Origin: an uncultured Pseudomonadales bacterium
GTDB taxonomy: Bacteria; Patescibacteriota; Microgenomatia; UBA1400; PJMF01
Length of the DNA: 64,000 nt
Direction: 5' to 3'
Assembly (NCBI GenBank): GCA_964653045.1
Contig: CAZZBW010000001.1
Location: forward strand, 617 to 64,616
Shown here: piece by piece, positions 1 through 64,000 of the stretch
How the letters are laid out: the number at the start of each line of letters is the position of its first letter
Position numbering within the stretch: the stretch's first letter is position 1
Notes under the pieces: model-generated
What the model saw: only the letters and a program-made list of their open reading frames with translations
What the model was told of the DNA's origin: nothing
Database searches by the model: none
Translations under genes and position numbers: made by a program

Positions 1-949
1 CTATTGGGGGTTGATCCAGGTTGATTCGATCAATGGTATTTCAGTCAAAGAGTCGAGTAAGCAAGAGAGACCGAGGTTTCACAAGTTGACTCCGGTTTAT
101 CCAGACTCACAGATCAAGTTGGAGATGGGTGACGAGCCTCTCTCGCTGAGAATTATTGACTTAATTGCCCCAATTGGTAAAGGCCAACGCAGTTTGCTAG
201 TCTCTCCGCCCAAAGCTGGGAAAACTAATATTCTCAAGGAAATCGCCAGTGGGGTGGCCGCCAATCACCCGGAAATCCATATTATGGCGGTGTTGGTAGG
301 AGAACGACCAGAGGAAGTGACAGATATTCGCCGACATATTGAACGAATCACTCAAGGCAAGGGTGAGGTGGCGGCCAGTAATTTTGACGAGTCAGCCAAA
401 GATCAAACCCATGTGGCTGAGCTCGCTTTGGAGCGGGCCAAGCGCCTAGTGGAAATTGGTCAAGACGTAATTATTTTGCTTGACTCAATCACCCGTTTGG
501 CTAGAGCTTACAACTTGGCGATGCCCACGTCAGGGAGGACTTTGTCTGGTGGTTTTGATCCAGCAGCGTTGTTCCCACCGAAAAAGTTTTTTGGGGCTGC
601 CCGAAATTTTGAAGTGCCGGGCAGCTTAACGATCGTCGGTACTGCGCTGGTTGACACTGGTTCGCGCATGGATGACCTGGTCTATGAAGAGTTCAAGGGC
701 ACTGGTAATCAAGAGGTGCATCTAACCCGAAGTTTGGCCGAAAGACGAATTTATCCCGCAATTGATGTCCAGCGATCAAGTACGCGCCGCGATGATCTAC
801 TGATTAATAGTGTTGATTACCAATCAGTCATGACATTACAGAGGATGCTCGATACTCTAGATAAGGACGAGCGCAGTTTAACCCTAATCAATCAACTGCG
901 CCGCACCAAGACCAACAAAGAATTTTTGGCCAATCTCAAGGCAGCTTAA
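1..949 (+). CDS. rho: Transcription termination factor Rho, C-terminal part (5' end lies upstream of the window)
   Basis: The ORF is open to the window edge. FHKLTPVYPD...RIIDLIAPIGKGQRSLLVSPPKAGKT matches the Rho RNA-binding/ATPase junction and Walker A. RecA-like ATPase core continues to the C-terminus. About 130 N-terminal residues are missing. Confidence 0.85.
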   Translation, partial: YWGLIQVDSINGISVKESSKQERPRFHKLTPVYPDSQIKLEMGDEPLSLRIIDLIAPIGKGQRSLLVSPPKAGKTNILKEIASGVAANHPEIHIMAVLVGERPEEVTDIRRHIERITQGKGEVAASNFDESAKDQTHVAELALERAKRLVEIGQDVIILLDSITRLARAYNLAMPTSGRTLSGGFDPAALFPPKKFFGAARNFEVPGSLTIVGTALVDTGSRMDDLVYEEFKGTGNQEVHLTRSLAERRIYPAIDVQRSSTRRDDLLINSVDYQSVMTLQRMLDTLDKDERSLTLINQLRRTKTNKEFLANLKAA

Positions 950-955
950 TCAATC

Positions 956-2080
956 ATGATCAAAAAACGTCGTACCATCTTTTCTATACCGATTGTGGGA
1001 GAACTCAATCAGTATATGAAATTTTTGCTCAAGTATGGCAAAAATCATTTTTATGCTTGGTTTGTCCACTTCGAAGATGCCAAGGATATCCTAGTAGATT
1101 TATTACATCGCAAGAGAGGTAGATACGCGCGACCGTTCTTGCATTTGGCCTTTGTGGCACTGACGTTTATGGTGATCAACGTGGGACCATGGTTGCTCAG
1201 CCCCGCTGAAGGCGGGGCTGATCTAGAAGATCTGAAAGGCACTTTCGCCACTCAAGCTTATGGTGTCAATTTTTATACCCAACAAGCCGAGGAAGTGAGT
1301 CGCTATCGAGGAGGGGAGATCATTAACCATTACGTGGGCGAAGGTGAAACTTTGAGTGATATCGCACAACGCTATAACCTCGAGATCGAGACAGTCCTTT
1401 GGGAAAATAATCTCGCAGCTAACAGCACCATTAAGCCGGGTCAGGAATTGAAAATTCTGCCAATTGACGGCGTTCGTCACCAAGTGGCTAGAGGTGAAAC
1501 AATTTATACTATTGCCAAGAAATATGGTTTGAACGAGTCCCAAGCCCAGATGATTATTGATTATCCGTTTAACGAATTTTTAAACGACGAAACATTTGAG
1601 CTGGCAGTCAATCAGAGTATTCTGGTACCTGAGGGAATTAAACCAGCAGAAAAGAAAGCTGTGCCATCTACTACTCGTTATGTGGCGCAAACGCCGAGTG
1701 CGGGGGTGGTAGCAGCCTCAGGATCGTTCGGATGGCCTGCTAGCGGAGGAATCAGTCAAGGTTATAAATTTTATCATAAAGCTATCGATATTTCTAACAA
1801 AGGTGGCGGGCCAATTTTGGCAGCTGACAGTGGCACCGTGGTGATAGCAGGATTTGTCGATAATTCAGGTTACGGTAATCGAGTAATGGTGGATCACGGC
1901 AATGGGTATGTAACTCTGTACGCGCACTTGAGCGTCGCTCAAGTGCAGCCGGGACAAACAGTTAGTCGCGGCAACGTCCTTGGTCAGATGGGGAGCACTG
2001 GGCGTTCCACTGGTACTCACCTCCACTTTGAGATCAGGAAAGATGGAGCTTTGCTCAATCCGCTGCAATTTCTGCAATAA
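956..2080 (+). CDS. LysM-domain M23 family metallopeptidase (cell-wall hydrolase)
   Basis: Two LysM-like motifs (GETLSDIAQRYNL, GETIYTIAKKYGL). C-terminal M23 signature: HKAIDIS...GNRVMVDHGNGYVTLYAHL...GSTGRSTGTHLHFEI. N-terminal TM helix. Confidence 0.8.
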   Translation: MIKKRRTIFSIPIVGELNQYMKFLLKYGKNHFYAWFVHFEDAKDILVDLLHRKRGRYARPFLHLAFVALTFMVINVGPWLLSPAEGGADLEDLKGTFATQAYGVNFYTQQAEEVSRYRGGEIINHYVGEGETLSDIAQRYNLEIETVLWENNLAANSTIKPGQELKILPIDGVRHQVARGETIYTIAKKYGLNESQAQMIIDYPFNEFLNDETFELAVNQSILVPEGIKPAEKKAVPSTTRYVAQTPSAGVVAASGSFGWPASGGISQGYKFYHKAIDISNKGGGPILAADSGTVVIAGFVDNSGYGNRVMVDHGNGYVTLYAHLSVAQVQPGQTVSRGNVLGQMGSTGRSTGTHLHFEIRKDGALLNPLQFLQ

Positions 2081-2105
2081 TAATATATAGGTTATACTGC
2101 ACATC

Positions 2106-3371
2106 ATGATTGATTGGGTGAGGTTGGAAATACTAGCAGGGGATGGCGGCAGCGGCAGCATTTCTTTTCGGCGTGAGAAATACGCGCCCAAGGGTGGCCC
2201 AGATGGTGGTGATGGTGGTAATGGAGGAAGCGTGATCGTGCGTGCCACCGCCCGCCTGTCGACGCTCAATCACCTGCAAGGTAAAAAAAAGATTCAAGCG
2301 GAAAGTGGTGGTCCTGGTCAAAAGCGCAAAAAATTTGGAGCTAACGCTAAGGATTTTTATCTGGATGTGCCGGTGGGAACGCGTATTATTGTGACCGCCG
2401 AGAATCCAATTTCACGCTTTGGTGCGAAAGCACTCAAGCGCAGCAATCTGGATTTTTACTGTTATAGTCAAGAGTATGAAGATCAGATTCAGAAAAATAT
2501 TTGTCGAGTAGACCAAGATGGTTCGCTGCGGGAAAAACAAAAGCAGCTGAGTGAGGTAGCTAATGAGTTAACTCCTGAGTTTGGACTTCCCATTTCAACT
2601 GGTAAAGTGGTATGCGAACTGAACGAAGTGGGGCAAGAATTTATACTCTGCCAAGGCGGATTGGGTGGGCGAGGTAATACCCAATTTAAGTCTTCAACTT
2701 TGACCACTCCTAGAATTGCAGAATATGGCAGTGTGGGCGAGCGCAAAGAAGTGGTGTTGGAGCTGAGATTGCTGGCCGACATCGGTTTGGTCGGCCAGCC
2801 CAATGTGGGCAAGAGTAGCTTGCTCTCTGTTTTGACCGAAGCCCGACCGAAAGTGGCCAATTATCCGTTTACCACTCTTGAGCCAAACCTGGGAATTCTG
2901 ACTCAAACCGATTTGGTGATGGCTGATATCCCCGGGTTGATTGCTGGAGCACACACCGGCAAAGGCTTGGGTACGAACTTCTTGCGTCATATTGCTCACT
3001 GTCGGGTTTTATGTTTTGTCGTGGCAGTGGCGGACACTCACTTGGTAGAGGTGGCTGAAGGTCAGTTTGCATCTCCGATTGTAGAGCTCAAACAGCAATT
3101 AGAGATGCTACATTCAGAGTTGATTCAGGCCTCTCCAACTTTTCTCGATAAACCACAGATAATTATCTTGAGTAAAATTGATCTTTATCCCGAGGGTTTA
3201 ATCAAGGCGGCCAAAACCAAACTGGTTGGTAAAACAAAAACACCATTTTTTGCTGTCAGTAGCGCTAATCGCGAGGGGATAGAACAACTGCGCCAATACC
3301 TGATGGGTATTGGCGCACAACTTACTCCACAACCGGTGGTGCCTCAGGAGTTGTGGTATCACTCGGTGTAA
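2106..3371 (+). CDS. obg: GTPase Obg/CgtA with an insertion in the Obg-fold domain and no C-terminal OCT/TGS extension
   Basis: N-terminal glycine-rich Obg fold (AGDGGSGSISFRREKYAPKGGPDGGDGGNGG). G1 motif GQPNVGKSS. G2/switch region PFTTLEPNLG. About 60 extra residues between the Obg fold and the G domain compared with canonical Obg. Confidence 0.85.
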   Translation: MIDWVRLEILAGDGGSGSISFRREKYAPKGGPDGGDGGNGGSVIVRATARLSTLNHLQGKKKIQAESGGPGQKRKKFGANAKDFYLDVPVGTRIIVTAENPISRFGAKALKRSNLDFYCYSQEYEDQIQKNICRVDQDGSLREKQKQLSEVANELTPEFGLPISTGKVVCELNEVGQEFILCQGGLGGRGNTQFKSSTLTTPRIAEYGSVGERKEVVLELRLLADIGLVGQPNVGKSSLLSVLTEARPKVANYPFTTLEPNLGILTQTDLVMADIPGLIAGAHTGKGLGTNFLRHIAHCRVLCFVVAVADTHLVEVAEGQFASPIVELKQQLEMLHSELIQASPTFLDKPQIIILSKIDLYPEGLIKAAKTKLVGKTKTPFFAVSSANREGIEQLRQYLMGIGAQLTPQPVVPQELWYHSV

Positions 3372-5457
3372 CATTCGATTCTGTTTGCTGAGAATCCGGA
3401 ATTACCACGTCATTGACCGGTGGAGTATTAACTAAATCAGCAGGTTGCGTTTCCAATTGTTGATTGGTAATCGAGTTTGTTGGTGTGGTGGCTGATTCTG
3501 GCGCGGTTTCCGCTGACTCTGACTTTGGTAGCGCATCAATCTCTTTCTGTAGCGCTTCAATCTCTTGGTTCAGCTTGATGAAATCTTCCGAGCCAGAGTC
3601 AACTAGAGCCAGAGTTTGTTGATAAGAAGTCATCGATTCTTCCAATCTTTTCAACTGTCTGAGCACAACTGCCAGGTTGTAGTGAGTGTTGGGATAATCT
3701 GGCTTGATATTAATTGTTTCAGATAGAACACCGACTGCTTGTTGAGCTTGCTCGGTAGCAACTAACACTCCACCCAGAGCAATTCTGAGATTGGGATCAG
3801 TGGGATAAGTTTGGATGGCATTGATGTACGCCTGAGTTGTCCACTGGGGCGCATCTTCAGCCAAGCCAATCATATTAGAGTAAATGTTGGCTAAGACTTG
3901 CCAGTTTTGCGAATCAAGCGGATCAAGAACCGTAGCTGCCGAGGCTTCTCGCACTGCCTGTTGCAGGAGCAGGTTGATCTGTTCCTTGTCCTCATCTGAT
4001 ACCTCGGCTTTATTGGCCAGGGCGCTGGCAATCAGCAGATTGGTAAATGCGTACGAGCGTCGATTAACATCAAGATAGGGATTGAGGGTGACCGCCCGTT
4101 GTTGCAGATCGTAAACCTGAGTTGCGTCATTGTTGACAGCAGCCAGATCAGCTTTGCGAAGCAGGATTAAGGGATAGAATCCACGATAAAGACCGTAAAA
4201 ACCCGCTGCTGTGCCGGCCAAAATAACTACACAGAGGAAGTAAACTGGCAGGCTGCTGTTTTTGGCTCTGCGGTCTTCGGTGAAAGCCTCATTGATTTGA
4301 TCTCCTTTAGATGAAGTCAAGCTAATGCTCATGCCACCAACGCTAAAACTGGGCAAGTGTTTTTTATCAATTGCTACTAGAGCTGCGAGCGTTACAGCCT
4401 GGAGGGTAATGATCACCAAGTTGGCAGGGAAGAAGAAGCTAATTATGATCGAAACCAAAATTGGTGCCAGAAGAGAAGACTCTTGTGATTTTTTGATCTG
4501 AGTCAGTGAAGTCCTCGCCACTCTATAGACCAACCATAGCCAGGCCGCAACACCCAAGATACCCATGGTAGTCAGAATAGTGAGGGGTTGATTATTGGCT
4601 GTACTGAATATTAGACTCCAATCTTCTGTACCGTTCACCCAAATTGGTTTGTATTGGCGGTAACTATTGGCATAACTTTCTGGACCAGCTCCAATCAGGG
4701 CAGTTCGTGGGGCCCTGAGGTTATCAAGAGAGATCGACCAGCTGGATAAGAAAGACTGATTCTTGAGTGGAGCTGGTCCAGCCTGGCGCATACTCCAGCC
4801 ATACAAACCAATGCCGATAATCAGCAACGGCATAATTATCGCGCTAAAAATTGAGATCTTCTTCTGTTTCCAGCTTTCCCAAGCTAGATAGCTGAGTCCG
4901 AGAATCGCAATTTGAAAGCTGATCCACACTCCACCAGCAAATGAGTAATTTAGCTCGGTGGGAAGACTCAGACCAAAAAGCTGATTGTATAGTTGAGCTG
5001 GGCCGAAGCCGATCATCTGGAAGGTACTGCCCAAGACATTGATCAAACCAACTATGGCAATTGTTTTACCTACTAATTTGTGGGCGTGAGCTGGCAAGAC
5101 CTGTGCACCCAGAAGTATGATCAAACCGAAGGCAATATACGCGCCTCCCCAGCCCAATAGGTTCTCCACGGGATAACTTGACGCCATTAGTGAAGAAACA
5201 AGACTTACTACCAACAAAGCCAGAACCGGCCAGAACCAGCGAGTGAAAACCAAATCGAGGCTCTTTTTCTGCCAAGATCGTACTCCATAGATGGCTACAA
5301 CTAATAAAGCGGACGCCATCAGCGCAAAAAGCTTGGTATCCTGGACAAAATTATTGGTGAGTGGCAGGTTGATTAAGCCAGTGGCGACAACCAGTCCAAG
5401 TATTAGCCAGAGGGCGATGTGATTTATTAAAGAGGAGTGATGGGTATTGTTGAACAT
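3322..5457 (-). CDS. Polytopic membrane protein, Wzy_C/O-antigen-ligase-like, with C-terminal TPR repeats and a P/T/S-rich tail; possible pilin O-oligosaccharyltransferase
   Basis: At least 10 predicted TM helices. C-terminal TPR-like region (YINAIQTYPTDPNLRIALGGVLV...YNLAVVLRQLKRLEES). Low-complexity PT-rich tail. Lies divergently adjacent to three pilin genes. The Wzy_C assignment rests on architecture only. Confidence 0.5.
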   Translation of the reverse strand: MFNNTHHSSLINHIALWLILGLVVATGLINLPLTNNFVQDTKLFALMASALLVVAIYGVRSWQKKSLDLVFTRWFWPVLALLVVSLVSSLMASSYPVENLLGWGGAYIAFGLIILLGAQVLPAHAHKLVGKTIAIVGLINVLGSTFQMIGFGPAQLYNQLFGLSLPTELNYSFAGGVWISFQIAILGLSYLAWESWKQKKISIFSAIIMPLLIIGIGLYGWSMRQAGPAPLKNQSFLSSWSISLDNLRAPRTALIGAGPESYANSYRQYKPIWVNGTEDWSLIFSTANNQPLTILTTMGILGVAAWLWLVYRVARTSLTQIKKSQESSLLAPILVSIIISFFFPANLVIITLQAVTLAALVAIDKKHLPSFSVGGMSISLTSSKGDQINEAFTEDRRAKNSSLPVYFLCVVILAGTAAGFYGLYRGFYPLILLRKADLAAVNNDATQVYDLQQRAVTLNPYLDVNRRSYAFTNLLIASALANKAEVSDEDKEQINLLLQQAVREASAATVLDPLDSQNWQVLANIYSNMIGLAEDAPQWTTQAYINAIQTYPTDPNLRIALGGVLVATEQAQQAVGVLSETINIKPDYPNTHYNLAVVLRQLKRLEESMTSYQQTLALVDSGSEDFIKLNQEIEALQKEIDALPKSESAETAPESATTPTNSITNQQLETQPADLVNTPPVNDVVIPDSQQTESNVTPSDTTTPEAPPVVE

Positions 5458-5536
5458 GTTCTACATTAAAGCAAACTACCATACACGAAAGCAAGAGCAA
5501 AAATTCACTACGACGATGTGATAAACTGATATATAG

Positions 5537-6007
5537 ATGAAGAATATGTCGCGCGCTCGCCTGGGTTTCAGCATGATTGAGATGATGATTATCATGGCTT
5601 TGATCGGCATTCTGTCTGTCAGCATCGGTTGGCAGGTGACCAGGCAGCTAGGTCGCGCTCGCGACAGCGAGCGCAAAGATGACCTGGCCAGGATCAAGCT
5701 AGCGTTTGAGGATTACTATAATGATCATGATGAGTATCCACCAGACGATACTATTTTAACTAATTGTGGTGGTGCCCAATTAATGCCATATCTTCCAGTG
5801 ATTCCTTGTGATCCGAGCACCCACGACCCTTATCTCTACGAGCCCGATCTAGCAACTGGCGGTTATCGTGTTTACGCTATCTTGGAGAACCCTGCTGAGA
5901 AATCTGTCACAGATCTGAATTGCGGTGGCTCACAGGGATGTAATGTAACTGGTCACTCTGAGTATAATTATGGTGTGGCAGTGGGTGTGCCTGTCAGGAT
6001 GCCTTAG
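5537..6007 (+). CDS. Type IV pilin/pseudopilin-like protein with class III prepilin signal
   Basis: N-terminal RARLG|FSMIEMMIIMALIGIL matches the prepilin peptidase site (G/F, Glu at +5). Hydrophobic alpha1 helix. C-terminal cysteines (NCGG...PCDPS...NCGGSQGC). Confidence 0.7.
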   Translation: MKNMSRARLGFSMIEMMIIMALIGILSVSIGWQVTRQLGRARDSERKDDLARIKLAFEDYYNDHDEYPPDDTILTNCGGAQLMPYLPVIPCDPSTHDPYLYEPDLATGGYRVYAILENPAEKSVTDLNCGGSQGCNVTGHSEYNYGVAVGVPVRMP

Positions 6008-6045
6008 TGAGAAATAACAAGTTAAAAACTATCGATAAGGAGCAT

Positions 6046-6513
6046 ATGCGCAATTTTTCTCCAGCCAAACGGGGTTTCACCATGATCGAGATTTTGGTGG
6101 TGGTTACCATCATTGGAATTCTAATTACATTGGGAATTCGTTCGTACAACGCTACTCAAATCAAAGCTCGAGACGTTAGGCGCAAAGCGGATTTGCACAA
6201 TATAGCCAAACCCCTCGAAGCATACTTCAATGATTATGGTGTGTATCCGATAGGAGCGGGCGTGATTACCATCGGTGTTAACACAATAGATTGGGGCGAA
6301 GCATTTGTTGACGGCAATGGAACAGTCTATATGTCACAGCTTCCTGAAGACCCCAGGGGTGACAGAAATTATTGGTATGAATCTAATGGCACTGAGTGGG
6401 CAATTTCGGCGCTGCTTGAGAATGAGAATGATCCCGATAGAGCGGGACCATTTCTTGGTACAACTTGTATAGTGGCTGATGACTGTAATTATCAAGTAAC
6501 TAGTACCAACTAA
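6046..6513 (+). CDS. Type IV pilin-like protein
   Basis: KRG|FTMIEILVVVTIIGIL prepilin motif. ATG at 6046 is preceded by AAGGAG at about -7. The ORF track begins at GTG 6007 and overlaps the upstream stop. C-terminal CxxxxC pair. Confidence 0.7.
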   Translation: MRNFSPAKRGFTMIEILVVVTIIGILITLGIRSYNATQIKARDVRRKADLHNIAKPLEAYFNDYGVYPIGAGVITIGVNTIDWGEAFVDGNGTVYMSQLPEDPRGDRNYWYESNGTEWAISALLENENDPDRAGPFLGTTCIVADDCNYQVTSTN

Positions 6514-6525
6514 ATAGATAAAAAT

Positions 6526-6990
6526 ATGTTCAAACTACCCTCCAGTAAATCAGGTTTTACCCTCATCGAGCTCTTAATCGTGATTGTGATTATTGCCTTG
6601 TTATTGGGAATTCTATTACCCAATATGCTGGGGATGAGAGAGAGGGCGAGGGATAGCGAGACAAAATCAGAGTTGAGAGAGCTCAAACTGGCGGTGGAGC
6701 TCTACGCTGACGAGTTTCAAGGGTATCCAGAAGGACATGCAAATAAAATGTATGGTTGTGGCACTACACCACCGGCGATCTGTAATGATGGTGATGTTTT
6801 CAGGCGAAATGGAATAGATTTTATGCAGGAAATGCCAGATGATTATAATTATGAGCAGCCAGACTCTACCAGTTTTTACATTTGGAAACTCTTAGAGAAT
6901 GAGTCCGATCAAGATATAGAAAGAAGTTGGGCAAAGTGTGGAATTACATCGTCGCCTGACCCGCAGGCTTATTTCGAATGCAGTTTTTAA
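6526..6990 (+). CDS. Type IV pilin-like protein
   Basis: KSG|FTLIELLIVIVIIALLLGIL prepilin motif. Conserved charged segment after the helix (RERARDSE, also present in the other two pilins). Four Cys in the C-terminal half. Confidence 0.7.
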   Translation: MFKLPSSKSGFTLIELLIVIVIIALLLGILLPNMLGMRERARDSETKSELRELKLAVELYADEFQGYPEGHANKMYGCGTTPPAICNDGDVFRRNGIDFMQEMPDDYNYEQPDSTSFYIWKLLENESDQDIERSWAKCGITSSPDPQAYFECSF

Positions 6991-7059
6991 TTTATTTTGT
7001 CATCATGTTACTTGGGACATATTGAGGTTTTGGTGAGATTTAAATTTCGGGATGGGTTA

Positions 7060-10000
7060 CTACTCAGTGAAAAACACTGCGCCATTATTGTAAACCGTCT
7101 GGATTTGGTCTTGAGTCAGGGCGTAGTTGAAGATCTGCACGTCGTCGATTTGACCGTCCCAAGTCGTTGTTGGAGAAGCTTTGCCTGCCCCAATGTACAA
7201 GTTTCCGGTTGAAGTAGTGTCGTACTTAAGGGTTTTGTTTAAGACAACCGATTTTTCCATTTGTCCATTGATATAGATTTTGGCAGTTGCTTGGTCATAG
7301 GTACAAGTTATATGAGTCCAGGTGTTGTTGGGAATATCGTTGACGCTATCAACATCAAGAGCATATGAGTTATCAGTAAAACCTAAAAAGCACTCTACCT
7401 TGTTATCATTGCTCCGGTCATAGATCATTGCATAAGAAGCGAATGGGGCGGCACCATCATTATTATATGTTTTACCAATAATCGACTTTGCTCCAGCGCT
7501 GGTTGTCGTGCGGTACACCCAAGCAGAGTAGGAGATTGAAGCAGGCTCTATAATGCTCGATCTTGGGATAGTAATAAAATCATCCGTACCATCAAAGTTA
7601 AGTGATGCGTTGAACTGCCCGGTGGCACCGTTACCCCAAGCGGTGCTTGGGGTGGAGCAGTCGCCGGCGGCGGTTTGCGCACCGCCGCCAGTCCCACCCC
7701 AAGTCCCATTTAAGTTAGCATCATATGTTTCGTTGCTGGAGTGAACCGTGGTGCCAGAGCACTCGTCCATTTTGTAATGAGCGACTGGATCACCGCGATT
7801 GTAATCCCAGGCAATCTGTGCCGGTGTACGGGCGTAGTTAAAGATTTGAACGTGATCAATTTGGCCTTCAAAAGGATAAGCTGTGTCAGAATCCCACCAA
7901 CCAGCACCAATTTCAATTTTTTCTCCTGCAAGATTGGGGGTACAATTTGAAAATTGATTCGAGGTGGTTTTTTCTTCGCCATTAATATAGATTTTTGTTG
8001 TCGAAGCTATCAATCCTGGACTTTTCACTACAGCGACGTGGTACCAATTGTTATTCTCGGTTATTACTTGTGTGCTGGTGTTTTGTCCACAAGTACCTGT
8101 ATGTAGTCCAATTCGACCACTGCCAGCGCCTGTAACACTGAGAATAATTGCTGCATGATTTCCAGTTCCTGTTACGGTTGGTAAAACACCGACAATTACC
8201 TGGTTTTCTTGTGTGTAGTCAGCGGGATTGATCCACGCCTCAAATGTTCCAGCAAAGTTTCCACTTAGTCCTGTATTGTTACCTGCATATTTAACATAAT
8301 CATTACTTCCATCAAAACTTAAAGCTTTGCCAATTTTGCCGTTTGTCCAGACGGGATCAGTAGTATCAGACCCAGAAGTTGATCCAAGCTGGCCAGTGTT
8401 GGCGTTGCCAGTCGTATCGTTGGTTACTTGGCCAGTACCCTCATCCAACTTCCACTCCGCCACAGGCGCACAACTGCCCGTACTATCTCCAGGTGGGCAG
8501 TACGAGCGGTCACTAGCATTTGAGGCTTCGCCTGACGCATCTGTTGAGAGCGCGCCCATGACGGTGGCTTTGCCCATGTTGAACTCGGCTTGGATTTGGG
8601 ACTCATCCAGAAAATGATTGTAGATTTTTAGCTCGTCGACGTTGAAGTTACTTGCATAATTTCCACCGTTTCCACCAATATAAAGAACGTCACTATAGTT
8701 ATAGACAGTTCCAGTCACTGTGGTTTCTCCCTTAAGTGAGCCGTCAACAAAAAGTCTTAGTTTTCCTGTACCTGAGTCATATTGACACACATAATGATTC
8801 CACTCTCCCAATACGCCGGAGTTATTCACAGCAAAGTTTGCGAGTGAAGTGTTTGCCAGCATACAACCGAAGCTGTTTGAGGCATTAGGTACTATTCCCC
8901 CATGAAATCCAAATTTTGCTATGGTTACTGAGTTTCCCCCATTGGCGTTTTTCTTCAACCATGCGCTGATTGAAAAAGAAGAAGTGCCTGAGTCAATCAA
9001 CCCAGGTAAATTCATCGTTGCATAATCACCATCTGGATTAGCAGCGCCATCAAACGACAATCCTTTGTCAAGTTTACTATTGTTATTCCAGCTAGGGCAG
9101 GTTGTTGCTCCAGGACAGGCTCCGCCCATATCGGCGTTATAACTACTACCCCCACTACCGGAATTGTGAAGTGTCTCGCCATAACCCTCGTCAAATTTCA
9201 AATGGACTAAGGCACTGCCCACCGGACTACCGGGCGGGGGATGCCCGGCGTTCATGTCTTCCACGATTTGTTGGGAAGTGCGGGCGTAGTTATACAACTT
9301 AATATCGTCAAGTTTTCCTTGAAAAGATCTAGTGGTGTAGTTGTAAATCGACCCACCAATCGAAAGTGGTTGACTAGTGGCAACATTGAGGACAATTGAT
9401 TGAGAGGTTTTTTGTTGACCATTTAGAAACTGCTTAATGTTCTGACCGTCATAACTGACAGTAATGTAATTCCATTCTGATAAATTGCCCGTTACTCCAG
9501 TGGCTGAAAAACCGTAGGTCTCAAAATTGAAGCTAGTATCAGTTACTCCGACCCTGGCGCTATTGTATCCACCTGACACATGAGTACCCCAGCCAATTGC
9601 AATATCTTCATAAGATTGTTGCCCCGAATCTTCTGCTTTTGCCCAGAAGCCAACGGTCCATGGTTTGTTAGAAACAACACTTTCAATAGATGCGCTAGAA
9701 TTGACGTTTAAATAATCGGCTCCATTAAACTGAAGACCAGAACTATACTGGCCAACTGTCCAACTGGATTCTGACATGGAACCTTCCATTGTTCCAACAT
9801 TATCTTTTCCTGAGTAATCAAAAGCGGATGTTCCCGTACCCTCGTCAAATTTCCAGTATCCGATTGGTCCTGGCGCCCAGTTGTAGAGAGCTTGAACTTC
9901 GGCGGGGGAGAGGGCGCGGTTGTAAACCCGAGTTTCATCAATGTTACCTTTAAAATTTTGCGAATAGGTACTATGACCTGAAGCACCTATGACAAAAGGA

Positions 10001-13000
10001 TTTGTAGTAGTCAGATCTCCAGCTGTGTCCGGAACTGTACTAACCAACGCTCCATCAAGGTAAAGGTAAAGGTTTTTTGTGTCTGAAACCATTACGCCAT
10101 GGTGCCACAATGTATCTTCAACGCTATTTGGAGAGGCCGCCGTAACTTTACTTGTGCCGTCACCAATTACCGCCTTTAACACACTTCCACCGTAGTCACG
10201 ATCAATATATAAGCTGTAACCTGGACCACTATCGTAGTTATCGCTCCATTTTTTATCAACAATCTGTTGGAAACCGGTAGAACCGGTGGATTTAAACCAA
10301 GCGGAAACTGTGAATTGATCGCTATCGGTCATGCTGAAATTATTACCGAAATTAACCACATCACCGTCTGCGTCAAACAATCCGCCATTGCTGTATTTTC
10401 CGGTACTGATGGTTGCATTGGTAGATGTTCCATTTTTACTGTTGCCGCTGCTATCTAGTACCTCACCTGAGGTACCGTTCCAGCTGGCCTCGTCCATCTT
10501 CCAGTAGCCGACCAAGCCTTGGCCGAGGGCGCCTTCGGCGCCATCACCGATGAATCCCGCGCTGATTCCTTTGACGCTGCCTCTGGCAGCGTACTCGGTC
10601 ATAATTTGAGTCGTATTTAGCGCATAGGTATAGACGCGCACCTCATCGATGAAACCTTTCCACGGATTACTACTGCCATCGCTATCGATGCCAACATAAA
10701 ATGTGGTGTTACTGCCGGACAATCCTCCTGTGGCTGTCAGTGCAGTAGTGACCATCTTCATTCCATCCACATACACATTAATACTATCTGTTTCTTTGAC
10801 CGCAGTGATGAAGTGCCACTCGGAATCGGCAAAGCTATCAGTCGAGCAAGCCGCGTCGTTTGGCCCCCAAGTGCTGTCGTCATCCACGCCAAAACAGACT
10901 TGCCCGCTGGCATTCATGTAGAGTTTGTACCCACTGGAAGAGTAACGACTGATCAGTGTTTGTTGAGCGCTGGCACCCGATGGGGCTTTAAACCAAGTTG
11001 AGACAGTGAAAGGTTTGGTAGTCGGATCGAGCTCAATGTCATTGTTGTAGGTTTTGGTCACGTAATCATTGGTGCCGTCAAACTGGAGACTTTTGCCATC
11101 TGGCGCGGAGCCGTACTCATCATCAGACCAAAGCGCCCCACTAATAGTGGCATTATTACCTTGATTGGAGCTATCGTATGCGATCTCGCCGAAACCATCG
11201 TCAAACTTCCAGAAAGCTACTGGGCCCTCCTGACCAGAAAACTGCTCAGTGTAATCAGTTTGCAGTTCGTGTGAGCCCAGGCCGGAGTAGTAGAGCGAGG
11301 CGACTTCGGAGGCGGTGAGGGAAGTTTGAAATGTTCTAAAATCAGATATATTTTGGTTTGCAATTATTGAATTGACTGTTCCGAGCCTAAAACTTGATGG
11401 AGTTGACATTGTATAGCTAGCATCAGTGCCATTAAGGCTTCCGTTTGAATAACCTCGAAGATTGGATCCGTCCCACGTAATAACATAATGCATCCATTTT
11501 TTAATTGGTGCTGCAGTTAAATTAACACTTCCGTCATTAGCGACATTAATATTAAAATCAACTTGATTAGTGCTTTGACAATTGTTCGTTGATGAAAGAA
11601 CTCTAAGAGCCCCTAAGCCTGAGCCAACATCAATCAAGCCACCTCCGTAATTCCAGCCCCTTCCTGTTCCATCCCAGCAATGATTAAGTTTTATCCAAAA
11701 AGATATTGATCCTGAGTTTTGTAAAATATTGTTTGTAGCGCTAAACGACAAATTGTCGACCTGCCTAGTGCTTGATGAATCATGCTCTGATGATAACCAG
11801 GAGTATCCAGTTCCCAAACTCCCATCAGCATACGTAGTCGCATAGGCCTTTTCCTCCAACTGCACGCCATCGATATAGATAGTTTTGCCAGAAAGAGCCT
11901 GGACGCCGTAGTTGCCGGAGGCATTTGCGGTAGCCGCTGAGTAGGAAAGTCGCCACCAGCCCCCGCCCATATCGGTATAGGCACTTGGTGTAACAACAGA
12001 GCCATTGAACACCAGCTTGGCCGCGGTGGCAGAAACCGCGCCACCCACATTACCTGTCGTGCCATCGTACACATAAGCAGATAGAGTATGAGTGTTGGTA
12101 TTGCCAGGGTTGATTGAAGTCACATACCCTCGACCATCTCCCCCAATATTGACTAATTTAGCCGAACTAGTGGCGAACTTACTGTATGGAGAAGTAGTGT
12201 TCTGAGAGGCAGAAATTGGTTCTGGGGCCAGTGCTGCATCTCCCTGATTTGCTCCGTTGGAATTTGAACCCCAGTAGGCAATGTTGGGGGCGTCGGCAAA
12301 GGTACTGGGGATAGACGACAAGGTAATCCTAGCCGTGCCGTCCACTGACAGCACCATCGTGCCGCCGCCAGTGTACGTAATTTGCATGGCATAAGTGGTG
12401 CCGGCGCTGATCGCGCCAGTGGCAGTCCAGGTAGAACTGGTGACTGTGCCGCCATTCATCTGATACTCTAGTCTCAAGGTGTTGGCGGCACTCCAGTACA
12501 GAGCAATGTAATCTGTGGCGCCACTCATCAGCTTGGCAATGTATGGAGTCGTTTCACCAAACTTGGCAACATCCGCCGCTGAGTGGCGCGGCGTGTACGA
12601 GAAATTAATCGTACCTGTGCTAGCCGTGAGTGAGGGTAGGGTATGGGTGTAGGTGTCCTTACCATCAACACGAAGTTGGTCAGATTCGGTGGAGGAAGAT
12701 AAGGAAGAGGGACTAACGATCACCATTGCAGGGTTTAAAGTGTATGAGTAAAAATCATCCCAGTCTGAAGTTGTCCCCCCACTTGCTCCAGATTGAGCCT
12801 GTCCCGAGAAGTTGTTTGAATTTACTGCTTTTACTATTCCGTTATATCTTTTCCAAACCAAGTTGCTATTTTCCGCACCCATTGAAAAACCACAGTTTGG
12901 ATCAGTTGGAGAACAGTAGTTTGTTTGCAATTGGAAACCCGTATTGTAATTACTTCGAAAGTATTGTGGGTAGGTTGGGGTTCCATAATCATATTTATAA

Positions 13001-16000
13001 AAACCAAATGAAAAAAATTGATCAGTAGTTTTTGCAATTGTTCCAGAATTTATTCCTTCATACCATGACGAGCCATCAACGTAGGTTATCTTGAACGAAC
13101 TTAGACCAGACCGGTTATTAGTTGTCTCTTGTATTCCTTCTCCAGGCTCTAAGTTACTACTGCTCCACCATGTTGGAATCCATGGATCTCCAGCTCCAAT
13201 TTCAAAAGAGGGATTTGAAAATTTATTTTCTAAAACTTCCACCTGGTGCCAGTAAGCCGTGCCGCTAGCAGCTGTGCTTACTAGTTTAATTCTTACTGTT
13301 GTTGTGGCAGTTTGGCCACCAGTTAAGTTGGTACCAGAAACTGTAGTATTGTCAGCAGTTTCTGAGAGAGCGACATTTCCAGATGCTCCAGCGTTAATTG
13401 CTGTAAGGATGATATTTCCTCCTGATGCAGCAGCAGTCACCACTGTATGTGCAGTAACACCAGTTCCGTATTTATAGTTAGTATTTAGTGTTCCAGCATT
13501 GGTAATCGCTCTGCGTAAATTATCAGCAGTATTGGTATAGGCAGCACCGATTAGTACCCAGGCCTCGCCTGGATTTGGTGTTCCGAGTAGTGAAGTTTTA
13601 AAGATGTATGTTTGTGTGTCAATAGTGACGGTTTGAGTATCGGCAGGTTGGCCAGTCATGCTAATCCATCCGCGCGCTTTACCATCCGGTGCCTCACCAG
13701 TGAACAACAGCATGTTTGGCGCGGTCCGAGTAGAAGTGGTAGTACCAGTTAGGCTGCCAATCTCTGCACCATTAGTTTGATCGAAGAGAATTAATTTAGG
13801 TACAGAAGTACCATCAGAGTGAGCTAATCCCCTGATAACAAAATCTTGTCCTGCTGTAACAGTAATGTCTTTATATATTCCTTCATTAGCAGCATCTGAA
13901 GTAACTTTGTATCCACCACCATAGATCTTCTCAGTACTAGCTAGAGCAGCTACAGAAGTAGGTGTACCTTCATCAGCAAATCCATCAGTAGTGTAAGTAC
14001 CATTAAGCATGAATCCAGCTGCACCGTTAGTGCCTCCTAATAAGTTACTCGCGTGTGGGTGGGACCACGCTTCGCCGGTGCCAGTTACGAGATTTCCTAC
14101 TGAAGAATTTGTGGGCAAGGCAAAGACAATATCCCAGGAGCCGGTAATCAGGGTGGGATCGGTGCCACCTGAGTTTTTGACTACTGTGACCTCGTCTACA
14201 CCAGCGTTGGCATTCACGCCATACATTCCATCAAATAATACACGCCGATAGATAGTCAGTCCTTCAATCAGACCAGACGCCGCCCCAGTGGTGCCATTTG
14301 AACCCACATAAATCTTGGTGGCTGGTACTGAAGCCGAAGGTTGAGTAGTAATGCCATACGTATGCGTATCGTCAATCGAGAGTGCGGCATAGTTTGTGCC
14401 ATCAAGAGTGGTTTTAGTATCCCAGCGCGCCACTAATCCTTGGGAAGTACCAGCCACAATATTTGAGGCTACAGTCATTGTTTGACCACCAGCGCCAAGT
14501 TGGTATCGGTCATTGGCGTAATCATAGGCCAGGTAATAGTTGGCGTTGGCATAATACAGATAATGAAGACCAGAACCGGATAGAGAGTTGTATGAATATT
14601 CTGGTGTCCACCACAGCGCCACCGAGCCTTGGGTAGTGTCAAAGTTGGTATAAAAATACTCACCGATAGATTTTTCGCGGTGGAAGGAGAGGGTATCATC
14701 GGTTAAACCGCTGGTGTTAGTTGGATCACCTTGAACCAGAACACCAGCGGTGAATGGACCTGAGCTGGAGCCATTACGCTTTGCCAGACTTGGGTTGGTG
14801 GGGCTAAAACGGACGTCGGCCAAGATGAATGTTGAGCCAGTGGTGGCTGGTGCGAATAAGGCATCTCCTTGTCGGTCACCTTCTTTACGCGAGCCCCAAA
14901 AGGCGAGGTAAGGCGCTACGGCAAAGTTGGCGGGGATGGTGCTCAAGGTAATGCGGGTGGTGCCAGCAACTGCTAATGTCATATTCGAACCGCCGGTGTA
15001 ATCGATCTGGATGTCGTAGGTAGTCCCAGCCACAATCGCGCCGGTAGCATTCCAAGTACTACTGCCGGTGGTGCCATTCATGCTGTAAGCCAAGGTAATA
15101 GTGTTGGCGGCATTCCAGTACAGGCGGATGTAGTCAGTGGCGGTGCCCACAAACTCAGCAATATATGCATCAGTGACCTCGATGAATTTGAGTGCATCCG
15201 CAGCTGAGTGGCGGGGAGTGTACTTGAATTTTATCGAGCCGGAACCATCGCTTAAGCTAGAGATTTCTTGAATCGCCATATCGCGGCCATCCACACGCAG
15301 GCCGGCGGTTTCAGTTGAGTTGAGTTGAGAGGAGGGAGTGAGAAATAAATTAATGTCTTGATTTTGTACCACATATAAATCATCTACCAGGGTGTATGTT
15401 GCGTAACTGGGGTGACCAAGCAAAGCAAAAGCATTGTTCCAAAGAGCTGCCCCGAACCTAGCCACTCCTTTGCTGTGTGTCCATGCAGTATCTGCTGATC
15501 CAACAGCAAACGTTGTGTTTGGAAGATGTTGAAATGTTAGAGCATTTGAGGCGTTATACGAACTAAATCTTGGAGCGTAAGATGAGGAGGTAACTTTATT
15601 AAACCCTCCAATAGAATAAAAACCGTTTGGAGATGTAAAAATATTTGTTGTCCAAATATTTTTGATATTACTCCAGCCGCTCATAAGTATTGAGTTAGCT
15701 CCACTATGAGCGTCCGCAGAGCTTGAAAGTTCTCCTACCGCAGGTCCTGGAGATCCACCACTCCAACCAGTTGGCATCCAAGGATCACCTGACCCTGATG
15801 CAAAAGAGGGATTGGTAAGTAAATTTCGTATCACCTCTACCTGATGCCAGTAAGCAATCCCAGATGCAGCAGTATTGATTAGCTTGACTCGAATAGTGGT
15901 ACATCCCGTGGGTGCCTCACCAGTAAACAACAGCATGTTTGGCGCGGTCCGAGTAGAAGTGGTAGTACCAGTTAGGCTGCCAATCTCTGCACCATTAGTT

Positions 16001-18672
16001 TGATCGAAGAGAATTAATTTAGGTACAGAAGTACCATCAGAGTGAGCTAATCCTCGTATGACAAAATCTTGTCCAGCTGTAACAGTAATGTCTTTATATA
16101 TACCTTCATTAGCTGCATCTGAAGTAACTTTATAACCACCCCCATAGATCTTTTCGGTACTAGAGAGTGCGACCACAGAACTTGGTGTACCTTCATCGGC
16201 AAAACCATCAGCAGTATAGGTGCCATTGAGCATAAACCCAGCTGCTCCATTCGTCCCTCCCAACAAGTTGCTCGCATGAGGATGTGACCAAGCTTCGCCG
16301 GTGCCAGAGCTCATGGCTCCCACACTACTATTAGTAGGCAGTGCAAACACCACATCCCAAGAACCAGTGACAAGAGTTGGGTCTTTAGAACTTGCCACAG
16401 AACCATTCCAAACTTGAGAGAGCTCATTCCCATTACCAACATCAATACCATTGGTCCCATCAAATAAGGGCCTTCTATAGATTGTTAAACCTTCAATGAT
16501 AGCGTTGGCAGGATACTGACCCAACCAGGTTGCATGACCAACCCCGCCAATTGTAAATGCTCCTGAATAGTTGTTGCTTGTAATAGCAGTTGTTCTTCCG
16601 TACGTGGTGGTGCCATTAACTGTTAGACTCAAATAGTTTGTACCATCAAGCGTATTATCAAGGTCCCATCTAGCAACAACCTGGTAGGTAGTTCCAGCAG
16701 TCCAACTAATGGGCACGCTCAGACTTTGGTTATATGCTAGGTCTAAGACTAGACTGGAAGTGTCGTGATAAACCTGGAACCAGTTGTGATGGGAGAGAAA
16801 CACATGTCTTCCCGAGCCTGCTCCAGAGTTCCATTCTGGAGTTACCCAAAAAACCACAGAACCCTGGTTTCGATCAAAGATATCACCAAACTGATTAGAA
16901 ATTACTTTTGGAGTTTGAACCTTAATCAGATCTCGTGGATACTGAGCATCCGAAGAATAACCACCTTGGACAATGGGGGCGGCGGTAAATGGGCCGGGGG
17001 CATTGCGCTTGGCGAGCGATTGACTGCCTTGGGTGAAAGTTTCAAAAGAGTTGCCCCCGGCCGACCAATTGGTATTGTAGGTAGTGTGTTCAAAGCTGGG
17101 ATTGGTGATTTTGTTGGTGGTGCCTTCTTCGATGAAAACACCTTCGTGAGAAGCATATGATTGAGATGGAGCTTTGCCAGTGTCGGTGGCGGAGGCATCG
17201 ACACCCACTAGGCCAGAAACGTACTTGGCACCGGTGATGGTGCCGTGATTAGCGTTGCCTGAATCGTCAATGGCTTTGCCAGTATTGCGTGGGTCATCGC
17301 CGTTTTCATCAAAGTGGAGGAGGAGCTTGGTGTACTCGTCACGGACGAAGGGAGTGGTTTGGGGGGTGAAGTTGGTGGCATAGCGCTTGATGTTGGAGAT
17401 TCTAACTTCATCTTGCAAACCTCTGTAATAAATACTTGATCCGGAAGCAGCACCAAGAGTAAGGTTAGACGTGTTATCAGTTGCGTATGTACCGCTACCA
17501 GCTGTTTTTGATGAATTAGATAAGACACCGTTAAGATAAATATCGCTACTTTTTGTCGTGGCATCCCACACAACGGCCCAGTGAATCCATTGATCTGAAG
17601 AAGTGCCAGAAGAGTAAGTGCGAGCATCACTGGTCAGATTCACAACAAAATCAATCATTGACGGGCTAGTTCCACCAGCCAGTCTAACAAGCCAACCCCC
17701 AGTACCTCCTTTAGAAATTAAAATAGGATAATTGCCGTTTTGAGTGTTTCTATACATCCATCCCTCAACCGTCATATCAGAATTTGGTAAATCGTCTAGA
17801 CTACCATCTGTTCCTGAATCTAATGTGTCATTGATTCCATCAAAACTCATTGCGCTTTTGGCGCCGGAGTAGCGGATGGCGCCGGTGGCGGTGGTGGGGG
17901 TTTCGGCACCGGCGCTGTTGACGCAAGTGGTATCGCCGTTGAAAGGGCAAACAAGCGTGGCTTGTTTGCCACCAACATCAAAAGCGCTGACGCTGGCTTC
18001 GGAAACGGCGGAATCGTTATCGTAGTATAAATAGTACTCAGTATCAGTAACATTATTACTCAAACTGGCTTGGAGCGGGAAGTAGAGCTTGGTCGCTTCG
18101 CTATCGCTGCAACCGGTTGTACCAGAGGCAGGATCGAAATAGTAAGCGAGCTTAGTATTGGTATTTTCATCCGGCTGGTAATAGATCCGCAGGTCAGAGC
18201 AATCGCTATTTAGATCACCAGCGTCCACCAGCTCCTTGGTATTTAGAGTAATGGAGTAGGTGGTGGTGGCGATTAAGGTTTGTCCAGAGTTGTTGATTAG
18301 GCTGAGGCGTTTACGTTTCTGCCAATCTGTGGCAGTGGTGGCCCAGGGGGCAGCCTTGGTCTGATTAGGGCGAATTAGAGTCAGGTAAACAGTTGGACCG
18401 ACCAGGAGAATCAGCGCACCCGCGAAGAGGGCCAGCTTGCGACGGTGGGCGCGCAGGCGCGCAGGAATAATTGACCACAATCGGCTATTACTTATTATTT
18501 TGAGTAACTTTGTGCCTTTTTGAGTAACTAATTTTGCTAATTTGTTCCGGATTGGTTTTGTGTGATTAAGTAACCTTGGCGCATATTTAGATACAAATAA
18601 ATGCAATTGATGGAGTAACTTAAAAAAGGATCGAGAAAAGTGGGTAGTAAATTGGGCAACGCGGTATTTCAT
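7060..18672 (-). CDS. Giant (3870 aa) membrane-anchored surface protein with CBM4/9-like modules and at least 7 LamG (concanavalin-A-like lectin) domains
   Basis: Basic N-terminus plus one TM helix (LALFAGALILLVGPTVYLTLI). Repeated NPSFE...W modules. Seven C-terminal LamG signatures (e.g. DEVRVYTYALNTTQI, DETRVYNRALSPAEVQALYN, DDVQIFNYALTQDQI). Start codon lies 1 nt after the stop of the upstream giant ORF. Confidence 0.8.
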   Translation of the reverse strand: MKYRVAQFTTHFSRSFFKLLHQLHLFVSKYAPRLLNHTKPIRNKLAKLVTQKGTKLLKIISNSRLWSIIPARLRAHRRKLALFAGALILLVGPTVYLTLIRPNQTKAAPWATTATDWQKRKRLSLINNSGQTLIATTTYSITLNTKELVDAGDLNSDCSDLRIYYQPDENTNTKLAYYFDPASGTTGCSDSEATKLYFPLQASLSNNVTDTEYYLYYDNDSAVSEASVSAFDVGGKQATLVCPFNGDTTCVNSAGAETPTTATGAIRYSGAKSAMSFDGINDTLDSGTDGSLDDLPNSDMTVEGWMYRNTQNGNYPILISKGGTGGWLVRLAGGTSPSMIDFVVNLTSDARTYSSGTSSDQWIHWAVVWDATTKSSDIYLNGVLSNSSKTAGSGTYATDNTSNLTLGAASGSSIYYRGLQDEVRISNIKRYATNFTPQTTPFVRDEYTKLLLHFDENGDDPRNTGKAIDDSGNANHGTITGAKYVSGLVGVDASATDTGKAPSQSYASHEGVFIEEGTTNKITNPSFEHTTYNTNWSAGGNSFETFTQGSQSLAKRNAPGPFTAAPIVQGGYSSDAQYPRDLIKVQTPKVISNQFGDIFDRNQGSVVFWVTPEWNSGAGSGRHVFLSHHNWFQVYHDTSSLVLDLAYNQSLSVPISWTAGTTYQVVARWDLDNTLDGTNYLSLTVNGTTTYGRTTAITSNNYSGAFTIGGVGHATWLGQYPANAIIEGLTIYRRPLFDGTNGIDVGNGNELSQVWNGSVASSKDPTLVTGSWDVVFALPTNSSVGAMSSGTGEAWSHPHASNLLGGTNGAAGFMLNGTYTADGFADEGTPSSVVALSSTEKIYGGGYKVTSDAANEGIYKDITVTAGQDFVIRGLAHSDGTSVPKLILFDQTNGAEIGSLTGTTTSTRTAPNMLLFTGEAPTGCTTIRVKLINTAASGIAYWHQVEVIRNLLTNPSFASGSGDPWMPTGWSGGSPGPAVGELSSSADAHSGANSILMSGWSNIKNIWTTNIFTSPNGFYSIGGFNKVTSSSYAPRFSSYNASNALTFQHLPNTTFAVGSADTAWTHSKGVARFGAALWNNAFALLGHPSYATYTLVDDLYVVQNQDINLFLTPSSQLNSTETAGLRVDGRDMAIQEISSLSDGSGSIKFKYTPRHSAADALKFIEVTDAYIAEFVGTATDYIRLYWNAANTITLAYSMNGTTGSSTWNATGAIVAGTTYDIQIDYTGGSNMTLAVAGTTRITLSTIPANFAVAPYLAFWGSRKEGDRQGDALFAPATTGSTFILADVRFSPTNPSLAKRNGSSSGPFTAGVLVQGDPTNTSGLTDDTLSFHREKSIGEYFYTNFDTTQGSVALWWTPEYSYNSLSGSGLHYLYYANANYYLAYDYANDRYQLGAGGQTMTVASNIVAGTSQGLVARWDTKTTLDGTNYAALSIDDTHTYGITTQPSASVPATKIYVGSNGTTGAASGLIEGLTIYRRVLFDGMYGVNANAGVDEVTVVKNSGGTDPTLITGSWDIVFALPTNSSVGNLVTGTGEAWSHPHASNLLGGTNGAAGFMLNGTYTTDGFADEGTPTSVAALASTEKIYGGGYKVTSDAANEGIYKDITVTAGQDFVIRGLAHSDGTSVPKLILFDQTNGAEIGSLTGTTTSTRTAPNMLLFTGEAPDGKARGWISMTGQPADTQTVTIDTQTYIFKTSLLGTPNPGEAWVLIGAAYTNTADNLRRAITNAGTLNTNYKYGTGVTAHTVVTAAASGGNIILTAINAGASGNVALSETADNTTVSGTNLTGGQTATTTVRIKLVSTAASGTAYWHQVEVLENKFSNPSFEIGAGDPWIPTWWSSSNLEPGEGIQETTNNRSGLSSFKITYVDGSSWYEGINSGTIAKTTDQFFSFGFYKYDYGTPTYPQYFRSNYNTGFQLQTNYCSPTDPNCGFSMGAENSNLVWKRYNGIVKAVNSNNFSGQAQSGASGGTTSDWDDFYSYTLNPAMVIVSPSSLSSSTESDQLRVDGKDTYTHTLPSLTASTGTINFSYTPRHSAADVAKFGETTPYIAKLMSGATDYIALYWSAANTLRLEYQMNGGTVTSSTWTATGAISAGTTYAMQITYTGGGTMVLSVDGTARITLSSIPSTFADAPNIAYWGSNSNGANQGDAALAPEPISASQNTTSPYSKFATSSAKLVNIGGDGRGYVTSINPGNTNTHTLSAYVYDGTTGNVGGAVSATAAKLVFNGSVVTPSAYTDMGGGWWRLSYSAATANASGNYGVQALSGKTIYIDGVQLEEKAYATTYADGSLGTGYSWLSSEHDSSSTRQVDNLSFSATNNILQNSGSISFWIKLNHCWDGTGRGWNYGGGLIDVGSGLGALRVLSSTNNCQSTNQVDFNINVANDGSVNLTAAPIKKWMHYVITWDGSNLRGYSNGSLNGTDASYTMSTPSSFRLGTVNSIIANQNISDFRTFQTSLTASEVASLYYSGLGSHELQTDYTEQFSGQEGPVAFWKFDDGFGEIAYDSSNQGNNATISGALWSDDEYGSAPDGKSLQFDGTNDYVTKTYNNDIELDPTTKPFTVSTWFKAPSGASAQQTLISRYSSSGYKLYMNASGQVCFGVDDDSTWGPNDAACSTDSFADSEWHFITAVKETDSINVYVDGMKMVTTALTATGGLSGSNTTFYVGIDSDGSSNPWKGFIDEVRVYTYALNTTQIMTEYAARGSVKGISAGFIGDGAEGALGQGLVGYWKMDEASWNGTSGEVLDSSGNSKNGTSTNATISTGKYSNGGLFDADGDVVNFGNNFSMTDSDQFTVSAWFKSTGSTGFQQIVDKKWSDNYDSGPGYSLYIDRDYGGSVLKAVIGDGTSKVTAASPNSVEDTLWHHGVMVSDTKNLYLYLDGALVSTVPDTAGDLTTTNPFVIGASGHSTYSQNFKGNIDETRVYNRALSPAEVQALYNWAPGPIGYWKFDEGTGTSAFDYSGKDNVGTMEGSMSESSWTVGQYSSGLQFNGADYLNVNSSASIESVVSNKPWTVGFWAKAEDSGQQSYEDIAIGWGTHVSGGYNSARVGVTDTSFNFETYGFSATGVTGNLSEWNYITVSYDGQNIKQFLNGQQKTSQSIVLNVATSQPLSIGGSIYNYTTRSFQGKLDDIKLYNYARTSQQIVEDMNAGHPPPGSPVGSALVHLKFDEGYGETLHNSGSGGSSYNADMGGACPGATTCPSWNNNSKLDKGLSFDGAANPDGDYATMNLPGLIDSGTSSFSISAWLKKNANGGNSVTIAKFGFHGGIVPNASNSFGCMLANTSLANFAVNNSGVLGEWNHYVCQYDSGTGKLRLFVDGSLKGETTVTGTVYNYSDVLYIGGNGGNYASNFNVDELKIYNHFLDESQIQAEFNMGKATVMGALSTDASGEASNASDRSYCPPGDSTGSCAPVAEWKLDEGTGQVTNDTTGNANTGQLGSTSGSDTTDPVWTNGKIGKALSFDGSNDYVKYAGNNTGLSGNFAGTFEAWINPADYTQENQVIVGVLPTVTGTGNHAAIILSVTGAGSGRIGLHTGTCGQNTSTQVITENNNWYHVAVVKSPGLIASTTKIYINGEEKTTSNQFSNCTPNLAGEKIEIGAGWWDSDTAYPFEGQIDHVQIFNYARTPAQIAWDYNRGDPVAHYKMDECSGTTVHSSNETYDANLNGTWGGTGGGAQTAAGDCSTPSTAWGNGATGQFNASLNFDGTDDFITIPRSSIIEPASISYSAWVYRTTTSAGAKSIIGKTYNNDGAAPFASYAMIYDRSNDNKVECFLGFTDNSYALDVDSVNDIPNNTWTHITCTYDQATAKIYINGQMEKSVVLNKTLKYDTTSTGNLYIGAGKASPTTTWDGQIDDVQIFNYALTQDQIQTVYNNGAVFFTE
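13688..14300. repeat. About 600-bp intragenic repeat in the 3870-aa gene, copy A (about 95% identical to 15912-16520)
   Basis: Both copies encode TGEAWSHPHASNLLGGTNGAAGFMLNGTYT.DGFADEGTP...KLILFDQTNGAEIGSLTGTTTSTRTAPNMLLFTGEAP with only a few substitutions. Confidence 0.75.
15912..16520. repeat. About 600-bp intragenic repeat in the 3870-aa gene, copy B
   Basis: See copy A. Confidence 0.75.
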
Positions 18673-18673
18673 A

Positions 18674-21600
18674 TTAATTAACTATCCACCAATTAAATTG
18701 TAAGTCAGTATCCAGAGCTTGATCAACCGCCACACTGAAGTGGCCGGGGATGATCACTGTCTCTTCTGGCTTTTCCTCAGTTGCTTCAGTAATAATCTCT
18801 TGATCAGGCTGCTGCGAAGCGACGTACAGCACTTGATTCTGGGTGCTGCCTAGCGGAGTGATATAGACCAGGGATTTGTCAGTTATGGCTGAGGTCTCGA
18901 TCACCAGTAATGATTGGCCGGCGGGGAGGACGGCTTTGCCAGATGTCTTATCAGTGTTAATCACTGTATCTGCCGAGGCAGAGGCAGACTGGTCGCTCAA
19001 GTCTTCGCTGCCGATGCCGATCCCGCCGGCAAACTCAGCTCTGCCTTGAGCTGAGATGGTGGCCACGGGAGCGCCCGTGGCATCAACAATCTCGAAGCGG
19101 GAGTTTTTCAACTCGCCACTCTCACTGCTCGCACCAGCCACCTGCACTTGGAAGGGATTACCGAAATCAACTGGTTGGAGCAGGTTGCTCAAGAGTGAGC
19201 CTTCGGTGGTGATGTCACCAGCCACATGGAGGTTGCCGGTGATGTTGACCAGGCCGGTTTCGTCGAGGGTCATCAGCCCAGCCATGATCGAGAGCACGCC
19301 CTTGCCTGAGGGCTGAATCTGGAAGATAGCTAGCTCGCCCTCAGCTTCGGGATTGGCGGTAAAAGCCAAGTAGTTTTCAGTCAGCTGGACTTTATTACCA
19401 ATATTCAATTGTTGGCCAATGCCCAAGCTTTCAGCAATATAGCCAGTGCCATTAACGCGGAAGTACTCCTCGATGAAAAGGGCAGAGCCATTCAGGACTA
19501 CTTCTTCTTCAGTTAGGCTCAACTCTTCCAATGACTTATCAAAGCTGCTTAGCTCTTGGACAGTTGAGTCTAAGGAGGCGATCAACTGATTGATTTGATC
19601 TAGTTCTTGAGTAATTTCAGATTTTTCGTTGAAGAATAGCTCTGATAACGAAGGCTGAGTGAACGCCTCAGCGATATGCTGATCTAGATCGGCGATGTTT
19701 TCGACATATAGAGTACCAGAGACGGTGGCGTTTGCCAAAGAGGCGGTGAGCGCCGTGACCTCGTCGATCTTGGCCAGGTTTGACTCGATTACGTCAAACC
19801 TGGCCGCAGTTGCTTCAAGATCGGTAGCTTTGAGCTCGAGCTCAAAGCTCCCACTGTCCGCCACCAAGTTTTGTGTATCAACAGTGGTTGTCGTTACTGA
19901 GCTAGCGCTTAGTCCACCGCTGACAGTGACTTCTTGGGCGTTCAGCTCACCAAGCAGAGTGGGTTGAGTTGGGTCAAAGCTAACTGGGTCAGTCACACTC
20001 GGAGTAGGAGTGGGGCTAACCGCGCTTAATCTTTGGGCAATGCGCTCATCCAGGTATTGATCGATCGGGATTTGATTAATTGCTAATGTATTTACCTCAA
20101 GTTCATTGATTTCCGCGCGGCGATTGACAACCAAATCACTTAATTGCAGTATTTCTGGGATTGAAGCAATCAGCCCACTGGTATTTGCTAGAGCTTCATC
20201 AACTATCTCACGGACATAGATGGATAATGATTTTCCTCCGACTGATAAGGCATCAGCGGCAACATTTGTGGCTGAGATAGAATTAGCGACTAAGTTTGAG
20301 ATCAAAGCCTGGGTTGGAATACTAACTCGATTTATGACAGCTTCAGTGAAGCTGGCCTTGCCTGTTGCATCTACAGAAGCAAGGATTTTGCCCGTGTCAC
20401 CCTTGAACTCTAGACTGTTTGTCGTGATATTACGAGAAGCCAACTGATCAGTTATGATTTGATTGGACTCAACGATGGGTGAGACGAGCTTGTCTTCGAC
20501 AAAAATTTCTTTTGATAATACCAAACCAGCTGTGAGTTCGCCGATCATGCTTTGAGAGAAGGCTGATACCCGGTTGATTTTTTGACCACTTGGATCATAG
20601 ACGTCATATGAGCTATCAGCGGTGTGTGACAGGGATAATTGGCTGACACTTGTCAGCGAAGTGTCCGGATCAAACCAGCCAGGGTTAACAAAGGCGATTA
20701 CTTTTCCGATTAAGGTCCCGTCTGGAAGCCGATAGCAATCTTTGGTATATTCCAAAGGACTGCCGCCCTTGGGAAAATCTGGCCACAGTATGCCTTCGGC
20801 TGACGCCACGTACTGACAGCTTGCAGGATCGGGATTGAAGTTTTGTAATACATAACCAGCGCTGAAGCCAGCCTGTGAGCTGCGCATGCCAATACCAGGT
20901 AGATTTGAGCTAGTCACCCTATCCCCAGTTTTCAACGGACCGTTAATTGTGGATACCTTGACTGGTACTCTCCCGGCGAGAGCGACAGCCTTTTCCAAGT
21001 TTGGTGATTTTTTGTTTTCTCCCTCAGAATCATCCCATGGGATTCCTCCAATAAAACCAGGTTGTGTAGATACAATACCAACTAAGTTCTCGTCATATTG
21101 CCTCGAAGCCCTATCTAGTGTTTCAATCACACCGTCATTTGCGACTACTGATACCAGATCTCCTTTGGAGACACTTGTCTCGTTGACGTATGGGAATTTT
21201 TCGGCGTAGTCAAAAGAAGCACTTGACCAACCACCTCCTTCCGCTGTGTTGTACTGGGCGGTGGCAGAATCTGTCCAAAACCTGAACATTTTATCATCAT
21301 CAAGAGCGGCCATGTATATAAAACCTGCAGTTGAGGTGTTGGTTGCTCCCCCCAATATCCCTGCGTTATTCGCATTTATTTTGAGGTTCCCACCATAGAT
21401 CTCGAGTTTTTGACCAGCGCCCGTTGTTGTTCCGATGCCGAGATTACCGGAGGCAGTTAATATCATTTTCAGAGAGTTATTTGTGCCAAATCTAATATTT
21501 GAACCCGCCCTGTTCCAAATAAGTGCGTCATTTCCTTCACCGGTATAAGCGGAACCTCTTAGTCCAACAAGAAACAGGTCGCTTGACGCATTATTTCCAA

Positions 21601-24600
21601 ACTGCAAGAAGTTTGAAGCGCTGGTGCCGGTGCTTGTATTAGTTAAGTTTGCCGTGTAAGAGCTGCCATCTAGAGATGTAACAATATTCAACTTTGATGC
21701 TGGAGCAGTTGTCCCGATACCAACGTTGTCGCCGCTAATTGATAGCCTGGTGGCATCGGATCCTCCAGCAAAGGTATTAAAATCAAGTCTGCCTATTTCA
21801 CTGCCGGCAGTACTGCTAACAATATTCGCATTCATACTGGCATATTCTTGTTCAGCAAAGCCACTATCTAGTCCACCAAATGCAATTTCTCCCAAATTGG
21901 CTCCATTAGAATTGCTTGTGGTTTTTAGATAAAAAACACCAGCGGGAGAATTGCCACCCAACTGAAGATTAACGCCGCTAAGGACGCTGGACGTCTTTAT
22001 ACCAACATTTCCTATCACGATAGTATTTCTAAGAGCAGTATCTCCATCTACTTCCAAAGCGTCTTGCACATACAAATCTCCATCGCCTGTGGCACTGTTT
22101 ATTGTTCCTCCACTGCCAATCCGAACTTCATCTCCAGTTATTTGTAATTTGCCTAATGGGTTTGTTATCCCGATTCCGACGTTGCCTGTCCCGGCAGGCA
22201 TGAGGCTTAGGTGTTCGTTGGTGGCAGTAGTAATATCACTGGCGACGCCTGAAAAGTTGAGTGTTCCAGTCATGGTGTCGCCAGTGATATTCACCCAGTT
22301 GTCTGTAGAAGCAGGCATGTAGTAACTACCATGTTGATTATCTAGTAAATCTGCATTGAGATTTGTATTTAGAGTGGTAGAGGTAACAGCAAATGGAGAT
22401 GTACCTACAGCCAGTGAAGAAGTAATTTGACCTGAGTAGTTACCTAAGACACTATAGATATTGGCAAATCGAATGGCTGATGATCCCAGTTTTGAAGTGT
22501 TATTAGTTTGTCCACCAATATCTCCAGAGACCTGAAGCTTGAAGTTATTGGGATTGGTGGTTTCAATCCCGACGTTGCCGCCAAAATACGCAGCAACATT
22601 AGTATCTGCACCTGTTGGAGTTTCAACATACAAACCATAATTAGTTGAAGTACCGGTAAGGTTCATTGAGAGGGCGTTTTGGATATAGACACCATAGGCA
22701 TTAATAGTTCCACTAGTAACATTTCCACCTGCCTGGAATCTACCACCAATGGAGTGGGTAGTAGCGCCGTTGACTCCGGAGCTCCAACCAGAAAATTGTC
22801 CGCCGATAGTGTACTGTGTGCCTGTGGTTATCGCTGACATCTGGGAAGCCTGCAGAGCTCCTGCGGTAGTGGTACTGGCAGTGGTAGAAGTTGTTTGATA
22901 GTCGCTAATTAGACCAACACCAGCAGTTGCGGTACCAGTTAATCTGGTTTGAAAGATCGCCCCGAAACCGTACGCACCTGAAGCCAACGCGTCTTGAACT
23001 CGAAGTTTGGCATTTGGATTCGTCGTTCCAATACCGACGTTGCCGTTTCCTTTTATTGTAAGAGCATTTATAGGAGCGACTGCAGTTTTCGTTCGTATAA
23101 ATATATCTCCGTTATCATTGTTATATAAATTATCGATATATGAAGCTCCTGTACTATTATCATAAGTAAACTTTAATCCTTCGGTGGTAAGCGAGTCCCT
23201 ATCACTTAGAAATAGTACAGGATCAGTAGACTCGTTTGCAGATGCAATTTGAATATTACCATCGACATCGAGCTTTTGAAGTGGATTCGTTGTCCCGATA
23301 CCGACGTTACCGGCTGAGTCGATTCGCATTCTTTCAGTTCCTGTTGTAGTTGTTCCGTTAGCGGCGGTATAGAACAGCATATATGTAGTTGCATTCATCG
23401 CAGGTGTTCCTCCACCAAAGTGAAGAATGTTGTAGCCATTTTCACTTTGGGTTGTTGCTATTGCCACTGGTTCTTCTGCGTTAGTGTAATGATATCCTCC
23501 AAAACGACCCCATTTTTGTGTTGCGTTCGTTCTGGTTGAGGCTCCACTATCTGCTCCTAATATTAAAGCTAGTTGACCGTCGGCAATGTCTAACTTCCCG
23601 CCCGGACTTGTCGTTCCAATTCCTACCAGGTCACCAACTGTTGTTAGTCTCACAACGCTGCCATCATCTGTCCAACCACCGCCAATTGGACCGCCGGCAT
23701 TGATTGCTTCTCTGATACCTTGTTCTGTGACCAAAGTTGTGTCGTCGCCAGTAGCACCAACTGTAGTGGCAATGTAATTGACATTAGCACCTGTGGCCAA
23801 TTTAAGATCACCGTTGATGTGGAGTTTGGCAGAAGGAGTGGTGGTGCCGATGCCGACGTTGCCGTTGGCTGAAATTCTTAATCGCTCGTTGCCTGCAGCA
23901 CTTCCGGCAGTGAACATGGATATTACTCCCGCGGCGTTATTGGCTGTGAGAGACAAACCTCCTGAGTCATATCCAACTAAAGCTGTGGTGAGCGGAGCAT
24001 ATGCGCCTGAACCAGAGTAAGTTGAGCCGATGGAGTGAAGTGCAGCACCAACCGCTGCATCGGCATTACCACTATTTATTCTTAAAACACCATAGCCAGC
24101 GGTATTGGTATTGTCGATGAAAGCGCCGATACTACCGGTTGATGAACCACTGATAGCTAATTTATTGCCTGGAGAAGTGGTGCCAATACCGACGTTGCCA
24201 CCATTAGTTTGTAATGCTAATGCTTGATTACTCGCTTCCGTTGTCAAAATGGCATAGGAGTTATATACATTGAAATCCAGACCGGAACTTACTCCACCGA
24301 GACGCAAAGCGTTTCCGTTTGATCCATAAATGAATTGACCGTTCCCAACAACATCCAGTTTGTAACTCGGAGCAGTGGTGCCGATGCCGACATTGCTAGC
24401 AAGTGGATTTAAGATGAGAGGTGTTGATCCGTATGTTTGTATCCAACCGTAACTACCGGAAAGGTGTCCCATCGCAGTGCCGAACGCCCCTGAGGAAGGT
24501 GGTGTTCCTGAATCACTGATATCAGAATATCCACCAACAACACGTAATTTTGCTGATGGACTCGTCGTTCCAATACCCACGTTACCATTAGCAAAGATCG

Positions 24601-27600
24601 CGGCATAATTTGCAGTAGTGCCACCCGTTGCACTTGCATACAGCCCTACATTGGTTGAAGTTGTGCCGGCATGAGTATTGGTAATATATGCACCATAAGT
24701 TGTTTGAGCCGAAGTAACATTTGTGCCAGAAAGAGAAATATTCAAGCCTTTTTGAGTACTGCCAGTTGCTGCAGTAGAAGTTGTGACTAAGTCTAGTAAA
24801 GAACCAGAGCTTAGAGTGCTGGAACTGATTGCCAGCCCTTTGCCCGTAGTAAGTGAGTTGACATTGATTGCCATGGCATTACCAGTTGCGGTCGCATCAT
24901 CTAGCTGAAAGCCGTTGCCCGTATGAGCACCTGTGAAGTTAAATCTCACTCCACCATTACTGAAAGCTGAAGTAGAAGGAGAAGTAACATACAGAGCATT
25001 CCCAGTCAGTCCAGTTCCACCGGCTGTAATAGATAGGGCCGTGCCTGATGTCAGAGCAGTACCGGAGATACTGGATAGAGTTCCTGTTGTAGCTGAGTTA
25101 GCTGTCAGAGTCAGTAGCCCTGTCCCGGTATATATTCCGGTAGTAGCAATGGTGGCGCCGTTACCTGCGGTAGCGGCGCCCATATCTATATTAAGTAACT
25201 TTCCTCCCGTTGTCAGGCCTGCTCCAGAGCGAGCAAGAGAGAACATCGTTCCACTAGTTAGAGAAGTACTACTAGATGTTAGACCTGTACCAGTAGTCAG
25301 AGAGTTCCATGTCCAAGTAGAAGTATTAGCTCCCATTGTTAGTGACTGAGCACCCACTGGACTCTGAATCGCATCCCAGGTAGTACTACCAGTAGAGATA
25401 GTTGTCCAAGAAGTATTACCACTCCCATCTGTAGTCAGCATCTGATTAAGATCACCATCATTAGCAGGTAAAGTCAGAGTCCAATCACCTGCTGCTTCTG
25501 CAGGTTGGATTTGAGTGTAACCAGAAGTGTTGCCAGTTAGCCTGAGCGTTCCTCTACTAGTTCCTGCCGTACCTAGTTGAAGCATGGCACTGGGAGCAGT
25601 GGTACCGATGCCGACGTTGCCACTAACTATCATTGATCCTGCCCCAGGATCAGTGACTATATAGCCATTTCCCAAAGATAAGCCACCAGTTGCAGATAAT
25701 CGCATTTTTTCTGAACCAGCGGTTTGGAAGCCAATTAAGCTGTTTTGGTAACCATATATTGTTGAGGTGCCCCAAGACACACCATAGCCATCAGAAAGAC
25801 CGATATAGCCTGAATCGACTGTTAATTTATACGTTGGACTGGTTGTCCCAATTCCCACATTCCCCATAAAGTGACCTGTGCCAGTATTAGCATCTGCTCT
25901 GAACTTAGCACTGGCGGTGGAGTTACCACCGATATATAGATTAAGAGACTGATTAGTAGGAGAGAGTCCTTGGTTAGCTAGTGTCCAGTAGTTAGTACCC
26001 ACAGTAGTAGGATCTGTCCAAGTCGGAGCTGTATTAGCCCCAGCAGAAGTCAATAGATATCCAGACGTTCCTGCTGCTGCTCCTGGCATGATTGCACCAG
26101 AAAATTGGAGATTACCAGCAATATCTAACTTCTGAGTTGGATTAGTACTTCCGATACCAACGTTGCCGGCAGTGGGGGCCATGATCAGATTAGCTGCGGG
26201 AGTGATGGTGATATTACCAGTGCTGTTGGCAATGGTGGAGGCAGCTCCAGCGATGTGGAGTCTGGCAGTAGGGTTAGTTGTGCCAATACCCAAGTTGCCT
26301 GTGAAGTGGCCAGTGCCGGTATCAGCATCTGCTCTGAACTTGGCACTGGCTGTAGAGTTACCACCTATATATAGGTTAAGAGTTGTGTTGGTGGGGTATA
26401 AACCTTGGTTAGCTAGACTCCAGTAAGACCCACCTCCTGTAGCAGTCATCTCAATCCAGGTAGGATCAGCTCCAGCCCCATTGGTAGAGAGGACATAGCC
26501 AGCCGTACTAGGAGCGAGGGTAGACATGGCACCTGTGTTATTGAAGAAAGGTACACTTCCTCTAGCTACTGCACTCCAGTTCTGACCAGTACCACCATAG
26601 GTAGTGCTCAATGTTCCCCAGGTGGGAGCAGCAGCTCCACCAGAAATGAGAGCCATACCAGAAGTACCAGCTGTTAAGTGTCCATAAGCAGCAGTCCCAG
26701 TAGAGTAGATGATCTCACCAGCTCCACCAGCAGTCATGTTAGCTCCCAGGCCTCCACGAGTGACATTAACATACTGTTCTGCAGCGAGAGTGTTAGAGTC
26801 TGGTGACCAGTAAGCGTTGTAACCATTTGTCCCAGAACCATCAACCAATGAAGTTCCCCAGACCCTAGTATCAATGCTCCGAGTCTGGAGAGTACCTGAG
26901 CTATGAGTAACAACTGTATCAGTGCTACCGGCACCTAATGTACCAACTACCAAATTATCATCTGTCTTAAGAGTATCTGCGGCAGAGCGATAGAGATTAG
27001 TATCACTGCCAAAGCCAATTCCTCCCACAGCTGTGGTAGCTGCGGCTAGGTTGAGCTTGAAAGCTGGAGCGGTGGTACCGATACCGACGTTGCCGGAAAC
27101 TTGTTGGACAAAAAACGGATCAATTACTCCATAAGTATCAATATATACACCCTGTCCTGAAACAGCTCGAATCGAATGATTAATATCTAGCATATATAGC
27201 GTGTTATTAACAAGCGCGTTACCGACCACTTCTAATTTCTGCGTTGGAACCGTTGTCCCAATCCCTACATTCCCCATGAAGTGACCAGCACCAGTATTGG
27301 CATCTGCTCTGAACTTAGCACTGGCTGTGGAGTTACCACCAACATATAGATTGAGAGTAGTATTAGTTGGATGAAGTCCTTGGTTAGCTAGTGTCCAGTA
27401 GTTAGTACCAACAGTAGTAGGATCTGTCCAAGTCGGAGCTGTATTAGCTCCAGCTGAAGTCAATAGATATCCAGATGTTCCTGCTGCTGCTCCGGGCATG
27501 ATTGCACCAGAGAACTGGAGATTACCAACAATATCGAGTTTCTGAGCAGGAGCGGTACTACCGATACCGACGTTGCCAGAATCAACAATAAGACCATAGT

Positions 27601-30600
27601 TTTTAACTGCTCCAGTAGCAGAAAAGTATCCCGCTACGTTAGTTGATGTGTTTATACCACCACCTGTTGCTGTTGAATAAATTCCATATCTTGTTTGGCT
27701 GTCTATAGATCCAATTTGTGAAACACTGACTGCTTTTCCACCACTAACCATTGTATCTGCGTATATATCTAAATAAGCTCCCGGACTTGTCGTTCCCACT
27801 CCTACATTCCCCCCCATATCTACCACAAACGGTGTGGTATCAGCATAAGTACCATCATCATTCACCCGTAGAGCTAGAGCACCAGTTCCAGTCTGAGAAG
27901 TAGTAATATTGAGAGCAGTACCAGAACCAAGAGCATCAGTACCAAGTAGCCCTACCTTAAGCGCACTCCCATCTACATCAGCATCTGCATTGTTATACTC
28001 AAACTTAGCCAGATCACCTGTCCAAGTAGAAGCTGGAGCACCTGTAGCAGAGAGATTAAGTAATCCTCCGCTCGATAGAGCAGTAGAAGAAGTAGAGAGA
28101 GAGAACATCGTTCCACTAGTCAGAGAAGTACTACTAGATGTTAGACCTGTACCAGTAGTCAGAGAGTTCCATGTCCAAGTAGAAGTATTAGCTCCCATTG
28201 TTAGTGACTGAGCACCCACTGGACTCTGAATCGCATCCCAGGTAGTACTACCAGTAGAGATAGTTGTCCAAGAAGTATTACCACTCCCATCTGTAGTCAG
28301 CATCTGATTAAGATCACCATCATTAGCAGGTAAAGTCAGAGTCCAATCACCTGCTGCTTCTGCAGGTTGGATTTGAGTGTAACCAGAAGTGTTGCCAGTT
28401 AGCCTGAGCGTTCCTCTACTAGTTCCTGCCGTACCTAGTTGAAGCATGGCACCGGGAGCGGTGGTGCCGATCCCCAAATTACCTGCAAAGTAACCAGCCC
28501 CAGTGGCTCCATCAGCCATGAATTTGGCACTGGCAGTGGAGTTACCACCTACGTAGAGATTGAGAGTGGTGTTGGTGGCGTGTAGACCTTGGTTAGCTAG
28601 TGTCCAGTAGCTGGTGCCTGTGATAGTACTTGGATCCGTCCAAGTCGGGGTGGCGCCGGCACCAGCGGAAGTCAGAAGGTATCCGCTGGTGCCGGCAGAG
28701 CTACCTGGCATGATTGCTCCAGAGAATTGGACATTACCAACGACGTCTAGTTTCTGAGCTGGAGCGGTACTACCGACACCAACATTGCCGGTTGGAACCA
28801 AGAAATTACCGGTACCACTCAGGTTAGCAATGATGTCGCCAGCGCCGTATGTTTTGAGTGTCAGGTTATTACTTTCCCAGGCTTCGCCGACAGTGATGCT
28901 AAATGGCCCATAAGTCTGAATGTTTGAGCTAGTTTGGTTGGTGAAAATTAGGTCGTACGCCATCGACACATCACCTGCAGCGGTGAATTGATGGGGGACG
29001 GCACTGGTGATCTGATTTTGTGCGACAGAAAATACTTCGCTATCGTTGTTATATATTCCCAAAATTTTGCCAATGTTGCCGTATTGACCGACATTTAGCT
29101 TAAACAAGTCGCCGGTGGCATATACTTCGGTGGAACCAGATGGGTTCCAGTTGAGGTAAGCCAAGTTACCGGTCGTCAGAGCAGTTGAGGTTGATTCAAA
29201 ATACAGGCCGTTGCCGGTAGTCAAGCCGTCGAGGCTGACGTTGATACCGTTGCCTGAAGTGATCGAGTCGCCGGTTAGATTAAGCAAACTGGTGGTGTTG
29301 GTACTGACAATGTTGAGTTTGGCATTGGGCGCGGTGGAGCCAATACCGACATTGCCGGCGCTGGTGACATTAAACAAGGAGTTGACGTCGAAGAACGAAA
29401 GAGGTGAAGTGGAGCCAATACCCACATTACCATTATTTAGAATGGTGAAACGCTCGGTCAGACCAGCATCTCCGCCAGTTGAGGTGCGGATGCCGAAGGT
29501 ACCGCCATTGAGGATGTTGAGTTTTGTGGCTGGGTTGGCGCCTGTAGGGACTGCTAGCGCGAGGTTGCCAGAAATACTAGCGGTGGGTGTGCCAGAGTTA
29601 ACGTTGAGGAAGGCGAACTTGGCAGAAGAAGAAGCAGTTCCGCCGATCAGCATATCTAGAGAAGTGTTGTTTGGCGAAATTGTGCCGGCATTTACAGTCC
29701 AGTTGCTGGAGGGGCCACAGTTGCCTGAAGCATCACACACCATTTTGTCGCCCCAGTACAGGCTGCTTGAAGCCGCACCGGCAGCAGCGGAAGTGTTGAG
29801 GACATTGTTGGCGCCAGCCGCCCCCAGGCGGATGGCGCCACTCACGTCTAATTTTTGTGAAGGTGTGGTTGTCCCAATCCCTACATTTCCAGCAAAGTAT
29901 CCTTGTCCGGTTGCTCCATCAGCCATGAACTTGGCAGTGGCTGTGGCATCACCACCCACATATAGATTCAGCGATTGATTAGTAGCAGATAGTCCTTGGT
30001 TAGCTAATGTCCAGTAGTTAGTTCCAGTAATAGTACTTGGATCTGTCCAAGTAGGAGTACCTGATCCAGCGCTCGTTAACAGATAACCAGTGGTACCGAC
30101 ACTACTAAAGCCATATGCAGTCCCAGTAGAGTAAGCAATCGTGCCAGCTGAACCTACAGTAGTAGCATTAGTCCCACCATTTCCAACTCCTAATGTTCCT
30201 GTTACTTCAGCTGATGCTAGATTAATCGCTGCACTGATTAGATCCTTATTAGCATTAGTCTTAACTGGCAGAGAAGCAGTTAGACCTGTGACTCGCACAT
30301 CACCCGCAACTTCCAGCTTTTGAGCTGGGGTGATAGTTCCAATTCCGACATTACCAGAATTAGCTAGAAATATCTGGTTGCCCCCGTCTTGAGATTTGAG
30401 TAACAAACCAGAAACTGTATTTGCCGTACTAATTGTTGCTGGGTTTGTACCGTCATAAGTTGTAAACAATAGCGATCTATTTGCGGAATCTCTGATGCGT
30501 AAGGAACCACCTGTTCCAGCAAGTATGTCAACAAATGAGATGGGATTCGTAGTTCCAATTCCCACGTTTGTCCCGTTGTTATATAGAAGTGAATTAGCAA

Positions 30601-33600
30601 TCCAAGAAGTACCATCATGGCGGAGGGTCTGACCGCTGGTACCAGTGGGGAGCAGCACACTAGATAAATTTGTCCAGACTGGGGCAGTATTCGCTCCTTG
30701 GCTCTGTAAGTAATATCCACTGGTACCAGCTAAGCCGCCTGGCATCAGGGCATTACTAAACTGGAGATTGCCAGCAATGTCTAGTTTTTGAGCTGGAGCA
30801 GTGGTGCCGATGCCGACGTTACCGGTAGTATTTATAACGAATTTTTGGTTCGCCGCATTGTAATCGGTGCCGATTCCGTAACTATATTGGGCACCGCCAT
30901 AAAATACACCAGAAAACCATGATGCGCTTGCTCCTGTGTATTGAATTCCAGCAATGCGGTCTATTGCTCCTCTGGTTAACTCTAAAATGGCTGAATTTCC
31001 TTCAAATTTAGCCATTGTTGCCAAGGATGGACCATTGGTAACATTCAAAATTACGCTTGGACTCGTCGTCCCAATTCCCACATTCCCCATGAAGTGACCA
31101 GCACCAGTGTTTGCATCTGCTCTAAACTTAGCACTGGCGGTGGAGTTTCCACCGATATATAGATTAAGAGACTGATTAGTAGGAGAGAGTCCTTGGTTGG
31201 CTAGTGTCCAGTAGTTAGTACCAACAGTAGTAGGATCTGTCCAAGTAGGAGTACCTGATCCAGCACTGGTTAACAGGTATCCGGTAGTACCAACACTACT
31301 GAAGCCATATGCAGTCCCAGTAGAGTAAGCAATCGTGCCAGCTGAACCGACTGTCGTGGCTCCCGTACCACCATATCCAACTCCCAGAGTACCAGTCACT
31401 TCAGTCGAACCCAAGTTAATCGCTTCACTGATCAGATCTTTATTAGCATTAGTTTTAACAGGTAGAGAAGCAGTTAGACCTGTGACTCGCACATCACCCG
31501 CAACTTCCAGCTTTTGAGCTGGTGCAGTGGTACCGATACCGACGTTGCCGGTAGAACTAATTGCTAACCTTGTCGTAGTTGTCTGGTTAAAATATATTGG
31601 ACCATCGCTTCTTTGATTTGCGATAATTGCAGAAAGACCACTGGCCGCTCCCGTAATTTTAACCCCATTGGATGAATCAAGTGAAGCTCTAATAAGGATA
31701 GATGGGGCACTGCCGGCAACATCTAAATTTGAACCGGCGATCGTCGTCCCAATCCCGACGTTCCCCATAAAGTGACCTGCACCAGTGTTTGCATCTGCTC
31801 TAAACTTAGCACTTGCCGTGGAGTTACCACCGATATATAGATTTAGAGACTGATTAGTAGGAGAGAGTCCTTGGTTAGCTAATGTCCAGTAGTTAGTACC
31901 CACAGTAGTAGGATCTGTCCAAGTAGGAGCTGTATTAGTCCCAGCAGAAGTCAATAGATATCCAGATGTTCCTGCTGCTGCTCCTGGCATGATTGCACCA
32001 GAGAATTGGAGGTTACCGGCTATGTCTAGTTTCTGAGCTGGTACTGTTGTCCCAATCCCTACGTTTGTCCCATCGTTATGTAGAAGTGAGTTAGCAATCC
32101 AAGATGTGCCGTCGTGTCTGAGGGTCTGGCCGCTGGTACCAGTGGGGAGTAACACACTAGACAAATTTGTCCAGACTGGGGCAACATTGGCTCCTTGGCT
32201 CTGTAAGTAATATCCACTGGTACCAGCTAAGCCGCCTGGCATCAGGGCACCACTGAACTGCAGGTTACCAGCTATATCTAGTTTCTGAGTGGGAGCAGTA
32301 CTACCAATGCCGACATTGCCAAGTGGATTAACAACAAATAATGATTGCGATGTTGAATCTTGAATCTGAAAGATATTGGCTGTCTGAGAAGCTGCTCCCT
32401 TAAGAATAAGGGCGTTATCTGTGGCGGTGTTGGACTGTAAGGTAAAATCATCGCTTGTCCAAATACCATTGAATTTTATTAAACCGTATCTTGAAGCAGA
32501 TGCTTGGGGGTATTGGTTAACGGTGCCGCTGGTAGTGTTGTTGGTCAAATACGAGTAATAGAGGTTAGCAACTCCGCCAGTACTGATGTCGTAGTCTGAA
32601 CCCCCAAAATAACTATTTTTTGCATTTACGGTATAGGCACCAGGAACATATAGTCCATACCTGGTGCCAGTAAAGTATCCAACGCTTGACACAGTAGTTC
32701 TCTCAATTGAAATTGTTTGCCAATTGTTGTATATGCCAACGGCGTCTTTATAGTCACCTCTTACCGATACGTTGCTGTCAAATATTGAAAGGGATGCGTT
32801 CGAGCTAAATATTCCATATAAGCTTCCGGAGCCAGTTGTTGATGAAACCGAAATAGACACATCACGGATAATGTTGCCGGATGTCCCTGATCCGGCGCCA
32901 ACTGTTATTGCTGCTACTGATCCGATATCTTTAATGTTTGTTGTATTACTGATTTGAATATCTTCTATCGACGATCCGCTACCAGACAAGTTCACTATAT
33001 AATTTATGCCTGTTCCTGCCGTTCCATCCCCATTTATTACAACATTTCCCGCACGTGATTTAAGTGTCGTATATGCAGGAACCAGTACGTTTTCAGTATA
33101 AGTACCAGGTAACACTTCAACTAAAAAGCGATTGTCTGGTGCTGGTGATTGTGTAGAAACATAAGTCATTGCGGCAGAAATGGTTGTGAAATCACCTTCG
33201 CCGTCAGGATCGACCACGACAGCGTGATCATAGGGACTCAGCATGCCGTCTTGAAATCTCACCTGACCTCCAGTTACGTCTAGCTTGTATTGAGGAGCAG
33301 TCGTCCCAATTCCTACATTCCCCATAAAGTGACCAGCACCAGTATTAGCATCCGCTCTGAATTTAGCTGAGGCTGTGGAGTTACCACCAACATACAGATT
33401 AAGAGATTGATTAGTAGGAGATAGTCCTTGATTAGCCAGTGTCCAGTAGTTTGTACCTACAGTAGTAGGATCTGTCCAAGTAGGAGTTCCTGTTCCAGCA
33501 CTGGTAAGTAAGTAACCTGTAGTACCAACACTACTGAATCCATATGCAGTCCCAGTAGAGTAAGCAACACTACCAGCTGAGCCTACCGTAGTAGCATTAG

Positions 33601-36256
33601 TACCACCATTACCTACACCCAGAGTACCTGTCACTTCAGCACTAGCTAGATTAATAGCTCCACTAATTAGATCTTTACTGGTATTAGTCTTAACCGGTAG
33701 AGAAGCAGTCAATCCTGTAATCCGGACATCGCCAACTACCTCTAGCTTCTGAGCTGGGGAAGCGGTACCGATACCAACATTACCCGTAGTTGGTAAGATT
33801 ACCAGATCTTCTGCAGGAGTAATGGTGATATCGCCATCATCGTTGGCAATTGTTGAGGCTGCGCCAGCGATGTGTAACCTGGCGGCAGGATTGTAAGTGC
33901 CAATACCAACATTACCCATAAAGTGACCAGTACCAGTGTCTGCGTCAGCCCGAAATTTAGCCGTAGCGGTGGAGTCGCCACCGACATAGAGGTTGAGAGT
34001 GGTATTAAGTGCGTGTAATCCCTGATTAGCCAGTGTCCAGTATGTCTCACCTGTGGCCGTCATCTCGATCCAGGTGGGATCGGCTCCAGCGCCGTTGGTA
34101 GAGAGGACATAACCAGCAGTACTTGGGGCAAGGGTGGTCATGGTGCCAGTGTTGTTAAAGAAGGGAATGCTGCCTCTGACCACACTACTCCAGTTCTGAC
34201 CAGTCCCGCCGTTACTGACACCTAGTGCGCCAGTTACTTCTGAACTGGCGAGATTAATTGCAGCACTAATGAGATCTTTATTGGCGTTAGTCTTGACTGG
34301 CAGAGATGCAGTCAGGCCTGTGATCCGGACATCTCCTACTACCTCAAGCTTCTGAGCAGGTGCGGTGGTGCCGATACCGACATTTGTCCCATCGTTAAAA
34401 AGAAGTGAGTTGGCTGTCCAAGATGTGCCGTCGTGTCTGAGAGTCTGACCGCTGATCCCAGTGGGCAGAAGAGTGCTGCTCATATCTGTCCAAACTGGCG
34501 CCGTATTAGCTCCCTGACTCTGTAAGTAATACCCACTGGTACCAGATTGGCCGCCTGGCATCAGGGCGCCGGAGAATCGGAGATTACCTGAGACGTCGAG
34601 CTTTTCTACAGGATTCGAGGTACCGATTCCCAGATTACCAGCCGAATTAATTACGCCAAGAGTAGTATCTGTACTCGTTTTCCATTGGGCAATATCGGCG
34701 GTGGCGGATGGGCCGGCTTTGAGGATGAGGGCGGTGCCACCCGCGTAGGTAGCGGAGAGGGTGGCACCGGGAGCGCTCAGATAGCCTTCCACATCTAAAT
34801 CAGAATTGATTTCAACTTTGCCAATTCCATCAGGGTCAAGGACAATGTCACCGTTCGAGCCGGCCGGAGTTTGGAGAGTCAGGGTCGCAGCTTCAATGGT
34901 GAATGATGTGCCAGTAGATTTGAGTATACTGTTGGACTCAGCAATCAGGATTTGACCGGCGTTGTCCATTACAAGAACAGTATTTTTGGTAGCACCACCA
35001 GTGGGAGCTGGAGGGTAACCTTGGAGCGTTTCGGAGTTGAGGGCATACGCCACTGATTTAATCGCTTGTCGCGGCGTCAGCACCTCTGCGTCGACCTCAA
35101 CCTCCAGCCAGACGTTGGAGTTTTCGGTAAATACTTCATTACCGATCTCGGCGCCGCACTCGTCGCCCAAGCCTATGGAAAAAATACCGTCTTGATCTGG
35201 ATCGACGCTACACGTCCCGCCTGAGTCCCAGAGCAAACTTCCGCCTGTACCTGGGCCGGTGTCGTAGAGATAGAACCGGACTGGAGTGGGGTCAATAATT
35301 GGGGTTTTGGCAATATCGGTTAATCTTCCTTGAAACGAGAGCGATCGATAAGGTCGGGTGAGCTCGGTGGGATAAGCAAGAGAAGGTGTGGCCGAGTCAA
35401 GCCACTGTTGATAGCCAAAAAGGCCTAGAGCCGAGAACAATAAAGCAACTATGGCCAATGTGGTGTAATTGAGCGAAGGTGCGCGGCTGGCGGAATGAAG
35501 TCGAGAGAGGGCGGAATTGAGTTGATACTGCCAGTCCTGATTGGAGCGAGTACTGACAGAACTGGTAAAGTTGTGATCTAAGGTGAGTAAAGGCAGCTGC
35601 CAGAGTTGTTTTTTGTTGGCAGAAGGTGTTTGTTTGGGTGTTTTGGGTAACTTTTTGGTCTTAAGTCCAGAAGCCATTCGGGTTAAGTGGGGCTCCGCCT
35701 GCGCATTAAGAGCAACAATTTCTGAGAAGCCATGTTCGACAAAACCCTCTTTTTGTAGCCATAGTGCAAATTGGGTAATACTCGATAATTTCCTTTTGAC
35801 CGTGCTGATTGATTGACCTTGGAAAAGAGAATTCTCGAGGAAGCTCAATAATTTGGGTTTTGTCAGAATTTGGGTTAGAGAAGATTGCTGGATGAATGCG
35901 ATGAATTGGCCGATATCAGAGCGATAACCCTTAATCGTTTGCGGTGAGCAGTGGGCACGATGGAGTGCTAAAAGATATGTTTGGAGCGCGACTCCAGCCT
36001 GGGAAATGAAATAGAGTCTTGCAAACTGATGGAGCAAGGGTTGGGGCTGACGTTTCGGATGAAGAAAGCGAGAAAGTAAAGCACGGGCGTGTCCAAACAG
36101 ATTTTGAGCCGCTTGGTGATGATGAAGTTCGACCAGCTCATCGATGGCAGCACGAATATCTTGCTCTTTGGCCTCAATTGAGCGACCAAAAAGACCTACA
36201 AGGTCAATGAGGGCAATGAAAGTGCGCTTTTCGGTTGGCATGAGCAGCTTTGTCAA
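18674..36256 (-). CDS. Giant (5860 aa) surface fibril protein: N-terminal integrase-type core-binding domain, one TM helix, then a long tail-fibre-like repeat array
   Basis: Continuous ORF. Residues about 90-180 match the Phage_integrase_N / XerCD core-binding fold. TM LAIVALLFSALGLFGY. At least 30 copies of the GNVGIGTT.P..KL.V.G motif. At least 9 copies of YWTLANQGL...NLY.GG.STASAKF.AD. A tail-fibre-like LDNQHGSYY module. C-terminal coiled-coil region. Confidence 0.8.
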   Translation of the reverse strand: MTKLLMPTEKRTFIALIDLVGLFGRSIEAKEQDIRAAIDELVELHHHQAAQNLFGHARALLSRFLHPKRQPQPLLHQFARLYFISQAGVALQTYLLALHRAHCSPQTIKGYRSDIGQFIAFIQQSSLTQILTKPKLLSFLENSLFQGQSISTVKRKLSSITQFALWLQKEGFVEHGFSEIVALNAQAEPHLTRMASGLKTKKLPKTPKQTPSANKKQLWQLPLLTLDHNFTSSVSTRSNQDWQYQLNSALSRLHSASRAPSLNYTTLAIVALLFSALGLFGYQQWLDSATPSLAYPTELTRPYRSLSFQGRLTDIAKTPIIDPTPVRFYLYDTGPGTGGSLLWDSGGTCSVDPDQDGIFSIGLGDECGAEIGNEVFTENSNVWLEVEVDAEVLTPRQAIKSVAYALNSETLQGYPPAPTGGATKNTVLVMDNAGQILIAESNSILKSTGTSFTIEAATLTLQTPAGSNGDIVLDPDGIGKVEINSDLDVEGYLSAPGATLSATYAGGTALILKAGPSATADIAQWKTSTDTTLGVINSAGNLGIGTSNPVEKLDVSGNLRFSGALMPGGQSGTSGYYLQSQGANTAPVWTDMSSTLLPTGISGQTLRHDGTSWTANSLLFNDGTNVGIGTTAPAQKLEVVGDVRITGLTASLPVKTNANKDLISAAINLASSEVTGALGVSNGGTGQNWSSVVRGSIPFFNNTGTMTTLAPSTAGYVLSTNGAGADPTWIEMTATGETYWTLANQGLHALNTTLNLYVGGDSTATAKFRADADTGTGHFMGNVGIGTYNPAARLHIAGAASTIANDDGDITITPAEDLVILPTTGNVGIGTASPAQKLEVVGDVRITGLTASLPVKTNTSKDLISGAINLASAEVTGTLGVGNGGTNATTVGSAGSVAYSTGTAYGFSSVGTTGYLLTSAGTGTPTWTDPTTVGTNYWTLANQGLSPTNQSLNLYVGGNSTASAKFRADANTGAGHFMGNVGIGTTAPQYKLDVTGGQVRFQDGMLSPYDHAVVVDPDGEGDFTTISAAMTYVSTQSPAPDNRFLVEVLPGTYTENVLVPAYTTLKSRAGNVVINGDGTAGTGINYIVNLSGSGSSIEDIQISNTTNIKDIGSVAAITVGAGSGTSGNIIRDVSISVSSTTGSGSLYGIFSSNASLSIFDSNVSVRGDYKDAVGIYNNWQTISIERTTVSSVGYFTGTRYGLYVPGAYTVNAKNSYFGGSDYDISTGGVANLYYSYLTNNTTSGTVNQYPQASASRYGLIKFNGIWTSDDFTLQSNTATDNALILKGAASQTANIFQIQDSTSQSLFVVNPLGNVGIGSTAPTQKLDIAGNLQFSGALMPGGLAGTSGYYLQSQGANVAPVWTNLSSVLLPTGTSGQTLRHDGTSWIANSLLHNDGTNVGIGTTVPAQKLDIAGNLQFSGAIMPGAAAGTSGYLLTSAGTNTAPTWTDPTTVGTNYWTLANQGLSPTNQSLNLYIGGNSTASAKFRADANTGAGHFMGNVGIGTTIAGSNLDVAGSAPSILIRASLDSSNGVKITGAASGLSAIIANQRSDGPIYFNQTTTTRLAISSTGNVGIGTTAPAQKLEVAGDVRVTGLTASLPVKTNANKDLISEAINLGSTEVTGTLGVGYGGTGATTVGSAGTIAYSTGTAYGFSSVGTTGYLLTSAGSGTPTWTDPTTVGTNYWTLANQGLSPTNQSLNLYIGGNSTASAKFRADANTGAGHFMGNVGIGTTSPSVILNVTNGPSLATMAKFEGNSAILELTRGAIDRIAGIQYTGASASWFSGVFYGGAQYSYGIGTDYNAANQKFVINTTGNVGIGTTAPAQKLDIAGNLQFSNALMPGGLAGTSGYYLQSQGANTAPVWTNLSSVLLPTGTSGQTLRHDGTSWIANSLLYNNGTNVGIGTTNPISFVDILAGTGGSLRIRDSANRSLLFTTYDGTNPATISTANTVSGLLLKSQDGGNQIFLANSGNVGIGTITPAQKLEVAGDVRVTGLTASLPVKTNANKDLISAAINLASAEVTGTLGVGNGGTNATTVGSAGTIAYSTGTAYGFSSVGTTGYLLTSAGSGTPTWTDPSTITGTNYWTLANQGLSATNQSLNLYVGGDATATAKFMADGATGQGYFAGNVGIGTTTPSQKLDVSGAIRLGAAGANNVLNTSAAAGAASSSLYWGDKMVCDASGNCGPSSNWTVNAGTISPNNTSLDMLIGGTASSSAKFAFLNVNSGTPTASISGNLALAVPTGANPATKLNILNGGTFGIRTSTGGDAGLTERFTILNNGNVGIGSTSPLSFFDVNSLFNVTSAGNVGIGSTAPNAKLNIVSTNTTSLLNLTGDSITSGNGINVSLDGLTTGNGLYFESTSTALTTGNLAYLNWNPSGSTEVYATGDLFKLNVGQYGNIGKILGIYNNDSEVFSVAQNQITSAVPHQFTAAGDVSMAYDLIFTNQTSSNIQTYGPFSITVGEAWESNNLTLKTYGAGDIIANLSGTGNFLVPTGNVGVGSTAPAQKLDVVGNVQFSGAIMPGSSAGTSGYLLTSAGAGATPTWTDPSTITGTSYWTLANQGLHATNTTLNLYVGGNSTASAKFMADGATGAGYFAGNLGIGTTAPGAMLQLGTAGTSRGTLRLTGNTSGYTQIQPAEAAGDWTLTLPANDGDLNQMLTTDGSGNTSWTTISTGSTTWDAIQSPVGAQSLTMGANTSTWTWNSLTTGTGLTSSSTSLTSGTMFSLSTSSTALSSGGLLNLSATGAPASTWTGDLAKFEYNNADADVDGSALKVGLLGTDALGSGTALNITTSQTGTGALALRVNDDGTYADTTPFVVDMGGNVGVGTTSPGAYLDIYADTMVSGGKAVSVSQIGSIDSQTRYGIYSTATGGGINTSTNVAGYFSATGAVKNYGLIVDSGNVGIGSTAPAQKLDIVGNLQFSGAIMPGAAAGTSGYLLTSAGANTAPTWTDPTTVGTNYWTLANQGLHPTNTTLNLYVGGNSTASAKFRADANTGAGHFMGNVGIGTTVPTQKLEVVGNALVNNTLYMLDINHSIRAVSGQGVYIDTYGVIDPFFVQQVSGNVGIGTTAPAFKLNLAAATTAVGGIGFGSDTNLYRSAADTLKTDDNLVVGTLGAGSTDTVVTHSSGTLQTRSIDTRVWGTSLVDGSGTNGYNAYWSPDSNTLAAEQYVNVTRGGLGANMTAGGAGEIIYSTGTAAYGHLTAGTSGMALISGGAAAPTWGTLSTTYGGTGQNWSAVARGSVPFFNNTGAMSTLAPSTAGYVLSTNGAGADPTWIEMTATGGGSYWSLANQGLYPTNTTLNLYIGGNSTASAKFRADADTGTGHFTGNLGIGTTNPTARLHIAGAASTIANSTGNITITPAANLIMAPTAGNVGIGSTNPTQKLDIAGNLQFSGAIMPGAAAGTSGYLLTSAGANTAPTWTDPTTVGTNYWTLANQGLSPTNQSLNLYIGGNSTASAKFRADANTGTGHFMGNVGIGTTSPTYKLTVDSGYIGLSDGYGVSWGTSTIYGYQNSLIGFQTAGSEKMRLSATGGLSLGNGYIVTDPGAGSMIVSGNVGIGTTAPSAMLQLGTAGTSRGTLRLTGNTSGYTQIQPAEAAGDWTLTLPANDGDLNQMLTTDGSGNTSWTTISTGSTTWDAIQSPVGAQSLTMGANTSTWTWNSLTTGTGLTSSSTSLTSGTMFSLARSGAGLTTGGKLLNIDMGAATAGNGATIATTGIYTGTGLLTLTANSATTGTLSSISGTALTSGTALSITAGGTGLTGNALYVTSPSTSAFSNGGVRFNFTGAHTGNGFQLDDATATGNAMAINVNSLTTGKGLAISSSTLSSGSLLDLVTTSTAATGSTQKGLNISLSGTNVTSAQTTYGAYITNTHAGTTSTNVGLYASATGGTTANYAAIFANGNVGIGTTSPSAKLRVVGGYSDISDSGTPPSSGAFGTAMGHLSGSYGWIQTYGSTPLILNPLASNVGIGTTAPSYKLDVVGNGQFIYGSNGNALRLGGVSSGLDFNVYNSYAILTTEASNQALALQTNGGNVGIGTTSPGNKLAISGSSTGSIGAFIDNTNTAGYGVLRINSGNADAAVGAALHSIGSTYSGSGAYAPLTTALVGYDSGGLSLTANNAAGVISMFTAGSAAGNERLRISANGNVGIGTTTPSAKLHINGDLKLATGANVNYIATTVGATGDDTTLVTEQGIREAINAGGPIGGGWTDDGSVVRLTTVGDLVGIGTTSPGGKLDIADGQLALILGADSGASTRTNATQKWGRFGGYHYTNAEEPVAIATTQSENGYNILHFGGGTPAMNATTYMLFYTAANGTTTTGTERMRIDSAGNVGIGTTNPLQKLDVDGNIQIASANESTDPVLFLSDRDSLTTEGLKFTYDNSTGASYIDNLYNNDNGDIFIRTKTAVAPINALTIKGNGNVGIGTTNPNAKLRVQDALASGAYGFGAIFQTRLTGTATAGVGLISDYQTTSTTASTTTAGALQASQMSAITTGTQYTIGGQFSGWSSGVNGATTHSIGGRFQAGGNVTSGTINAYGVYIQNALSMNLTGTSTNYGLYVETPTGADTNVAAYFGGNVGIETTNPNNFKLQVSGDIGGQTNNTSKLGSSAIRFANIYSVLGNYSGQITSSLAVGTSPFAVTSTTLNTNLNADLLDNQHGSYYMPASTDNWVNITGDTMTGTLNFSGVASDITTATNEHLSLMPAGTGNVGIGITNPLGKLQITGDEVRIGSGGTINSATGDGDLYVQDALEVDGDTALRNTIVIGNVGIKTSSVLSGVNLQLGGNSPAGVFYLKTTSNSNGANLGEIAFGGLDSGFAEQEYASMNANIVSSTAGSEIGRLDFNTFAGGSDATRLSISGDNVGIGTTAPASKLNIVTSLDGSSYTANLTNTSTGTSASNFLQFGNNASSDLFLVGLRGSAYTGEGNDALIWNRAGSNIRFGTNNSLKMILTASGNLGIGTTTGAGQKLEIYGGNLKINANNAGILGGATNTSTAGFIYMAALDDDKMFRFWTDSATAQYNTAEGGGWSSASFDYAEKFPYVNETSVSKGDLVSVVANDGVIETLDRASRQYDENLVGIVSTQPGFIGGIPWDDSEGENKKSPNLEKAVALAGRVPVKVSTINGPLKTGDRVTSSNLPGIGMRSSQAGFSAGYVLQNFNPDPASCQYVASAEGILWPDFPKGGSPLEYTKDCYRLPDGTLIGKVIAFVNPGWFDPDTSLTSVSQLSLSHTADSSYDVYDPSGQKINRVSAFSQSMIGELTAGLVLSKEIFVEDKLVSPIVESNQIITDQLASRNITTNSLEFKGDTGKILASVDATGKASFTEAVINRVSIPTQALISNLVANSISATNVAADALSVGGKSLSIYVREIVDEALANTSGLIASIPEILQLSDLVVNRRAEINELEVNTLAINQIPIDQYLDERIAQRLSAVSPTPTPSVTDPVSFDPTQPTLLGELNAQEVTVSGGLSASSVTTTTVDTQNLVADSGSFELELKATDLEATAARFDVIESNLAKIDEVTALTASLANATVSGTLYVENIADLDQHIAEAFTQPSLSELFFNEKSEITQELDQINQLIASLDSTVQELSSFDKSLEELSLTEEEVVLNGSALFIEEYFRVNGTGYIAESLGIGQQLNIGNKVQLTENYLAFTANPEAEGELAIFQIQPSGKGVLSIMAGLMTLDETGLVNITGNLHVAGDITTEGSLLSNLLQPVDFGNPFQVQVAGASSESGELKNSRFEIVDATGAPVATISAQGRAEFAGGIGIGSEDLSDQSASASADTVINTDKTSGKAVLPAGQSLLVIETSAITDKSLVYITPLGSTQNQVLYVASQQPDQEIITEATEEKPEETVIIPGHFSVAVDQALDTDLQFNWWIVN
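25241..25590. repeat. About 350-bp intragenic repeat, copy A (near-identical to 28114-28463)
   Basis: Direct comparison of the two stretches shows 1 mismatch over about 350 bp. Both lie inside the 5860-aa ORF and encode the same about 116-aa segment (...GAMLQLGTAGTSRGTLRLTGNTSGYTQIQPAEAAGDWTLTLPANDGDLNQML...). Confidence 0.85.
28114..28463. repeat. About 350-bp intragenic repeat, copy B
   Basis: See copy A. The copies lie about 2.9 kb apart, in direct orientation and in frame. Confidence 0.85.
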
Positions 36257-36739
36257 AATACGTTTGTACCAGATTGATTACACCCAAAACAAATACTTAA
36301 CCAGTGTAGAGAAATCGAGAAGTAAGTCAAGATCGAGTAATCCAGGCTAAAATTAATAATAGTAATAAAGCTCACAAAATTAAACAAAAAGCAGAATATA
36401 ACTGCAATATTAACGTATTTTCACAATAAGCCACTGTGATCAGAACGGATCAATGGAAGTAACATGTTTGGATAAAATTCGATAAGTGGAGATAAAATGG
36501 ATAAGAACTAGACTTGCATCCACATCGTGAATATGTTCTACTTATGTGATCTAAGTGAACGTAAATAAAAAAGAATAAGTATAAGTACTGTGATTACTAG
36601 AGTAAAAAGGATTAATGATACACATATCAAACAGAAAAACTGCTAATTATGATTGTTTGGGTGAGCTAAGTGTGGAAAACCTCTTAACTGATCAATAAAT
36701 ATACTTTAATATTAACATGATAACTGCAAAGATAACTTT

Positions 36740-37486
36740 ATGAAAAAGTCATCACTCAAGGTTCTTATTAGTCTGGGGGCGTTAGGTTTACATTCTGCCC
36801 ATCTCGACGAGAATTACTTATCAGTAATAGTGCCCGAGCTGAGCATTAATGGGCAAAGATCGTTGATTTATCATCTAAAGCGATCTTTCTTGGTTGAACA
36901 GTTCCGACCTGCCAAAGGAATAAAGAGCTTGCGAATTACAACTGGGGGGATGAGAGTGTTGAAGGCTGAATTTCCGGCTCTCTTTCCTGAAAATGGAAAG
37001 AGAGCCGGATGGCACTGTATGGTGTTCGTTAAGCCGCCAAAGAATGACCCGGCTTTTCGATATCTGCGTTCCCAGGTGATAGCAGATGGAGGTATCAATC
37101 TAACTAGAGGGGTATATCTCAAGCAGTCGCCTTATTCGACCAAGCTGATGATGATGTGTGACAAGCTGTACGCCCAAGCAATCAGTATATTTTTGATAGA
37201 TTCTTGGATATTTGGGTTTGATTCGCTATATTTGGAGAAAATGCAGGGAGCAGATACCCATTTTTCACTACTGTCTGGTGTTAGCAGTGAAATAACTCAA
37301 TTGCTAAGTAAAATTAGCAAAGATAATATTGCGCAATATCAGCGAAAAAAGTTAATTGAGGGTCTGTTAGAAAGATACTATGCAATTACTCTCAATTATC
37401 CATACTTTACCAATAACGAATTCTCTCAATATATCTCGACATCGAACGTATATTTACAGGTGGGAGAGCTCTTAAAATTATTGTGA
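36740..37486 (+). CDS. Hypothetical protein, possibly a winged-helix (PaaX-like) regulator, divergent from the giant gene
   Basis: 248-aa ORF after a 480-bp AT-rich intergenic region. Weak resemblance to the PaaX N-terminal wHTH (SLIYHLKRSFLVE...LRITTGG). No strong motif recognised. Confidence 0.4.
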   Translation: MKKSSLKVLISLGALGLHSAHLDENYLSVIVPELSINGQRSLIYHLKRSFLVEQFRPAKGIKSLRITTGGMRVLKAEFPALFPENGKRAGWHCMVFVKPPKNDPAFRYLRSQVIADGGINLTRGVYLKQSPYSTKLMMMCDKLYAQAISIFLIDSWIFGFDSLYLEKMQGADTHFSLLSGVSSEITQLLSKISKDNIAQYQRKKLIEGLLERYYAITLNYPYFTNNEFSQYISTSNVYLQVGELLKLL

Positions 37487-37790
37487 CGTTGACCATAAAG
37501 TGGGTTGTCAATTACCGCACTATAATTTCATACCGAAGAGGGCAGAAAAATGATTTTTCTTAGCTATAATACGATTGGGTGCTTCGGGTTTGAAAATATT
37601 GATCCTTGGACTAGTATCATTGTCTAACATTGTAATATTAATAACATATATATCACTAATGCGGCAATAACTTACTAGAGTAGCGGTAATAAAGCGGCTA
37701 AACCGCGTTAATACATATTTTTATCTCTTCTGGCAAGGTGTTTGAGTGAAATCTTAAACTCTACATTAATTACCCAAATAAAGGCCATTG

Positions 37791-39413
37791 TTAGTTTATT
37801 TTATGAATATTCTTCCATGCGGCTATGCTGATTAGAATCAGCAGTAATAGTACATTCGTCCAGTGCGGCCATAATAGGGTGATTAGCGCACTGATGGGTA
37901 GATTAAGCATCCAAACTAACGGTCCGGTCCAACTGCCGCACTCTACTGATTTAGCTGCTTTGGTAGTTAGTCTTTTCCCGTTTTTTTCTATTAATGTGAG
38001 GGGAATGCCTACGACTGGTATAGTTTCTTTTTCTTTAATCTCAAACTTTTCACTTTGGTAAAAGTTTTGCCAGTGTCCATGTTTCGGTTTCTTTTCCAAG
38101 CATGGAAACAGCCCTGCTGGATGTTGGACTGATATCTGATATTTTCCTGGTTCTAGTTCAGTTAGCTGGTATCTTCCGTGTTGGTTGCTGAGCTTTCGAT
38201 CAACTTCTTGAGCAATCTCTTCATTATTAATTAGATATATGCTAATCCTGGCGGAGGCAAATCTGTGTCGCTCTGGTAACTCATACACCAGACCGAACCA
38301 CCGCGCGTGAATTGGCCACCAGCGCAGTATCCACAAGAACTCTTTCATCTGCCCAAAATTAGGCTTTCTGCCCAAGCGGCTGGTTAGATAAGCCAGTCCG
38401 ATCATAAGGGTGATAATTAACCAAATTAGTAGCATCAAGTACTCAGAGTAGCCCAGGTTGGGCAGGCGGCTTTTGGCATATGACCGCAGCGATGTTACAA
38501 CTGAAGCCATCTTGGTGGTTTGATCGGCAATTGTTTGAAATATAAGGGGAGGTGGTGAGCCGACAGTCTTGGGAGAGGCAATGATCATAAACTGCAGGTT
38601 CTGAATCATGCTGATATTGCCAGCTGCATCTTGGATGATGAAGCTGAGACTAATGGTAGCGTTTTCTGGAAGTTGAGGAAGCTGGGTTGTCCAGACTCCG
38701 TCAGGTCCAATCACGAAATCAATCACAATGGTCTGGCCATCAGGTAAGACGATGATCAGCTTCACTTGAGCGCCCGGTTCTCCAGTACCGTGGAGAACCG
38801 GGCTATTGGTATGAACGATCAATAACCCAGATTCGGTCAGATCTGACGGAGCAGTGAAATCAACTGGTAGCTGACCAATTTGATCAATACTGAATGCTGG
38901 GGCTAGGGTATCAATAATGAAGTACCAGATGGCCGAAAAACTGGAGTTACCACTGGTATCAACGGCTTCAACTTGCCAGAAGTGTTGTCCGTCTGCCAAG
39001 GGATGAAGGGAATTGAGAGTGAATACCCCGTTGACGATGCTGGACGGATCGATCAAGTCATACATGATCGATCCGTCCACCCACAACCGGTAATACGCCA
39101 CCTCGACGTTGTCAGTGCTGCCAATCCAGATAAAATCTGGAATGGCAATATTAATTTGGCTGTTATTATCTGGAGAGATGAGAATAGGAGCAGAAGGTTT
39201 GATAATATCTGGGACGCCGGCAGTCACTTGGGTGCCACGACTTATTTTAACTGTTTGGGCCAAACTAAGCTTGGGATTGATTACTGCCCAACTCAGTGAA
39301 ACCACCATCAAGCAGATGAGAACTTTGCTCGGGAGATTGAGTTTGAAACTACGCCTTTTTTTCAAGGTCTTGCAGCTTATTTTCCAACTCTTTGATGCGG
39401 GCAGATTGATCAT
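37791..39413 (-). CDS. Membrane protein with Ig/FN3-like ectodomains and a CarboxypepD_reg-like domain
   Basis: N-terminal signal/TM, central TM (LMLLIWLIITLMIGLAYL) and C-terminal TM. ARISIYLINNEE...HGRYQLTELEPGKYQISV matches the carboxypeptidase-regulatory / Cna-B-like beta-sandwich signature. True start is probably ATG at about 39308, since the long ORF overlaps the upstream gene by 64 nt. Confidence 0.5.
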   Translation of the reverse strand: MINLPASKSWKISCKTLKKRRSFKLNLPSKVLICLMVVSLSWAVINPKLSLAQTVKISRGTQVTAGVPDIIKPSAPILISPDNNSQINIAIPDFIWIGSTDNVEVAYYRLWVDGSIMYDLIDPSSIVNGVFTLNSLHPLADGQHFWQVEAVDTSGNSSFSAIWYFIIDTLAPAFSIDQIGQLPVDFTAPSDLTESGLLIVHTNSPVLHGTGEPGAQVKLIIVLPDGQTIVIDFVIGPDGVWTTQLPQLPENATISLSFIIQDAAGNISMIQNLQFMIIASPKTVGSPPPLIFQTIADQTTKMASVVTSLRSYAKSRLPNLGYSEYLMLLIWLIITLMIGLAYLTSRLGRKPNFGQMKEFLWILRWWPIHARWFGLVYELPERHRFASARISIYLINNEEIAQEVDRKLSNQHGRYQLTELEPGKYQISVQHPAGLFPCLEKKPKHGHWQNFYQSEKFEIKEKETIPVVGIPLTLIEKNGKRLTTKAAKSVECGSWTGPLVWMLNLPISALITLLWPHWTNVLLLLILISIAAWKNIHKIN

Positions 39414-40401
39414 TTTTCTTGCTGATAAGGTGTCTGCGAATAATAATTATCATAGCGACAACTACCAGCAGTGCAATGATCACGGCGAGTACTAAAGTAA
39501 TTGGGAAGAGCCAAAAGCTGAGTTTAGCAATCACGACTTTCCCTGATTGACCGTAATTCATGGTCAAAGTGGCAAAATACTTTCCCGTTCCCCAGATTTG
39601 TTCAAACTTACCATCAAATGGCCGCTCAGCCAGAGGAAAGACATTTTTTGACTCAATATTAATGCTGGCTACCTGCCGACCAAACATATTGGTAATTTCC
39701 AAGTTGATGTTGGGTTGAATATGAATGTCTGAGAGGTTCTCAACACTGAAAGAGAAAGGCACGGGACCGTACTCAGAAAAGGCTGGCATCTTAAAGTTGC
39801 GGATATATGCCTCTTCATTAATCGGTCCGTTGACGAAAACATAGAGTAGAGTGCCGACTTTTTGACTTATGCCAGACTGAGACTCGGTGAGTTGATCTAC
39901 TTCAGCACTGTCAAGCTTTTCCGGAGTGGGTTGGTGAGTGATCATGGCATAGTGACCACCTGGCAGAGCATCTGCGGGGATCTCGATCACCACTGATAAA
40001 GCCTTGACTTCATTAGCCTGAATTGTTTGTGAGTTGGGGGCGATGGTGATCCAATCAGCCAGGCTCCAGCGTGTGGAGGTTGATTCGGTAATGGGCATGG
40101 GGGTGGAACCATCGGCGCCGATCACAAAATCTTGAGCTTGAGACACAACATTTATCTGAGTGGTCGAAGAGTTTTTCACTCTAATGCTAGTTTGCAATGT
40201 TTCTCCTGGGTTACCCTTAAGAGTTCCGTCGTCACCGAGGCGAGGAGGGATAGCAGTTAGAGTCACCTGATTTTCGTCAGTAACTTGGGCGAAAACAGAA
40301 GCTAGAAAATGAGTTTTTCCCAAAAATACCAAGCCGGCAATAAACAAGGATAAGGCAAGTATTCTGGAGAGCTGGGATTTGGTTTTGTCTGGGCAGGACA
40401 T
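39349..40401 (-). CDS. Cell-surface protein with DUF916/DUF3324-like architecture (signal peptide, beta-rich ectodomains, C-terminal TM anchor plus basic tail)
   Basis: Signal peptide (LALSLFIAGLVFLG). C-terminal TM LFPITLVLAVIIALLVVVAMIIIIRRHLISKK. Internal ...IPADALPGGHYAMIT motif paralogous to the 41974-42966 product. Confidence 0.55.
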   Translation of the reverse strand: MSCPDKTKSQLSRILALSLFIAGLVFLGKTHFLASVFAQVTDENQVTLTAIPPRLGDDGTLKGNPGETLQTSIRVKNSSTTQINVVSQAQDFVIGADGSTPMPITESTSTRWSLADWITIAPNSQTIQANEVKALSVVIEIPADALPGGHYAMITHQPTPEKLDSAEVDQLTESQSGISQKVGTLLYVFVNGPINEEAYIRNFKMPAFSEYGPVPFSFSVENLSDIHIQPNINLEITNMFGRQVASINIESKNVFPLAERPFDGKFEQIWGTGKYFATLTMNYGQSGKVVIAKLSFWLFPITLVLAVIIALLVVVAMIIIIRRHLISKKNDQSARIKELENKLQDLEKKA

Positions 40402-40424
40402 ATTTGGCTTAAAGTTAATATTTA

Positions 40425-41903
40425 CTAAAATGTCGCAGTCGCGGTGTAGGTCACATAGTTAGAGTAAGTGCCGGCTGCTTGGAGAGGGGAAATTATGGCT
40501 TTGTAGCAGACATAAAGATTATGATTGTCGGCTACGGAGGTGTGAGTCATGATTGTCTGGGGTGGTTCAGTGATGGCATTTTCATCATCGGCAAACTGGC
40601 GGAAACAAGTGCCGGCGCCGGTACAGGCGCCAACAGCATTACTGGTGTATTGAAACGCAGGAGTAGTGCCACTGGTGTTGACATCGTGAAGAGAGAAAGC
40701 AAATCCCTTGACGGCAGTTTGGCTCCACTCGGCTGGATTGGTGTGTGACATATTGCTGGTGTTACCTACGGAATCGGGGATACACTCAGTACCAGTGTTG
40801 TCGCCCAGACATAAGTTGGCATTTCTTCCTAACTGATCATTTGCGATTGCAGTTACTGCGTAGCCATTACTGGCATTGGTGGAGACAGCCAAGCCTTGGG
40901 CAGCATAGGTAAAGCCGTCGATTGCGAGATAGCCGAAGGGTACGGAAGAAGGGGTGGTGGTGACAGACGTGTTAAAGCCACAGGCAGAAGTTCCAGAGTT
41001 CAAACCAAGGATTCGGAAAGTAATCTGAGGAGCCACTTCAGCTGTGATGCGGACTGCCTCGACCACTCCGATTGCCACCGTGCTGAAATCAGCTACAGCA
41101 TCCGAACTATCTAAATGTTGAATGATTGGTCTGTAGGTATCGGCGTAACCGAGTGAGTGAGTATCTTTTTTGGGAGCTGGATTGATAACTGAGCTAATAA
41201 TAATTGCGTCATTGGTGACACCGTCGAAGTCGGTGCCGATCGCGCCATTGCCAGTATAACTACACTCGTAGGCATGATAATCGACTCCGGCAATGGTGAC
41301 ATTGGAGGCGGTAGCGGTCCCGGCGGCAAAATCATAGCCAGTCAAGTCAGCTGGGCAAGTGACAGTAGGAGCCACGGTGCCGAAGTCAAACGCCCCGCCA
41401 TCGGGAATACCGTTAGCCGCTTCAGTGTCATCGGTGACTGCAGGCAGGAGAATTCTAAACGAACCGTTGGCAATAGCGTTGGTAGTTGAAAATCTGACAG
41501 TTAATGACGCAGAGCTGGTGGCGACCAGATCATCTCCTGCGTCGGCATCACCAGTGGCGAGAACAGGATCGATATTGACGGTTGAGTCACTGACTACATC
41601 TGTAACTGAGTACAGTGTAGCGGTATTACCAGTTCCAACAGTAAGGAGCTGGTCGCCGATGACTAATTGAGCTGAAGAGGTCGATGGCCAGGAGGCAGCG
41701 GTGGTAGTGAGAATTAGTTGTGAGGTGCCGACGGTATTGCCCGCAGCCAGGGAGCCGCGGAACGAAGGCCGAGAATTAGAGAGAGTAATCGAGACATCAC
41801 CAAGATTGGCAGAGCGAGTATCGTCGAGATATCCAGCGATGATAACCCCAGAAAGACCGATTGTTGCCAAGATACCTAATCTAAGGATAAAAGCTTTGGG
41901 CAT
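40425..41903 (-). CDS. Secreted beta-rich surface protein with a C-terminal WxL-like / spore-coat-U-like domain
   Basis: Signal peptide (ILRLGILATIGLSGVIIAG). C-terminal block ...FRQFADDENAITEPPQTIMTHTS...YKAIISPLQAAGTYSNYVTYTATATF is paralogous to the C-terminus of the 42970-43746 product. It ends with an AG.Y...V.Y.A motif reminiscent of SCPU and WxL C-termini. Confidence 0.55.
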   Translation of the reverse strand: MPKAFILRLGILATIGLSGVIIAGYLDDTRSANLGDVSITLSNSRPSFRGSLAAGNTVGTSQLILTTTAASWPSTSSAQLVIGDQLLTVGTGNTATLYSVTDVVSDSTVNIDPVLATGDADAGDDLVATSSASLTVRFSTTNAIANGSFRILLPAVTDDTEAANGIPDGGAFDFGTVAPTVTCPADLTGYDFAAGTATASNVTIAGVDYHAYECSYTGNGAIGTDFDGVTNDAIIISSVINPAPKKDTHSLGYADTYRPIIQHLDSSDAVADFSTVAIGVVEAVRITAEVAPQITFRILGLNSGTSACGFNTSVTTTPSSVPFGYLAIDGFTYAAQGLAVSTNASNGYAVTAIANDQLGRNANLCLGDNTGTECIPDSVGNTSNMSHTNPAEWSQTAVKGFAFSLHDVNTSGTTPAFQYTSNAVGACTGAGTCFRQFADDENAITEPPQTIMTHTSVADNHNLYVCYKAIISPLQAAGTYSNYVTYTATATF

Positions 41904-41973
41904 ATTTTGACAACAAAAAATCTGCTAATTCGTCCATTGTAGTCAGGTCAATGGATACTTTGCAATAGGCAAT

Positions 41974-42966
41974 TTACGATTTCCTCTTCAAGAAGTACCA
42001 AACTAATTGGGTAAAACCAAAAATGAAACCAATGAAAAACACTGAGAGTGGTAGAGCAAAGAATGCCCGTTGAAATTTTTGTGTAGAAAGATCGGCGTTG
42101 ATCAATTCAATCTCGAGTTGGTATGGTCCGAGGAGAAATTTTGGGGTAAAAACAAACTCAATGGGCGTCAACCCTTCACTTGGGTTGACAGTCGATTCAT
42201 CCAAGCTTGCGCCATATAACTTCCTTGTTTCTTTACCCAAGACGACCATAGGCATCAGCTTTTGTTCATAAATGCTTTCACCCCGCCAATTAATGAGTTT
42301 AGCACTGCCAGAGGCAATCGAAGCCTGAATGCTTTGATTGGTAATTGACGGGGAAAAATTAATTGGGCGAAAACTATCAACGATTGGGCCAATACCAAAA
42401 TCAGTGATACTTAAGTTGGTGTCTTGGTCCGTCTGCGAGACCAAGACAATCAGGTTGCTGCCAATTGAGGGCAGGACAGTAGTACTATTATTAAAGTTTG
42501 GAGCGCTGGCTTTATCGGTCTGTGGTAAGACTGATTCAAAGAGAATAGTGAGGTAGTACTCTTTTTCGAGCGCGTCGCGTGGTGGGGTAATTTTGATACT
42601 CAGCTGGCTTTTCCGCCCAGGTGGGAGAGTTACGGCGGCAAAGCCCTGATCGGGCAGATCTAAATGGGGAAAGGTCAGCTCTGCTTGGGGAATAGCTTTT
42701 CCCTGATTTGGGATAAAATCTACAAATTTTGGTTTGAGTGTCAATGCAGTTTGACCGGTGTTTTCCAAAGTAACGATATGGGTGGCCGAAGTACCTGGTC
42801 TGACTCTGAGGAAGGCGACGGGTGGAGTAATGGAAAGATCGAACACGGATTGGGCGCTGCTGGGGCTGGGATGAGCCACCAGCAGCGCCAACAGTATAAG
42901 TAGTAGTAATTTCACTCGAATCACCGGTTTATTTGCCAAAATTTGGTTAAAATTGGTTTTTGTCAT
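41974..42966 (-). CDS. Cell-surface protein with DUF916/DUF3324-like architecture (paralog of 39349-40401)
   Basis: Signal peptide (LLLLILLALLVAHPSPSSA). N-terminal SVFDLSITPP...TLENTGQTALTL. ...PPRDALEKEYYLTILFE motif. C-terminal TM FALPLSVFFIGFIFGF plus KRKS. Confidence 0.55.
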   Translation of the reverse strand: MTKTNFNQILANKPVIRVKLLLLILLALLVAHPSPSSAQSVFDLSITPPVAFLRVRPGTSATHIVTLENTGQTALTLKPKFVDFIPNQGKAIPQAELTFPHLDLPDQGFAAVTLPPGRKSQLSIKITPPRDALEKEYYLTILFESVLPQTDKASAPNFNNSTTVLPSIGSNLIVLVSQTDQDTNLSITDFGIGPIVDSFRPINFSPSITNQSIQASIASGSAKLINWRGESIYEQKLMPMVVLGKETRKLYGASLDESTVNPSEGLTPIEFVFTPKFLLGPYQLEIELINADLSTQKFQRAFFALPLSVFFIGFIFGFTQLVWYFLKRKS

Positions 42967-42969
42967 TTA

Positions 42970-43746
42970 TTAATACCCTGGCACAGCCACGTACACCACA
43001 CTAGTTTGATAGCGGCCGGCCGCTTCCGATCCGGATAGGCCTGCCTTGTAAGTAACAGTACTTAGCCTGTCGAATGCGGCACTGGTAGTGCTCATGATCG
43101 CCTCCATTGGCTCGACTGGAGAAGTGGCGGCTTTGTTGGCAAACTGGCGGAAATGATTACTAGAGGTGAAGTCAGGAGCAACGTCCACTCCTTGGATATT
43201 GAAGCCAAAGCCGCCCACACCTGTGTCTTGCCAGATTGTAGCCACTGTCTCATCACAATCATTATTATCACAAGTGGTATCGGGAATAGCATAACTACCG
43301 TCGACAGTTTGGAGTGGATGAGCTTCATAAGCGTAAATAGTGTAGCCACCGGCATTGGGGGCATTGATCAACAGGGTATGAGCGGCGGTGTTATGCGCTT
43401 GGGCAGTGAGCAGTCCCAGATTAATGTTGGTATTGCTGATCACAAACTGGAACGGTTTGATTTGGTAAATATACTGGAACCCACTGCCTAGGAAATAATT
43501 GGATACTCCATACTCACCGTATGGTCCCGCAAAGCTTTGCCCCACCGTGTCAGTGACGGTATAAGTATCACCAGATTTTTCTCCCGATGTAATATTAAAA
43601 TTGCCAAACTGAATGATATAGGAATCTGACTCGAGGTTTTCAGCTAAAACTGGGGCAACTAAAAAAGAGGTTGAAATGATGAATTGCGTTAACGCCAAAA
43701 CAAAAATCCAGTGCCAATGAGCGACTTTTCTTTGATTAAACCTCAT
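42970..43746 (-). CDS. Secreted surface protein with a C-terminal WxL-like / spore-coat-U-like domain (paralog of 40425-41903)
   Basis: Signal peptide. C-terminal ...HFRQFANKAATSPVEPMEAIMSTTSA...TYKAGLSGSEAAGRYQTSVVYVAVPGY. Stop is 4 nt before the start of the downstream gene. Confidence 0.55.
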   Translation of the reverse strand: MRFNQRKVAHWHWIFVLALTQFIISTSFLVAPVLAENLESDSYIIQFGNFNITSGEKSGDTYTVTDTVGQSFAGPYGEYGVSNYFLGSGFQYIYQIKPFQFVISNTNINLGLLTAQAHNTAAHTLLINAPNAGGYTIYAYEAHPLQTVDGSYAIPDTTCDNNDCDETVATIWQDTGVGGFGFNIQGVDVAPDFTSSNHFRQFANKAATSPVEPMEAIMSTTSAAFDRLSTVTYKAGLSGSEAAGRYQTSVVYVAVPGY

Positions 43747-43769
43747 ACAATTTACCCAATTTGCTTGTG

Positions 43770-44471
43770 TCAGCTATCTTGCTCAATCTGCTGATTCAAC
43801 TGCTCGATTTCGTCATGAATTTTTGGTTCACAACGGAAGTAAGTCGTTTGCCAAGACTGAAGTTGTTGCTTGAGATTAGATTGAAAAGTTTGAAAGGCTG
43901 CCAGTTGATCTGTGGCAACTTGTAGCTGTGATTTGTACTTTTCTAACTCGGTGTGCAGCGACTCGATTTCGTTTTCTTGGGTTTTCAAAGCTTGAGTGTC
44001 TTCCCGCAGTGTTTGTTTTTTGGTGATAACCTCCTCGTGTTGCAACTTGGCAAACATAAAAAAAACCATGACGATGGGCAGAGTTGCCAGATGGACAAAT
44101 ACACCCAGGTCCAGAACGGGTGACAAACTCAAGTGAAACAGGGCGGCTCCAGCCATCACTGCTGTCGCCACTGATGGTCTGGTGCTCATTACCAAAAAGA
44201 ACAGATGAATATAAGTCAGCGGATAAAGCGGAGAGTTAAGGTTACCGGTTCTACCAATAACCAAGAGCAAGCTGAAAGTGACAAAAGCTAGTTCAAACGA
44301 GGTTTGCCCTGGCAAAAGATGCCAGGGCTTGGTTTTTTTGAGGGCAAAATAACAGATAGCAGAGAGCGCGACTGCCTGAATCGAATAGGGTACAAGGAGG
44401 GGAGTGCGCAACCACAAATAAGCTAGGGTAACTGCGGCAAGAAGTACCAGGGCGTGAAGGGTTGGGCGCAT
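43770..44471 (-). CDS. Integral membrane protein with a C-terminal coiled-coil; first gene of the surface-complex operon
   Basis: At least 5 TM helices, then a heptad-rich tail (KKQTLREDTQALKTQENEIESLHTELEKYKSQLQ...). No recognisable catalytic motif. Confidence 0.5.
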   Translation of the reverse strand: MRPTLHALVLLAAVTLAYLWLRTPLLVPYSIQAVALSAICYFALKKTKPWHLLPGQTSFELAFVTFSLLLVIGRTGNLNSPLYPLTYIHLFFLVMSTRPSVATAVMAGAALFHLSLSPVLDLGVFVHLATLPIVMVFFMFAKLQHEEVITKKQTLREDTQALKTQENEIESLHTELEKYKSQLQVATDQLAAFQTFQSNLKQQLQSWQTTYFRCEPKIHDEIEQLNQQIEQDS

Positions 44472-44563
44472 GTGATCATCATACCAGCCCGAGATATTTT
44501 TTCCAAAACGATTTTGCCATGTTATACTTACTTACTCTGGTATGAGGATATTCATGGATAAAA

Positions 44564-47128
44564 ATGAGTAAAACAAAAGATAGTTCGCCCGCCAAAGTTT
44601 ATGACCCGATTAAGTTTGAGCCGATTTGGCAAAAACAGTGGGAAAAACTTGCTTTGTTTCAAAATACTCCTGAGCATTTTGATCAATCGAAAGAAAAGTT
44701 GTTTTTATTGTTCGCGTTTGCTTATCCCTCTGGAGCAGGCTTACATGTAGGACACGTCGAGAGCAAGACAGCTCTCGACATTTTAGCTAGATACTACCGG
44801 ATGAAAGGCAAACAAGTATTTTTTCCGGTGGGATGGGATGCGTTCGGCCTGCCAGCGGAAAACTATGCTGTCAAGACAGGGGTGCATCCGGCGATTACCA
44901 CCAAGAATGCGATCAACACCTTTCGCTCACAAATCAAGCGTTTGGGAATTTCTTACGATTGGGCTAATGAGTTGGCCACCAATCACCCAGGATACTACAA
45001 ATGGACGCAATGGTTGTTCCTCGAGTTGTTTCAAAAAGGTTTGGCTTATCAGGCACTCGGTGCGGTCAATTGGTGTCCGTCGTGTCAAACGGTCTTGGCT
45101 AACGAGCAAGTAGTTGAGGGGAAATGTGAGCGGTGTGGGAGTGAGGTGGTGCAAAAAAACCTGAAACAATGGTACTTCAAAATTACGGAGTATAAGGATG
45201 AGTTGATTGATGGGTTGGCTCAGGTGGACTGGCCTCATGCCACCAAGCAGCAGCAGCTCAACTGGATTGGTAAGAAATCAGGGATAAATATTAATTATCC
45301 AATCGAGGATGAGGCTGGCAAAGTGGTGGGAAATGTTGAGTGTTTTACCACCAGACCTGACACCAATTTTGGCGCCACCTTTGTTGTGTTGGCGCCTGAG
45401 CATCCCTTAGCAATTGATTTCGCCCAAAACAACCCAGAAGCAGCTGAGTATCTGGAAAAATCCCGAAAAAAAACCGAGCTGGAAAGACAGCGGGAGGGAA
45501 GAATTAAAACCGGAATTAATACTGGCTTAGTTGTGGTTAATCGACTGAACGGTCGCAAGTTGCCAGTGTGGATCTCTGATTTTGTCCTTGGTGGTTTTGG
45601 TACGGGTGCGGTTGTGGGAGTGCCCGGACATGATAAGCGTGATTTTGAGTTTGCTCAAGCTTTTGGAATTGATGTGATTCGGGTGGTGGTGGCTCAAGAT
45701 GGTGACAGCGCGGCGATTACAAACACTAGTCAGGTGTTTGAAGATGAAGGAACAACGATTAATTCTGATTTTCTTGACGGGTTGGATACTCCCACTGCTC
45801 AACAGCAAATGATGGATTATCTAGAGGGGAAAGGGTGGGGTAAAAGAGTGACGACCTACAAATTACGTGACTGGTTGATTAGTCGGCAGCGGTATTGGGG
45901 GGCGCCGATCCCGATCGTGTACGATCCGGATGGCGCCCCCCACCCAATTGATCCTGATTCTTTACCCTGGCTTCTACCCACTGACGTTGATTTCAAGCCA
46001 ACTGGCGAGTCGCCTCTGACTTCTTCTCAAGAATTTCAGCAACGGACCGAGCAGTACGTGGCAAAGAACTTTGCTTGGTTAATCAAACAAAAAGGTTGGG
46101 ATAAGTCAGGCAAAGGTTGGCGCCCAGAGTACGATACGATGGACACCTTTGTCGATTCTAGCTGGTACTACCTGCGCTACGCCAACTCTCGAGATGAGCA
46201 TCAATTCGCCGACAGTGCTCAATTGAGTCGTTGGCTTCCGGTCGATTTTTACATGATTGGCCCAGAGCACATTGTGTTGCACTTACTTTATTCGCGATTT
46301 TTTACCAAGTTTCTCAGAGATCAGGGCTATCTCAAGTTTAGCGAGCCATTTCTCAAGATGCGACACCAGGGGATGATTCTTGGTCCCGATGGTCGGAAAA
46401 TGAGTAAGAGCAAGGGCAATGTGATTAATCCTGATGAAACTATTGAAAAGTTTGGGGCCGATACCCTGCGGGTTTACGAGATGTTCATGGGTCCGATCGA
46501 AGCAGACAAACCTTGGGATCCCCGGGCAGTGATCGGGGTGTATCGATTTCTCAATCGAGTGTTTAACCTGGTTCAGTTGGCAAGTGGAATCGATCCAGAT
46601 CTAGAGAAGCAGGGTAACCAATCAAGTGACGAAGTCAGGCGTAAGCTTCACCAAGTAGTGGCGAAGCTTGATCACGATCTTCCCAAGCTGAAATTTAACA
46701 CCGCGATTGCCAGTCTGATGGAGTTGGTCAATCTCTGGGAAAAAGTCGGCGCCACAGCTCTTGATCGTGGTGATTTACTGATTTTGATCAAGGCTCTGGC
46801 GCCGATTGCCCCTTTCCTAGCAGAGGAGTTATATCAATTATTAAACTCTGGTGATCAAACTTTTCGTACTGTTCATCTGCAATCTTGGCCAGACCATGAC
46901 CCCCAACTTGCCAAGTCAGAAATGACAATAATTCCCATCCAGATCGATGGCAAAGTCAGGGCGCAGCTTGAGCAGCCCAGTGATCAGCTGGGGCAAGAGT
47001 ATCGCGCGGTCATTCTGACGCAAGCTCAAGCGCTTCCGGCGGTCAAGCGGTGGTTGGAGCAAGGCACCTTGAAACAAAGCATGTATATTGAAGGCAAAAT
47101 CGTGAGTTTGGTGTTAGATCACAGTTAA
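44564..47128 (+). CDS. leuS: Leucine--tRNA ligase
   Basis: Class I HIGH motif (LHVGHVESKTALDILARYY). KMSKS (GRKMSKSKGN). CP1 editing-domain region. LeuS-typical length of 854 aa. Confidence 0.95.
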   Translation: MSKTKDSSPAKVYDPIKFEPIWQKQWEKLALFQNTPEHFDQSKEKLFLLFAFAYPSGAGLHVGHVESKTALDILARYYRMKGKQVFFPVGWDAFGLPAENYAVKTGVHPAITTKNAINTFRSQIKRLGISYDWANELATNHPGYYKWTQWLFLELFQKGLAYQALGAVNWCPSCQTVLANEQVVEGKCERCGSEVVQKNLKQWYFKITEYKDELIDGLAQVDWPHATKQQQLNWIGKKSGININYPIEDEAGKVVGNVECFTTRPDTNFGATFVVLAPEHPLAIDFAQNNPEAAEYLEKSRKKTELERQREGRIKTGINTGLVVVNRLNGRKLPVWISDFVLGGFGTGAVVGVPGHDKRDFEFAQAFGIDVIRVVVAQDGDSAAITNTSQVFEDEGTTINSDFLDGLDTPTAQQQMMDYLEGKGWGKRVTTYKLRDWLISRQRYWGAPIPIVYDPDGAPHPIDPDSLPWLLPTDVDFKPTGESPLTSSQEFQQRTEQYVAKNFAWLIKQKGWDKSGKGWRPEYDTMDTFVDSSWYYLRYANSRDEHQFADSAQLSRWLPVDFYMIGPEHIVLHLLYSRFFTKFLRDQGYLKFSEPFLKMRHQGMILGPDGRKMSKSKGNVINPDETIEKFGADTLRVYEMFMGPIEADKPWDPRAVIGVYRFLNRVFNLVQLASGIDPDLEKQGNQSSDEVRRKLHQVVAKLDHDLPKLKFNTAIASLMELVNLWEKVGATALDRGDLLILIKALAPIAPFLAEELYQLLNSGDQTFRTVHLQSWPDHDPQLAKSEMTIIPIQIDGKVRAQLEQPSDQLGQEYRAVILTQAQALPAVKRWLEQGTLKQSMYIEGKIVSLVLDHS

Positions 47129-47160
47129 GTAAAGGAATCGGTTTTAACATCTCAATTGAG

Positions 47161-47796
47161 ATGTTTGAAACGCAGTCCCAATCTGGATTTTCTCTGCATC
47201 AATTGAATTTTGTGATGTTGAGTGGATTATTGGGACTATTCCTTGGTTTAATTCTGGCAACAGCGGGAGTGGTGATTGCGCTTAGTGAGAGAAAAGAAGG
47301 TGCTAACGCAGAGTTTGATTCAAACCTGACTTTGCATATCACAGGTGCAGTGAGATCTCCAGGTGTTTACGTACTGAAACCAGATTCAAGGCTCCAAGAT
47401 TTAGTGGATGCAGCAGGTGGATTAAGCAAAGAGGTCGACCAAGAGTATCTAATACAGAAGCTGAATCTAGCCCAGAAAATAACCGATGGGCAAAAAATCT
47501 ATATTCCCTTGCAAACAGAAAGTAACAACGCTAATACAAATAGTAGTCAGAGTGGGGGATTGGCAATGTCAAAACCCAGCCAAAGTAACTATAGCAGTGT
47601 TGTAAGTACTAGCGCTGGCTTGATTTCGATCAATCAAGCCAGCGCCACCGAGCTCGAATCACTTACGGGCATTGGCACTAAAAGGGCAGAGGCAATTATT
47701 GTTGGTAGACCCTACCACGCGATTGAAGAATTGATCAGCAAAAAAATTGTCAGCGAAAGCATATTTAAAGAAATTAAGACGCAAATTAAATTATAA
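47161..47796 (+). CDS. comEA: Competence protein ComEA (DNA receptor; SLBB plus helix-hairpin-helix domains)
   Basis: N-terminal TM. SLBB-like SPGVYVLKPDSRLQDLVDAAGG. C-terminal tandem HhH (INQASATELESLTGIGTKRAEAII). Confidence 0.8.
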   Translation: MFETQSQSGFSLHQLNFVMLSGLLGLFLGLILATAGVVIALSERKEGANAEFDSNLTLHITGAVRSPGVYVLKPDSRLQDLVDAAGGLSKEVDQEYLIQKLNLAQKITDGQKIYIPLQTESNNANTNSSQSGGLAMSKPSQSNYSSVVSTSAGLISINQASATELESLTGIGTKRAEAIIVGRPYHAIEELISKKIVSESIFKEIKTQIKL

Positions 47797-47905
47797 AACC
47801 CGAACACTTAAATAGATCAAACTAAACAAAGTTACGAGTTTAAATTAAAGTAGTTATAAGACATATACTAAGAGTACAAAAACTATAACAACCCATAATA
47901 CTTAA

Positions 47906-49231
47906 GTGCAACTAAAGATTATTATATTGATATTATTAACGATATTAATATTAACGCGGATTATTCATATATATGAATATTATCGCAAAATTGATGATAA
48001 CCAAAACATCTCGCTATTCTTGACTATAAAAGAATACCCAAAAACTTGCTGGTTCAGTACCGAAGGTTTTTTGTTTCAACTAAAGGATTGCACGAAGTAC
48101 CCACTGGCCTCACGCTTGCAGATAATTGGCAAGCGGAGCGGAGTGATTGCTAACAGTAATACACAAACAATTTTGCTTGAAATTGAGAGCATTATCACAG
48201 TCATTTCCAAAAATAATCCAATTGTTTTTTCCACACAAAAGGCGCAAGAGTTTCTCTTCTTGCTGCGTCTCAAGATTTACTCAAGATTGGCACTGTACTT
48301 GCCAGAACCGCTCCTTGGATTGTTCTTTTCATTGATTTTCGGTGGAAGTTCGCATTTAGATCCCGAAACTAAACAAATTATCACCCAGATTGGGGTGCAA
48401 CACTTGATTGCTGCATCTGGCATGCAAGTATCACTTTTGGTCGAGTTAGCTGCCAAGACTACTGTTAATGTTCCTAAAAAACTCCGGATTCCTTTGATAT
48501 TTTTGATAATCGTCACTTACCTCCATTTGGCTGGACTATCGATTTCTGTTATCCGAGCTGGTCTAATGCACTCTCTCCGCCTCATCTCTCAACTCGTCTT
48601 CAAGCAGTACTCAATATTCTTGTCTTTAGGTGTTGTTGCCTCGTTTTTGCTACTCATTTGGCCAAAGATTTTTTTTGAAGCTGGGTTTCAATTATCGTTC
48701 TTAGCTGTACTAGGTATTGTTGTGTCATTTTCGCACAGCACGACCAAGCAGTCCCAACTGCATCAACTCGAATCTGGAGATCTCAATGATCAGCTCCAGC
48801 AAGAGTCTGTTACAAATACCTGGATTCAGACTTGTCTGGATTACATCAATGGGTGTCTACAACTAACTTTGGTCGTTAACCTCTGGATTTGGCCGGTGCT
48901 TTGGTATCACTTTGGTGAATTAAATCTTTTTGGATTCATTTCTGGCCTTGTACTAATCTGGCTGCTGATCCCAATCTTTGTTTTTGGCTGGTTATTGTTG
49001 ATCGTCATATTAATCTTGCCAGTCGGACAGTTTGAGTTTTTGATTGAGAATTTTTTCCTTCCACCAGTTTATTGGTTAATGTGGTTGTTTGAGTGGATTT
49101 TTGAATTTTTGGCCAAATTTAACGGTTGGACTATTTTGTTAGGCAAATGGAGTTGGCAGCTCTCTCTAAGTTGGTACGGACTACTGATTCTGATGTTATT
49201 AATTAAAAACAGAGTGAAGGCGCGTGGGTGA
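47906..49231 (+). CDS. comEC: ComEC/Rec2 DNA-uptake channel, membrane 'competence' domain part
   Basis: Polytopic membrane protein. Competence-domain signature LIFGGSSHLDPETKQIITQIGVQHLIAASGMQVSLL. Stop overlaps the GTG start of the next ORF (GTGA). Confidence 0.75.
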   Translation: MQLKIIILILLTILILTRIIHIYEYYRKIDDNQNISLFLTIKEYPKTCWFSTEGFLFQLKDCTKYPLASRLQIIGKRSGVIANSNTQTILLEIESIITVISKNNPIVFSTQKAQEFLFLLRLKIYSRLALYLPEPLLGLFFSLIFGGSSHLDPETKQIITQIGVQHLIAASGMQVSLLVELAAKTTVNVPKKLRIPLIFLIIVTYLHLAGLSISVIRAGLMHSLRLISQLVFKQYSIFLSLGVVASFLLLIWPKIFFEAGFQLSFLAVLGIVVSFSHSTTKQSQLHQLESGDLNDQLQQESVTNTWIQTCLDYINGCLQLTLVVNLWIWPVLWYHFGELNLFGFISGLVLIWLLIPIFVFGWLLLIVILILPVGQFEFLIENFFLPPVYWLMWLFEWIFEFLAKFNGWTILLGKWSWQLSLSWYGLLILMLLIKNRVKARG

Positions 49232-50103
49232 AACTGAAAACTGCAATTGGTATATATTTACTGTCTGTTTTGTTGAATGCTACCTACCGATTGGCAAACA
49301 CTGCCCAGGGAGATCTTGAACTTATCGTGTGTGATGTGGGTCAAGGTGATGCGATTCTGATTCAATCGGGTAAAACTCAAGTGTTAATTGATGGAGGACC
49401 AGATGCAGCAGTCATGCGCTGTCTAGGAAAGTACATGGTGCGCTTTGATCGAGTGATTGAGTTGGTGGTAGTCACACATCTGGACTCTGATCACATTGCC
49501 GGTTTAATCCCGGTGTTATCGACTTATCAAGTCGATAAACTAATGATTGATGATGAAACCAAGGAAACTGACGATTTTAAGGATCTTAAACAGCTTGTCC
49601 AGGCTAAGAAAAGGCAGGGTATGGAGTCAATTGAGCCAGTTCACGGAACCGAAGTTGTCCTGGGAAAAGAGCAAAAATTACGAGTGATTAATATTTTCTC
49701 CGAAAGCACATTACAGGATTCAGGTATGAGCGATCTGAAAAGTACCGCTACGAGTAATGACCGATCTATCGGTCTTTTTCTAGTGTGCGATCAGGCAAAA
49801 GCCGTATTGATGGCAGACATTGAGGATCGGGTAGAGCAGGCAATGGTAAGTTTGAAATTGCTAGACGATGTAAACCTACTGAAAGTAGGGCATCATGGGT
49901 CAAAATCGAGTACAAGTGAAGCATTATTAAGGGTGACACGACCCGAAATTAGTGCTATAAGTGCAGGTAAAAACAATCATTTTGGTCATCCCTCTCCTCA
50001 AGTAATTTCTCGCCTACTCGAGTACGACTCCATGGTCTTGAGGACAGATCAAGAGGGTGACCTAGTTTTCCGGTGCCAAGCTGATCGTTACCAACTTCAG
50101 TAA
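49228..50103 (+). CDS. comEC: ComEC metallo-beta-lactamase domain protein (encoded as a separate, translationally coupled ORF)
   Basis: MBL motifs LIVCDVGQGDAILI, VVVTHLDSDHIAGL, VGHHGSKSST. GTG start overlaps the upstream stop by 4 nt. Confidence 0.8.
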   Translation: MKLKTAIGIYLLSVLLNATYRLANTAQGDLELIVCDVGQGDAILIQSGKTQVLIDGGPDAAVMRCLGKYMVRFDRVIELVVVTHLDSDHIAGLIPVLSTYQVDKLMIDDETKETDDFKDLKQLVQAKKRQGMESIEPVHGTEVVLGKEQKLRVINIFSESTLQDSGMSDLKSTATSNDRSIGLFLVCDQAKAVLMADIEDRVEQAMVSLKLLDDVNLLKVGHHGSKSSTSEALLRVTRPEISAISAGKNNHFGHPSPQVISRLLEYDSMVLRTDQEGDLVFRCQADRYQLQ

Positions 50104-50445
50104 TAGATCAAAAACGATCAGACATGTCTAGTTGTTGTTAAAGAGCACTAATTTTCTATCTTTTCATAATAGTGATATCAGTGTCAAGTGGTAATTTTCT
50201 CCCTTTATGGATAATGCAGAGAAATTAATGCATAATCTATCCCATAATATTGGTTTAGGAATAGAGTATTCGACCCAATCAAAATTATGGTAAAAATACT
50301 ATAGACATAATGACAATATAATCGTGTCCGAGTAAATACTTACACCAAGAGAAACCGATATTATTCACTTTAGAAATCTATTCCATGAGTAAACAAGTTG
50401 TTCGGAATACTTTGGTTTTTATTAGGTTGATGCCTCAAGTGAAGT

Positions 50446-52416
50446 ATGTTTATCGATTTCGCTAAGCAGTTACTTCTATATATTTGTTACAATACTGGCA
50501 TGACTAATCCCACGGTCCTCCAATTAGTTAAGGAAATAGAACTGGATTTGGCAGGAGTTATTGCAGATCTGTTTGGAGTTAAACTACTGGTAAAGTTGAA
50601 CTACCCTAAGGATTTGAAGCATGGTGACTTTACCACTAATGTAGCTTTGAGCTTGTTTTCGCTGCTCAAAGAGAGTGGACGCAAGGATGACTCTCCTTTG
50701 TTAGTGGCGCAAAAGCTTGTCACAGTTTTAAAAGAAAGCTGGAGTACGAAGCGCGGTGGATTCTCAAATTCAGTTATTTGGATCGATCGAGTGAGCGCAG
50801 AGCAACCCGGATTTATTAATTTCTGGTTAACGAACACTTATTTACACCAACTAAATTCTTCAATCTCCTCTGGTGCTGACATCGAGAGGTGGTTGTCTAA
50901 AAATTTAAGAGGAAAAAAAGTGATCGTAGAGTTTACCGACCCAAATCCGTTTAAGGAGTTTCATATTGGACATTTATATAGCAATATTGTTGGGGAGGCG
51001 ATTTGCCGGCTGGAGGAGGCTGTTGGAGCGCAAGTAAAACGCGCCTGCTATCAGGGAGACGTTGGCATGCATGTGGCCAAAAGTCTCTGGGGAATGTGGC
51101 AGAAAAAAGAGCAAATCGCCGAATTGAGTTCTCTGCCGTTGAGTAAGAGAGCACAGTTTCTTGGTCAGGCGTATGCCTTAGGCGCCAGCGTCTACGAGAC
51201 AGACGCTGGCGCCAAACAAGCCATCCAAGAGATTAATCAGGTTGTGTATCAGCGTCTCGACCTTAGTCAAGAAAGTCCGAGCTCAACGGTTCAGAAGACC
51301 GATTTTTCTTCTGTAGAGTTTATGGAGCTGTATCATCTGGGTAGGCAGTGGAGTCTGGAGTATTTTGCTTGGCTTTACGATCGCCTTGGTATGAAGTTCG
51401 ATTACTTCTTTTTTGAAAGCCAGGTCGGTCGAGCAGGAGTAGCAATCGTCAAGGAGTACTTGGCTAAGGGTGTGTTTGAGACCAGTCAGGGTGCCGTTAT
51501 CTTCCCTGGCTCGAAACACGGTTTGCATGATCGAGTATTCATTAACTCGCTCGGTCTGCCTACTTACGAAGCCAAGGAGCTAGGTTTAGCTCCGACCAAG
51601 TATGCTCAGTATGCTTACGATCGCTCCATTATCATCACGGGCAACGAGATTGATGAGTATTTTAAAGTACTGCTCAAGGCTATGAGTCTGACTCATCCAG
51701 ACCTAGCTGAAAAAACTACTCACCTTTCTCATGGTATGGTCAAGCTGCCAGAGGGAAAGATGTCGAGCCGAACCGGTAAAGTGATTACTGGCGAGTGGCT
51801 GATGAATCAGGCTACCGAACAAATGGTGGACCGATTGCGCTCAACTCGTCCAGAGTTGAGCGCAACCAAACAGGCCAAAATCGGCTCAGAAATCGCTCTT
51901 GGAGCGATTAAGTATGCTTTACTTAAATCTAACATCGGGGGGGATGTAGTTTTTTCATTCGAACAATCGCTGGCTTTCAGCGGAAACTCAGGACCATACC
52001 TTCAATACACCGCGGTTCGCTGTATGGGAGTATTACGGAAAGCGACTGCTGCTATGCAATTAAGTAGCATAAGTATACTTATTGATCTATTAAAAAATAT
52101 TAAAGTAGATATTGATCAACTAGACGCAAAAACTAGTTATACAAGTTTAGATAAAGATTTATTAAGAATCATTGCGCGATATTTTGATACACTAGAAATG
52201 GCTGCAGCGAAATATACTCCTCATTCACTGACGGAATACCTTTATGAGTTTGCCCAAAAATTAAATTATTGGTATGACAAACAAAAAATTATTGAGCTTG
52301 AATCGGGTAAGCTTACGCAACCGGCTCAATTGAAGTTATCGCTCGCGTTGACTGCTTATCAAGTTTTGTTTCATGGCTTGAGTGTGTTAGGTATCAATAT
52401 TCCAGAGGAGATGTAG
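50446..52416 (+). CDS. argS: Arginine--tRNA ligase
   Basis: HIGH motif (FHIGHLYSNIVGEAICRL). Class I catalytic core. C-terminal DALR anticodon-binding region (LAFSGNSGPYLQYTAVRC...). A start at ATG 50498 (MTNPTVLQ) is also possible. Confidence 0.9.
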   Translation: MFIDFAKQLLLYICYNTGMTNPTVLQLVKEIELDLAGVIADLFGVKLLVKLNYPKDLKHGDFTTNVALSLFSLLKESGRKDDSPLLVAQKLVTVLKESWSTKRGGFSNSVIWIDRVSAEQPGFINFWLTNTYLHQLNSSISSGADIERWLSKNLRGKKVIVEFTDPNPFKEFHIGHLYSNIVGEAICRLEEAVGAQVKRACYQGDVGMHVAKSLWGMWQKKEQIAELSSLPLSKRAQFLGQAYALGASVYETDAGAKQAIQEINQVVYQRLDLSQESPSSTVQKTDFSSVEFMELYHLGRQWSLEYFAWLYDRLGMKFDYFFFESQVGRAGVAIVKEYLAKGVFETSQGAVIFPGSKHGLHDRVFINSLGLPTYEAKELGLAPTKYAQYAYDRSIIITGNEIDEYFKVLLKAMSLTHPDLAEKTTHLSHGMVKLPEGKMSSRTGKVITGEWLMNQATEQMVDRLRSTRPELSATKQAKIGSEIALGAIKYALLKSNIGGDVVFSFEQSLAFSGNSGPYLQYTAVRCMGVLRKATAAMQLSSISILIDLLKNIKVDIDQLDAKTSYTSLDKDLLRIIARYFDTLEMAAAKYTPHSLTEYLYEFAQKLNYWYDKQKIIELESGKLTQPAQLKLSLALTAYQVLFHGLSVLGINIPEEM

Positions 52417-52417
52417 G

Positions 52418-53719
52418 ATGTTAAAGCACCAATTGAATAAATTAGATTCTGGATTGGAAGTAATCAGGGTACCAATCGATAGCCTACCTTCTGTGACGGT
52501 TTTGATACTTGGTAACACCGGCTCTCGATACGAGACAGCAGCGGAACAAGGACTGGCTCACTTTTTCGAGCACATGGTATTCAAAGGCACAAAAAAATTT
52601 CCTTCAGCCAAAATTATTTCTGAGTTAATTGACGGAGTGGGAGCTGAGAGCAACGCATTTACCAGCAAAGAGTTTACTGGTTATTACATCAAGGTGAAAA
52701 GCGATCATATTCAGCTGGCTCTTGATATCTTGTCGGATATGTTACTAGCGCCAAAGTTAGTCGAAAGCGAGATCGAGAAAGAAAAGGGTGTGATTATCGA
52801 AGAAATGAACATGTATCTGGATACACCGATGCGTGATATAGGTAATCTATTTGATCAGCTGGTGTTTGCAGACCAGAGTGTGGGTCACGATGTGATTGGC
52901 ACCAAGCAAACTGTCTCAGGTATGAGCAAACAGAACTTTATCAATTTTCTAGATAAGTGGTATGGTTTAGCCAACTTGACGTTAGTGCTCGCTGGTGATG
53001 CACGCGTGCTGAACCAAGCTGACCTGCTTGACGGAATTAACAAGCTGTTTACCAGCAAACTAGCTGGTGCTGATCGATTCAAGAAGCGGGTAGAGATTGA
53101 AGATTTGTTGGGTCCGGCGCCGCTGCGGCGGCGCCGGCTAATCATCCGCAAACAAAAAACCAAGCAAGTGCACTTGATGCTGGGTTGGCCGGGTATTGCC
53201 AGAAATGATAAGCGATATTACGCCATGTCTATCCTGGCAAATATCCTAGGTGGGAACATGAGCTCGAGATTGTTCAGTGAAGTACGAGAAAAACGGGGTT
53301 TGTGTTATTACGTCAACTCTTCGCCAGATTATTATCATGATGCTGGTACTTTGACCGTGGCGGCTGGAGTTGATCCGCAGCGAGTGCATGAGGCGTTGTC
53401 TGTAATTATTGATGAGTGTCAGAAACTGGCCAGCGGTAAGGAGCCACTGAGTGAGAAAGAGATGACCAAAGCCAAAGAGAACCTGGTGGGTAATATGGCG
53501 TTGTCGTTTGAAGATAGCATGGCTGTCGCCCAATTTTTTGGTTTAAGACAAGTTCTGACCCAAAAAATCGAAACACCAGAGGAGGTGATGAATCAAGTGA
53601 GAGGGGTGACGCTTGAGTCGGTTCAAGCTTTGGCCAAGGAAATTATCCGCCAGCCCCAGCTGCGGCTGGCGGTGATTGGTCCATTCACTGAAAGTGAATT
53701 CAAGCGTTACGTAGAGTAA
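52418..53719 (+). CDS. M16 family zinc peptidase (insulinase-like, inverted HxxEH)
   Basis: GLAHFFEHMVFKGT zinc-binding motif. M16 N- and C-domain length. Starts 2 nt after the argS stop. Confidence 0.8.
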   Translation: MLKHQLNKLDSGLEVIRVPIDSLPSVTVLILGNTGSRYETAAEQGLAHFFEHMVFKGTKKFPSAKIISELIDGVGAESNAFTSKEFTGYYIKVKSDHIQLALDILSDMLLAPKLVESEIEKEKGVIIEEMNMYLDTPMRDIGNLFDQLVFADQSVGHDVIGTKQTVSGMSKQNFINFLDKWYGLANLTLVLAGDARVLNQADLLDGINKLFTSKLAGADRFKKRVEIEDLLGPAPLRRRRLIIRKQKTKQVHLMLGWPGIARNDKRYYAMSILANILGGNMSSRLFSEVREKRGLCYYVNSSPDYYHDAGTLTVAAGVDPQRVHEALSVIIDECQKLASGKEPLSEKEMTKAKENLVGNMALSFEDSMAVAQFFGLRQVLTQKIETPEEVMNQVRGVTLESVQALAKEIIRQPQLRLAVIGPFTESEFKRYVE

Positions 53720-53787
53720 ATATTTAGTAGACAGTCAATTTAAAATTTGGAATAAGTAGTTGTATAATTCTCCATAAGAAGGGGAGA

Positions 53788-54264
53788 TTGATTATGAAAA
53801 ACACCCGCACCGCAGTGTTAGTCAAACCAGATGGTCTACAACGAGGTCTAATCGGCGAGATTATCAGCCGTTTTGAACGCAAAGGCTTGAAATTAGTGGG
53901 AATCAAGATGGTGAGCATGACTGATGCCCAACTGTCTGAGTGGTATCAAGAACACCAGGCGAAAAGTTTCTTTGGTGATCTCAAAAATTTCATGGGAAGC
54001 ATGCCAGTAGTGGCAATGGTTTGGGAGGGAGTTGAGGCAGTGCCGGTAGTGCGAAAATTAGTTGGTACTACGGTTGGCCGTGAAGCTGAAGCTGGCTCAA
54101 TCCGCGGAGATTTTGGCATGAGTCGCCAGTTCAATCTGATTCATGCGTCCTCGTCCGACTCGGACGCCCAACGCGAGATCGATATTTTGTTCAATGTTGA
54201 CGAGCTATTTAACTACTCTGGTGCCATGGAGTGCGTGGTATATACAGATGAGGAGAGAGAATAG
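53788..54264 (+). CDS. ndk: Nucleoside diphosphate kinase
   Basis: RTAVLVKPDGLQRGLIGEIISRFERKGLKLVG...NLIHASSSDSDAQREI (active-site His context). 158 aa. Confidence 0.9.
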   Translation: MIMKNTRTAVLVKPDGLQRGLIGEIISRFERKGLKLVGIKMVSMTDAQLSEWYQEHQAKSFFGDLKNFMGSMPVVAMVWEGVEAVPVVRKLVGTTVGREAEAGSIRGDFGMSRQFNLIHASSSDSDAQREIDILFNVDELFNYSGAMECVVYTDEERE

Positions 54265-54267
54265 ATT

Positions 54268-54585
54268 ATGCAAGAGACAAGAACTACGAACGAAAAATCT
54301 CCTAAAAGATGGTTGTTAGAAACAATGCGAGTTGGTCAGGTATTGATGTTTAGAACTAAGAAGTCAACTTATCTTCTAAGATGTGAACAACAGGCGGAGA
54401 GGGGTAAGCTTTTAGAATTTCGGATTTTGAATCCCTTACATATGGCTCAACAATTTCCTGATTCTGTGAGTATAGCGGGCGATTTTATTCAAGCTGGAAA
54501 AAGCGTACTTGTTGTCGACGCAAATACGAGGGAAGCACTATTTGCTACATCTGAAGTGACTGAAGCAAGGGTAAACAACCAATAG
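54268..54585 (+). CDS. Hypothetical protein
   Basis: 105-aa ORF immediately after ndk, same strand. No recognised motif. Confidence 0.35.
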   Translation: MQETRTTNEKSPKRWLLETMRVGQVLMFRTKKSTYLLRCEQQAERGKLLEFRILNPLHMAQQFPDSVSIAGDFIQAGKSVLVVDANTREALFATSEVTEARVNNQ

Positions 54586-54643
54586 CAGTTGTTTGATTGT
54601 CCCAATTGTCTATTAAAAATTTCGGTGTATACTGAAATGCAGT

Positions 54644-54928
54644 ATGCAACCATTTTTTGTCAAAACATTTAGTAAAGGTCAAATGACGATCCCTAAGGTC
54701 ATACGCCAGAAATGGGGTGTGGGGGACGATTTTTGGATGAAAGTTAGATTTGATGAAAGTGGGGCATTAATTCTCATGCCCATTGAACACTCGCCTGATT
54801 CAGGGGGCATACTTGACCGCTTGTCAGCACTGCCCAAACCTCAAGAGTCGTGGTTTTCTCAGAAAGAGAATGAAAATATGAGAAACGAAGTCGAATTAGC
54901 GTTGAAGCGCAAGCTTAAAGATTGGTGA
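54644..54928 (+). CDS. vapB: AbrB/MazE/SpoVT-fold antitoxin (VapB-like)
   Basis: KGQMTIPKVIRQKWGVGDDFWMKV... swapped-hairpin motif. Stop is 1 nt before the PIN gene start. Confidence 0.6.
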   Translation: MQPFFVKTFSKGQMTIPKVIRQKWGVGDDFWMKVRFDESGALILMPIEHSPDSGGILDRLSALPKPQESWFSQKENENMRNEVELALKRKLKDW

Positions 54929-54929
54929 G

Positions 54930-55307
54930 ATGAATGTATTACTTGATACTTCAGTTATAGTTGATTGGTTGAGGCAAAAAGATAGTCGTGATACCTGGCT
55001 TTTCCAGTTACTAAAAGCTGACTGTCGGTTGTTTGTGCCTGTGGTGGTGGTGGCCGAGCTATATACTGGGTCGAGTGTCTGGCAGATTGCGGATGCAAGA
55101 TTGAGGCTCGAAGGTTTTTTGCGTGAGTGCCAGGTCATGAGTTTGGAGACAAATACCGCGGTTTTGGCGGGACAAATCAAAAACAAGTATAAGATCAACC
55201 TGATTGATGCGTTGGTAGCGGCTGAAGCAATGGAAAGATCACTAAAGCTAGCCACGCTCAACACGAAAGATTTTGCCAAAATCGAAGGATTGGATTTGGT
55301 GAAGTAG
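54930..55307 (+). CDS. vapC: PIN-domain ribonuclease toxin VapC
   Basis: MNVLLDTSVIVDW (Asp at position 6). ...LIDALVAAEAM..., ...ATLNTKDF acidic quartet positions. 125 aa. Confidence 0.75.
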   Translation: MNVLLDTSVIVDWLRQKDSRDTWLFQLLKADCRLFVPVVVVAELYTGSSVWQIADARLRLEGFLRECQVMSLETNTAVLAGQIKNKYKINLIDALVAAEAMERSLKLATLNTKDFAKIEGLDLVK

Positions 55308-55311
55308 CTCG

Positions 55312-55383
55312 TGCCCCCGACAGGAATCGAACCTGTACCAACGGTTCCGGAAACCGTAATTCTATCCGTTGAACTACGGGGGC
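55312..55383 (-). tRNA. tRNA-Arg (anticodon CCG)
   Basis: Manual fold of the reverse complement. Acceptor GCCCCCG/CGGGGGC, D stem GTTC/GAAT, anticodon stem ACGGT/ACCGT with loop TTCCGGA, T arm ACAGG-TTCGATT-CCTGT, discriminator A. CCA is not encoded. Confidence 0.85.
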
Positions 55384-55529
55384 GGTGATCATGAGTTATT
55401 GTACATCATTGAGGTAGGCTTCTCGGCGTAACTGAGCTTGCCTATATCAAGTTGTTTTTGCTACACTGAAAGATGAAATAAATCCAGGATCTTCTTGGAA
55501 TTTGTTGTGTTGGGGTTAGATAAAAACTG

Positions 55530-58500
55530 ATGAAAAAGAGTCACTTGCCCACTAGCCTGATTAATCGAGTAATTACTTGGTTAGCTGTTTCTCTGGTGAT
55601 TGCAAGTATTGCTTTGGGGCAGGTAACAAATAGTGTAGTTTGGGCAGCTTCAGAATCGCAGACCAAGAGTGCGAGTGTAGTCAGCACGAATCCAGTGAAT
55701 GATGAAGCTGCCCCACAAGAAATCAGCGTTGAGCCAGTCGAAGTGGAAGTCAAAGCTCAGCCTTCGGCTTGGCAGAGATTATTGAAGTCAACCGGGATTC
55801 GTGCCAATTACCAGGGAATTAAGGCCGAGATCAGGAATAGTGAAGGCGAAAAAGTGGAGGATGTGGTGTCTGATGACTCCAACTCTGCCGATCAGTTTTT
55901 GTTTCATTTGGATCCAGCCAAACTAGAACTGGCTCCAGGCGAATATCAATTGGTTGTAGAGTACGCCGGCGAGGTGATTTATCAAGATTTTACTTACGGC
56001 GTGCTGGCGGTGAACGCCACCAAAGATGTGTACACATTGGGAGAGGCGGCCAGCCTGGAGCTGGCCGCCCTAGACAGTCACGGTACCACGCTGTGCAACG
56101 CCAACTTACTCCTCACCATTACTACTCCCGATGGGGGACAAACCAATCCAGAAGTGGTTAAATCTGGTGAGTGTGACGGAAATAATGTGACTGACGTGCC
56201 GGATTATTCGGCAGAATATGTACCTGAGCTTGAGGGCGAGTATCGCCTCAAGCTCCAAAACCTCGATCAAAATTTTGTGATCGAATCAAGTTTCCAAGTC
56301 GTAGCGGATCCTGAGTTAAGTATCGAGAGGTTGGGCCCGAGCAGAATATATCCAATGGCTAATTACTTGATGAATATCAATGTGTACTCAAAAAATGGCT
56401 TTAGTGGAACGGTGAGTGAAAGTGTGCCCAGCTCGTTTGCTATCGAAAGCGATGGTGCGTCAAAAAGCCAGCAGGGTGAACTGACGATTATCTCTTGGCC
56501 GGTTGAGATTGCTCCAGGAGAAACTGCGGAGCTGGCGTATCTTTTTGACGCACCGGACGTCTCTCCCCAATTTTATTCTCTTGGCTCGATTCAGTTATTA
56601 GATAACAAAAACCCAATTTATACCGAATCTCGCCAGTGGCAAGTTGCCTCAGATGATACTTCCACCAAGGCAATCGGCTCCGAGTCTGGCACCAACTGGT
56701 CAGCCTCAGGTGGCTGTACCTTCGGCACCAACTGCGTGACTACTTCTAACAATCAGTACGCTACTTTTAATGGCACTGGTCGGAATACTTTGTACCTTAA
56801 AAACATTGGTTTTTCAATTCCTGCGGGATCGACAATTGATGGCATTGTGATTGGATTCGAGGGATACGGGTCAGGCACTACTGCCGCAAGAAGAACCATA
56901 AGGTTGAATGTAACAAAAAATGGTACCAATGCAACTGATGCCACTTGGAATACCCAAGCTTTTACGACTCGAGATGCTAGTTATACCACAGGGACTAGCA
57001 CTGATCTTTGGGGCACGACTTGGACAGTCAGTGAAATTAATTCGACCAACTTTGGGGTAATGATTTCAGATAATGATACTACTGCCCGCGCTTTATACAT
57101 TGATCATGTTCAGATTACGGTGTACTACACACCACCAGTGACAATTAATGTGTCTGGTTCAACCAATGTCGCTAGTGGGACAGTTAAATGGGCGAAAAAT
57201 GGAGTGGCACAGGCTGAAACAGCTACGATCGGTTCTGGGACGTGGTCACTAACTGCTACTGGTTTAGCCCAAAACGATATCGTCACTACTTGGATTGATG
57301 CGGCAGCTGAGACCGATGAGAGTACCGCGATCACCAAGTATGACGGCACTGGTGATATCACTGGCATGGTGCTCAATGCCAATGTTCTGTCTGTAGGTAG
57401 TGTCGATAATCCTAGTCTGGTACTATCAAATTTCGCCTACACCAATACCAATAATGAAAATGTGATGCACAGCTACGGTAGTAGTACGCTGACGGTCGAT
57501 GGGGGTAATTCTTACTCAACAGAAAAACTTGACGTGCTGAGTGGAGCTACGCTGACGGTGGGTATCAGCGAGATAGTCAATACTCATCATCTGTCCATCA
57601 ACGGCACGCTGACTTCTGGTGGCAGTAGTACTTACAATGTTTATGGTAATTGGGAGAACAACGCGACTTTCACTGCCTCGACCAGCACGGTAGATTTCAA
57701 GCTTGCCTCAGGGACGCAGACGCTCAAGAGCGGTGGGACTGGGGCAGGCAAGTTGTTTAATAATCTGACACACTCTGGTGCCGGCACGCTCCAGCTGAAT
57801 ACCAATGCCATTGACGTTGATGGTAACTTTGCTCAAACCGCCGGCACCTTCGACGCCAATAGTTTCAGCCAGAACTTTGCTGGGGATTTTTCTTTGTCGA
57901 GTGGAACCGTGTTTACCAAAGGTGGAACCACCACGTTTGACGGTTCGGTAGCTAAAGCTATCACTGATAACACCACTGGTCAGCAAGATCTGGGTGCGGT
58001 GGTGATTGATGGGACGAGTAAAAGTATTTCTTCTTCAACAAATATCAAGCTGACCACTTTGTCGATCGGAGCGGATGATACGTTGGATATTTCTTCTGAT
58101 ACTTTGGCTATTTTGGGAAGCGGTACGCCGTTTACCAAAACGGGTGCGTTTACCACTACTGGTTCGACCGTGGTATATGCTGGGACTACGGCTACCAACG
58201 TTACCACCACGGCTTACAACAATCTGACGTTCACTCCCGCTTCAGGCACGCCGACATACACTTTACAAGCCAGTTTGACCGCCGGCAATGCGATTGCGGG
58301 CAACTTAACAATCAGTAGTGGTGCAACTTTAAGCACTTCAGCTTCAAACTTCAATCTAGAAGTTAAGGGCAATTGGGCGAATGCCGGCAGTTTTACTTCA
58401 GGTACCAACACCGTGACTTTTTCGGCAACCGCTACTGGCAAAACGATCGTGACCGGTGGGACCGGTACTGGTCAGGATTTTAATCATGTAGTGTTTAACA

Positions 58501-61500
58501 GTTCTTCCGGAGGATGGACAATCCAGACTAATGATATGAAAGTGGCTGGTAATTTGACCATTACCGATGTCAATGATTGGACGCTGCAAACGGGGAGGAT
58601 TCTTGAGGTAAATGGCCAGTACACCATTACTGGCAATGAAACGGCCGCTACCACTTGGACTGGTTCGACGCTTTATCTTAATAACGGCACTAGCACTAGT
58701 TACACTATTAACTCGATTAAAACTGCCTCAGCTGAGACCTATGGCACGTTGCAAATCGGTGCTAACACTGATGTACGGATGTGGAACTCAACCGCCACGA
58801 CCTTTACTGTGGATGCGACTGGTTCTTTATACTCGCAAAATCATGCCAATACGGCTGGTAGCCTGTATATTTGGGGTGATTACAACGTGGTGGGCACAGA
58901 TTACTGGAGTTACGCGACTGATTTTGACAGTGTGGCGTTGGGAGGATCTTCCCGCCAGGCAAATGTCAGAATTGATCCAGCTGGTGGAGTGACCGTGGGC
59001 AGTGGTAAAACACTAAATGCCATTGGCACATCGAGTTTTCGCACCACAGTGGATCGGCAGGGCGCCAGCAATGGTTACGGGCTAACCATTGCTGGCGGCA
59101 CAATTAACTTCAATTACGTCAACTTTGACCGGCTAGACGGTAACAAGGGTTTGGATATTCAAACAGGTTCAACCGTCACCAGTCTCGATTATACCAAGTA
59201 CGACAACTTGGTTGGAACGGCTGGTACCGATGATGCGTTTATTACTTTGAGTACTTCAATTGTTGGCACTGGCACTAAAATTTTGACCGGTTTACAGTTT
59301 GATAATACTGGGACTGGGGCAGAGTTCAATGTCAATTTGAGCGGAACGGCGGTCACCGGTTACTGGGATTTTGAGTCCAGCTCTGGGACATTCGATGGCG
59401 AGAGCTATGATGGCGCCAGCGGCATGGCCGAGGCCGATCCAGGCACACTGCGTTGGGATGACTCGGCCCAGCCGCCGCTGGCGCCCACCGACCTTTTAGC
59501 CGAGGGAGCGACCAACCCAACCGGCGTGATCGATCTGACTCCAGAGATGTCGGCGATTTATCGCGATAACAACGTTGGTGATACTGCTAATAAGTACCAG
59601 ATCCAAGTCGACGACAACTCAGATTTCACCTCAGTCTTTTGGGACTCTGGCGCGAGTGGTACCTCCATGACCAACTGTACAGTCAACAACCGCTGTCAAG
59701 ATATCTCATACACTGGTTCAGTGTTAACAAGAGGAATAACGTATTACTGGCGAATTAAGTATTGGGATATTGCAGGATTGGAGGGCGATTTTTCTTCAGA
59801 GTCAGCCACTTTCAAGCTCAATCAATTACCTAACACGCCGACCAACACTGCGCCAACTGATGGATTGGGCAATCAATCTTTGACTCCGACACTCCAGTCT
59901 TCAGCTTTCTCTGACTCAGATGTGGGTGATACCCACTCCGCCTCCCAGTGGCAGGTATCGACTGCTAGTGGGGCAGGATTTGATGCTGGCATTGTTTGGG
60001 ATTCAGGCACAGACACGACCAACAAAACATCCCGAGTAGTTGGTACCACGCTTTCCACTGGTACAACTTACTATTGGCGAGTCAGGCACCAGGATGATAA
60101 AACCGAGTGGTCGAGTTACTCGACAATTACTAGTTTTACCACCTATTACCCACCCTCTGCTCCCACTGATTTATTGGCAGAGGGAGCGACTAATCCCACG
60201 GGAATCATTGATTTGACCCCAGAATTATCAGCCATCTATCGTGATTCCGACGCAGGTGATACTGCTAATAAGTACCAGATCCAAGTCGATGATAATTCAG
60301 ATTTTACCTCGGTCTTTTGGGATTCTGGTGCGAGTGGTACTTCCATGACCAACTGTACCGTCAATAATCGTTGTCAAGATATTTCATACTCAGGATCAGC
60401 TCTTACCAGAGGCACAACTTATTACTGGAGAATTAAATTCTGGGATGTGGGTGGGGCAGAGGGGGCATTCTCTTCCGTCACAGCTACTTTCAAGATTAAT
60501 CAAATACCTAATACTCCAACTAACACTTCTCCAACGAATGGGGCAGGTAATCAATCACTGACTCCGACACTCCAGTCTTCAGCTTTCTCTGACTCAGATG
60601 TAGGAGATACCCATGCTGCTTCTCAATGGCAGGTATCTACCGCCACTGGGGCTGGCTTTGATGCCGGCATCGTTTGGGATTCGGGCACAGACACGACCAA
60701 CAAAACATCCCGAGTGGTTGGCACCACGCTCTCTACTGGTACTATTTACTATTGGCGGGTTAGACACCAAGATAACCGAACTGAGTGGTCGAGTTACTCA
60801 ACTATTACTAGTTTTACCACTAGCTATCCACCCAACACCCCGACTAATACCTCGCCAACCAATGGTGCGATCAACCAATCACTCACTCCAACGCTCCAGT
60901 CTTCTGCATTTTCCGATCCTGATGCTGGGGCGACTCATGCCGCTTCTCAATGGCAGGTATCTACCGCCAGTGGGGCTGGATTTGATGCCGCGATTGTTTG
61001 GGATTCAGGTACGGACACGACCAACAAAACATCTAGGGTAGTTGGTACCACGCTCAATCCCGGAGTGACGTATTATTGGAGAGTTCGCCATCGGGATGAT
61101 CGGAGTGTTTGGTCCAGCTACTCTGTTATTACCAGCTTTACAACTTATTATGCTCCCTCTGCTCCCACGGACCTCTTAGCCGAGGGAGCAACTAACCCCA
61201 ACGGCTTAATTGATCTTACCCCTGAGTTATCTGCGATCTATCGTGACTCAGATGCGGGTGATACCGCCAATAAATATAGAATCCAAGTGGATGATAACTC
61301 AGATTTCTCTTCAGTGTTCTGGGACACAGGAGTCAGTGGTACATCTATGACCAACTGTACCGTCAATACTCGTTGTCAAGATATTTCATACTCAGGATCA
61401 GCTTTAACTAGAGGTACAGTGTATTACTGGCGAATTAAATTCTGGGATGTGGGTGGGGCAGAGGGAGTATTCTCCAGTGAATCGGCTACTTTCAAACTCA

Positions 61501-62279
61501 ATCAATTGCCAAATACTCCAACCAACACTTCACCAACTAATGGCGGTACAGAGCAAAGCCAAAATCCGACTTTGCAATCATCGGCTTTTTCCGATTCCGA
61601 CGTTGGGGACACGCACTCCAACTCCCAGTGGCAGGTATCTACCGCCACTGGAGCTGGATTCGATGCAGCCATTGTCTGGGATTCGGGGGTCACCGCCACC
61701 AACAAGACCTCTGTGGTAGTCAACAGTACCAACGGTACTTTCCAGGGTAGTTTAAGTGGGCAAACACAACTAGCCTTAAACAGCACTTACTATTGGCGGG
61801 TTAGACACCAGGATGATAAAACCGAGTGGTCCAGCTACTCAACTATTACCAGTTTCACCACCATTGTGTCTAACCCGCCTACAGCTCCCACTATTCCTTG
61901 GTGTGAGGGCCAAACCAATCCAACTAATGTAACTAGCGCCACTCCGAGCTTTTCTGCCATACACAACGATCCTGACGGTGATGCAGCAAATTTTTATCAA
62001 ATTGAGGTAAATACTAACTCAAGCTTCAGTGGGACAGTGATGTGGAATTCTACCAAAACTTCTATGAGCAATCTCGCTTCTGGCGTGCGCTCTGCCGATT
62101 TTGTTTATGCTGGTTCTGGTTTGCAGTTAAGTACCACTTACTATTGGCGCATCCGATTTTGGGATGTGAACGGCTATGAAGGTGCAGTCTCCGCCACCCA
62201 ACAATTCACAACGGCGAGCTTCGTCAGCGGCAACTTCTTTTTTGAGGGTTTGCAAATGGAAGGTTTAAATATCAACTAG
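55530..62279 (+). CDS. Large (2249 aa) secreted adhesin-like protein: signal peptide, beta-helix-like T/G-rich region, then 9 alternating FN3-like modules
   Basis: N-terminal signal/TM (ITWLAVSLVIASIALG). Two module types alternate. A: PSAPTDLLAEGATNPTG.IDLTPE...YYWRIK.WD. B: PNTPTNTSPTNG..QSLTPTLQSSAFSD.D.GDTH.ASQWQVST...YYWRVRHQD. The W/YYW pattern is typical of fibronectin-III-like folds. Confidence 0.8.
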   Translation: MKKSHLPTSLINRVITWLAVSLVIASIALGQVTNSVVWAASESQTKSASVVSTNPVNDEAAPQEISVEPVEVEVKAQPSAWQRLLKSTGIRANYQGIKAEIRNSEGEKVEDVVSDDSNSADQFLFHLDPAKLELAPGEYQLVVEYAGEVIYQDFTYGVLAVNATKDVYTLGEAASLELAALDSHGTTLCNANLLLTITTPDGGQTNPEVVKSGECDGNNVTDVPDYSAEYVPELEGEYRLKLQNLDQNFVIESSFQVVADPELSIERLGPSRIYPMANYLMNINVYSKNGFSGTVSESVPSSFAIESDGASKSQQGELTIISWPVEIAPGETAELAYLFDAPDVSPQFYSLGSIQLLDNKNPIYTESRQWQVASDDTSTKAIGSESGTNWSASGGCTFGTNCVTTSNNQYATFNGTGRNTLYLKNIGFSIPAGSTIDGIVIGFEGYGSGTTAARRTIRLNVTKNGTNATDATWNTQAFTTRDASYTTGTSTDLWGTTWTVSEINSTNFGVMISDNDTTARALYIDHVQITVYYTPPVTINVSGSTNVASGTVKWAKNGVAQAETATIGSGTWSLTATGLAQNDIVTTWIDAAAETDESTAITKYDGTGDITGMVLNANVLSVGSVDNPSLVLSNFAYTNTNNENVMHSYGSSTLTVDGGNSYSTEKLDVLSGATLTVGISEIVNTHHLSINGTLTSGGSSTYNVYGNWENNATFTASTSTVDFKLASGTQTLKSGGTGAGKLFNNLTHSGAGTLQLNTNAIDVDGNFAQTAGTFDANSFSQNFAGDFSLSSGTVFTKGGTTTFDGSVAKAITDNTTGQQDLGAVVIDGTSKSISSSTNIKLTTLSIGADDTLDISSDTLAILGSGTPFTKTGAFTTTGSTVVYAGTTATNVTTTAYNNLTFTPASGTPTYTLQASLTAGNAIAGNLTISSGATLSTSASNFNLEVKGNWANAGSFTSGTNTVTFSATATGKTIVTGGTGTGQDFNHVVFNSSSGGWTIQTNDMKVAGNLTITDVNDWTLQTGRILEVNGQYTITGNETAATTWTGSTLYLNNGTSTSYTINSIKTASAETYGTLQIGANTDVRMWNSTATTFTVDATGSLYSQNHANTAGSLYIWGDYNVVGTDYWSYATDFDSVALGGSSRQANVRIDPAGGVTVGSGKTLNAIGTSSFRTTVDRQGASNGYGLTIAGGTINFNYVNFDRLDGNKGLDIQTGSTVTSLDYTKYDNLVGTAGTDDAFITLSTSIVGTGTKILTGLQFDNTGTGAEFNVNLSGTAVTGYWDFESSSGTFDGESYDGASGMAEADPGTLRWDDSAQPPLAPTDLLAEGATNPTGVIDLTPEMSAIYRDNNVGDTANKYQIQVDDNSDFTSVFWDSGASGTSMTNCTVNNRCQDISYTGSVLTRGITYYWRIKYWDIAGLEGDFSSESATFKLNQLPNTPTNTAPTDGLGNQSLTPTLQSSAFSDSDVGDTHSASQWQVSTASGAGFDAGIVWDSGTDTTNKTSRVVGTTLSTGTTYYWRVRHQDDKTEWSSYSTITSFTTYYPPSAPTDLLAEGATNPTGIIDLTPELSAIYRDSDAGDTANKYQIQVDDNSDFTSVFWDSGASGTSMTNCTVNNRCQDISYSGSALTRGTTYYWRIKFWDVGGAEGAFSSVTATFKINQIPNTPTNTSPTNGAGNQSLTPTLQSSAFSDSDVGDTHAASQWQVSTATGAGFDAGIVWDSGTDTTNKTSRVVGTTLSTGTIYYWRVRHQDNRTEWSSYSTITSFTTSYPPNTPTNTSPTNGAINQSLTPTLQSSAFSDPDAGATHAASQWQVSTASGAGFDAAIVWDSGTDTTNKTSRVVGTTLNPGVTYYWRVRHRDDRSVWSSYSVITSFTTYYAPSAPTDLLAEGATNPNGLIDLTPELSAIYRDSDAGDTANKYRIQVDDNSDFSSVFWDTGVSGTSMTNCTVNTRCQDISYSGSALTRGTVYYWRIKFWDVGGAEGVFSSESATFKLNQLPNTPTNTSPTNGGTEQSQNPTLQSSAFSDSDVGDTHSNSQWQVSTATGAGFDAAIVWDSGVTATNKTSVVVNSTNGTFQGSLSGQTQLALNSTYYWRVRHQDDKTEWSSYSTITSFTTIVSNPPTAPTIPWCEGQTNPTNVTSATPSFSAIHNDPDGDAANFYQIEVNTNSSFSGTVMWNSTKTSMSNLASGVRSADFVYAGSGLQLSTTYYWRIRFWDVNGYEGAVSATQQFTTASFVSGNFFFEGLQMEGLNIN

Positions 62280-62342
62280 GGTGGGTGAGTCTGTGTGACA
62301 GACGTATTGACTTAGTACATAGTACACAGTATACTATATACT

Positions 62343-63332
62343 ATGAAAACAACTACTAGATCTGATATTCTGACTTTCATCAAAAAACGAGGTCAAGTTT
62401 CTCCCCATCAGTTGAAACAACACTTAGGCCTAGGTGGTCCAGCTATTCACCGGCAACTAAGAAAATTGGAGGCTGAGCTCTCAATTGTTAAGATTGGCAA
62501 AGCACCGAAAGTAGTATATGTGGCGCGTGAGGGTAGTCGAGTTATGCCAGCCATATCCACTTTGCCACCTGAGTTGGCAGAGGTGATCGAGGCGAGATAC
62601 ACTTTCGTTAATCCCGATGGAGTGATGCTAGAGGGAGTGGAGGGATTTGTCCATTGGGTGCAGAAAACTGGTCAATCTGCGAATCTAACAGCCTTGGCAC
62701 AAGAGTTTGTTAAAGTTCGCCAAGAAGCTGACAGTTGGTACCAAGGTAAATCTTGGATTGATGCGACTACTAAACTTAGTCAGACATTCCCTAATACTTT
62801 GATTGATCAAGTGGCCTACGCCGATTTTTATGCATTGCCCAAGTTTGGTAAAACCAAGTTGGGTGCCTATACGCTTCACGCCAAGGTTTCCCAGAATCAG
62901 TCATTAATGGTGAAAATCGCAACTCAAGTTAGTCCGATCATTCAGGAACTGATTGCTGGTTGGAAAATTCAAGCGGTGGCCTACATTCCGCACTCTATTC
63001 CCAGAATATTGCCACTTTTACCGGTTATCAAGCAAGAGCTGGCGCTCGCCTTGCCTTTGATTAAAGTAGAAAAATTATACGCAGGAGATATTAGAGTGGC
63101 ACAAAAAAGTTTGTCTAAGTTGAGTGATCGAGTGGAGAATGCCAGGCGCACAATGTTTGTCACGAGTGAGATACCTTGGAAGCGAGTGTTACTAATTGAT
63201 GACGCGGTGGGATCGGGAGCAACGCTTAATGAAGTGGCGGTCAAACTTAAGAGCGAAAAACAAGTTGAGTTTGTCGGTGGATTTGCGATAGTGGGGAGTT
63301 ACAAAGGATTCGAAGTGATTAATGAAGTGTAA
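62343..63332 (+). CDS. Winged-HTH plus phosphoribosyltransferase(PRTase)-type domain protein (PurR/ComF-like fold)
   Basis: N-terminal DeoR-like wHTH (DILTFIKKRGQVSPHQLKQHLGLGGPAIHRQLRKLE). C-terminal PRPP-binding-like motif VLLIDDAVGSGATLNEVAV. Confidence 0.6.
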   Translation: MKTTTRSDILTFIKKRGQVSPHQLKQHLGLGGPAIHRQLRKLEAELSIVKIGKAPKVVYVAREGSRVMPAISTLPPELAEVIEARYTFVNPDGVMLEGVEGFVHWVQKTGQSANLTALAQEFVKVRQEADSWYQGKSWIDATTKLSQTFPNTLIDQVAYADFYALPKFGKTKLGAYTLHAKVSQNQSLMVKIATQVSPIIQELIAGWKIQAVAYIPHSIPRILPLLPVIKQELALALPLIKVEKLYAGDIRVAQKSLSKLSDRVENARRTMFVTSEIPWKRVLLIDDAVGSGATLNEVAVKLKSEKQVEFVGGFAIVGSYKGFEVINEV

Positions 63333-63333
63333 G

Positions 63334-63351
63334 GTGCCCTCACCAGGACTC
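63334..63351. repeat. 18-nt direct repeat of the 3' end of tRNA-Arg(CCT), from T loop to acceptor end plus 2 nt of trailer (gtgccctcaccaggactc); second copy is within the tRNA at 63396-63413
   Basis: Exact 18/18 match. The copy lies 44 nt beyond the tRNA 3' end and immediately after the stop codon of the 62343-63332 gene. The intervening segment contains the hairpin CCCGC-TTA-GCGGG. Confidence 0.8.
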
Positions 63352-63396
63352 CCCGCTTAGCGGGGTAAACTTCTCGTCTTGGGTTCGTGCACTTTG

Positions 63397-63468
63397 TGCC
63401 CTCACCAGGACTCGAACCTGGATCGGAGGTTTAGGAAACCTCTGTTCTATCCCTTGAACTATGAGAGC
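63397..63468 (-). tRNA. tRNA-Arg (anticodon CCT)
   Basis: Manual fold. Acceptor GCTCTCA/TGAGGGC (one G-U pair), D stem GTTC/GAAC, anticodon stem GAGGT/ACCTC with loop TTCCTAA, T arm CCAGG-TTCGAGT-CCTGG, discriminator A. Confidence 0.85.
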
Positions 63469-63474
63469 GAGGGA

Positions 63475-63496
63475 GCTCTGTCGGGGTGGCTGGACT
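63475..63496. repeat. 22-nt direct repeat of the 3' end of tRNA-Pro(CGG) (gctctgtcggggtggctggact); second copy is within the tRNA at 63558-63579
   Basis: Exact 22/22 match including 6 nt of 3' trailer. The copy lies 6 nt upstream of the 5' end of tRNA-Arg(CCT). The intervening 62 nt contain the hairpin TCCCGAT-[gaagcttaagcgaa]-ATCGGGA. Confidence 0.8.
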
Positions 63497-63563
63497 TCCC
63501 GATTTCGCTTAAGCTTCATCGGGATAAACTTCTCGCCAGCCAACTCGACTTCACTTCGCTCTG

Positions 63564-63637
63564 TCGGGGTGGCTGGACTCGAACCAGTGACCTCGTCGTC
63601 CCGAACGACGCACTCTAGCCATCTGAGCTACACCCCG
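63564..63637 (-). tRNA. tRNA-Pro (anticodon CGG)
   Basis: Manual fold. Acceptor CGGGGTG/CACCCCG with the C1-G72 pair typical of bacterial tRNA-Pro. D stem GCTC/GAGT, anticodon stem CGTCG/CGACG with loop TTCGGGA, T loop TTCGAGT (one A-C mismatch in the T stem), discriminator A. Confidence 0.8.
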
Positions 63638-63664
63638 TTTGTATTTCGTTAATGTTAATTTCGT

Positions 63665-63772
63665 TTAAACCAGTGACCTCCCCGCCGAAGCTTTAAGCGT
63701 AGGCGGAGCACTCTAGCCACCTACCTACATTGCTACGCAATTTTGGCGGGTAAATCTGAGCTACACCCCGTT
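63665..63772 (-). pseudogene. Degenerate tRNA-Pro-like copy: acceptor 5' strand and D arm with a 35-nt D-loop insertion, anticodon arm replaced by a GC hairpin, 3' acceptor strand missing
   Basis: Reverse complement reads CGGGGTG-TA-GCTC-AGA[35 nt]TGGCTA-GAGT-GC[TCCGCC..GGCGGG hairpin]GAGGTCACTGGTT. It shares the 5' half and variable/T-stem with tRNA-Pro at 63564-63637. It cannot fold into a cloverleaf. Confidence 0.45.
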
Positions 63773-64000
63773 TACCCGTCTAAGTTTTATGAAGCGTTAA
63801 CGTCAATAATTCTTGGCGAGTCAGTGCTATTCTAACTCAATTGCGTACAAATTGAGTGGCACATCTGGGCTGAAGCCGGTCAGGACCAGCAAGCGACTGC
63901 CAGTTGGCCAAGGATAAACAAATTGTTCAAAAAATGGTCCCGAGTAAATCGTGTTGGTATTACTGCTGTCATACTCAATGACTTTAATCTGGTTTTCACT

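Follow-up and report, generated by a model that had tools for sequence, protein, structure and literature searches.

FliZ, a repressor that consists of a core-binding (CB) domain only and acts on extended -10-like promoter elements, is a functional likeness for the proposed action of the protein described here, and MrpR stands next to it as a precedent for a regulatory CB module. In topology the likeness is to ToxR or CadC, as the CB module would be tethered to the membrane. In integrases and FliZ, helix 2 contacts DNA and bears the specificity residues (PMC3367168).

The present study concerns a giant gene in a window of 64,000 nucleotides, the whole stretch of DNA analysed; the host is an ultra-small (Patescibacteria/CPR) bacterium. 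The gene and the parts of its product are as follows.

18674..36241, minus strand: giant gene, 5,855 codons plus stop, ATG at 36241 (ORF list and translation)
36002..36241, minus strand: residues 1-80, cytoplasmic helical pre-domain, three to four helices (AF2 and alignments)
35657..36001, minus strand: residues 81-195, tyrosine-recombinase core-binding (SAM-like) domain; Pfam match at residues 88-166 (35744-35980)
35474..35656, minus strand: residues 196-256, basic low-complexity cytoplasmic linker, net charge +7 from sequence
35405..35473, minus strand: residues 257-279, single transmembrane helix (signal anchor) LNYTTLAIVALLFSALGLFGYQQ, from hydropathy
34982..35389, minus strand: residues 285-420, conserved ectodomain head (AYP..TRP.R.LSFQGRLTD ... 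PDQDGIF ... VFTENSNVWLEV ... PRQ.I..V.YALN)
18674..19573, minus strand: conserved C-terminal domain, a family signature, ending ...LVYITPLGSTQNQVLYV...FNWWIVN-stop (translation)

The open reading frame runs without interruption over 18674..36256 on the minus strand; its first ATG is at 36241 and the translated protein begins MPTEKRTF. In all relatives the N-terminus M-[PT]-A-[QK].. lies directly on an ATG or GTG, and MPTEKR of the window aligns with it, which rules against a true start 3' of the CB segment. It should be noted here that residue numbers in the preliminary description run 5 higher, because they were counted from an upstream TTG.

The preliminary description had proposed an Xer-type core-binding fold in the N-terminal segment. 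This was borne out by both sequence and structure, as the integrase N-terminal HMM matched above threshold and the predicted fold matches XerD. It had also claimed that no catalytic RHRY domain follows, and this held when all 5,855 residues were compared with Pfam (E<=0.01), where the SAM-like domain alone was matched. P0003 and the closest clade share the pre-domain, with helices at residues 3-21, 26-41 and 45-59 (pLDDT 63-80), as seen in alignments with P0003 and the loci; fold comparison of residues 1-80 gave no match. AF2 placed the linker below pLDDT 50, and its length and charge were compared across the giant-fibre family.

The order of basic linker, transmembrane helix and giant ectodomain, also described earlier, agrees with hydropathy, flank charges and sequence. 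Residues 257-279 form the sole hydropathy peak within the first 700 residues, with a basic upstream and an uncharged downstream flank. The motif ..LGLG.FGYQQF is kept in relatives, and across the family the N-terminal flank has 1-8 K+R and the C-terminal flank in most cases 0-1, from which N-in topology of the giant fibres is predicted. From sequence, the product itself is predicted as a fibre protein anchored in the membrane with type-II (N-in) topology. It is near certain that this is a membrane protein with a single N-in pass, and that its cytoplasmic N-terminal part consists of a helical pre-domain and then an Xer-derived CB domain, with no catalytic domain. It is equally near certain that the ectodomain of ~5,570 residues, in which G, T, A and S are abundant, is a tail-fibre-like surface fibre. 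Peptidase_S74 and LamG domains are found in relatives.

Exhaustive profile search gave 198 cluster representatives of the family, 89 of which have at least 1,000 aa (longest, 7,697 aa). All 89 carry one or two CB domains, then a transmembrane segment, then the conserved ectodomain head, and 23 genome loci keep this architecture, head included; the CB domain is thus retained in homologous giant genes. The head motif lies ~45 residues past the transmembrane segment in 83/89, and the C-terminal ending is present in 51/89, the remainder being probably incomplete sequences. The giant with its CB domain therefore belongs to a large conserved Patescibacteria family and is no singular oddity; it is near certain that this family is inherited vertically and that its members have a single CB domain or two. 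NCBI automatically names members "site-specific integrase"; annotation pipelines thus already flag the CB domain, and the name is a misnomer for these proteins. Our literature search found no paper that describes the family.

What the CB domain does is a separate matter, the main rival to DNA binding being that it is a repurposed protein-docking module. The preliminary description had named three possible roles with no preference among them: tethering to the nucleoid, regulation, and interaction with proteins. CB domains of the family have a net charge of +4.6, equal to that of true recombinase CB domains from the data set analysed. Conservation is highest in two segments: S..TI(K/R)NY(R/K)SDI.QF, which corresponds to helix 2 of integrases and FliZ, and (K)RKL.SI.QF..W, which we take, from Cre and lambda Int, to be DNA-contacting as well. 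However, the conserved residues also build the fold's structural core, and their conservation is therefore no proof of DNA contact, and isolated recombinase CB domains without a catalytic domain bind core sites weakly. A tandem CB duplication, present in 28/89 long representatives, fits two-half-site recognition.

Genomic context bears on the same question. The neighbouring features are given below.

36242..36739, no strand: AT-rich divergent control region, 498 nt, GC 31% vs 46% for the window
36740..37486, plus strand: divergent partner gene, 248 aa, PaaX-like putative transcription regulator (wHTH and Cas2-like middle domain)
36671..36679, minus strand: box 1, TTTTCCACA, then N8, then ACCCAAA; position conserved, reads TGTGGAAAA towards the partner gene
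36517..36560, minus strand: diverged copy of a ~75-nt conserved block (..TTCAC..CACATAA..ATTCAC..TGTGGAT..), ~270 nt 5' of the giant's start
36261..36284, minus strand: diverged copy of a leader hairpin (consensus GTCTAAT-GA(A)TCTGG-(A/G)TTAGAC), 20-45 nt 5' of the giant's start
7060..18672, minus strand: second giant gene, 3,870 aa, N-in transmembrane segment and 9 LamG domains, immediately downstream of the first

The second giant gene is probably co-transcribed with the first; its protein has no SAM-like domain, and L007 and L012, the relatives examined, lack the gene at this position.

A partner ortholog lies divergently upstream of the giant in 22/22 genome loci having upstream DNA and in L001. 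The reverse search, starting from the partner protein, found a SAM ORF in 7/7 informative loci, giving the divergent pairing in 30/30 informative loci with an AT-rich spacer of 500-800 nt. PaaX_M was matched in 19/23 partner orthologs (best E 1.3e-5, one at cut-off) and not in the window copy; weak profile matches to PaaX 8a39, 3kfw and wHTH 1ub9 were also obtained for the partner.

Across all 23 cases the spacers measure 498-804 nt (GC 26-37%) and contain conserved sequence islands. TTWTNCACA 9-mers were observed 47 times vs 2.3 expected, at 3.4 per kb in the spacer vs 0.22 per kb over whole loci, and are thus spacer-specific. They lie 11 nt downstream of -35-like hexamers that face each gene. 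Two inverted TGTGGAWAA boxes, locus-specific conserved elements of the spacer, overlap the -10 regions of both predicted promoters; box 2 of the window has two mismatches. The 9-mer is the DnaA-box consensus, and DnaA or the PaaX-like protein could bind these boxes instead of the CB domain. The leader hairpin, which every clade has, shows one compensatory change and several G.U variants; this tolerance of G.U points to RNA-level control needing no CB domain. For the ~75-nt block, nhmmer gave E values of 1e-15 to 1e-21 in 15 loci and weaker matches in 6; it missed the window's copy, which was seen solely when the homologous position was aligned locally. These diverged window copies of block and hairpin count against the control-region reading, as does a distant branch (one frameshift-ridden contig) which keeps CB, transmembrane segment and head but in which partner and boxes are undetectable.

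On the whole, the obligate PaaX-like partner, the conserved control region with its locus-specific 9-mers and the precedents of FliZ and MrpR favour regulation or site-specific DNA binding. The identity of the domain, the lack of a catalytic half, the family-wide architecture, the gene pairing and the cis-elements are established; DNA binding, its target sites and the feedback logic we infer as follows. The CB module may retain the ancestral activity of its fold, duplex DNA binding via helices B and D, and work as a DNA-binding domain tethered at the membrane. Its likeliest target would be the giant gene's own AT-rich control region, shared with the partner gene. CPR cells are only ~0.2-0.3 µm across, so a membrane-bound domain can reach the chromosome at all times. 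The Peptidase_S74 chaperone domains of relatives make it probable that the fibres assemble in the membrane as trimers; assembly could gather CB domains and raise avidity for TGTGGAWAA sites, and fibre abundance or state could in turn act on the transcription of an operon that is very costly. That the module couples the fibre to transcription at the divergent control region in this way is a serious possibility, though slightly more doubtful than likely. More than 100 related giant genes with a common CB-fibre layout suggest that inside the cell the fibres are connected to DNA or to the control of genes.

The giant gene lies in a reading frame that runs without interruption from 18674 to 36256 on the reverse strand. 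Its first ATG is at 36241, and the product from this codon begins MPTEKRTF and has 5,855 residues. The preliminary description had counted from an upstream TTG, hence its residue numbers are 5 higher than the ones used here, although the features they denote are the same. It had placed a core-binding (CB) domain of the Xer type at the N-terminus, and a Pfam scan of residues 1-295 bears this out. PF02899 (Phage_int_SAM_1) matched with E 2.5e-8 and 34.5 bits against a curated cut-off of 22.3, the alignment of residues 88-166 to model positions 3-83 of 83 exceeding the gathering threshold over near the full model length; with a 2,995-aa piece as query the score was still 31.2 bits. PF13495 matched in the same scan with 29.3 bits (cut-off 27). 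With the NCBIfam equivalogs of XerC and XerD only model positions 5-94 of about 295 align, giving 38 bits against cut-offs of about 330-335. The catalytic domain was said to be missing, and it was found that PF00589, which carries the R-H-R-Y residues, has no match in the 5,855 residues searched as two pieces at E<=0.01. In that search of the whole protein no Pfam family besides the SAM-like one was returned.

Hydropathy analysis of the first 700 residues shows a sole hydrophobic segment, residues 257-279 (LNYTTLAIVALLFSALGLFGYQQ). The linker before it is basic with a net charge of +7, and the flank after it contains no Lys or Arg; family-wide, the K+R counts are 1-8 on the N flank and mostly 0-1 on the C flank. 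Sequence and hydropathy thus agree on the order claimed earlier, i.e. basic linker, single transmembrane segment (TM) and giant ectodomain, and the predicted topology is N-in with a single TM and an external fibre. No winged-helix (wHTH) match was obtained in the cytoplasmic part, and an OmpR-type winged helix is absent. Were translation to begin at a codon beyond the CB domain, this in-frame and strongly conserved domain would not be translated. In every related locus the frame opens with M/V-[PT]-A-[QK].. directly at an ATG or GTG, and MPTEKR of the window aligns with MPAQQR of the relatives, which argues against the downstream start considered before.

The first AF2 model covered residues 1-300, was built from an alignment of 4 sequences and is confident over residues 81-190 only. 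The CB domain is predicted to adopt a helical-bundle fold that superimposes on solved CB domains, with the following structural matches (score, then superposition where recorded).

3nrw: 12.5, 1.7 Å / 95
Brujita Int: 12.4
lambda Int: 11.9
XerD (1a0p): 11.9, 1.6 Å / 88, 23% identity
XerH-difH: 11.4
XerA: 11.0
IntI4: 10.5

The predicted fold is thus XerD-like, as had been expected. XerA, 3nrw and XerD were matched by the family profile at the sequence level too, and the recombinase-like repressors MrpR and SroF are present among the structural matches. Residues 1-60 are modelled with moderate confidence as three more helices, for which no specific fold match was found. The match to PDB 9i5v, named 'RaiA', was considered as a precedent for a non-recombinase fusion and rejected: the paper models 34 residues of a 400-aa protein and does not mention its N-terminal part.

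When one genome for each GTDB species was scanned, 32 loci were obtained. Twenty-three are from Patescibacteria MAGs, by name Woesebacteria, Pacebacteria, Parcubacteria group or Patescibacteria group, and in these one tblastn match covers the CB domain, linker, TM and ectodomain start, in ORFs of 1,450 to >3,750 residues or reaching the contig end. The other 9 are ordinary recombinases of about 325 aa (range 320-366; one ORF of 502-563 aa). On the family HMM the family domains score 100-125 bits each, or 66-76 for the upstream copy in some tandem proteins, and genuine recombinases 27-41 bits, leaving a clean gap; the window protein scores 133 bits. Scores of this order indicate purifying selection on the domain, and by sequence the CB domain of the giant fibres is a subfamily apart from true recombinases.

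HMMER, run exhaustively over 1.84 billion cluster representatives (E<=1e-10), matched 198 of them, the clusters being at 50% identity. Among the 89 proteins of at least 1,000 aa that were examined, a few of them taken from cluster look-ups and not from the search list, the domain lies within the first ~360 residues in every case (89/89), so homologous giant genes do keep the N-terminal domain, a point on which the preliminary description had asked for comparison. Two copies are present in 28/89. Exactly one strong hydrophobic segment follows 40-250 residues past the last copy in 69/89, the head motif [FY][QRN]G[RK]L stands about 45 residues past that segment in 83/89, and 51/89 end in ..FNWW[IL]VN; the members without this end are probably cut early. 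The longest member has 7,697 aa. The window protein shares the family head (LSFQGRLTD...PDQDGIF) and the C-terminus, and a distant branch with the signature LKYYKSDI retains the layout of CB, TM and head. Word-indexed protein searches gave sets of 2, 1 and 10 matches, all of them fragments of <=367 aa save one 466-aa protein.

Peptidase_S74 and LamG domains were found in relatives, and the ectodomain of the window protein, in which Pfam gave no Peptidase_S74 match, is repetitive and rich in G/T/A/S. These traits are shared with phage tail fibres or spikes and with giant bacterial adhesins. As trimeric tail fibres have Peptidase_S74 for their intramolecular chaperone, the fibre is probably trimeric, and tail-fibre-like surface fibre is the most fitting description of the ectodomain. 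Unlike phage tail fibres, the family genes are chromosomal and syntenic and code for an N-terminal signal anchor, and a search of viral contigs gave no relative, for which reason descent of the locus from a prophage or phage tail fibre was rejected. Housekeeping genes (Obg, LeuRS, ArgRS, NDK, ComEA/EC) flank the locus.

A full-text literature search did not find a paper describing the CB-TM-giant fibre architecture, and a 2023 preprint on giant genes does not mention integrase, recombinase or DNA-binding domains. In NCBI the relative MCB9813502.1 (5,466 aa) is named 'phage integrase N-terminal SAM-like domain-containing protein', and other giant relatives, including the 5,205-aa Pacebacteria protein MBT6898759.1 and the likewise mis-named MBT3249409.1, are called 'site-specific integrase', which is wrong because the catalytic domain is missing. 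On proteins of 2,000-7,700 aa this label will mislead predictors of mobile elements and prophages. Many host MAGs of the family bear the misleading label 'uncultured Pseudomonadales'. A related locus, CP011212.1 nt 1-11535, comes from a complete genome titled 'candidate division TM6', yet it groups with the Patescibacteria family members. The family is a large one of Patescibacteria, undescribed and mis-annotated.

It could be asked whether the fusion is an artefact or relic, arising from a wrong start, an assembly fusion or a decaying integrase, or whether the protein recombines DNA with a separate catalytic subunit. The integrase names of the relatives and one locus speak for this: in L002, a related locus on a contig of low coverage (2.3x), the SAM-SAM part and the TM part fall in two overlapping frames, which is most simply a sequencing indel. 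An unbroken frame is seen in the window and also in about 90 long proteins that come independently from different studies. When the selection on the domain, the conserved start-codon context, the missing catalytic domain and the lack of viral-contig matches are added, an artefact, a relic or a true recombinase is effectively excluded and retains a negligible probability.

Notable genes around the giant gene are as follows.

36740-37486, forward strand: partner gene, divergent from the giant gene, 248 aa
7060-18672, reverse strand: second giant gene, 3,870 aa, starting 2 nt past the stop of the first giant
5537-6990, forward strand: three tandem pseudopilin genes with the N_methyl motif, on the strand opposite to the two giants and downstream of them
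3322-5457, reverse strand: TPR protein of 711 aa, beyond the pseudopilin genes
37791-44471, reverse strand: six-gene run between the partner gene and LeuRS
54644-55307, forward strand: small ORF followed by a PIN-domain gene, just upstream of the third giant gene
55530-62279, forward strand: third giant gene, 2,249 aa, with seven Rha78A-like N-terminal Ig domains, unrelated to the CB family

The second giant has an N-in signal anchor after a basic cytoplasmic tail of about 80 residues, nine LamG domains (Laminin_G_3) and matches to sialidase/neurotoxin-type lectins. In L007 and L012, the two relatives whose downstream ORFs are informative, it is missing at this place, and the CB-giant is followed by ORFs that match the pseudopilin and TPR genes of the window in size and strand. 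By this arrangement, downstream synteny is conserved, and the second giant is an extra gene of the window. The six-gene run includes a Big_13/SdrD-like protein and a weak match to a WxL-interacting peptidoglycan-binding protein, and may be a surface-protein cluster. The small ORF and the PIN-domain gene are probably a toxin-antitoxin pair of the VapBC type. The LeuRS-ComEA-ComEC neighbourhood was also seen near a distant family member in another locus (L035).

An ortholog of the partner gene is found in divergent orientation in 22/22 genome loci that have upstream DNA, and in one additional related locus (L001). In a reverse search of metagenome contigs, with a clade-restricted alignment of the partner protein as query, a divergent CB ORF of the family type was present in 7/7 loci having at least 1.1 kb upstream, with CB domains of 104-116 bits. 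PaaX_M, the Cas2-like central domain, was matched by 19/23 orthologs at E<=0.1 (best 1.3e-5), one reaching 24.3 bits against a cut-off of 24, and the window copy gave no Pfam match. The profile of the partner family matches PaaX (8a39), a PaaX-like protein (3kfw) and a wHTH protein (1ub9) weakly, with E 0.13-1.3. The partner gene could accordingly be called a putative PaaX-like regulator, an assignment that is weak for the window copy.

The reading favoured here is that the CB module of the giant protein retains DNA binding. The most conserved CB columns fall in two segments, S..TI(K/R)NY(R/K)SDI.QF and (K)RKL.SI.QF..W. Going by Cre and lambda Int, the second of these is DNA-contacting. The first corresponds to helix 2, which in integrases and FliZ contacts DNA and carries the specificity-determining positions (PMC3367168). 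In the family the specificity positions are near-invariant across clades that share only 25-45% identity, and the mean net charge of the CB domains, +4.6, is the same as that of genuine CB domains retrieved alongside. DNA binding is favoured because the conserved columns fall in helix 2 and the second segment, because the charge equals that of genuine CB domains, because FliZ, MrpR and SroF set precedents as repressors, because the conservation of the specificity positions parallels that of DNA elements beside the gene, and because tandem CB domains and a probable fibre trimer would give a multivalency that a lone CB domain lacks.

XerC and XerD have the catalytic RHRY domain that the giant protein lacks, its CB domain being fused to a TM and a giant ectodomain; tyrosine recombinases are soluble proteins of about 300-400 aa, whereas the window protein, at 5,855 aa, has one TM. 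A CB-only global repressor is known in FliZ of E. coli and Salmonella, which occupies extended -10-like promoter elements (PMC3367168). The giant protein resembles it in having a CB-type domain without a catalytic domain, with boxes beside the gene that overlap predicted -10 regions. FliZ is soluble, has 183 aa and carries its CB-like region at the C-terminus, whereas the CB domain of the giant is N-terminal, sometimes doubled and membrane-tethered. MrpR/YopR of SPbeta and SroF of phi3T are also unlike the giant protein, as they are soluble and phage-encoded and keep both lobes, the CB domain and a degenerate catalytic fold. The membrane-bound one-component regulators ToxR, TcpP and CadC have the plan that is predicted for the giant protein, with a cytoplasmic N-terminal DNA-binding domain, one TM and an outer sensor part. 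They differ in having an OmpR-type winged helix and an outer domain of about 100-300 residues, where the giant protein has a CB fold and a fibre of about 5,570 residues.

The main rival explanation, possible but rather doubtful, is that the CB fold has lost DNA binding and serves as a docking site that holds a cytoplasmic component to the fibre base. One candidate is the PaaX-like protein, which would be kept at the membrane and set free depending on the state of the fibre; the others are secretion, assembly or pilus machinery. The HTH of RodZ, which binds MreB, and Mlc, which is sequestered at the membrane by PtsG, are parallels. RodZ is, like the giant protein, a single-pass membrane protein whose cytoplasmic N-terminus has a fold of the DNA-binding type, but its fold is an XRE HTH that binds MreB and not DNA, and its outer domain is small. 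The strict pairing with the PaaX-like gene suits a physical partnership equally well as co-regulation; the extra conserved helical pre-domain ahead of the CB domain, the conserved pseudopilin genes nearby and the fact that isolated CB domains are weak DNA binders point the same way. Against docking, the CB domain keeps the positive charge and the helix-B/helix-D signature typical of DNA-binding CB domains. No precedent for a protein-binding CB domain was found, and the non-recombinase relatives FliZ, MrpR, SroF and Ndc10 are described or deposited as DNA binders.

The spacer between the giant gene and the partner gene offers candidate targets for a DNA-binding CB module. It has a length of 498-804 nt, more than is usual for genomes so compact, with 26-37% GC in all cases as compared to 38-46% for the loci checked. 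A conserved block of about 75 nt lies about 270 nt upstream of the giant start; it was detected by nhmmer at E 1e-15 to 1e-21 in 15 loci and more weakly in 6, and the diverged window copy (36517-36560) turned up only in a local alignment at the homologous position. Two 9-mers, TT(A/T)TCCACA, in mutually inverted orientation are separated by 188-211 bp, and each follows 11 nt downstream of a -35-like hexamer; the hexamers face one gene each. The conserved boxes, TGTGGAWAA, overlap predicted -10 regions of the divergent promoters. In 14 kb of spacers TTWTNCACA was observed 47 times against 2.3 expected, an enrichment of about 20-fold, and its density is 15 times that of whole loci, which makes the 9-mer a site specific to this locus rather than a promoter element of general use. 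An invertible promoter was considered, as inverted 9-bp boxes about 190-210 bp apart recall the fim switch, but is not supported: wherever the 75-nt block was detected (21 loci) it has one orientation and one position, and the inverted repeat is limited to the 9-mer.

The boxes may be bound by DnaA, the PaaX-like protein or the CB module. The 9-mer equals the DnaA-box consensus, and this bears on another possibility. The CB domain and the lysine-rich linker could act as a chromosome tether, either non-specific or origin-proximal, that fixes the nucleoid to the membrane where the fibre is based. The DNA so fixed could be the DnaA-box stretch by the gene, possibly oriC, and the tether would serve segregation, polarity or transertion of the giant nascent chain. 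Besides the roughly 20-fold enrichment of the 9-mers in a long AT-rich spacer, this would fit the complete genome CP011212.1, where coordinate 1 is inside the spacer and the giant ORF runs from nt 531, and the direction of the giant genes away from the spacer, which co-orientation with replication predicts. On either side of the spacer the GC skew of the window is positive (+0.09 to +0.11 for 1-8 kb, +0.08 to +0.19 for 36-56 kb), without a switch; there are only 1-4 boxes per spacer and no dnaA gene nearby, and the conserved residues at the specificity positions point to a defined target and not to bulk DNA. A tether is thus improbable. The spacer at 36242-36739 was rejected as oriC on the number of boxes, enriched as they are, and on the skew, which does not change sign. 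The chance of coordinate 1 of CP011212.1 falling in the spacer is about 6e-4, and it may mark the origin predicted by the depositors.

A hairpin, GTCTAAT-GA(A)TCTGG-(A/G)TTAGAC, is found 20-45 nt upstream of the giant start in every clade (for example at about 9751-9771 in the related locus L011); its variants include one compensatory and several G.U changes, and the window copy at 36261-36284 is diverged. In some genomes it is in frame, the database proteins starting 'MIWIRQ..', and in others a stop codon follows it, from which conservation is at the nucleotide level. It could be possible that the CB module acts in cis by binding this hairpin on its own nascent 17.6-kb mRNA and throttling initiation, as the hairpin is conserved with compensatory and G.U variants and the N-terminus would emerge minutes before the gene is fully transcribed. 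The hairpin could equally serve another factor or an RNase, and we know of no RNA-binding CB domain. Rfam gave no match over 35500-37600, and the leaders of six related loci, folded together by RNAalifold, reached -13 kcal/mol with 0 compensatory pairs, so that no larger structure has covariation support. RNA binding is therefore highly improbable. A large structured leader RNA is likewise unsupported, the hints of pairing being confined to the small hairpin. A 15-nt inverted repeat, 36250-36264 with 36412-36426, was also observed, its arms 93% complementary and 147 nt apart and one of them 9 nt upstream of the ATG; comparable pairs in two related loci (L021 and L010) join the conserved block to the start-codon region. 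Such repeat pairs may be due to pairing over a long range within the leader, or may mark a second operator.

If the CB module retains DNA binding, as is favoured, fibres assembled at the membrane would present CB modules in clusters. The clustered modules would bind the boxes overlapping the divergent promoters, and together with the PaaX-like protein they would tune the expression of a very costly operon. A more ambitious reading, which we consider unlikely, makes the fibre both adhesin and receptor, a bacterial counterpart of contact-dependent signalling in a ToxR- or even Notch-like manner. Host contact, tension or trimer assembly would be passed through the single TM to the CB module, or the same signal would cause its proteolytic release; the module, on binding the inverted TGTGGAWAA boxes, would then switch the divergent promoters with the PaaX-like partner. 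If this reading were true, episymbiotic CPR bacteria would have a direct wire from the host surface to the chromosome.

Patescibacteria (CPR) account for a large share of bacterial diversity, and the cultivated ones live attached to host cells. To our knowledge, little is known so far of how CPR sense and regulate attachment, and most of their giant surface proteins lack annotation. The present study defines a family of at least 198 clusters (50% identity), with proteins of up to 7,697 aa and a fixed, testable architecture: a recombinase-derived fold inside the cell, a tail-fibre-like fibre outside, and an obligate regulator gene and conserved control region adjoining. The architecture supplies concrete reagents, namely a soluble module of 200 residues, a DNA fragment of 500 bp and boxes of 9 bp. 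Should the module bind DNA, this would represent a membrane-tethered use of the CB domain, of which no description was found, and the recombinase folds exapted as regulators, so far few, would gain one more.

Follow-up and report, generated by a model that had tools for sequence, protein, structure and literature searches.

A putative Pam-type, usher-less pilus operon in an uncultured bacterium of the Microgenomatia

The six-gene locus described here lies in a window of 64,000 nucleotides (the whole stretch of DNA analysed) from an uncultured member of the Microgenomatia. Since its secreted proteins match the pilin and PamT models and its anchored proteins are paralogs resembling WxLIPs and pilus chaperones, the preferred reading is an operon for an usher-less donor-strand pilus of the Pam type. 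We put the probability that it is a divergent, Woesebacteria-type (Microgenomatia) form of the Pam system of the CPR, which would build a filament by donor-strand exchange on a monoderm cell, at roughly 75%. [quoted passage not shown] The original prediction, made from the sequence alone, held that such a locus would be undescribed in the CPR, a view now outdated by this preprint and by the NCBIfam models NF058579 (PamT) and NF058581 ("Pam pilus system pilin", Pam_pilin_C). The alternative that it mentioned, a new module for assembling a pilus or fibre, is the better reading. The genes of the locus and its neighbourhood are as follows.

43770..44471, minus strand: g1, 233-aa polytopic membrane protein with a C-terminal coiled-coil tail (ORF, hydrophobic segments)
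42970..43746, minus strand: g2, secreted 258-aa PamT-like small pilin (NF058579 and NF058581 matches)
41974..42966, minus strand: g3, 330-aa anchored chaperone-like protein (g5 paralog, hhalign to WxLIP, TM 298-316)
40425..41903, minus strand: g4, secreted 492-aa two-domain pilin, PamA-like (NF058581 matches, AF2 model, conserved Cys)
39349..40401, minus strand: g5, 350-aa anchored PapD-like/WxLIP-like chaperone
37791..39413, minus strand: g6, 540-aa membrane protein (Big_13, topology, synteny)
36740..37486, plus strand: x248, conserved 248-aa gene separating the operon from the giant ORF (ortholog in 48 loci)
18674..36256, minus strand: giant 5860-aa surface-fibre-like ORF (downstream neighbour after x248 in most loci)

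All six minus-strand ORFs are present at these coordinates with the lengths given, and the successive spacers from g1 to g5 are 23, 3, 70 and 23 nt. The predicted operon with short gaps is thus borne out, an overlap of g5 and g6 (65 nt) arising only with the longest g6 ORF; in the public gene call for the identical contig, g6 starts 41 nt past g5. The signal peptide and TM layout proposed earlier agrees with a hydrophobic segment scan of g1-g6, in which N-terminal signal-like segments are found in g2, g3, g4, g5 and g6. Two promoter-like sites were identified, the second of which is a possible additional promoter for the major pilin gene g4, as judged from the match to the consensus.

44478..44506, minus strand: promoter-like site, TTGGAA-17-TATGAT with TG, directly upstream of g1 (consensus match only)
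41936..41965, minus strand: promoter-like site, TTGCAA-18-TACAAT, within the 70-nt g3-g4 gap (consensus scan, weak)

The gap between g1 and the divergent LeuRS gene, which holds the first of these sites, is 92 nt long.

The genes g2-g3-g4-g5 occur at 1:1:1:1 in 64 of the 86 loci fetched from relatives, the rest being mostly truncated contigs, and about 60 related Microgenomatia MAGs carry all six genes in identical order. The order LeuRS, g1-g6, x248, giant ORF persists down to about 36-39% g4 identity, and that of g1-g6, x248 and the giant fibre-like ORF is conserved over 80 species-level CPR genomes. Given the strict ratio and the retention of the full order at low g4 identity, the six-gene arrangement, whose co-occurrence in relatives had been proposed as a check, is no product of chance. 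Because the synteny extends on one side to the housekeeping genes LeuRS and ComEA, the conserved order may in part reflect vertical inheritance and not functional coupling. It is accordingly conceivable, if improbable, that the locus is a loose set of conserved surface or envelope genes (Ig-like adhesins, S-layer-type proteins) kept in order by inheritance in a slowly rearranging region, with no single machine encoded. Such a set would also accommodate the match of g4 folds to generic Ig-like adhesin domains and the orphan g4 paralogs that, in some relatives, are found distant from any chaperone gene. It sits poorly with the same-strand gaps of 3-70 nt, the invariant stoichiometry of g2-g5, the two pilin-chaperone pairs that are pairwise paralogous, and the significant matches to models derived from a demonstrated pilus system.

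These matches involve both secreted proteins. The g2 protein matches the PamT model (E 1.2e-6) and Pam_pilin_C (E 1.8e-6, model positions 2-148 of 148); in its family, 60 of the 61 members match NF058581 (best E 2e-11) and 40 match PamT (best E 3.3e-14). The g4 protein likewise matches NF058581, as do 69 of 79 members of its family (best E 4.4e-11), although its more than 400 homologs are without exception named hypothetical. As predicted, the two proteins end in a common domain (BLASTP E 2e-10; hhalign Prob 99.5, E 6.1e-23, 149 columns), the same arrangement as in the Pam pilins.

42973..43437, minus strand: g2 C-terminal Pam-pilin domain, aa 104-258 (NF058581 alignment range; hhalign to the g4 C-terminal domain)
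40428..40952, minus strand: g4 C-terminal Pam-pilin domain, aa 318-492 (hhalign range, NF058581 match, conservation at 483-492)
41004..41042, minus strand: g4 inter-domain strand, aa 288-300, AEVAPQITFRILG, near-invariant, joining the N- and C-terminal domains

All Pam model matches fall short of the thresholds curated by NCBIfam, a score of 28 bits comparing with cutoffs of 55 (domain model) and 240 (PamT), so that the proteins would go unnamed under NCBI rules, and no Pam entry appears in the PDB sequence searches or among the fold-search matches listed. The likeness to the M. amalyticus system was judged through the NCBIfam models and the description in the preprint. In this lineage no filament has been observed.

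Pam pilins form filaments by cryo-EM, and PamA and PamB have paired cysteines (10.64898/2026.03.03.709456); g4 has eight conserved cysteines, and in the g2 family C159 and C164 are invariant. As in Pam, a small PamT-like pilin is accompanied by a large two-domain, all-beta pilin (AF2 model of g4, pLDDT 91.7) with a conserved inter-domain strand. The conservation maxima of g4 are at the inter-domain boundary and linker and at the free C-terminus, which ends in an invariant YTATATF-COOH; the top window (279-288) adjoins aa 288-300, a segment of invariant and near-invariant columns in which AF2 places a strand at 294-300. By analogy with PamA and PamB, this segment is a putative donor (linker) strand. 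The g2 protein, which ends in VAVPGY, is the putative tip subunit and g4 the putative major (shaft) subunit. The single large pilin gene, with orphan extra copies in some relatives, differs from the PamA, PamB and PamE set.

The two anchored proteins are related to each other over their whole length, as had been proposed (BLASTP E 2e-4; hhalign Prob 99.5, E 2.9e-23, 272 columns), and the motif P.DAL...Y...I is visible in the alignment. The g3 protein comprises a signal peptide, two beta domains, the C-terminal TM segment and a KRKS tail; g5 comprises a signal peptide, a DUF916 domain, a second beta-sandwich, a TM segment (303-321) and a cytoplasmic helix, and its AF2 model (pLDDT 88) consists of the signal peptide, two beta-sandwich domains and the TM helix. 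Conserved segments in both families correspond to A1-, F1- and G1-like strands.

42436..42465, minus strand: g3 segment IGSNLIVLVS (aa 168-177), where conservation in the g3 family is highest (conservation scan)
39949..40221, minus strand: g5 DUF916 (WxLIP_PGBD)-like domain core, aa 61-151 (Pfam alignment range)
39832..39867, minus strand: g5 aa 179-190, SQKVGTLLYVFV, conserved strand following a low-confidence hairpin

In hhalign, IGSNLIVLVS of g3 pairs with VGTLLYVFV of g5, and AF2 places g5 strands 148-159 and 182-190 on either side of a low-pLDDT loop; both IGSNLIVLVS and g5 aa 179-190 are putative G1-type donor strands. The g5 match to Pfam DUF916 has an E of 2.6e-4 (21.4 bits, under the cutoff of 27.3), PF06030 (DUF916) is matched by 58 of 75 g5-family members (best E 2.7e-7), some homologs are named 'DUF916 domain-containing protein' by NCBI, and the WxLIP profile of Firmicutes is matched across the DUF916 domain by the profiles of the g5 family (Prob 95.6) and the g3 family (Prob 95.8), with E about 1e-8. 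By sequence comparison, the first domain of both proteins is DUF916. Of the DUF916/DUF3324 architecture originally predicted, only this half survives: DUF3324 is matched by 0 of 75 g5-family members in Pfam, and the hhalign match to WxLIP stops at the end of DUF916. Among bacterial structures matched over two domains, E. faecium WxLIP and the chaperones of chaperone-usher systems rank highest; PapD-like folds are found in many proteins that are not chaperones, and MSP, ASH and HYDIN domains of this kind score just as high in the same fold search.

In Firmicutes, WxLIP (DUF916, DUF3324 and a TM helix) is encoded in clusters with small and large WxL proteins, and by prediction one of its strands completes the WxL sandwich (PMC10599100, PMC1534035; PDB 9i1y, 9i25). 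The present locus resembles these clusters in its DUF916 proteins, each built of a signal peptide, a pair of Ig-like domains and a TM helix at the C-terminus, in having WxLIP as the best two-domain structural match, in combining with the anchored partner a small shared-domain protein and a large one carrying this domain C-terminally, and in the strand predicted to complete the partner's beta-sandwich. These likenesses suggest an alternative, in our judgement unlikely, in which two WxLIP-like anchors would hold the secreted proteins as non-filamentous 1:1 complexes for adhesion or polysaccharide binding, with no polymerisation. The predicted paired layout, an anchor with a secreted partner twice over, is real, but WxL clusters usually have one anchored protein and belong to Firmicutes, and the secreted partners here are not recognizable as the WxL proteins they had been taken for: WxL and SCPU are matched by 0 of 79 and 0 of 61 family members in Pfam, hhalign to the WxL profile gives Prob 0.1-0.3, and g2 and g4 lack the W-x-L motif, matching instead the models of pilins that form filaments. 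DUF3324 is undetected by sequence, the six ORFs include no LPXTG protein or sortase, and the near-invariant inter-domain strand of g4 is hard to account for without subunit-subunit exchange. The DUF916 affiliation of the chaperones, a link of which the preprint makes no mention, raises the possibility that a single family comprises both the Pam chaperones and the WxLIPs of Firmicutes, a hint that the two systems are related.

A sortase-dependent pilus of the Gram-positive type or a classical chaperone-usher pilus is far less probable still. Weak g4 fold matches include the sortase pilins BcpA, Spa2 and LrpA as well as the tip adhesins and pilins CfaE, CupB6, Saf and CsuA/B of chaperone-usher systems, and g5 resembles chaperone-usher chaperones. 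However, LPXTG motifs and sortases are missing from the six ORFs, none of which (0/6) matches any usher family, and the PapD family of Pfam likewise has no sequence-level match here. Unlike the Pap, Fim, CFA/I, Saf and Csu pili of Gram-negative bacteria, whose PapD-type chaperones are periplasmic, this system would operate with membrane-tethered chaperones and with neither an outer membrane nor an usher, and its donor strand would presumably come from a linker between two domains of the pilin instead of an N-terminal extension. With the Pam system the locus shares its CPR host, the lack of an usher and a pair of PapD-like chaperones that are exported by Sec and carry a TM helix at the C-terminus.

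Under the Pam-type reading, every subunit would be exported by Sec, and g3 and g5 would bind a pilin at its incomplete, Ig-like C-terminal domain by inserting their G1-type strands (IGSNLIVLVS and VGTLLYVFV, respectively), each chaperone probably being dedicated to the pilin encoded immediately upstream. The fibre would begin at the tip with g2, and copies of g4 would join next. The near-invariant strand between the two domains of every newly added g4 (APQITFRILG) would displace the strand donated by the chaperone to the subunit before it. The g6 protein would likely serve as base or anchor.

The g6 protein, encoded next after g5 in at least 55 loci, contains, besides its signal peptide, a conserved segment near the N-terminus (VTAxVPDIIxPSxPILISP), extracellular Big_13 Ig-like domains, TM segments and a prealbumin-like domain, and it has a hydrophobic hairpin at the C-terminus. 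Its clear Pfam match is Big_13 (E 7e-16); the CarboxypepD_reg-like domain noted earlier is a weak match (E 1.5e-3), as is SdrD_B. Its role as pilus base or anchor is putative, and homology to PamR was rejected since the architecture differs from the RbmA-like PamR, which has no counterpart here. Conversely, g1, the first gene, has no Pam counterpart; it contains hydrophobic segments at 3-21, 25-43 and 122-140, its matches to family models are weak and of coiled-coil type only, and an ortholog is found at the same place in 64 loci.

Downstream of the operon, x248 is possibly a regulator; relatives show a weak PaaX_M match, and the copy in this window has no match in the Pfam search. A conserved tail-fibre-like neighbour and ATP synthase genes are found near Pam (10.64898/2026.03.03.709456). 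The giant ORF, which has a Phage_int_SAM_1-like N-terminus and an ortholog carrying Peptidase_S74 (locus L003), is probably the 'tail fibre-like protein' of that neighbourhood, and an ATP-synt_ab ORF is present at window positions 11-949.

The six genes of the operon, denoted here g1 to g6 in the order of transcription, are all found on the minus strand exactly as given in the original prediction. They are listed below together with the other features of the window that are discussed.

Features of the operon and its surroundings
43770-44471, minus strand: g1, 233-aa ORF
42970-43746, minus strand: g2, 258-aa ORF
41974-42966, minus strand: g3, 330-aa ORF
40425-41903, minus strand: g4, 492-aa ORF
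39349-40401, minus strand: g5, 350-aa ORF
37791-39413, minus strand: g6, 540-aa ORF
36740-37486, plus strand: x248, conserved 248-aa ORF that separates the operon from the giant ORF
18674-36256, minus strand: giant 5860-aa ORF with a Phage_int_SAM_1-like domain at aa 93-171 (E 6.6e-8)
7060-18672, minus strand: second giant ORF (3870 aa) with nine Laminin_G_3 (ConA-like lectin) domains
6007-6513 and 6526-6990, plus strand: pair of small ORFs carrying the N-terminal methylation motif of type IV pilins (N_methyl, E 4e-7 and 2e-8)
11-949, plus strand: ATP synthase alpha/beta-family ORF (ATP-synt_ab; nucleotide-binding domain, E 1.4e-27), cut by the window edge
55530-62279, plus strand: 2249-aa ORF with seven Ig_Rha78A_N repeats

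Successive genes from g1 to g5 are separated by 23, 3, 70 and 23 nt. With the longest ORFs taken, g5 and g6 share 65 nt; in a public gene call for an identical contig, g6 starts 41 nt after g5. Hydrophobicity profiles indicate signal-like N-termini in g2 to g6 and a C-terminal transmembrane (TM) segment in g3 and g5. The proposed paralogy of g3 and g5 is borne out by full-length alignment (BLASTP E 2e-4; hhalign Prob 99.5, E 2.9e-23 over 272 columns), as is the common C-terminal domain of g2 and g4, which spans about 150 residues (BLASTP E 2e-10; hhalign E 6.1e-23). The closest genome record is a Candidatus Woesebacteria MAG (91% identity in g4), and all 80 related loci, taken from species-representative genomes, belong to Patescibacteria/Microgenomatia-type MAGs, several of which are mislabelled 'Pseudomonadales'. 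When the window proteins were mapped by script onto these 80 loci, the gene order ComEA, LeuRS, g1 to g6, x248 on the opposite strand and the giant ORF was recovered in essentially every sufficiently long locus. This order persists to about 36-39% g4 identity, and the g2-g3-g4-g5 core is present as 1:1:1:1 in 64 loci, so that the adjacency of the six genes, for which co-occurrence across relatives had been suggested as a check, is not fortuitous. Given the housekeeping genes inside the conserved block, vertical inheritance contributes to this conservation. Beyond the operon, the window contains no further Pam-domain or chaperone-like ORFs.

The secreted proteins g2 and g4 have no match in Pfam. 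Among the NCBIfam models, g2 matches both NF058579 ('CPR-type pilus protein PamT'; E 1.2e-6, 28.1 bits) and NF058581 ('Pam pilus system pilin subunit'; E 1.8e-6, 28.1 bits, model positions 2-148 of 148), and g4 matches NF058581 (E 1.2e-3, 18.9 bits). The pilin model is matched by 69 of the 79 relatives of g4 (best E 4.4e-11) and by 60 of the 61 relatives of g2 (best E 2.1e-11), and the PamT model by 40 of the latter (best E 3.3e-14). The scores of g2 and g4 fall under the curated cutoffs (55 bits for NF058581 and 240 bits for NF058579, the PamT equivalog); these proteins represent a divergent subfamily rather than equivalogs. Database searches yielded 423 matches for the g4 family, 608 for the g2 family and 851 for the g5 family, and the PamT-like/pilin-C profile recovers 1,393 clusters at 50% identity (E<=1e-3).

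In the AF2 model of g4, which is confident (pLDDT 91.7) and all-beta, a lone strand (294-300) separates two halves rich in strands. Next to the top conservation window of this protein (279-288) lies the near-invariant strand AEVAPQITFRILG (288-300), which the model places between the two domains; the extreme C-terminus, YVTYTATATF-COOH, forms another conservation peak. Searches of the PDB with the g4 model produced generic Ig-like fold matches only, including weak ones to chaperone-usher tip adhesins and pilins, and there is no Pam or WxL entry among the matches listed; sequence searches of the PDB with g2, g4, g5, P0214 (a protein from the database searches) and the A1/A2 profiles gave nothing meaningful and matched no Pam entry.

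The Pam system was defined in a 2026 bioRxiv preprint (10.64898/2026.03.03.709456) that describes the solved filaments and the pam operon of the CPR bacterium Ca. Mycosynbacter amalyticus. According to this work, each of the pilins PamA, PamB and PamE begins with a beta-sandwich domain, continues with a single linker strand and ends in a truncated Ig-like domain which accepts the linker of the neighbour; PamA and PamB contain paired cysteines; the tip of the filament is formed by PamT; a C-terminal TM helix is retained in the PapD/FimC-like chaperones PamC and PamD; and PamR is an RbmA-like anchor. The conserved pam neighbourhood includes a tail-fibre-like protein and ATP synthase genes, and remote homologs in Microgenomatia were reported there via language-model search only. 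When compared by models and the published description, the operon of the window corresponds to this system component by component, g2 being PamT-like, g4 PamA-like and both g3 and g5 PamC/D-like; the eight conserved cysteines of g4 and the two of g2 match the paired cysteines of PamA and PamB. The host is likewise a CPR bacterium, and a giant fibre-like ORF lies downstream of the operon; the window also contains an ATP-synt_ab ORF, but this is a single ORF about 37 kb from the operon. The differences are the scores under the equivalog cutoffs and the absence of a PamR component. Altogether, the most suitable classification of the locus is as a divergent Pam-type system of Microgenomatia.

With their C-terminal TM helix, the anchored proteins g3 and g5 resemble PamC and PamD, the PapD/FimC-like chaperones of the Pam system. 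In the AF2 model of g5 (pLDDT 88), a signal helix is followed by two beta-sandwich domains and by a long C-terminal helix, the last consistent with the TM helix at 303-321 (298-316 in g3). No Pam-chaperone-type model in NCBIfam, which may hold no such model, is matched by g3 or g5. The expected DUF916 domain is indeed detectable: PF06030 (WxLIP_PGBD) is matched by 58 of the 75 relatives of g5 (best E 2.7e-7), the g5 of the window itself scoring under the 27.3 cutoff (E 2.6e-4, 21.4 bits), and some g5 homologs carry the NCBI name 'DUF916 domain-containing protein'. A Firmicutes WxLIP (DUF916-DUF3324-TM) profile, validated by its match to 9i1y (E 1.6e-60), aligns in hhalign with the family profiles of g5 (Prob 95.6) and g3 (Prob 95.8) over the signal peptide and DUF916. 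The second domain of the predicted pair, DUF3324 (PF11797, WxLIP_HBD), is not detected at the sequence level in either family. Judging from these profile comparisons, g3 and g5 are genuine DUF916/WxLIP relatives. The strand layout established for PapD-type chaperones is paralleled by the A1-like (LTAIPPRLGD in g5, LSITPPVAFL in g3), F1-like (DALPGGHYAM and EKEYYLTILF, respectively) and G1-like (SQKVGTLLYV and IGSNLIVLVS) strands, which are the most conserved segments in both chaperone families, and the AF2 model of g5 has a low-confidence hairpin between F1 and G1. A further parallel to the strand pattern of g5 and g3, together with this hairpin, is offered by WxLIP, whose own hairpin is predicted to become ordered upon binding and to complete the WxL sandwich (PMC10599100).

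The original prediction of a WxL-type locus does not extend to the secreted proteins. WxL/Csc clusters need at least two WxL-domain proteins (PF13731, with the dual W-x-L motif), and the operon has none: no member of the g2 or g4 family has a Pfam match to the WxL (PF13731) or SCPU domains, neither family resembles a 19-sequence WxL profile built from annotated clusters on Firmicutes plasmids (Prob 0.3 and 0.1), and the W-x-L motif is absent from g2 and g4. Because the defining WxL proteins are absent, the locus is not a WxL cluster; its likeness to such clusters includes the WxLIP-type DUF916 first domain and the C-terminal TM helix of g3 and g5. In the WxL loci from Enterococcus, Lactococcus and Bacillus plasmids that were fetched for comparison (L087-L094), the gene order is (LPXTG protein)-small WxL genes-WxLIP, with a gene for a large WxL or other large surface protein on either side of the cluster; a class A sortase comes next in two loci and a helix-turn-helix gene is located nearby in several.

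Two other types of pili were considered and rejected. A classical chaperone-usher pilus finds no usher-family match (PapC-type beta-barrel) in any of the six ORFs, and the lone, weak PapC_N match in one of the 64 g3 relatives (E 0.002) is read as noise. As for a sortase-dependent pilus, neither g2 nor g4 contains an LPXTG-type motif with a TM segment after it, their C-termini being free beta-strand sequence, and no sortase match is found in the six ORFs.

For the CarboxypepD_reg-like domain previously assigned to g6 the Pfam match is weak, the strongest match being Big_13 (E 7e-16). Behind the signal sequence the protein has a conserved segment, Big_13 Ig-like domains, a TM segment, a prealbumin-like domain and, at the C-terminus, a hydrophobic hairpin; TM segments map to 326-344 and to around 505-528. 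This architecture does not match the RbmA-like PamR anchor, with its N-terminal strand, two FnIII domains and C-terminal TM segment; despite the difference, g6 could be an analogue of PamR. From the conservation maps of g4 and g3/g5 we infer agreement with donor-strand chemistry, and this pattern, the chaperone and WxLIP parallels and the cysteines together suggest a scheme of assembly. The subunits would be exported by Sec, each pilin would be captured by the adjacent membrane-tethered chaperone, g2 would initiate the fibre, g4 would elongate it via linker-strand exchange, and the fibre would be anchored via g6; the last step is the weakest of the scheme, g6 not being PamR-like.

The CPR Pam pilus and the Firmicutes Csc/WxL clusters might be diverged forms of one ancient, usher-less monoderm chaperone/donor-strand system. 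We hold the probability of this common origin to about 0.35, because the support covers only the first domain of the chaperones and the common logic of the clusters. Were it correct, WxLIP would be a membrane-tethered PapD-like chaperone homologous to the PamC/PamD-type proteins. The WxL proteins, instead of being simple peptidoglycan-bound adhesins, would act as strand-complemented subunits, perhaps even polymerising ones, and the Microgenomatia operon, in which DUF916-family chaperones occur together with Pam-type pilins, would be a bridging form. If the DUF916 link reflects common ancestry of the whole machine, the WxL clusters of Enterococcus, Listeria and Lactobacillus, long enigmatic, would be chaperone-assisted strand-complementation systems, and the surface biology of CPR and Firmicutes would be connected. 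WxL, DUF916 and Csc are never mentioned in the Pam preprint (10.64898/2026.03.03.709456), and we found no literature linking WxL clusters to donor-strand assembly or pili; the PDB contains a WxL-WxLIP complex (9i25), for which no paper was found. For six 'hypothetical' genes, four families of which are shown to be large, a plausible function is now available, and since the subfamily is missed by the current curated models, its annotation could be improved. These families are located in a conserved Microgenomatia block, adjoin giant adhesin-like proteins and probably build fibres by which the episymbiont-like cells reach their hosts.

The 5860-aa ORF contains long Gly/Thr/Ser-rich repeats and no other Pfam domains, including in its middle and C-terminus; for a surface fibre of this size, a cytoplasmic integrase-SAM-like domain is odd. 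Most related loci also have, after the operon, a giant ORF that matches this one at its N-terminus, and the ortholog in one of these (L003) contains Peptidase_S74. The 3870-aa ORF directly downstream also contains sialidase-N and toxin-receptor-binding-like domains and, from this domain content, looks like a large lectin-type adhesin. The 2249-aa ORF is the third very large surface-type protein within 64 kb. The two N_methyl ORFs imply parts of a second, unrelated pilus type near the Pam-type operon. The gene x248, present in 48 related loci, shows a weak PaaX_M match in relatives and none in the window copy, and may encode a local regulator.

In some MAGs, an extra, orphan g4-type pilin is encoded away from the operon (L035, 10007-11542; also L039, L042 and L061). 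The copy in L035 shares 67% identity with the one in the operon of that MAG (L038); divergent chaperones or pilins were sought beside it and its neighbours are unrelated, one being GAPDH-like as judged by eye from the sequence. Such an orphan may act as an additional shaft pilin that relies on the operon chaperones. Two other proteins from the database searches contain PamT-like sequence. P0472 (1821 aa) contains 24 repeats of a 30-residue segment from the N-terminal part of the PamT-like profile. The giant protein P0473 (2559 aa) ends with a complete PamT-like domain (residues 2345-2555), a layout that recalls the 'large WxL' proteins, in which host-binding domains precede the common C-terminal domain.

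Follow-up and report, generated by a model that had tools for sequence, protein, structure and literature searches.

Organization of the gene cluster

Within the window, the whole stretch of 64,000 nucleotides that was analyzed, a tight minus-strand operon encodes in order a 233-aa membrane protein, proteins of 258, 330, 492, 350 and 540 aa, and then giant surface proteins. The first gene (43770..44471, minus strand), ahead of which lies a promoter-like site (44506-44478), specifies hydrophobic segments and a coiled-coil tail, with weak coiled-coil matches as its only hits in Pfam. The three ORFs that follow, all on the minus strand, encode a small secreted protein of 258 aa (42970-43746), with a signal peptide, a conserved N-terminal segment and a C-terminal domain described below; a 330-aa protein (41974-42966) with a signal peptide, two beta domains and a C-terminal membrane helix; and a large secreted protein of 492 aa (40425-41903). 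The 350-aa protein (39349..40401, minus strand) combines a signal peptide, a DUF916-like domain, a second beta domain, a C-terminal membrane helix and a short coiled-coil tail. In the 540-aa membrane protein (37791..39413, minus strand), Big_13 Ig-like repeats (E 7e-16) accompany a prealbumin-like domain and membrane segments near residues 326-344 and 510-539; a terminator-like site lies at 37706-37694. Downstream of the operon, a 5860-aa ORF (18674..36256, minus strand) encodes a giant repeat protein with an N-terminal Phage_int_SAM_1 domain (E 8e-8). The neighbors of the cluster are LeuRS, ComEA, ComEC and the giant repeat proteins.

The order of the operon is syntenic in the two Microgenomates-like relatives examined (L084 and L086), at protein identities of about 55%; both have genes for proteins of 232-241 aa directly upstream of the gene for the small protein, and giant genes in the position of the 5860-aa ORF. 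Syntenic orthologs of the 540-aa protein, 650-673 aa in length, also exist, and each operon protein has hundreds of homologs.

A C-terminal domain shared by two secreted proteins

In the 258- and 492-aa proteins a hydrophobic stretch at the N-terminus is the sole membrane segment, consistent with secretion of both, and the two have in common a homologous C-terminal domain whose similarity is far beyond chance. BLASTP aligned the two with 32% identity over 119 residues (E 2e-10), and the alignment includes W..T.V.GF.F, FRQFA, EP...IM..TS.A, V.YKA and AAG.Y...V.Y.A, recovering all motifs in the earlier, sequence-only reading of this DNA. When the corresponding families (39 and 42 sequences) were compared by hhalign, the probability was 99% (E 5.6e-18, 147 columns), with residues 106-255 of the small protein paired with residues 319-489 of the large one. 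The proposal of two secreted proteins with a common C-terminal domain is thereby confirmed, but the length of about 110 residues assigned to the domain needs revision to about 150 by hhalign. A C.FNTSVTTTPSSVPFG segment, also singled out in that reading, occupies residues 308-324 of the 492-aa protein and sits at the beginning of the shared domain, its SVPFGYL part pairing with NINLGLL of the 258-aa protein under hhalign. The domain occupies residues 102-258 of the small protein (42973..43443, minus strand) and residues 319-492 of the large one (40428..40949, minus strand), the latter assigned from hhalign, the NF058581 match described below and conserved paired cysteines, and ending in AAGTYSNYVTYTATATF. 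Its predicted fold, Csu-like, is closest to chaperone-usher pilins, the nearest folds being fiber subunits. The shared domain is most likely an incomplete Ig-like pilin domain whose groove would take up a beta strand donated by a partner protein.

Donor strands in chaperone-usher, Csu and Pam pilins are N-terminal or come from a linker, and the acceptor groove is lined by the final strand, F, which in chaperone-usher pilins carries a conserved C-terminal motif. The terminal AG.Y...V.Y.A strand of the shared domain resembles that motif: a Gly stands some 15 residues before the C-terminus, hydrophobic residues alternate, and an aromatic residue occupies the last position or one close to it. By analogy it is probably the edge of the groove (F strand), and not the donor that it had been suggested to be. 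In the 258-aa protein the proposed F strand is AAGRYQTSVVYVAVPGY (42973..43023, minus strand); G244, Y246, T248, A254, V255 and P256 are invariant in the family, and the AF2 model (mean pLDDT 79) places a strand at residues 250-256.

For the 492-aa protein, AF2 predicts (pLDDT 87.6) a helix (residues 4-28), an N-terminal beta-sandwich (35-280), a lone strand (294-300) and a C-terminal beta domain (332-490). The conserved inter-domain sequence AEVAPQITFRILG (residues 288-300; 41004..41042, minus strand) contains this isolated strand; A288, F296 and G300 are invariant in the family, and V290, P292, Q293, I294 and I298 are nearly so. Conservation in the 258-aa protein is highest over the segment of residues 35-101 (43444..43644, minus strand; LESDSYxIQFGNFN...GFQYIY...FxFxIS), which accounts for 20 of the 42 columns invariant in the family alignment (start Met excluded), and residues 36-94 have pLDDT values below 50 in the monomer model. 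This segment, a candidate inter-subunit or donor element, shows no significant similarity to the linker of the 492-aa protein (E 0.11).

Two membrane-anchored paralogs related to WxLIP

N-terminal signal and C-terminal hydrophobic segments characterize both the 330- and 350-aa proteins and their relatives (139/139 and 119/119, respectively). The two families align with each other by hhalign at 99.7% probability (E 3.7e-25) and are, as judged from sequence, paralogs. Each also aligns with the WxLIP proteins of Firmicutes (96.4%, E 1.1e-9 for the 330-aa family; 95.5%, E 1.4e-8 for the 350-aa family). The 330-aa protein has weak Pfam matches to ASH, Cep192 and WxLIP_PGBD, and the 350-aa protein scores 21.4 bits against PF06030 (cut-off 27.3), a family matched by 35 of the 40 members of the 350-aa family (best E 2.7e-7); some of its orthologs carry the NCBI name DUF916. 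On these profile comparisons both proteins are membrane-anchored DUF916/WxLIP homologs. DUF3324 (PF11797) was not detected in them, and the likeness to WxLIP consists of the DUF916 domain and the overall architecture only.

Proposed correspondence with the Pam pilus

[quoted passage not shown] Pam pilins form filaments in M. amalyticus; PamA and PamB, as seen by cryo-EM (25PZ, 25QA), have a beta-sandwich N-terminal domain, an inter-domain linker that is the donor strand, and a C-terminal domain, and PamT, described without a donor strand, is the proposed tip subunit (bioRxiv 10.64898/2026.03.03.709456). Homologs occur in Microgenomatia, and pam operons have a tail fiber-like neighbor (bioRxiv 10.64898/2026.03.03.709456).

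NF058581 (CPR_Pam_pilin_C) is the sole family matched consistently by both the 258- and 492-aa families. The 258-aa protein matches this profile at E 1.8e-6 (28.1 bits, profile positions 2-148 of 148) and the 492-aa protein at E 1.2e-3 (18.9 bits), against a curated cut-off of 55 bits; 38 of the 39 and 37 of the 42 family members match it as well (best E 3.4e-10 and 1.5e-8), all below that cut-off. Over residues 18-146 the small protein also matches NF058579 (PamT) at E 1.2e-6 and 28 bits (curated cut-off 240), as do 20 of its 39 family members (best E 2.3e-9). With these scores the Pam match is significant but sub-threshold, and the NCBI pipeline, in a departure from Pam proper, would leave the proteins unnamed. 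The match favors the suggestion, made in the sequence-only reading, of a polymerizing, strand-exchanging subunit.

On its AF2 model and NF058581 match the 492-aa protein is a putative PamA-like two-domain pilin: like PamA and PamB it is secreted and has a predicted N-terminal beta-sandwich, an inter-domain strand and a C-terminal Ig-like domain. Because the inter-domain linker is the donor in PamA and PamB, we propose residues 288-300 as the donor strand here. Also like the Pam system are the single-domain small subunit, a putative PamT equivalent, the pair of paralogous helpers with signal peptides and C-terminal membrane helices in the same operon, and the presence of everything in one operon of a CPR genome. 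Homologs with source names come overwhelmingly from the Patescibacteria group, Microgenomates, Pacebacteria and Woesebacteria, in keeping with the restriction of Pam-type systems to CPR/Patescibacteria, apart from a few with generic or doubtful MAG labels ('bacterium', Pseudomonadales, Vitreimonas). The helpers are putative membrane-anchored chaperones resembling PamC and PamD; NCBIfam models of the Pam chaperones gave no match among them, and a profile search of the PDB with the 350-aa family yielded no PapD or FimC. According to AlphaFold predictions for WxLIP, the beta-sandwich of its partner is completed, in parallel orientation, by a strand of WxLIP (PMC9772566, PMC10599100), and since this is the manner of chaperone complementation, we count it in favor of a Pam-type assembly.

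Several features depart from Pam. There is a single large pilin instead of PamA, PamB and PamE, and, whereas PamT is described without a donor strand, the N-terminal segment of the small subunit is strongly conserved over 65 residues. The 540-aa Big_13 protein, a candidate pilus anchor or terminator with a PamR-like role, has several membrane segments, whereas its Pam counterpart is a two-FnIII, RbmA-like protein. No ATP synthase genes, which pam operons are reported to have as neighbors, were seen beside this cluster, where LeuRS, ComEA, ComEC and giant repeat proteins are encoded instead, and the host is Microgenomates-like rather than a member of the Saccharimonadia. The 5860-aa protein is possibly the 'tail fiber-like' neighbor noted for pam operons, its membership of the system being uncertain. 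The likeness of this locus to Pam is drawn from profiles and published descriptions. Considering all of this, we think it probable that the region is the core of a divergent Pam-type pilus operon of a Microgenomates-like CPR bacterium.

From the fold neighbors and the cryo-EM of PamA and PamB we infer assembly of a filament by donor-strand exchange, with chaperone, tip and anchor roles distributed among the products of the operon. Sec would export both subunits; at the outer face of the membrane a strand of the 330- or 350-aa protein would enter the groove and hold the subunit, to be swapped for the inter-domain strand (approximately residues 292-300) of the next 492-aa subunit, which would pair with the terminal AG.Y...V.Y.A strand, the last (F) strand. 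Such exchange would give a linear filament without an usher and without an outer membrane. The 258-aa single-domain protein would be a PamT-like minor or tip subunit, although its very conserved N-terminal segment may itself be a donated element. Anchoring of the fiber may fall to the 540-aa membrane protein with its Ig repeats.

Alternative interpretations

WxL clusters of Firmicutes encode a small WxL protein, a large WxL protein and WxLIP, the last consisting of DUF916, DUF3324 and a membrane helix (PMC9772566, PMC10599100). The present locus has the layout of a minimal WxL cluster: a domain-only small protein, a large protein bearing the domain at its C-terminus behind N-terminal domains, and a membrane-anchored, DUF916-type partner homologous to WxLIP. 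The WxL resemblance raised by the sequence-only reading therefore holds at the level of the system, but not as membership in PF13731. Accordingly, the small and large proteins might be docked singly on the envelope as a non-polymerizing surface complex, each held by a DUF916-type strand, with the N-terminal domain of the 492-aa protein as an adhesin; WxL proteins are regarded as peptidoglycan-bound and non-filamentous, whereas a Pam-type assembly forms a filament. A low-stringency alignment of the shared domain with WxL is colinear, matching GY.V to the first W.L motif and AG.Y.....Y.A to the second, but is not significant. The domain contains no Trp-x-Leu motif, the colinear positions being GY(T/A)(I/V) and Y(V/T)A, and its conserved Trp (W172/W393) lies elsewhere, away from the W.L positions. 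PF13731 had no match at E<=1 in the 258-aa protein, the 492-aa protein or the 39 members of the 258-aa family, in a Pfam scan in which genuine WxL proteins scored E 1e-39 to 1e-42; hhalign against 148 Firmicutes WxL sequences gave probabilities of at most 8%, and hmmsearch of 150 WxL ORFs produced no match below E 0.06. DUF3324 was likewise not detected, and the cluster has no LPXTG protein. Pam pilins, filament-forming in M. amalyticus, provide the sole significant family match, and the nearest folds are those of fiber subunits; we judge the singly docked complex unlikely.

Slightly less likely still is that the 258-aa protein is the main homopolymeric subunit of a fiber, joined through its N-terminal segment in the manner of TLP-1 or of classical pilins with an N-terminal extension, and that the 492-aa protein is an adhesin or adaptor. 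Residues 35-101, holding about half of the invariant columns yet modeled at pLDDT below 50, would suit this role, but the N-terminal part of the protein matches the profile of PamT, the proposed tip subunit, and the segment is not significantly similar to the 492-aa linker. TLP-1a/b, environmental fibrils found by CryoSeek (PDB 9IKJ/9IKK) and modeled on a Flavobacteriales protein, form a tubule by n+4 strand exchange (PMC11494351); PDB searches detected no sequence similarity to them. Archaic chaperone-usher (Csu/SCPU) pilins, despite the closeness in predicted fold, and sortase-assembled Gram-positive pilins are largely refuted, their defining components being absent, and we give them very little credence. 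The earlier comparison with SCPU was not upheld, PF05229 being unmatched at E<=1 in both proteins and in the 39 members of the 258-aa family, and no usher, PapD_N or PapD_C family was matched in the seven proteins scanned (those of 233-540 aa and a 248-aa ORF; the giant proteins at their ends only). An outer membrane and a soluble periplasmic chaperone are lacking, the helpers are anchored in the membrane, and the probable donor is an internal linker instead of an N-terminal extension. As to sortase, neither subunit has an LPXTG sorting signal, a C-terminal hydrophobic tail or a membrane anchor there; both end directly after the last strand (…VYVAVPGY in the 258-aa protein, …YTATATF in the 492-aa protein).

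Implications

Pam-type loci have already been described, in a 2026 preprint, and the present locus is probably a divergent example. CPR bacteria, most of them uncultured, make up a very large group whose members live attached to other microbes by organelles about which little is known. Current annotation has overlooked this probable Pam-type operon: the homologs are called hypothetical, and their scores lie under the NCBIfam cut-offs. The DUF916/WxLIP homology of the helpers offers a testable bridge from a CPR pilus to the surface-protein clusters of the WxL type in lactobacilli, enterococci and Listeria; these have been implicated in adhesion and virulence, and how they are assembled is still unsettled. 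A Pam-WxL link through DUF916 appears to be unreported; for the pilin domain it would amount to a resemblance of motifs.

A broader reading, possible although we regard it as doubtful, joins the WxL/Csc clusters of Firmicutes and the CPR Pam pili as branches of a single 'chaperone without usher' system of ancient monoderm origin, in which membrane-anchored DUF916-type proteins would be the donor-strand chaperones and the WxL domain a diverged, Pam-like strand-accepting pilin domain. Homology of the helpers is supported by the profile comparisons above; for the pilin domain there is a colinear motif resemblance that falls short of significance. DUF916-linked loci were also seen on Actinobacteria and Deinococcus plasmids, and would then be part of the same system. 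If this reading is true, strand complementation or exchange would assemble the WxL proteins, which have long been taken for monomers docked on peptidoglycan, and these proteins might polymerize.

The gene cluster and its surroundings

Six closely packed minus-strand genes, separated by intergenic gaps of 3-70 bp, occupy positions 37791-44471 of the window. From the upstream end they encode a 233-aa membrane/coiled-coil protein (43770-44471), the 258-aa small subunit (42970-43746), a 330-aa helper protein (41974-42966), the 492-aa large subunit (40425-41903), a second helper protein of 350 aa (39349-40401), and a 540-aa Big_13 Ig-repeat membrane protein (37791-39413). Read from its annotated ATG, the last of these ORFs shares 65 nt (39349-39413) with the end of the 350-aa gene; since alignments with orthologues begin only at about residue 33, comparison of sequences places its true start probably downstream. 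Promoter-like and terminator-like sites, each a consensus match only, lie 5' of the 233-aa gene and 3' of the 540-aa gene, respectively, and the genes for LeuRS, ComEA and ComEC are positioned upstream in divergent orientation.

This gene order recurs unchanged in two relatives sharing about 55% identity, in which a divergent LeuRS gene is followed by genes for proteins of 232-241, 248-249, 312-356, 492-517 and 360-379 aa, a Big_13 protein of 650-673 aa, an opposite-strand gene for 247-248 aa, and a giant protein. Synteny with the cluster is kept by the 233-aa protein (43770-44471, minus strand) and, opposite to it, by a plus-strand 248-aa ORF (36740-37486); a family scan found a match for neither. 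Directly downstream of the cluster are two giant minus-strand ORFs, of 5860 aa (18674-36256) and then 3870 aa (7060-18672), and another very large ORF of 2249 aa is located at 55530-62279 (plus strand). The 3870-aa product contains Laminin_G_3 repeats and a sialidase-N-like region. The 5860-aa product begins with a Phage_int_SAM_1-like domain (residues 93-171, E 8e-8) followed by long NVGIGTT.P..KL repeats, and syntenic giant genes of the relatives share this SAM-like N-terminus; a recombinase-type SAM domain heading a giant surface protein is an odd arrangement.

A common C-terminal domain probably related to CPR pilins

A sequence-only reading of this region had proposed that the 258-aa and 492-aa proteins are secreted paralogs converging over their last 110 or so residues. 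Pairwise alignment of the C-termini (32% identity over 119 residues, E 2e-10) bears out the common domain and recovers every motif that reading had listed. Comparison of the two family profiles gives 99% probability (E 5.6e-18) and pairs residues 106-255 of the small subunit with 319-489 of the large one; the domain is therefore real, and its length is about 150 residues rather than 110. Each protein has a single N-terminal hydrophobic segment and no further one, consistent with secretion. Both have hundreds of homologues in metagenomes and metagenome-assembled genomes, at about 50-65% identity, every one annotated as hypothetical; those with named sources derive nearly all from Patescibacteria, Microgenomates, Pacebacteria or Woesebacteria.

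Neither protein has a Pfam match, and searches of PDB sequences with both proteins and their family profiles, in libraries lacking the Pam structures 25PZ and 25QA, returned nothing useful. Scanning against NCBIfam yielded two matching models, both from a family set named after a CPR pilus. CPR_Pam_pilin_C (NF058581) matches the 258-aa protein over all of its 148 profile positions (E 1.8e-6) and the 492-aa protein at E 1.2e-3, and CPR_pilus_PamT (NF058579) matches the 258-aa protein at E 1.2e-6, all three scores being below the curated cut-off. Among relatives, NF058581 was the sole family matched consistently, in 38 of 39 of the 258-aa family (best E 3.4e-10) and 37 of 42 of the 492-aa family (best E 1.5e-8); the PamT model was matched by 20 of the 39 in the 258-aa family.

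These models stem from a 2026 preprint in which two filaments of Ca. Mycosynbacter amalyticus were solved by cryo-EM, revealing donor-strand exchange, the C-terminal domain of each subunit being filled by the linker strand of the preceding one. The pam operon also encodes a single-domain PamT, the proposed tip; PamC and PamD, which are FimC/PapD-like with a C-terminal membrane helix; and the membrane-anchored PamR. According to the preprint, Saccharimonadia have homologues, as do Microgenomatia, the latter revealed by language-model searches (bioRxiv 10.64898/2026.03.03.709456). Classical chaperone-usher pili and sortase pili were also considered as alternatives and rejected, as usher, LPXTG and sortase features are absent. 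We consider it quite likely that this is a divergent locus of the Pam pilus kind, and the Pam pilin matches, albeit below cut-off, indicate that the two proteins are probably strand-exchange subunits, as had been suggested from the sequence.

Predicted structures

The model of the 492-aa protein (pLDDT 87.6) comprises beta strands over residues 35-280, an isolated strand at 294-300, and beta strands over 332-490, a predicted layout equal to the PamA/B architecture. In the inter-domain strand A288, F296 and G300 are invariant and I294 and I298 nearly so. The model matches tandem Ig-like proteins, including RbmA and the two-domain fimbrial tip subunit CfaE.

In the AF2 model of the 258-aa protein, residues 97-258 have pLDDT above 90 and residues 36-94 below 50. 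Residues 35-101 (43444-43644, minus strand), with the motif SYxIQFGNFN...GFQYIY, are the most conserved part of the protein and account for 20 of the family's 42 invariant alignment columns. Judged from the model, this segment may fold only within a complex; it may serve either as a donated element or in partner binding. Its relation to the 492-aa linker is not significant, the best local alignment placing YIIQFGNFN over PQITFRILG (E 0.11). A Foldseek search of the 258-aa model against the PDB gave no strong match; the weak list consists mostly of FimF, FimG, the PapG pilin domain, CsuA/B, FimA, PapH and TasA. In TLP-1b, an environmental fibril built by donor-strand exchange, the donor is an N-terminal strand left disordered by AF2 (PMC11494351). 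Most of the nearest folds are thus subunits of strand-complementation fibres, a likeness at the level of fold only.

In the terminal strand of the common domain a glycine stands 15 residues before the end, hydrophobic residues alternate, and the final residue is aromatic. In chaperone-usher pilins the C-terminal F-strand motif, which this strand resembles, pairs with the donor strand. By that analogy it is probably an acceptor edge, and not the donor that had been envisaged.

Relation to WxL systems

The WxL clusters of Firmicutes combine a WxLIP gene with genes for two kinds of WxL protein, a small one and a large one that carries the domain C-terminally (PMC9772566, PMC10599100), and the WxL-like layout of the present system is real. 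Membership of the common domain itself in the WxL or SCPU (Csu pilin) families, whose endings it had been likened to, did not hold: beyond the lack of Pfam matches in the two proteins, none of 39 relatives of the 258-aa protein matched either Pfam family at E<=1. When both families and a merged C-terminal-domain alignment were compared with alignments of WxL proteins (97 small, 51 large) from 80 Firmicutes loci, hhalign probability ranged from 0.3 to 8% and no significant colinear match came from hmmsearch, and on these grounds WxL membership was rejected. A low-stringency alignment is colinear, setting VP.G against the start of WxL, GY.V against its first W.L motif and AG.Y.....Y.A against G.Y...L.W.L, at E 0.06-0.07 as against 0.17-0.67 for unrelated Ig-like controls; distant homology to WxL is a possibility.

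The helper proteins are demonstrably, by sequence comparison, homologues of DUF916 (PF06030, now named WxLIP_PGBD), a new element of the locus. The 330-aa and 350-aa proteins each combine beta-rich domains with a signal segment and a C-terminal membrane helix, and a C-terminal hydrophobic segment is present in every member of their families and of WxLIP. The 350-aa protein scores just under the PF06030 threshold (21.4 against 27.3 bits); 35 of its 40 relatives match (best E 2.7e-7), and several orthologues lie above that Pfam threshold, with DUF916 as their NCBI name. Compared with 78 WxLIP proteins from the 80 Firmicutes loci, hhalign probability is 95.5% (E 1.4e-8) for the 350-aa family and 96.4% (E 1.1e-9) for the 330-aa family (544 representative clusters at E<=1e-3), and the two families match one another at 99.7% (E 3.7e-25). 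None of the NCBIfam Pam chaperone models was matched by the 350-aa family.

Neighbours of DUF916 genes in Deinococcus and Arthrobacter, examined as possible intermediates, linked neither locus to the Pam-like domain. A plasmid of Deinococcus sp. D7000 (CP058536.1, 5870-8316) encodes a 300-aa DUF916-like protein that lacks a membrane helix and matches the CPR 350-aa family (hhalign 98.3%, E 1.1e-14). It is flanked by secreted proteins of 291 aa and 189 aa, the latter ending in '...AGGSYLFDVAFTALVLP', neither with significant likeness to Pam-like or WxL profiles; systems of similar kind may exist outside CPR and Firmicutes. On an Arthrobacter caoxuetaonis plasmid (NZ_CP099467.1, 4227-5804) a DUF916 gene adjoins that for a WxL-like secreted protein of 169 aa (hhalign 81%, E 1.2e-5), which ends in NYTATIVHSVI without Trp-x-Leu; the literal WxL motif is thus not universal among DUF916-linked partners.

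A proposed route of assembly

AlphaFold predictions have the WxL sandwich completed by a parallel strand contributed by WxLIP. That modelled geometry is, as we read it, the geometry of chaperone donor-strand complementation, a comparison the WxL authors did not make. From the observations assembled here we infer filament, donor, chaperone and anchor roles in the cluster. Subunits would be exported by Sec, and membrane-anchored DUF916-type proteins would close off the open groove in the C-terminal domain until the next 492-aa subunit displaces the chaperone strand with its own conserved inter-domain strand; a linear fibre would thereby extend from the membrane with no usher, the 258-aa protein most simply being a PamT-like tip or minor subunit. 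The Pam preprint makes no mention of WxL or DUF916 (bioRxiv 10.64898/2026.03.03.709456), and the literature searched contained no paper tying DUF916 to CPR, or WxL to chaperone-usher mechanisms. That the helper proteins are of the DUF916/WxLIP kind suggests that Pam pili are connected with WxL clusters.

Follow-up and report, generated by a model that had tools for sequence, protein, structure and literature searches.

What kind of protein is specified by the gene at 55530..62279 (+ strand) of the window, the 64,000-nucleotide stretch of DNA analysed here, and how did the repeated modules in its product arise? The reading frame is complete, with an ATG start and 2249 aa followed by a stop codon, exactly as the original prediction had placed it. 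The following features were delineated within it.

55530..55649, + strand: N-terminal signal peptide or signal anchor (basic residues, the hydrophobic stretch VITWLAVSLVIASIALG, then VWA followed by AS)
55818..56720, + strand: three beta-sandwich domains (aa ~97–397), the middle one MG2-like; a conserved module, from homologues and the structure model
56727..57137, + strand: all-beta, jelly-roll-like domain (aa ~400–536), from blastp homologues; model confidence 50–70
57147..59474, + strand: Ig-like beta-sandwich (aa ~540–622), then a T/S/G-rich right-handed parallel beta-helix
59475..59828, + strand: module A1 (aa 1316–1433), Ig_Rha78A_N type, with a CX5C loop
59829..60152, + strand: module B1 (aa 1434–1541)
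60153..60506, + strand: module A2 (aa 1542–1659)
60507..60830, + strand: module B2 (aa 1660–1767)
60831..61154, + strand: module B3 (aa 1768–1875)
61155..61508, + strand: module A3 (aa 1876–1993); the ortholog contig starts inside A3
61509..61877, + strand: module B4 (aa 1994–2116), with a 15-aa insertion also found in the ortholog
61878..62228, + strand: module A4' (aa 2117–2233), divergent A type
62229..62276, + strand: conserved tail GNFFFEGLQMEGLNIN, ending at the C-terminus

Export and the N-terminal half

In a Kyte–Doolittle scan the best 19-aa hydrophobic windows all fell at aa 9–19, no second hydrophobic segment was present in the protein, and its Cys pairs are of the kind typical of extracellular domains. 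Because of this single N-terminal hydrophobic segment and these Cys pairs, we regard the protein as exported, which agrees with its earlier description as secreted. [quoted passage not shown] A type V autotransporter beta-barrel likewise gave no Pfam match, the C-terminus consisting of FN3-like modules and a 16-aa tail. The adjoining genes have housekeeping functions and belong to a small genome, and the homologues of the protein are giant CPR surface proteins with LamG, Ig and beta-helix parts. Searching the flanks of the gene for promoters and terminators gave nothing informative.

The N-terminal triad of beta-sandwiches, modelled with pLDDT mostly 80–97, is common to at least 24 giant proteins at 31–44% identity and is marked by an invariant Cys189/Cys215 pair and, at its end, by an RQWQ(V/I)ASD motif. 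Pfam MG2 matches 12 of 18 members of the triad family (best E 1.7e-8), the match falling in the middle domain, but in the 2249-aa protein itself the score is sub-threshold (18.7–19.7 bits against 32.8). The triad resembles the MG strings of alpha-2-macroglobulin and complement proteins, and Foldseek related it to such arrays at E ~3e-6 but with a low TM (~0.17); moreover, no thioester, CUB or bait region is present, and neither A2M nor TED domains turned up in the Pfam scan. As PDB fold matches for the N-terminal model, Foldseek offered nothing beyond generic strings of MG and Ig domains at this TM. At the sequence level, aa 81–1315 matched nothing in the PDB.

The jelly-roll-like domain, common to MshQ-like and other large proteins, is 30–43% identical by blastp to regions of four proteins (P0025, P0034, P0035 and P0015) in which no Pfam family covers it. 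Beyond the Ig-like domain, the T/S/G-rich character that had been noted for this half of the protein was borne out by the composition of aa 620–1300 (T 17.6%, G 12.8%, S 11.2%). Structure prediction, which had been proposed as a check on a beta-helix in this region, gave a beta-solenoid that resembles in structure known representatives of the right-handed parallel (pectate-lyase-like) fold; the model is confident as far as aa ~1010 but of low confidence over aa ~1040–1315.

Modules of the C-terminal third

The C-terminal third, from 59475 to 62228, contains eight modules of two subtypes in the order A1-B1-A2-B2-B3-A3-B4-A4'. Nine had been predicted; Pfam PF25788 (Ig_Rha78A_N) gave eight stretches (229.7 bits, E 4.8e-69; gathering score 27.4 bits), and a sensitive self-HMM scan also gave eight, with nothing else above noise. 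The proposed succession A-B-A-B-B-A-B-B? holds for the first seven modules and fails at the last, A4' being 47–54% identical to A1–3 and 33–39% identical to the B modules. The consensus strings quoted for both subtypes are present in the protein.

The description of the modules as FN3/Ig-like agrees with the PF25788 match and with PDB sequence searches, in which module A matched the N-domain of the alpha-rhamnosidase 6i60 (E 2e-4) and a module matched the FN3 domain 1x4x weakly (E 0.2); classical fn3 (PF00041), however, gave no match at E<=1 in the Pfam scan. The modules probably adopt a beta-sandwich (Ig/FN3-like) fold; the structure models took in the N-terminal half, and the module fold rests on these sequence matches. 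The N-domain of GH78 alpha-L-rhamnosidases (PF25788; 6i60 residues 31–136) belongs to the same sequence family and shares a YYWR(V/I)(R/K)xWD signature. The present protein differs from those enzymes in its tandem array of two subtypes, in an acidic DxDxGD(T)(H) loop, conserved in both A and B types and absent from the rhamnosidase N-domain, and in having no rhamnosidase catalytic (alpha/alpha)6 domain. No other rhamnosidase domain was found in the Pfam scan, and NF041572 scored 99.2 bits against 1800, over model positions 31–135 only. Such an array is nothing unusual, and the protein simply joins a very large family that was already known: Ig_Rha78A_N modules account for 10,105 cluster representatives, and it is common to find 5–21 of them in one array.

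Modules of the same type are 73–92% identical in protein and 66–83% identical in DNA, B1–B2 being the only pair above 90% in protein; the original prediction was therefore right in placing protein identity above DNA identity, but its figures (DNA about 85%, protein more than 90%) were too high. Self-blastn of the modules gave 70.7–80.6% identity, and TRF, with 0 rows, detected no tandem repetition in the DNA. The supposed contrast between conserved protein and diverged synonymous sites proved stronger than stated. For same-type pairs pS was 0.52–0.77 and dN 0.05–0.24, and the dN/dS comparison that had been suggested gave 0.03–0.07, so that under strong purifying selection synonymous sites have drifted near to saturation in modules whose proteins remain so alike.

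A single ortholog was found, in a Woesebacteria MAG (dS 0.30, dN/dS 0.07). Its contig breaks inside A3, and its last three modules are the same as here: the order A3-B4-A4 is kept, including the insertion in B4, and DNA identity over A3-B4-A4 and the tail is 92.8%. The youngest paralogous pair has a dS of 0.89 against 0.30 for the ortholog. From the near-saturated synonymous sites and the retention of A3-B4-A4 it follows that the eight modules are old intragenic duplications that had already arisen when the nearest sequenced relative split off, and that strong purifying selection has since maintained each of them, in line with the older duplication originally proposed. On its own this is a textbook case of domain duplication and adds little.

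Two other accounts of the divergent repeats were weighed. The first holds that synonymous codons have been actively scrambled by selection against recombination between repeats, so that divergence does not reflect age. Several same-type pairs do have pS values of 0.74–0.77, near random expectation, and the absence of a DNA repeat in TRF would fit as well. Yet identical residues use the same codon more often than expected in every pair (0.40–0.61 against 0.35–0.39), four-fold sites match at 0.32–0.57 against 0.27, and identical runs of 35–43 nt survive in some pairs. Same-codon use above expectation is therefore a residual signal of common descent, one that is decaying, rather than of codon avoidance, and we reject active scrambling. 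The second account blames the assembly, which would have miscounted the modules or joined them in a chimeric order; it draws on the probable origin of the DNA in a metagenome assembly and on the break in the ortholog contig. We consider this account highly improbable: DNA identities of at most 83% and exact matches of at most 43 nt are far below the level at which short-read assemblies collapse, the reading frame is unbroken over all junctions, and an independent MAG carries the same A3-B4-A4-tail arrangement.

The history of the old duplications is nevertheless not one of A-B units alone. A2 and A3 are closest in the A tree and B1 and B2 in the B tree, and since these orders of similarity disagree, simple duplication of an A-B unit is ruled out as the whole history. 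In three pairs, identical runs exceed in length those obtained by permuting codons (P 0.008–0.02). The disagreement of the trees together with these long runs means that more than unit duplication was involved, possibly including short gene-conversion tracts. At present, with 66–83% DNA identity and a longest exact shared run of 43 nt, the array should recombine poorly by homology, and it is probably an extension of fixed rather than variable length.

In the divergence of its repeats the protein departs from the Periscope and other repeat-stalk proteins of Gram-positive bacteria (SasG and the SHIRT repeats of Sgo_0707; PMC8201768), which likewise are large and exported and are built of small beta-rich tandem domains. 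In Periscope proteins the repeats are almost the same at the DNA level and their number varies (PMC8201768); here the modules are well diverged in DNA, TRF detects no repeat, the order is kept in the ortholog and LPXTG is absent. As in those proteins, a tandem array of modules would form an elongated rod. As a general rule, unlike neighbours lower inter-domain misfolding, and Periscope repeats are length-variable (PMC8201768, PMC4660218). Six of the seven junctions in the present array join unlike modules (30–39% identity), the sole same-type junction being that between B2 and B3 (84% identity); this arrangement appears to fit the unlike-neighbour rule, although B2|B3 is an exception to it. 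Statistically, the alternating pattern of the two types is not significant (P = 8/70 = 0.11 for six of seven hetero junctions with 4 A and 4 B).

The contrast drawn with near-perfect repeats in the 5860-aa gene holds only in part: that gene has one 377-nt pair at 98.7% identity, with 72–94% for its other repeats.

Probable function

Our preferred reading, to which we give a probability of about 0.6, is that a Woesebacteria-like member of the Patescibacteria (CPR) exports the protein by Sec and displays it as a cell-surface fibre, most likely adhesin-like and making contact with a host cell or a polysaccharide. From the N-terminus, the fibre would consist of a signal or anchor helix, three MG2/Ig-like beta-sandwiches, a jelly-roll-like domain, an Ig-like domain and a long right-handed beta-helix; the beta-helix would be followed by the eight Rha78A-N-family modules (A-B-A-B-B-A-B-A') and a short conserved C-terminal tail. 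Surface proteins of this kind are prime candidates for host attachment by ultra-small CPR episymbionts. The literature on giant CPR proteins and sorting signals provided general context, with nothing covering this protein family. The value of the present case lies in a clean, annotated CPR surface-fibre architecture running from helix, triad and jelly-roll through beta-helix and FN3-like array to tail.

The nearest comparisons are with giant, LamG-, Ig- and beta-helix-rich surface proteins of CPR/Patescibacteria (P0001 and P0012 from Dojkabacteria, L002 from Moranbacteria, L004 and L005). Held in common are the MG2-like triad (31–44% identity), beta-helix segments (27–61%) and C-terminal Rha78A_N modules. 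The closest full-length relative, P0001, has one such module and L003–L006 and L008 have two or three, whereas there are eight here, in two alternating subtypes and without LamG domains.

Beta-helices also occur in known adhesins and toxins, namely the binding region of L. reuteri SRRP (5nxk), VacA p55 (2qv3), the passenger of the SPATE Pet (4om9) and tapirins (6n2c), to which identity is 7–11%; the present protein differs from these in having no autotransporter beta-barrel, no serine-rich repeat region and different surrounding domains. The same fold resembles polysaccharide lyases and hydrolases, which counts against the fibre or adhesin reading. A secreted polysaccharide-degrading enzyme, in which the beta-helix would act as a lyase or hydrolase on a host wall or capsule with the modules as accessories, would be consistent with this resemblance, and both glycoside hydrolases and cellulosomal proteins carry accessory modules of such a kind. 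We regard this alternative as quite unlikely.

A further alternative assigns ligand binding to the eight modules, with the beta-helix as their shaft; the array would then be multivalent and either lectin-like or dependent on Ca2+. The low dN/dS in every module, the acidic loop that both module types have and the rhamnosidase N-domain lacks, the ~55–60% identity of B-type modules across phyla and the distal position that the modules would occupy if the protein were held by its N-terminus all point this way. Against it, purely structural domains also show low dN/dS, and the role of the loop is inferred from sequence alone; on balance it seems to us unlikely. Within the adhesin-like fibre that we prefer, the tight constraint on every module still suggests that module surfaces matter, for example at the DxDxGD(T) loop, and that the modules may be more than passive spacers.

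The C-terminal tail

The last 16 residues conform to the pattern FxFEGLxMEGLxIN-COOH. The same tail occurs in many giant CPR proteins; of the 150 best relatives 146 were newly returned, and 45 of these 146 carry it, every named one being from the CPR. In our scans it matched no model in Pfam or NCBIfam, known C-terminal sorting models included, and a 45-aa tail alignment returned nothing from a set of 5.8 billion proteins because the query was too short. Since the tail follows varied last domains, either an A-type Rha78A_N module or classical FN3, it could be an autonomous signal. We tentatively suggest, with more doubt than conviction, that a strictly C-terminal consensus G-x-F-x-F-E-G-L-K-L-E-G-I-K-I-N-COOH marks out a large class of surface proteins in CPR bacteria, of which the present protein would be one; apart from a single hydrophobic segment at the N-terminus, members of the class would carry nothing to anchor them in the membrane. 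In that case the tail could serve the unusual envelope of CPR cells as a novel signal for sorting or attachment; alternatively, it could be a donor beta-strand or hairpin through which the fibre docks either with a partner protein or with a second copy of itself. If the tail does have such a part, the eight-module array would be a spacer presenting or positioning the terminal element. Together with the widely shared, unannotated N-terminal triad, the tail offers a handle for defining the protein class, and both bear on how the protein stays on the cell without the usual anchoring signals. Of the by-products of the module analysis, this tail was the most interesting.

Modules of the C-terminal third

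The ATG-initiated ORF at 55530..62279 (+) encodes a protein of 2249 aa, which we read as most likely an exported surface fibre of adhesin-like type. The C-terminal third matches Pfam PF25788 (Ig_Rha78A_N) in eight stretches (E 4.8e-69), and when two modules served as the query, the solved rhamnosidase 6i60 was matched in its N-domain (E 2e-4); a human FN3 domain was a weak further match. The match to the NCBIfam rhamnosidase equivalogs is confined to model positions 31-135 and scores far under the cut-off, and we therefore reject a rhamnosidase identity. Module boundaries of the two subtypes, A and B, were set by motif anchoring.

Modules (amino acid positions)
1316-1433, A1
1434-1541, B1
1542-1659, A2
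1660-1767, B2
1768-1875, B3
1876-1993, A3
1994-2116, B4, with a 15-aa insertion
2117-2233, A4'

The original prediction had nine modules. As a sensitive self-HMM scan of the protein found no ninth, the anchored boundaries give eight, in the order A-B-A-B-B-A-B-A'; the first seven positions of the predicted A-B-A-B-B-A-B-B? are retained, and the last is A-type. A CX5C loop (NCTVNNRC), probably a small disulfide loop, is present in A1, A2 and A3, is missing from A4' and every B module, and occurs in some homologous proteins (P0037, P0038).

CX5C loops
59673-59695, aa 1383/1389, in A1
60351-60373, aa 1609/1615, in A2
61353-61375, aa 1943/1949, in A3

Divergence and age of the array

Modules of the same type share 73-92% of their protein and 66-83% of their DNA sequence, with a synonymous difference proportion of 0.52-0.77 (random, ~0.75), whereas A and B share 30-40% at the protein level. 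The original prediction (DNA ~85%, protein >90%) was thus right in substance, though not in its figures, and its interpretation as an old duplication under purifying selection is supported by a dN of 0.05-0.24 and a dN/dS of 0.03-0.07 (pairs with estimable dS). No DNA tandem repeats were found by TRF, and self-blastn identities between the DNA repeats were 70.7-80.6%. Active codon scrambling is rejected, since identical residues use the same codon in 40-61% of cases (35-39% expected) and synonymous divergence is no greater than chance; four-fold sites match at 32-57% (27% expected). The pattern is one of common descent fading rather than of avoidance.

The exact protein is absent from the public gene index. 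Scanning GTDB genomes recovered a partial ortholog in a MAG of Candidatus Woesebacteria (locus L001, contig DAOOPX010000003.1); over the 364 codons at the 3' end of the gene it is near-identical (92.8% DNA and 97% protein identity). Only these codons are covered because the contig ends (L001:1, window 61183) 28 nt inside A3. Between the two genes dS is 0.30, dN 0.021 and dN/dS 0.07, and the ortholog keeps both the A3-B4-A4' order and the B4 insertion. The youngest duplication (B1/B2, dS 0.89) is therefore older than the split from this ortholog. The modules group as (A2,A3),A1 and (B1,B2),B3,B4, at odds with an origin by A-B unit duplication alone. Three module pairs contain identical runs of 28-43 nt, longer than under codon permutation (P 0.008-0.02), a hint of local constraint or of gene conversion over short tracts. 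As the longest exact runs shared between modules are 18-43 nt, the array offers homologous recombination little to act on, and its mis-assembly is unlikely.

In Periscope proteins near-identical DNA repeats permit length variation (PMC8201768, PMC4660218), in contrast to the 66-83% identity seen here; the FN3-like array, which is old and under tight constraint, is probably an extension of fixed length. As a general rule, neighbouring domains share <50% of their sequence, and misfolding is thereby limited (PMC8201768, PMC4660218); here six of the seven junctions join unlike modules (30-39% identity) and one joins like modules (84%). The alternation of four A and four B modules shows no significant excess over chance (8/70).

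When the last module was turned into a profile and run against 1.84 billion cluster representatives, 10,105 matches reached E<=0.001, of which 651 had E<=1e-30. The longest arrays reached 21 modules; 27 proteins among the best matches carried 5-21, with within-array identities of 0.43-0.95 and non-adjacent modules often more similar than neighbours. Most fragments from a smaller, word-based search were arrays of B modules alone or of A modules alone, and an A-B pair occurred in one full-length CPR protein (locus L004). P0001 is the nearest relative of full length (37% identity over aa 85-1035) and carries just one module. We thus see in this protein a lineage-specific expansion inside a populous family, and a further example of an already known kind.

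N-terminal two thirds and C-terminal tail

The sole hydrophobic segment lies at aa ~14-32, and no LPXTG-like motif is present in the protein.

N-terminal domains and tail
55818-56720, aa ~97-397, conserved three-domain beta-sandwich module (homology and AlphaFold)
56727-57137, aa ~400-536, all-beta domain of ~135 aa (homology and a lower-confidence model)
62229-62276, aa 2234-2249, C-terminal tail

The first of these recurs, often internally, in at least 24 other giant CPR-type proteins (31-44% identity). With the family alignment, AlphaFold predicted three confident beta-sandwich domains, which Foldseek matched at low TM to the MG-domain strings of complement and alpha-2-macroglobulin; Pfam recognizes the middle domain alone, weakly, as MG2, a family matched by 12 of 18 members. 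The Cys pair of this module is invariant, and its terminal motif is RQWQIASD. The second domain is 30-43% identical to regions of MshQ-like, cytochrome-rich and BNR-containing large proteins, in which no Pfam family spans it. Within aa 540-1315 the predicted T/S/G-rich composition was borne out (T 17.6%, G 12.8%, S 11.2% over aa 620-1300), and the model has 335 residues at pLDDT >90 in regular strands of 3-5 residues. An enzymatic role for this predicted beta-helix is unlikely, Pfam, NCBIfam and PDB sequence searches having given it no support.

The protein ends in GNFFFEGLQMEGLNIN. The consensus, G-x-F-x-F-E-G-L-K-L-E-G-I-K-I-N-COOH, is strictly C-terminal and ends many relatives (L004, 2340-aa ORF; L005, 2157-aa ORF; L010; proteins P0037-P0070 and P0163-P0300), preceded by an A-type Rha78A_N module or a classical FN3 domain. 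Of the 24 motif matches among the fetched proteins, 19 lay <=7 residues from the C-terminus and the other five in membrane helices; shuffled sequences gave ~5.75 matches at any position. The tail ended 45 of 146 newly returned proteins (best 150 representatives); named carriers are all Patescibacteria, WS6 (Dojkabacteria) or Woesebacteria. Of the 13 tail-bearing proteins checked, 11 have one hydrophobic segment in all, at the N-terminus, and the other two appear N-terminally incomplete. Many B-terminated homologs, in contrast, end in a membrane helix and basic tail (one annotated as Chloroflexota). No Pfam or NCBIfam model matched the tail. We hypothesize a role in sorting, attachment or strand donation, perhaps as a signal so far undescribed; the tail merits separate study. 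Many tail-bearing or related CPR proteins (P0164, P0177, P0180, P0182, P0206, P0223, P0262, the L003 ORF) carry W-Y-x-S-S-W-x-Y-R-(R/K) immediately behind the hydrophobic segment at their N-terminus, a motif missing from the protein studied here.

Neighbourhood

The surrounding genes are of housekeeping type, from a small genome: LeuRS, ComEA, ComEC, ArgRS, an M16 peptidase, NDK. Beside them is a PIN toxin pair, a small ORF upstream of the toxin gene resembling its antitoxin partner.

Flanking features
54644-55307, PIN-domain toxin gene and the small ORF of its putative antitoxin, directly upstream
55311-55383 (-), tRNA-Arg(CCG), immediately upstream of the ORF
62343-63332, 329-aa ORF, downstream, with weak MarR_2 and phosphoribosyltransferase matches
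63396-63637, tRNA-Arg(CCT) and tRNA-Pro(CGG), downstream

The 329-aa ORF is missing from the otherwise collinear L001 locus, where the tRNA region lies almost directly 3' of the giant gene; its presence or absence is a ~1-kb indel separating close relatives. Remoter relatives come from Moranbacteria, Dojkabacteria, Parcubacteria, Nealsonbacteria and Nomurabacteria. From these and the L001 ortholog we place the organism in the Patescibacteria (CPR), as a Woesebacteria-like member. Elsewhere in the window (7060-36256 (-) and 5537-6990 (+)), two adjacent giant genes encoding 3870 aa and 5860 aa have as neighbours three small genes whose products begin like type IV pilins (GFSMIE, GFTMIE, GFTLIE). 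The 3870-aa protein has nine LamG/Laminin_G_3 stretches, and the top internal DNA repeat of the 5860-aa gene is 98.7% identical over 377 nt, its remaining repeats being 72-94% identical.
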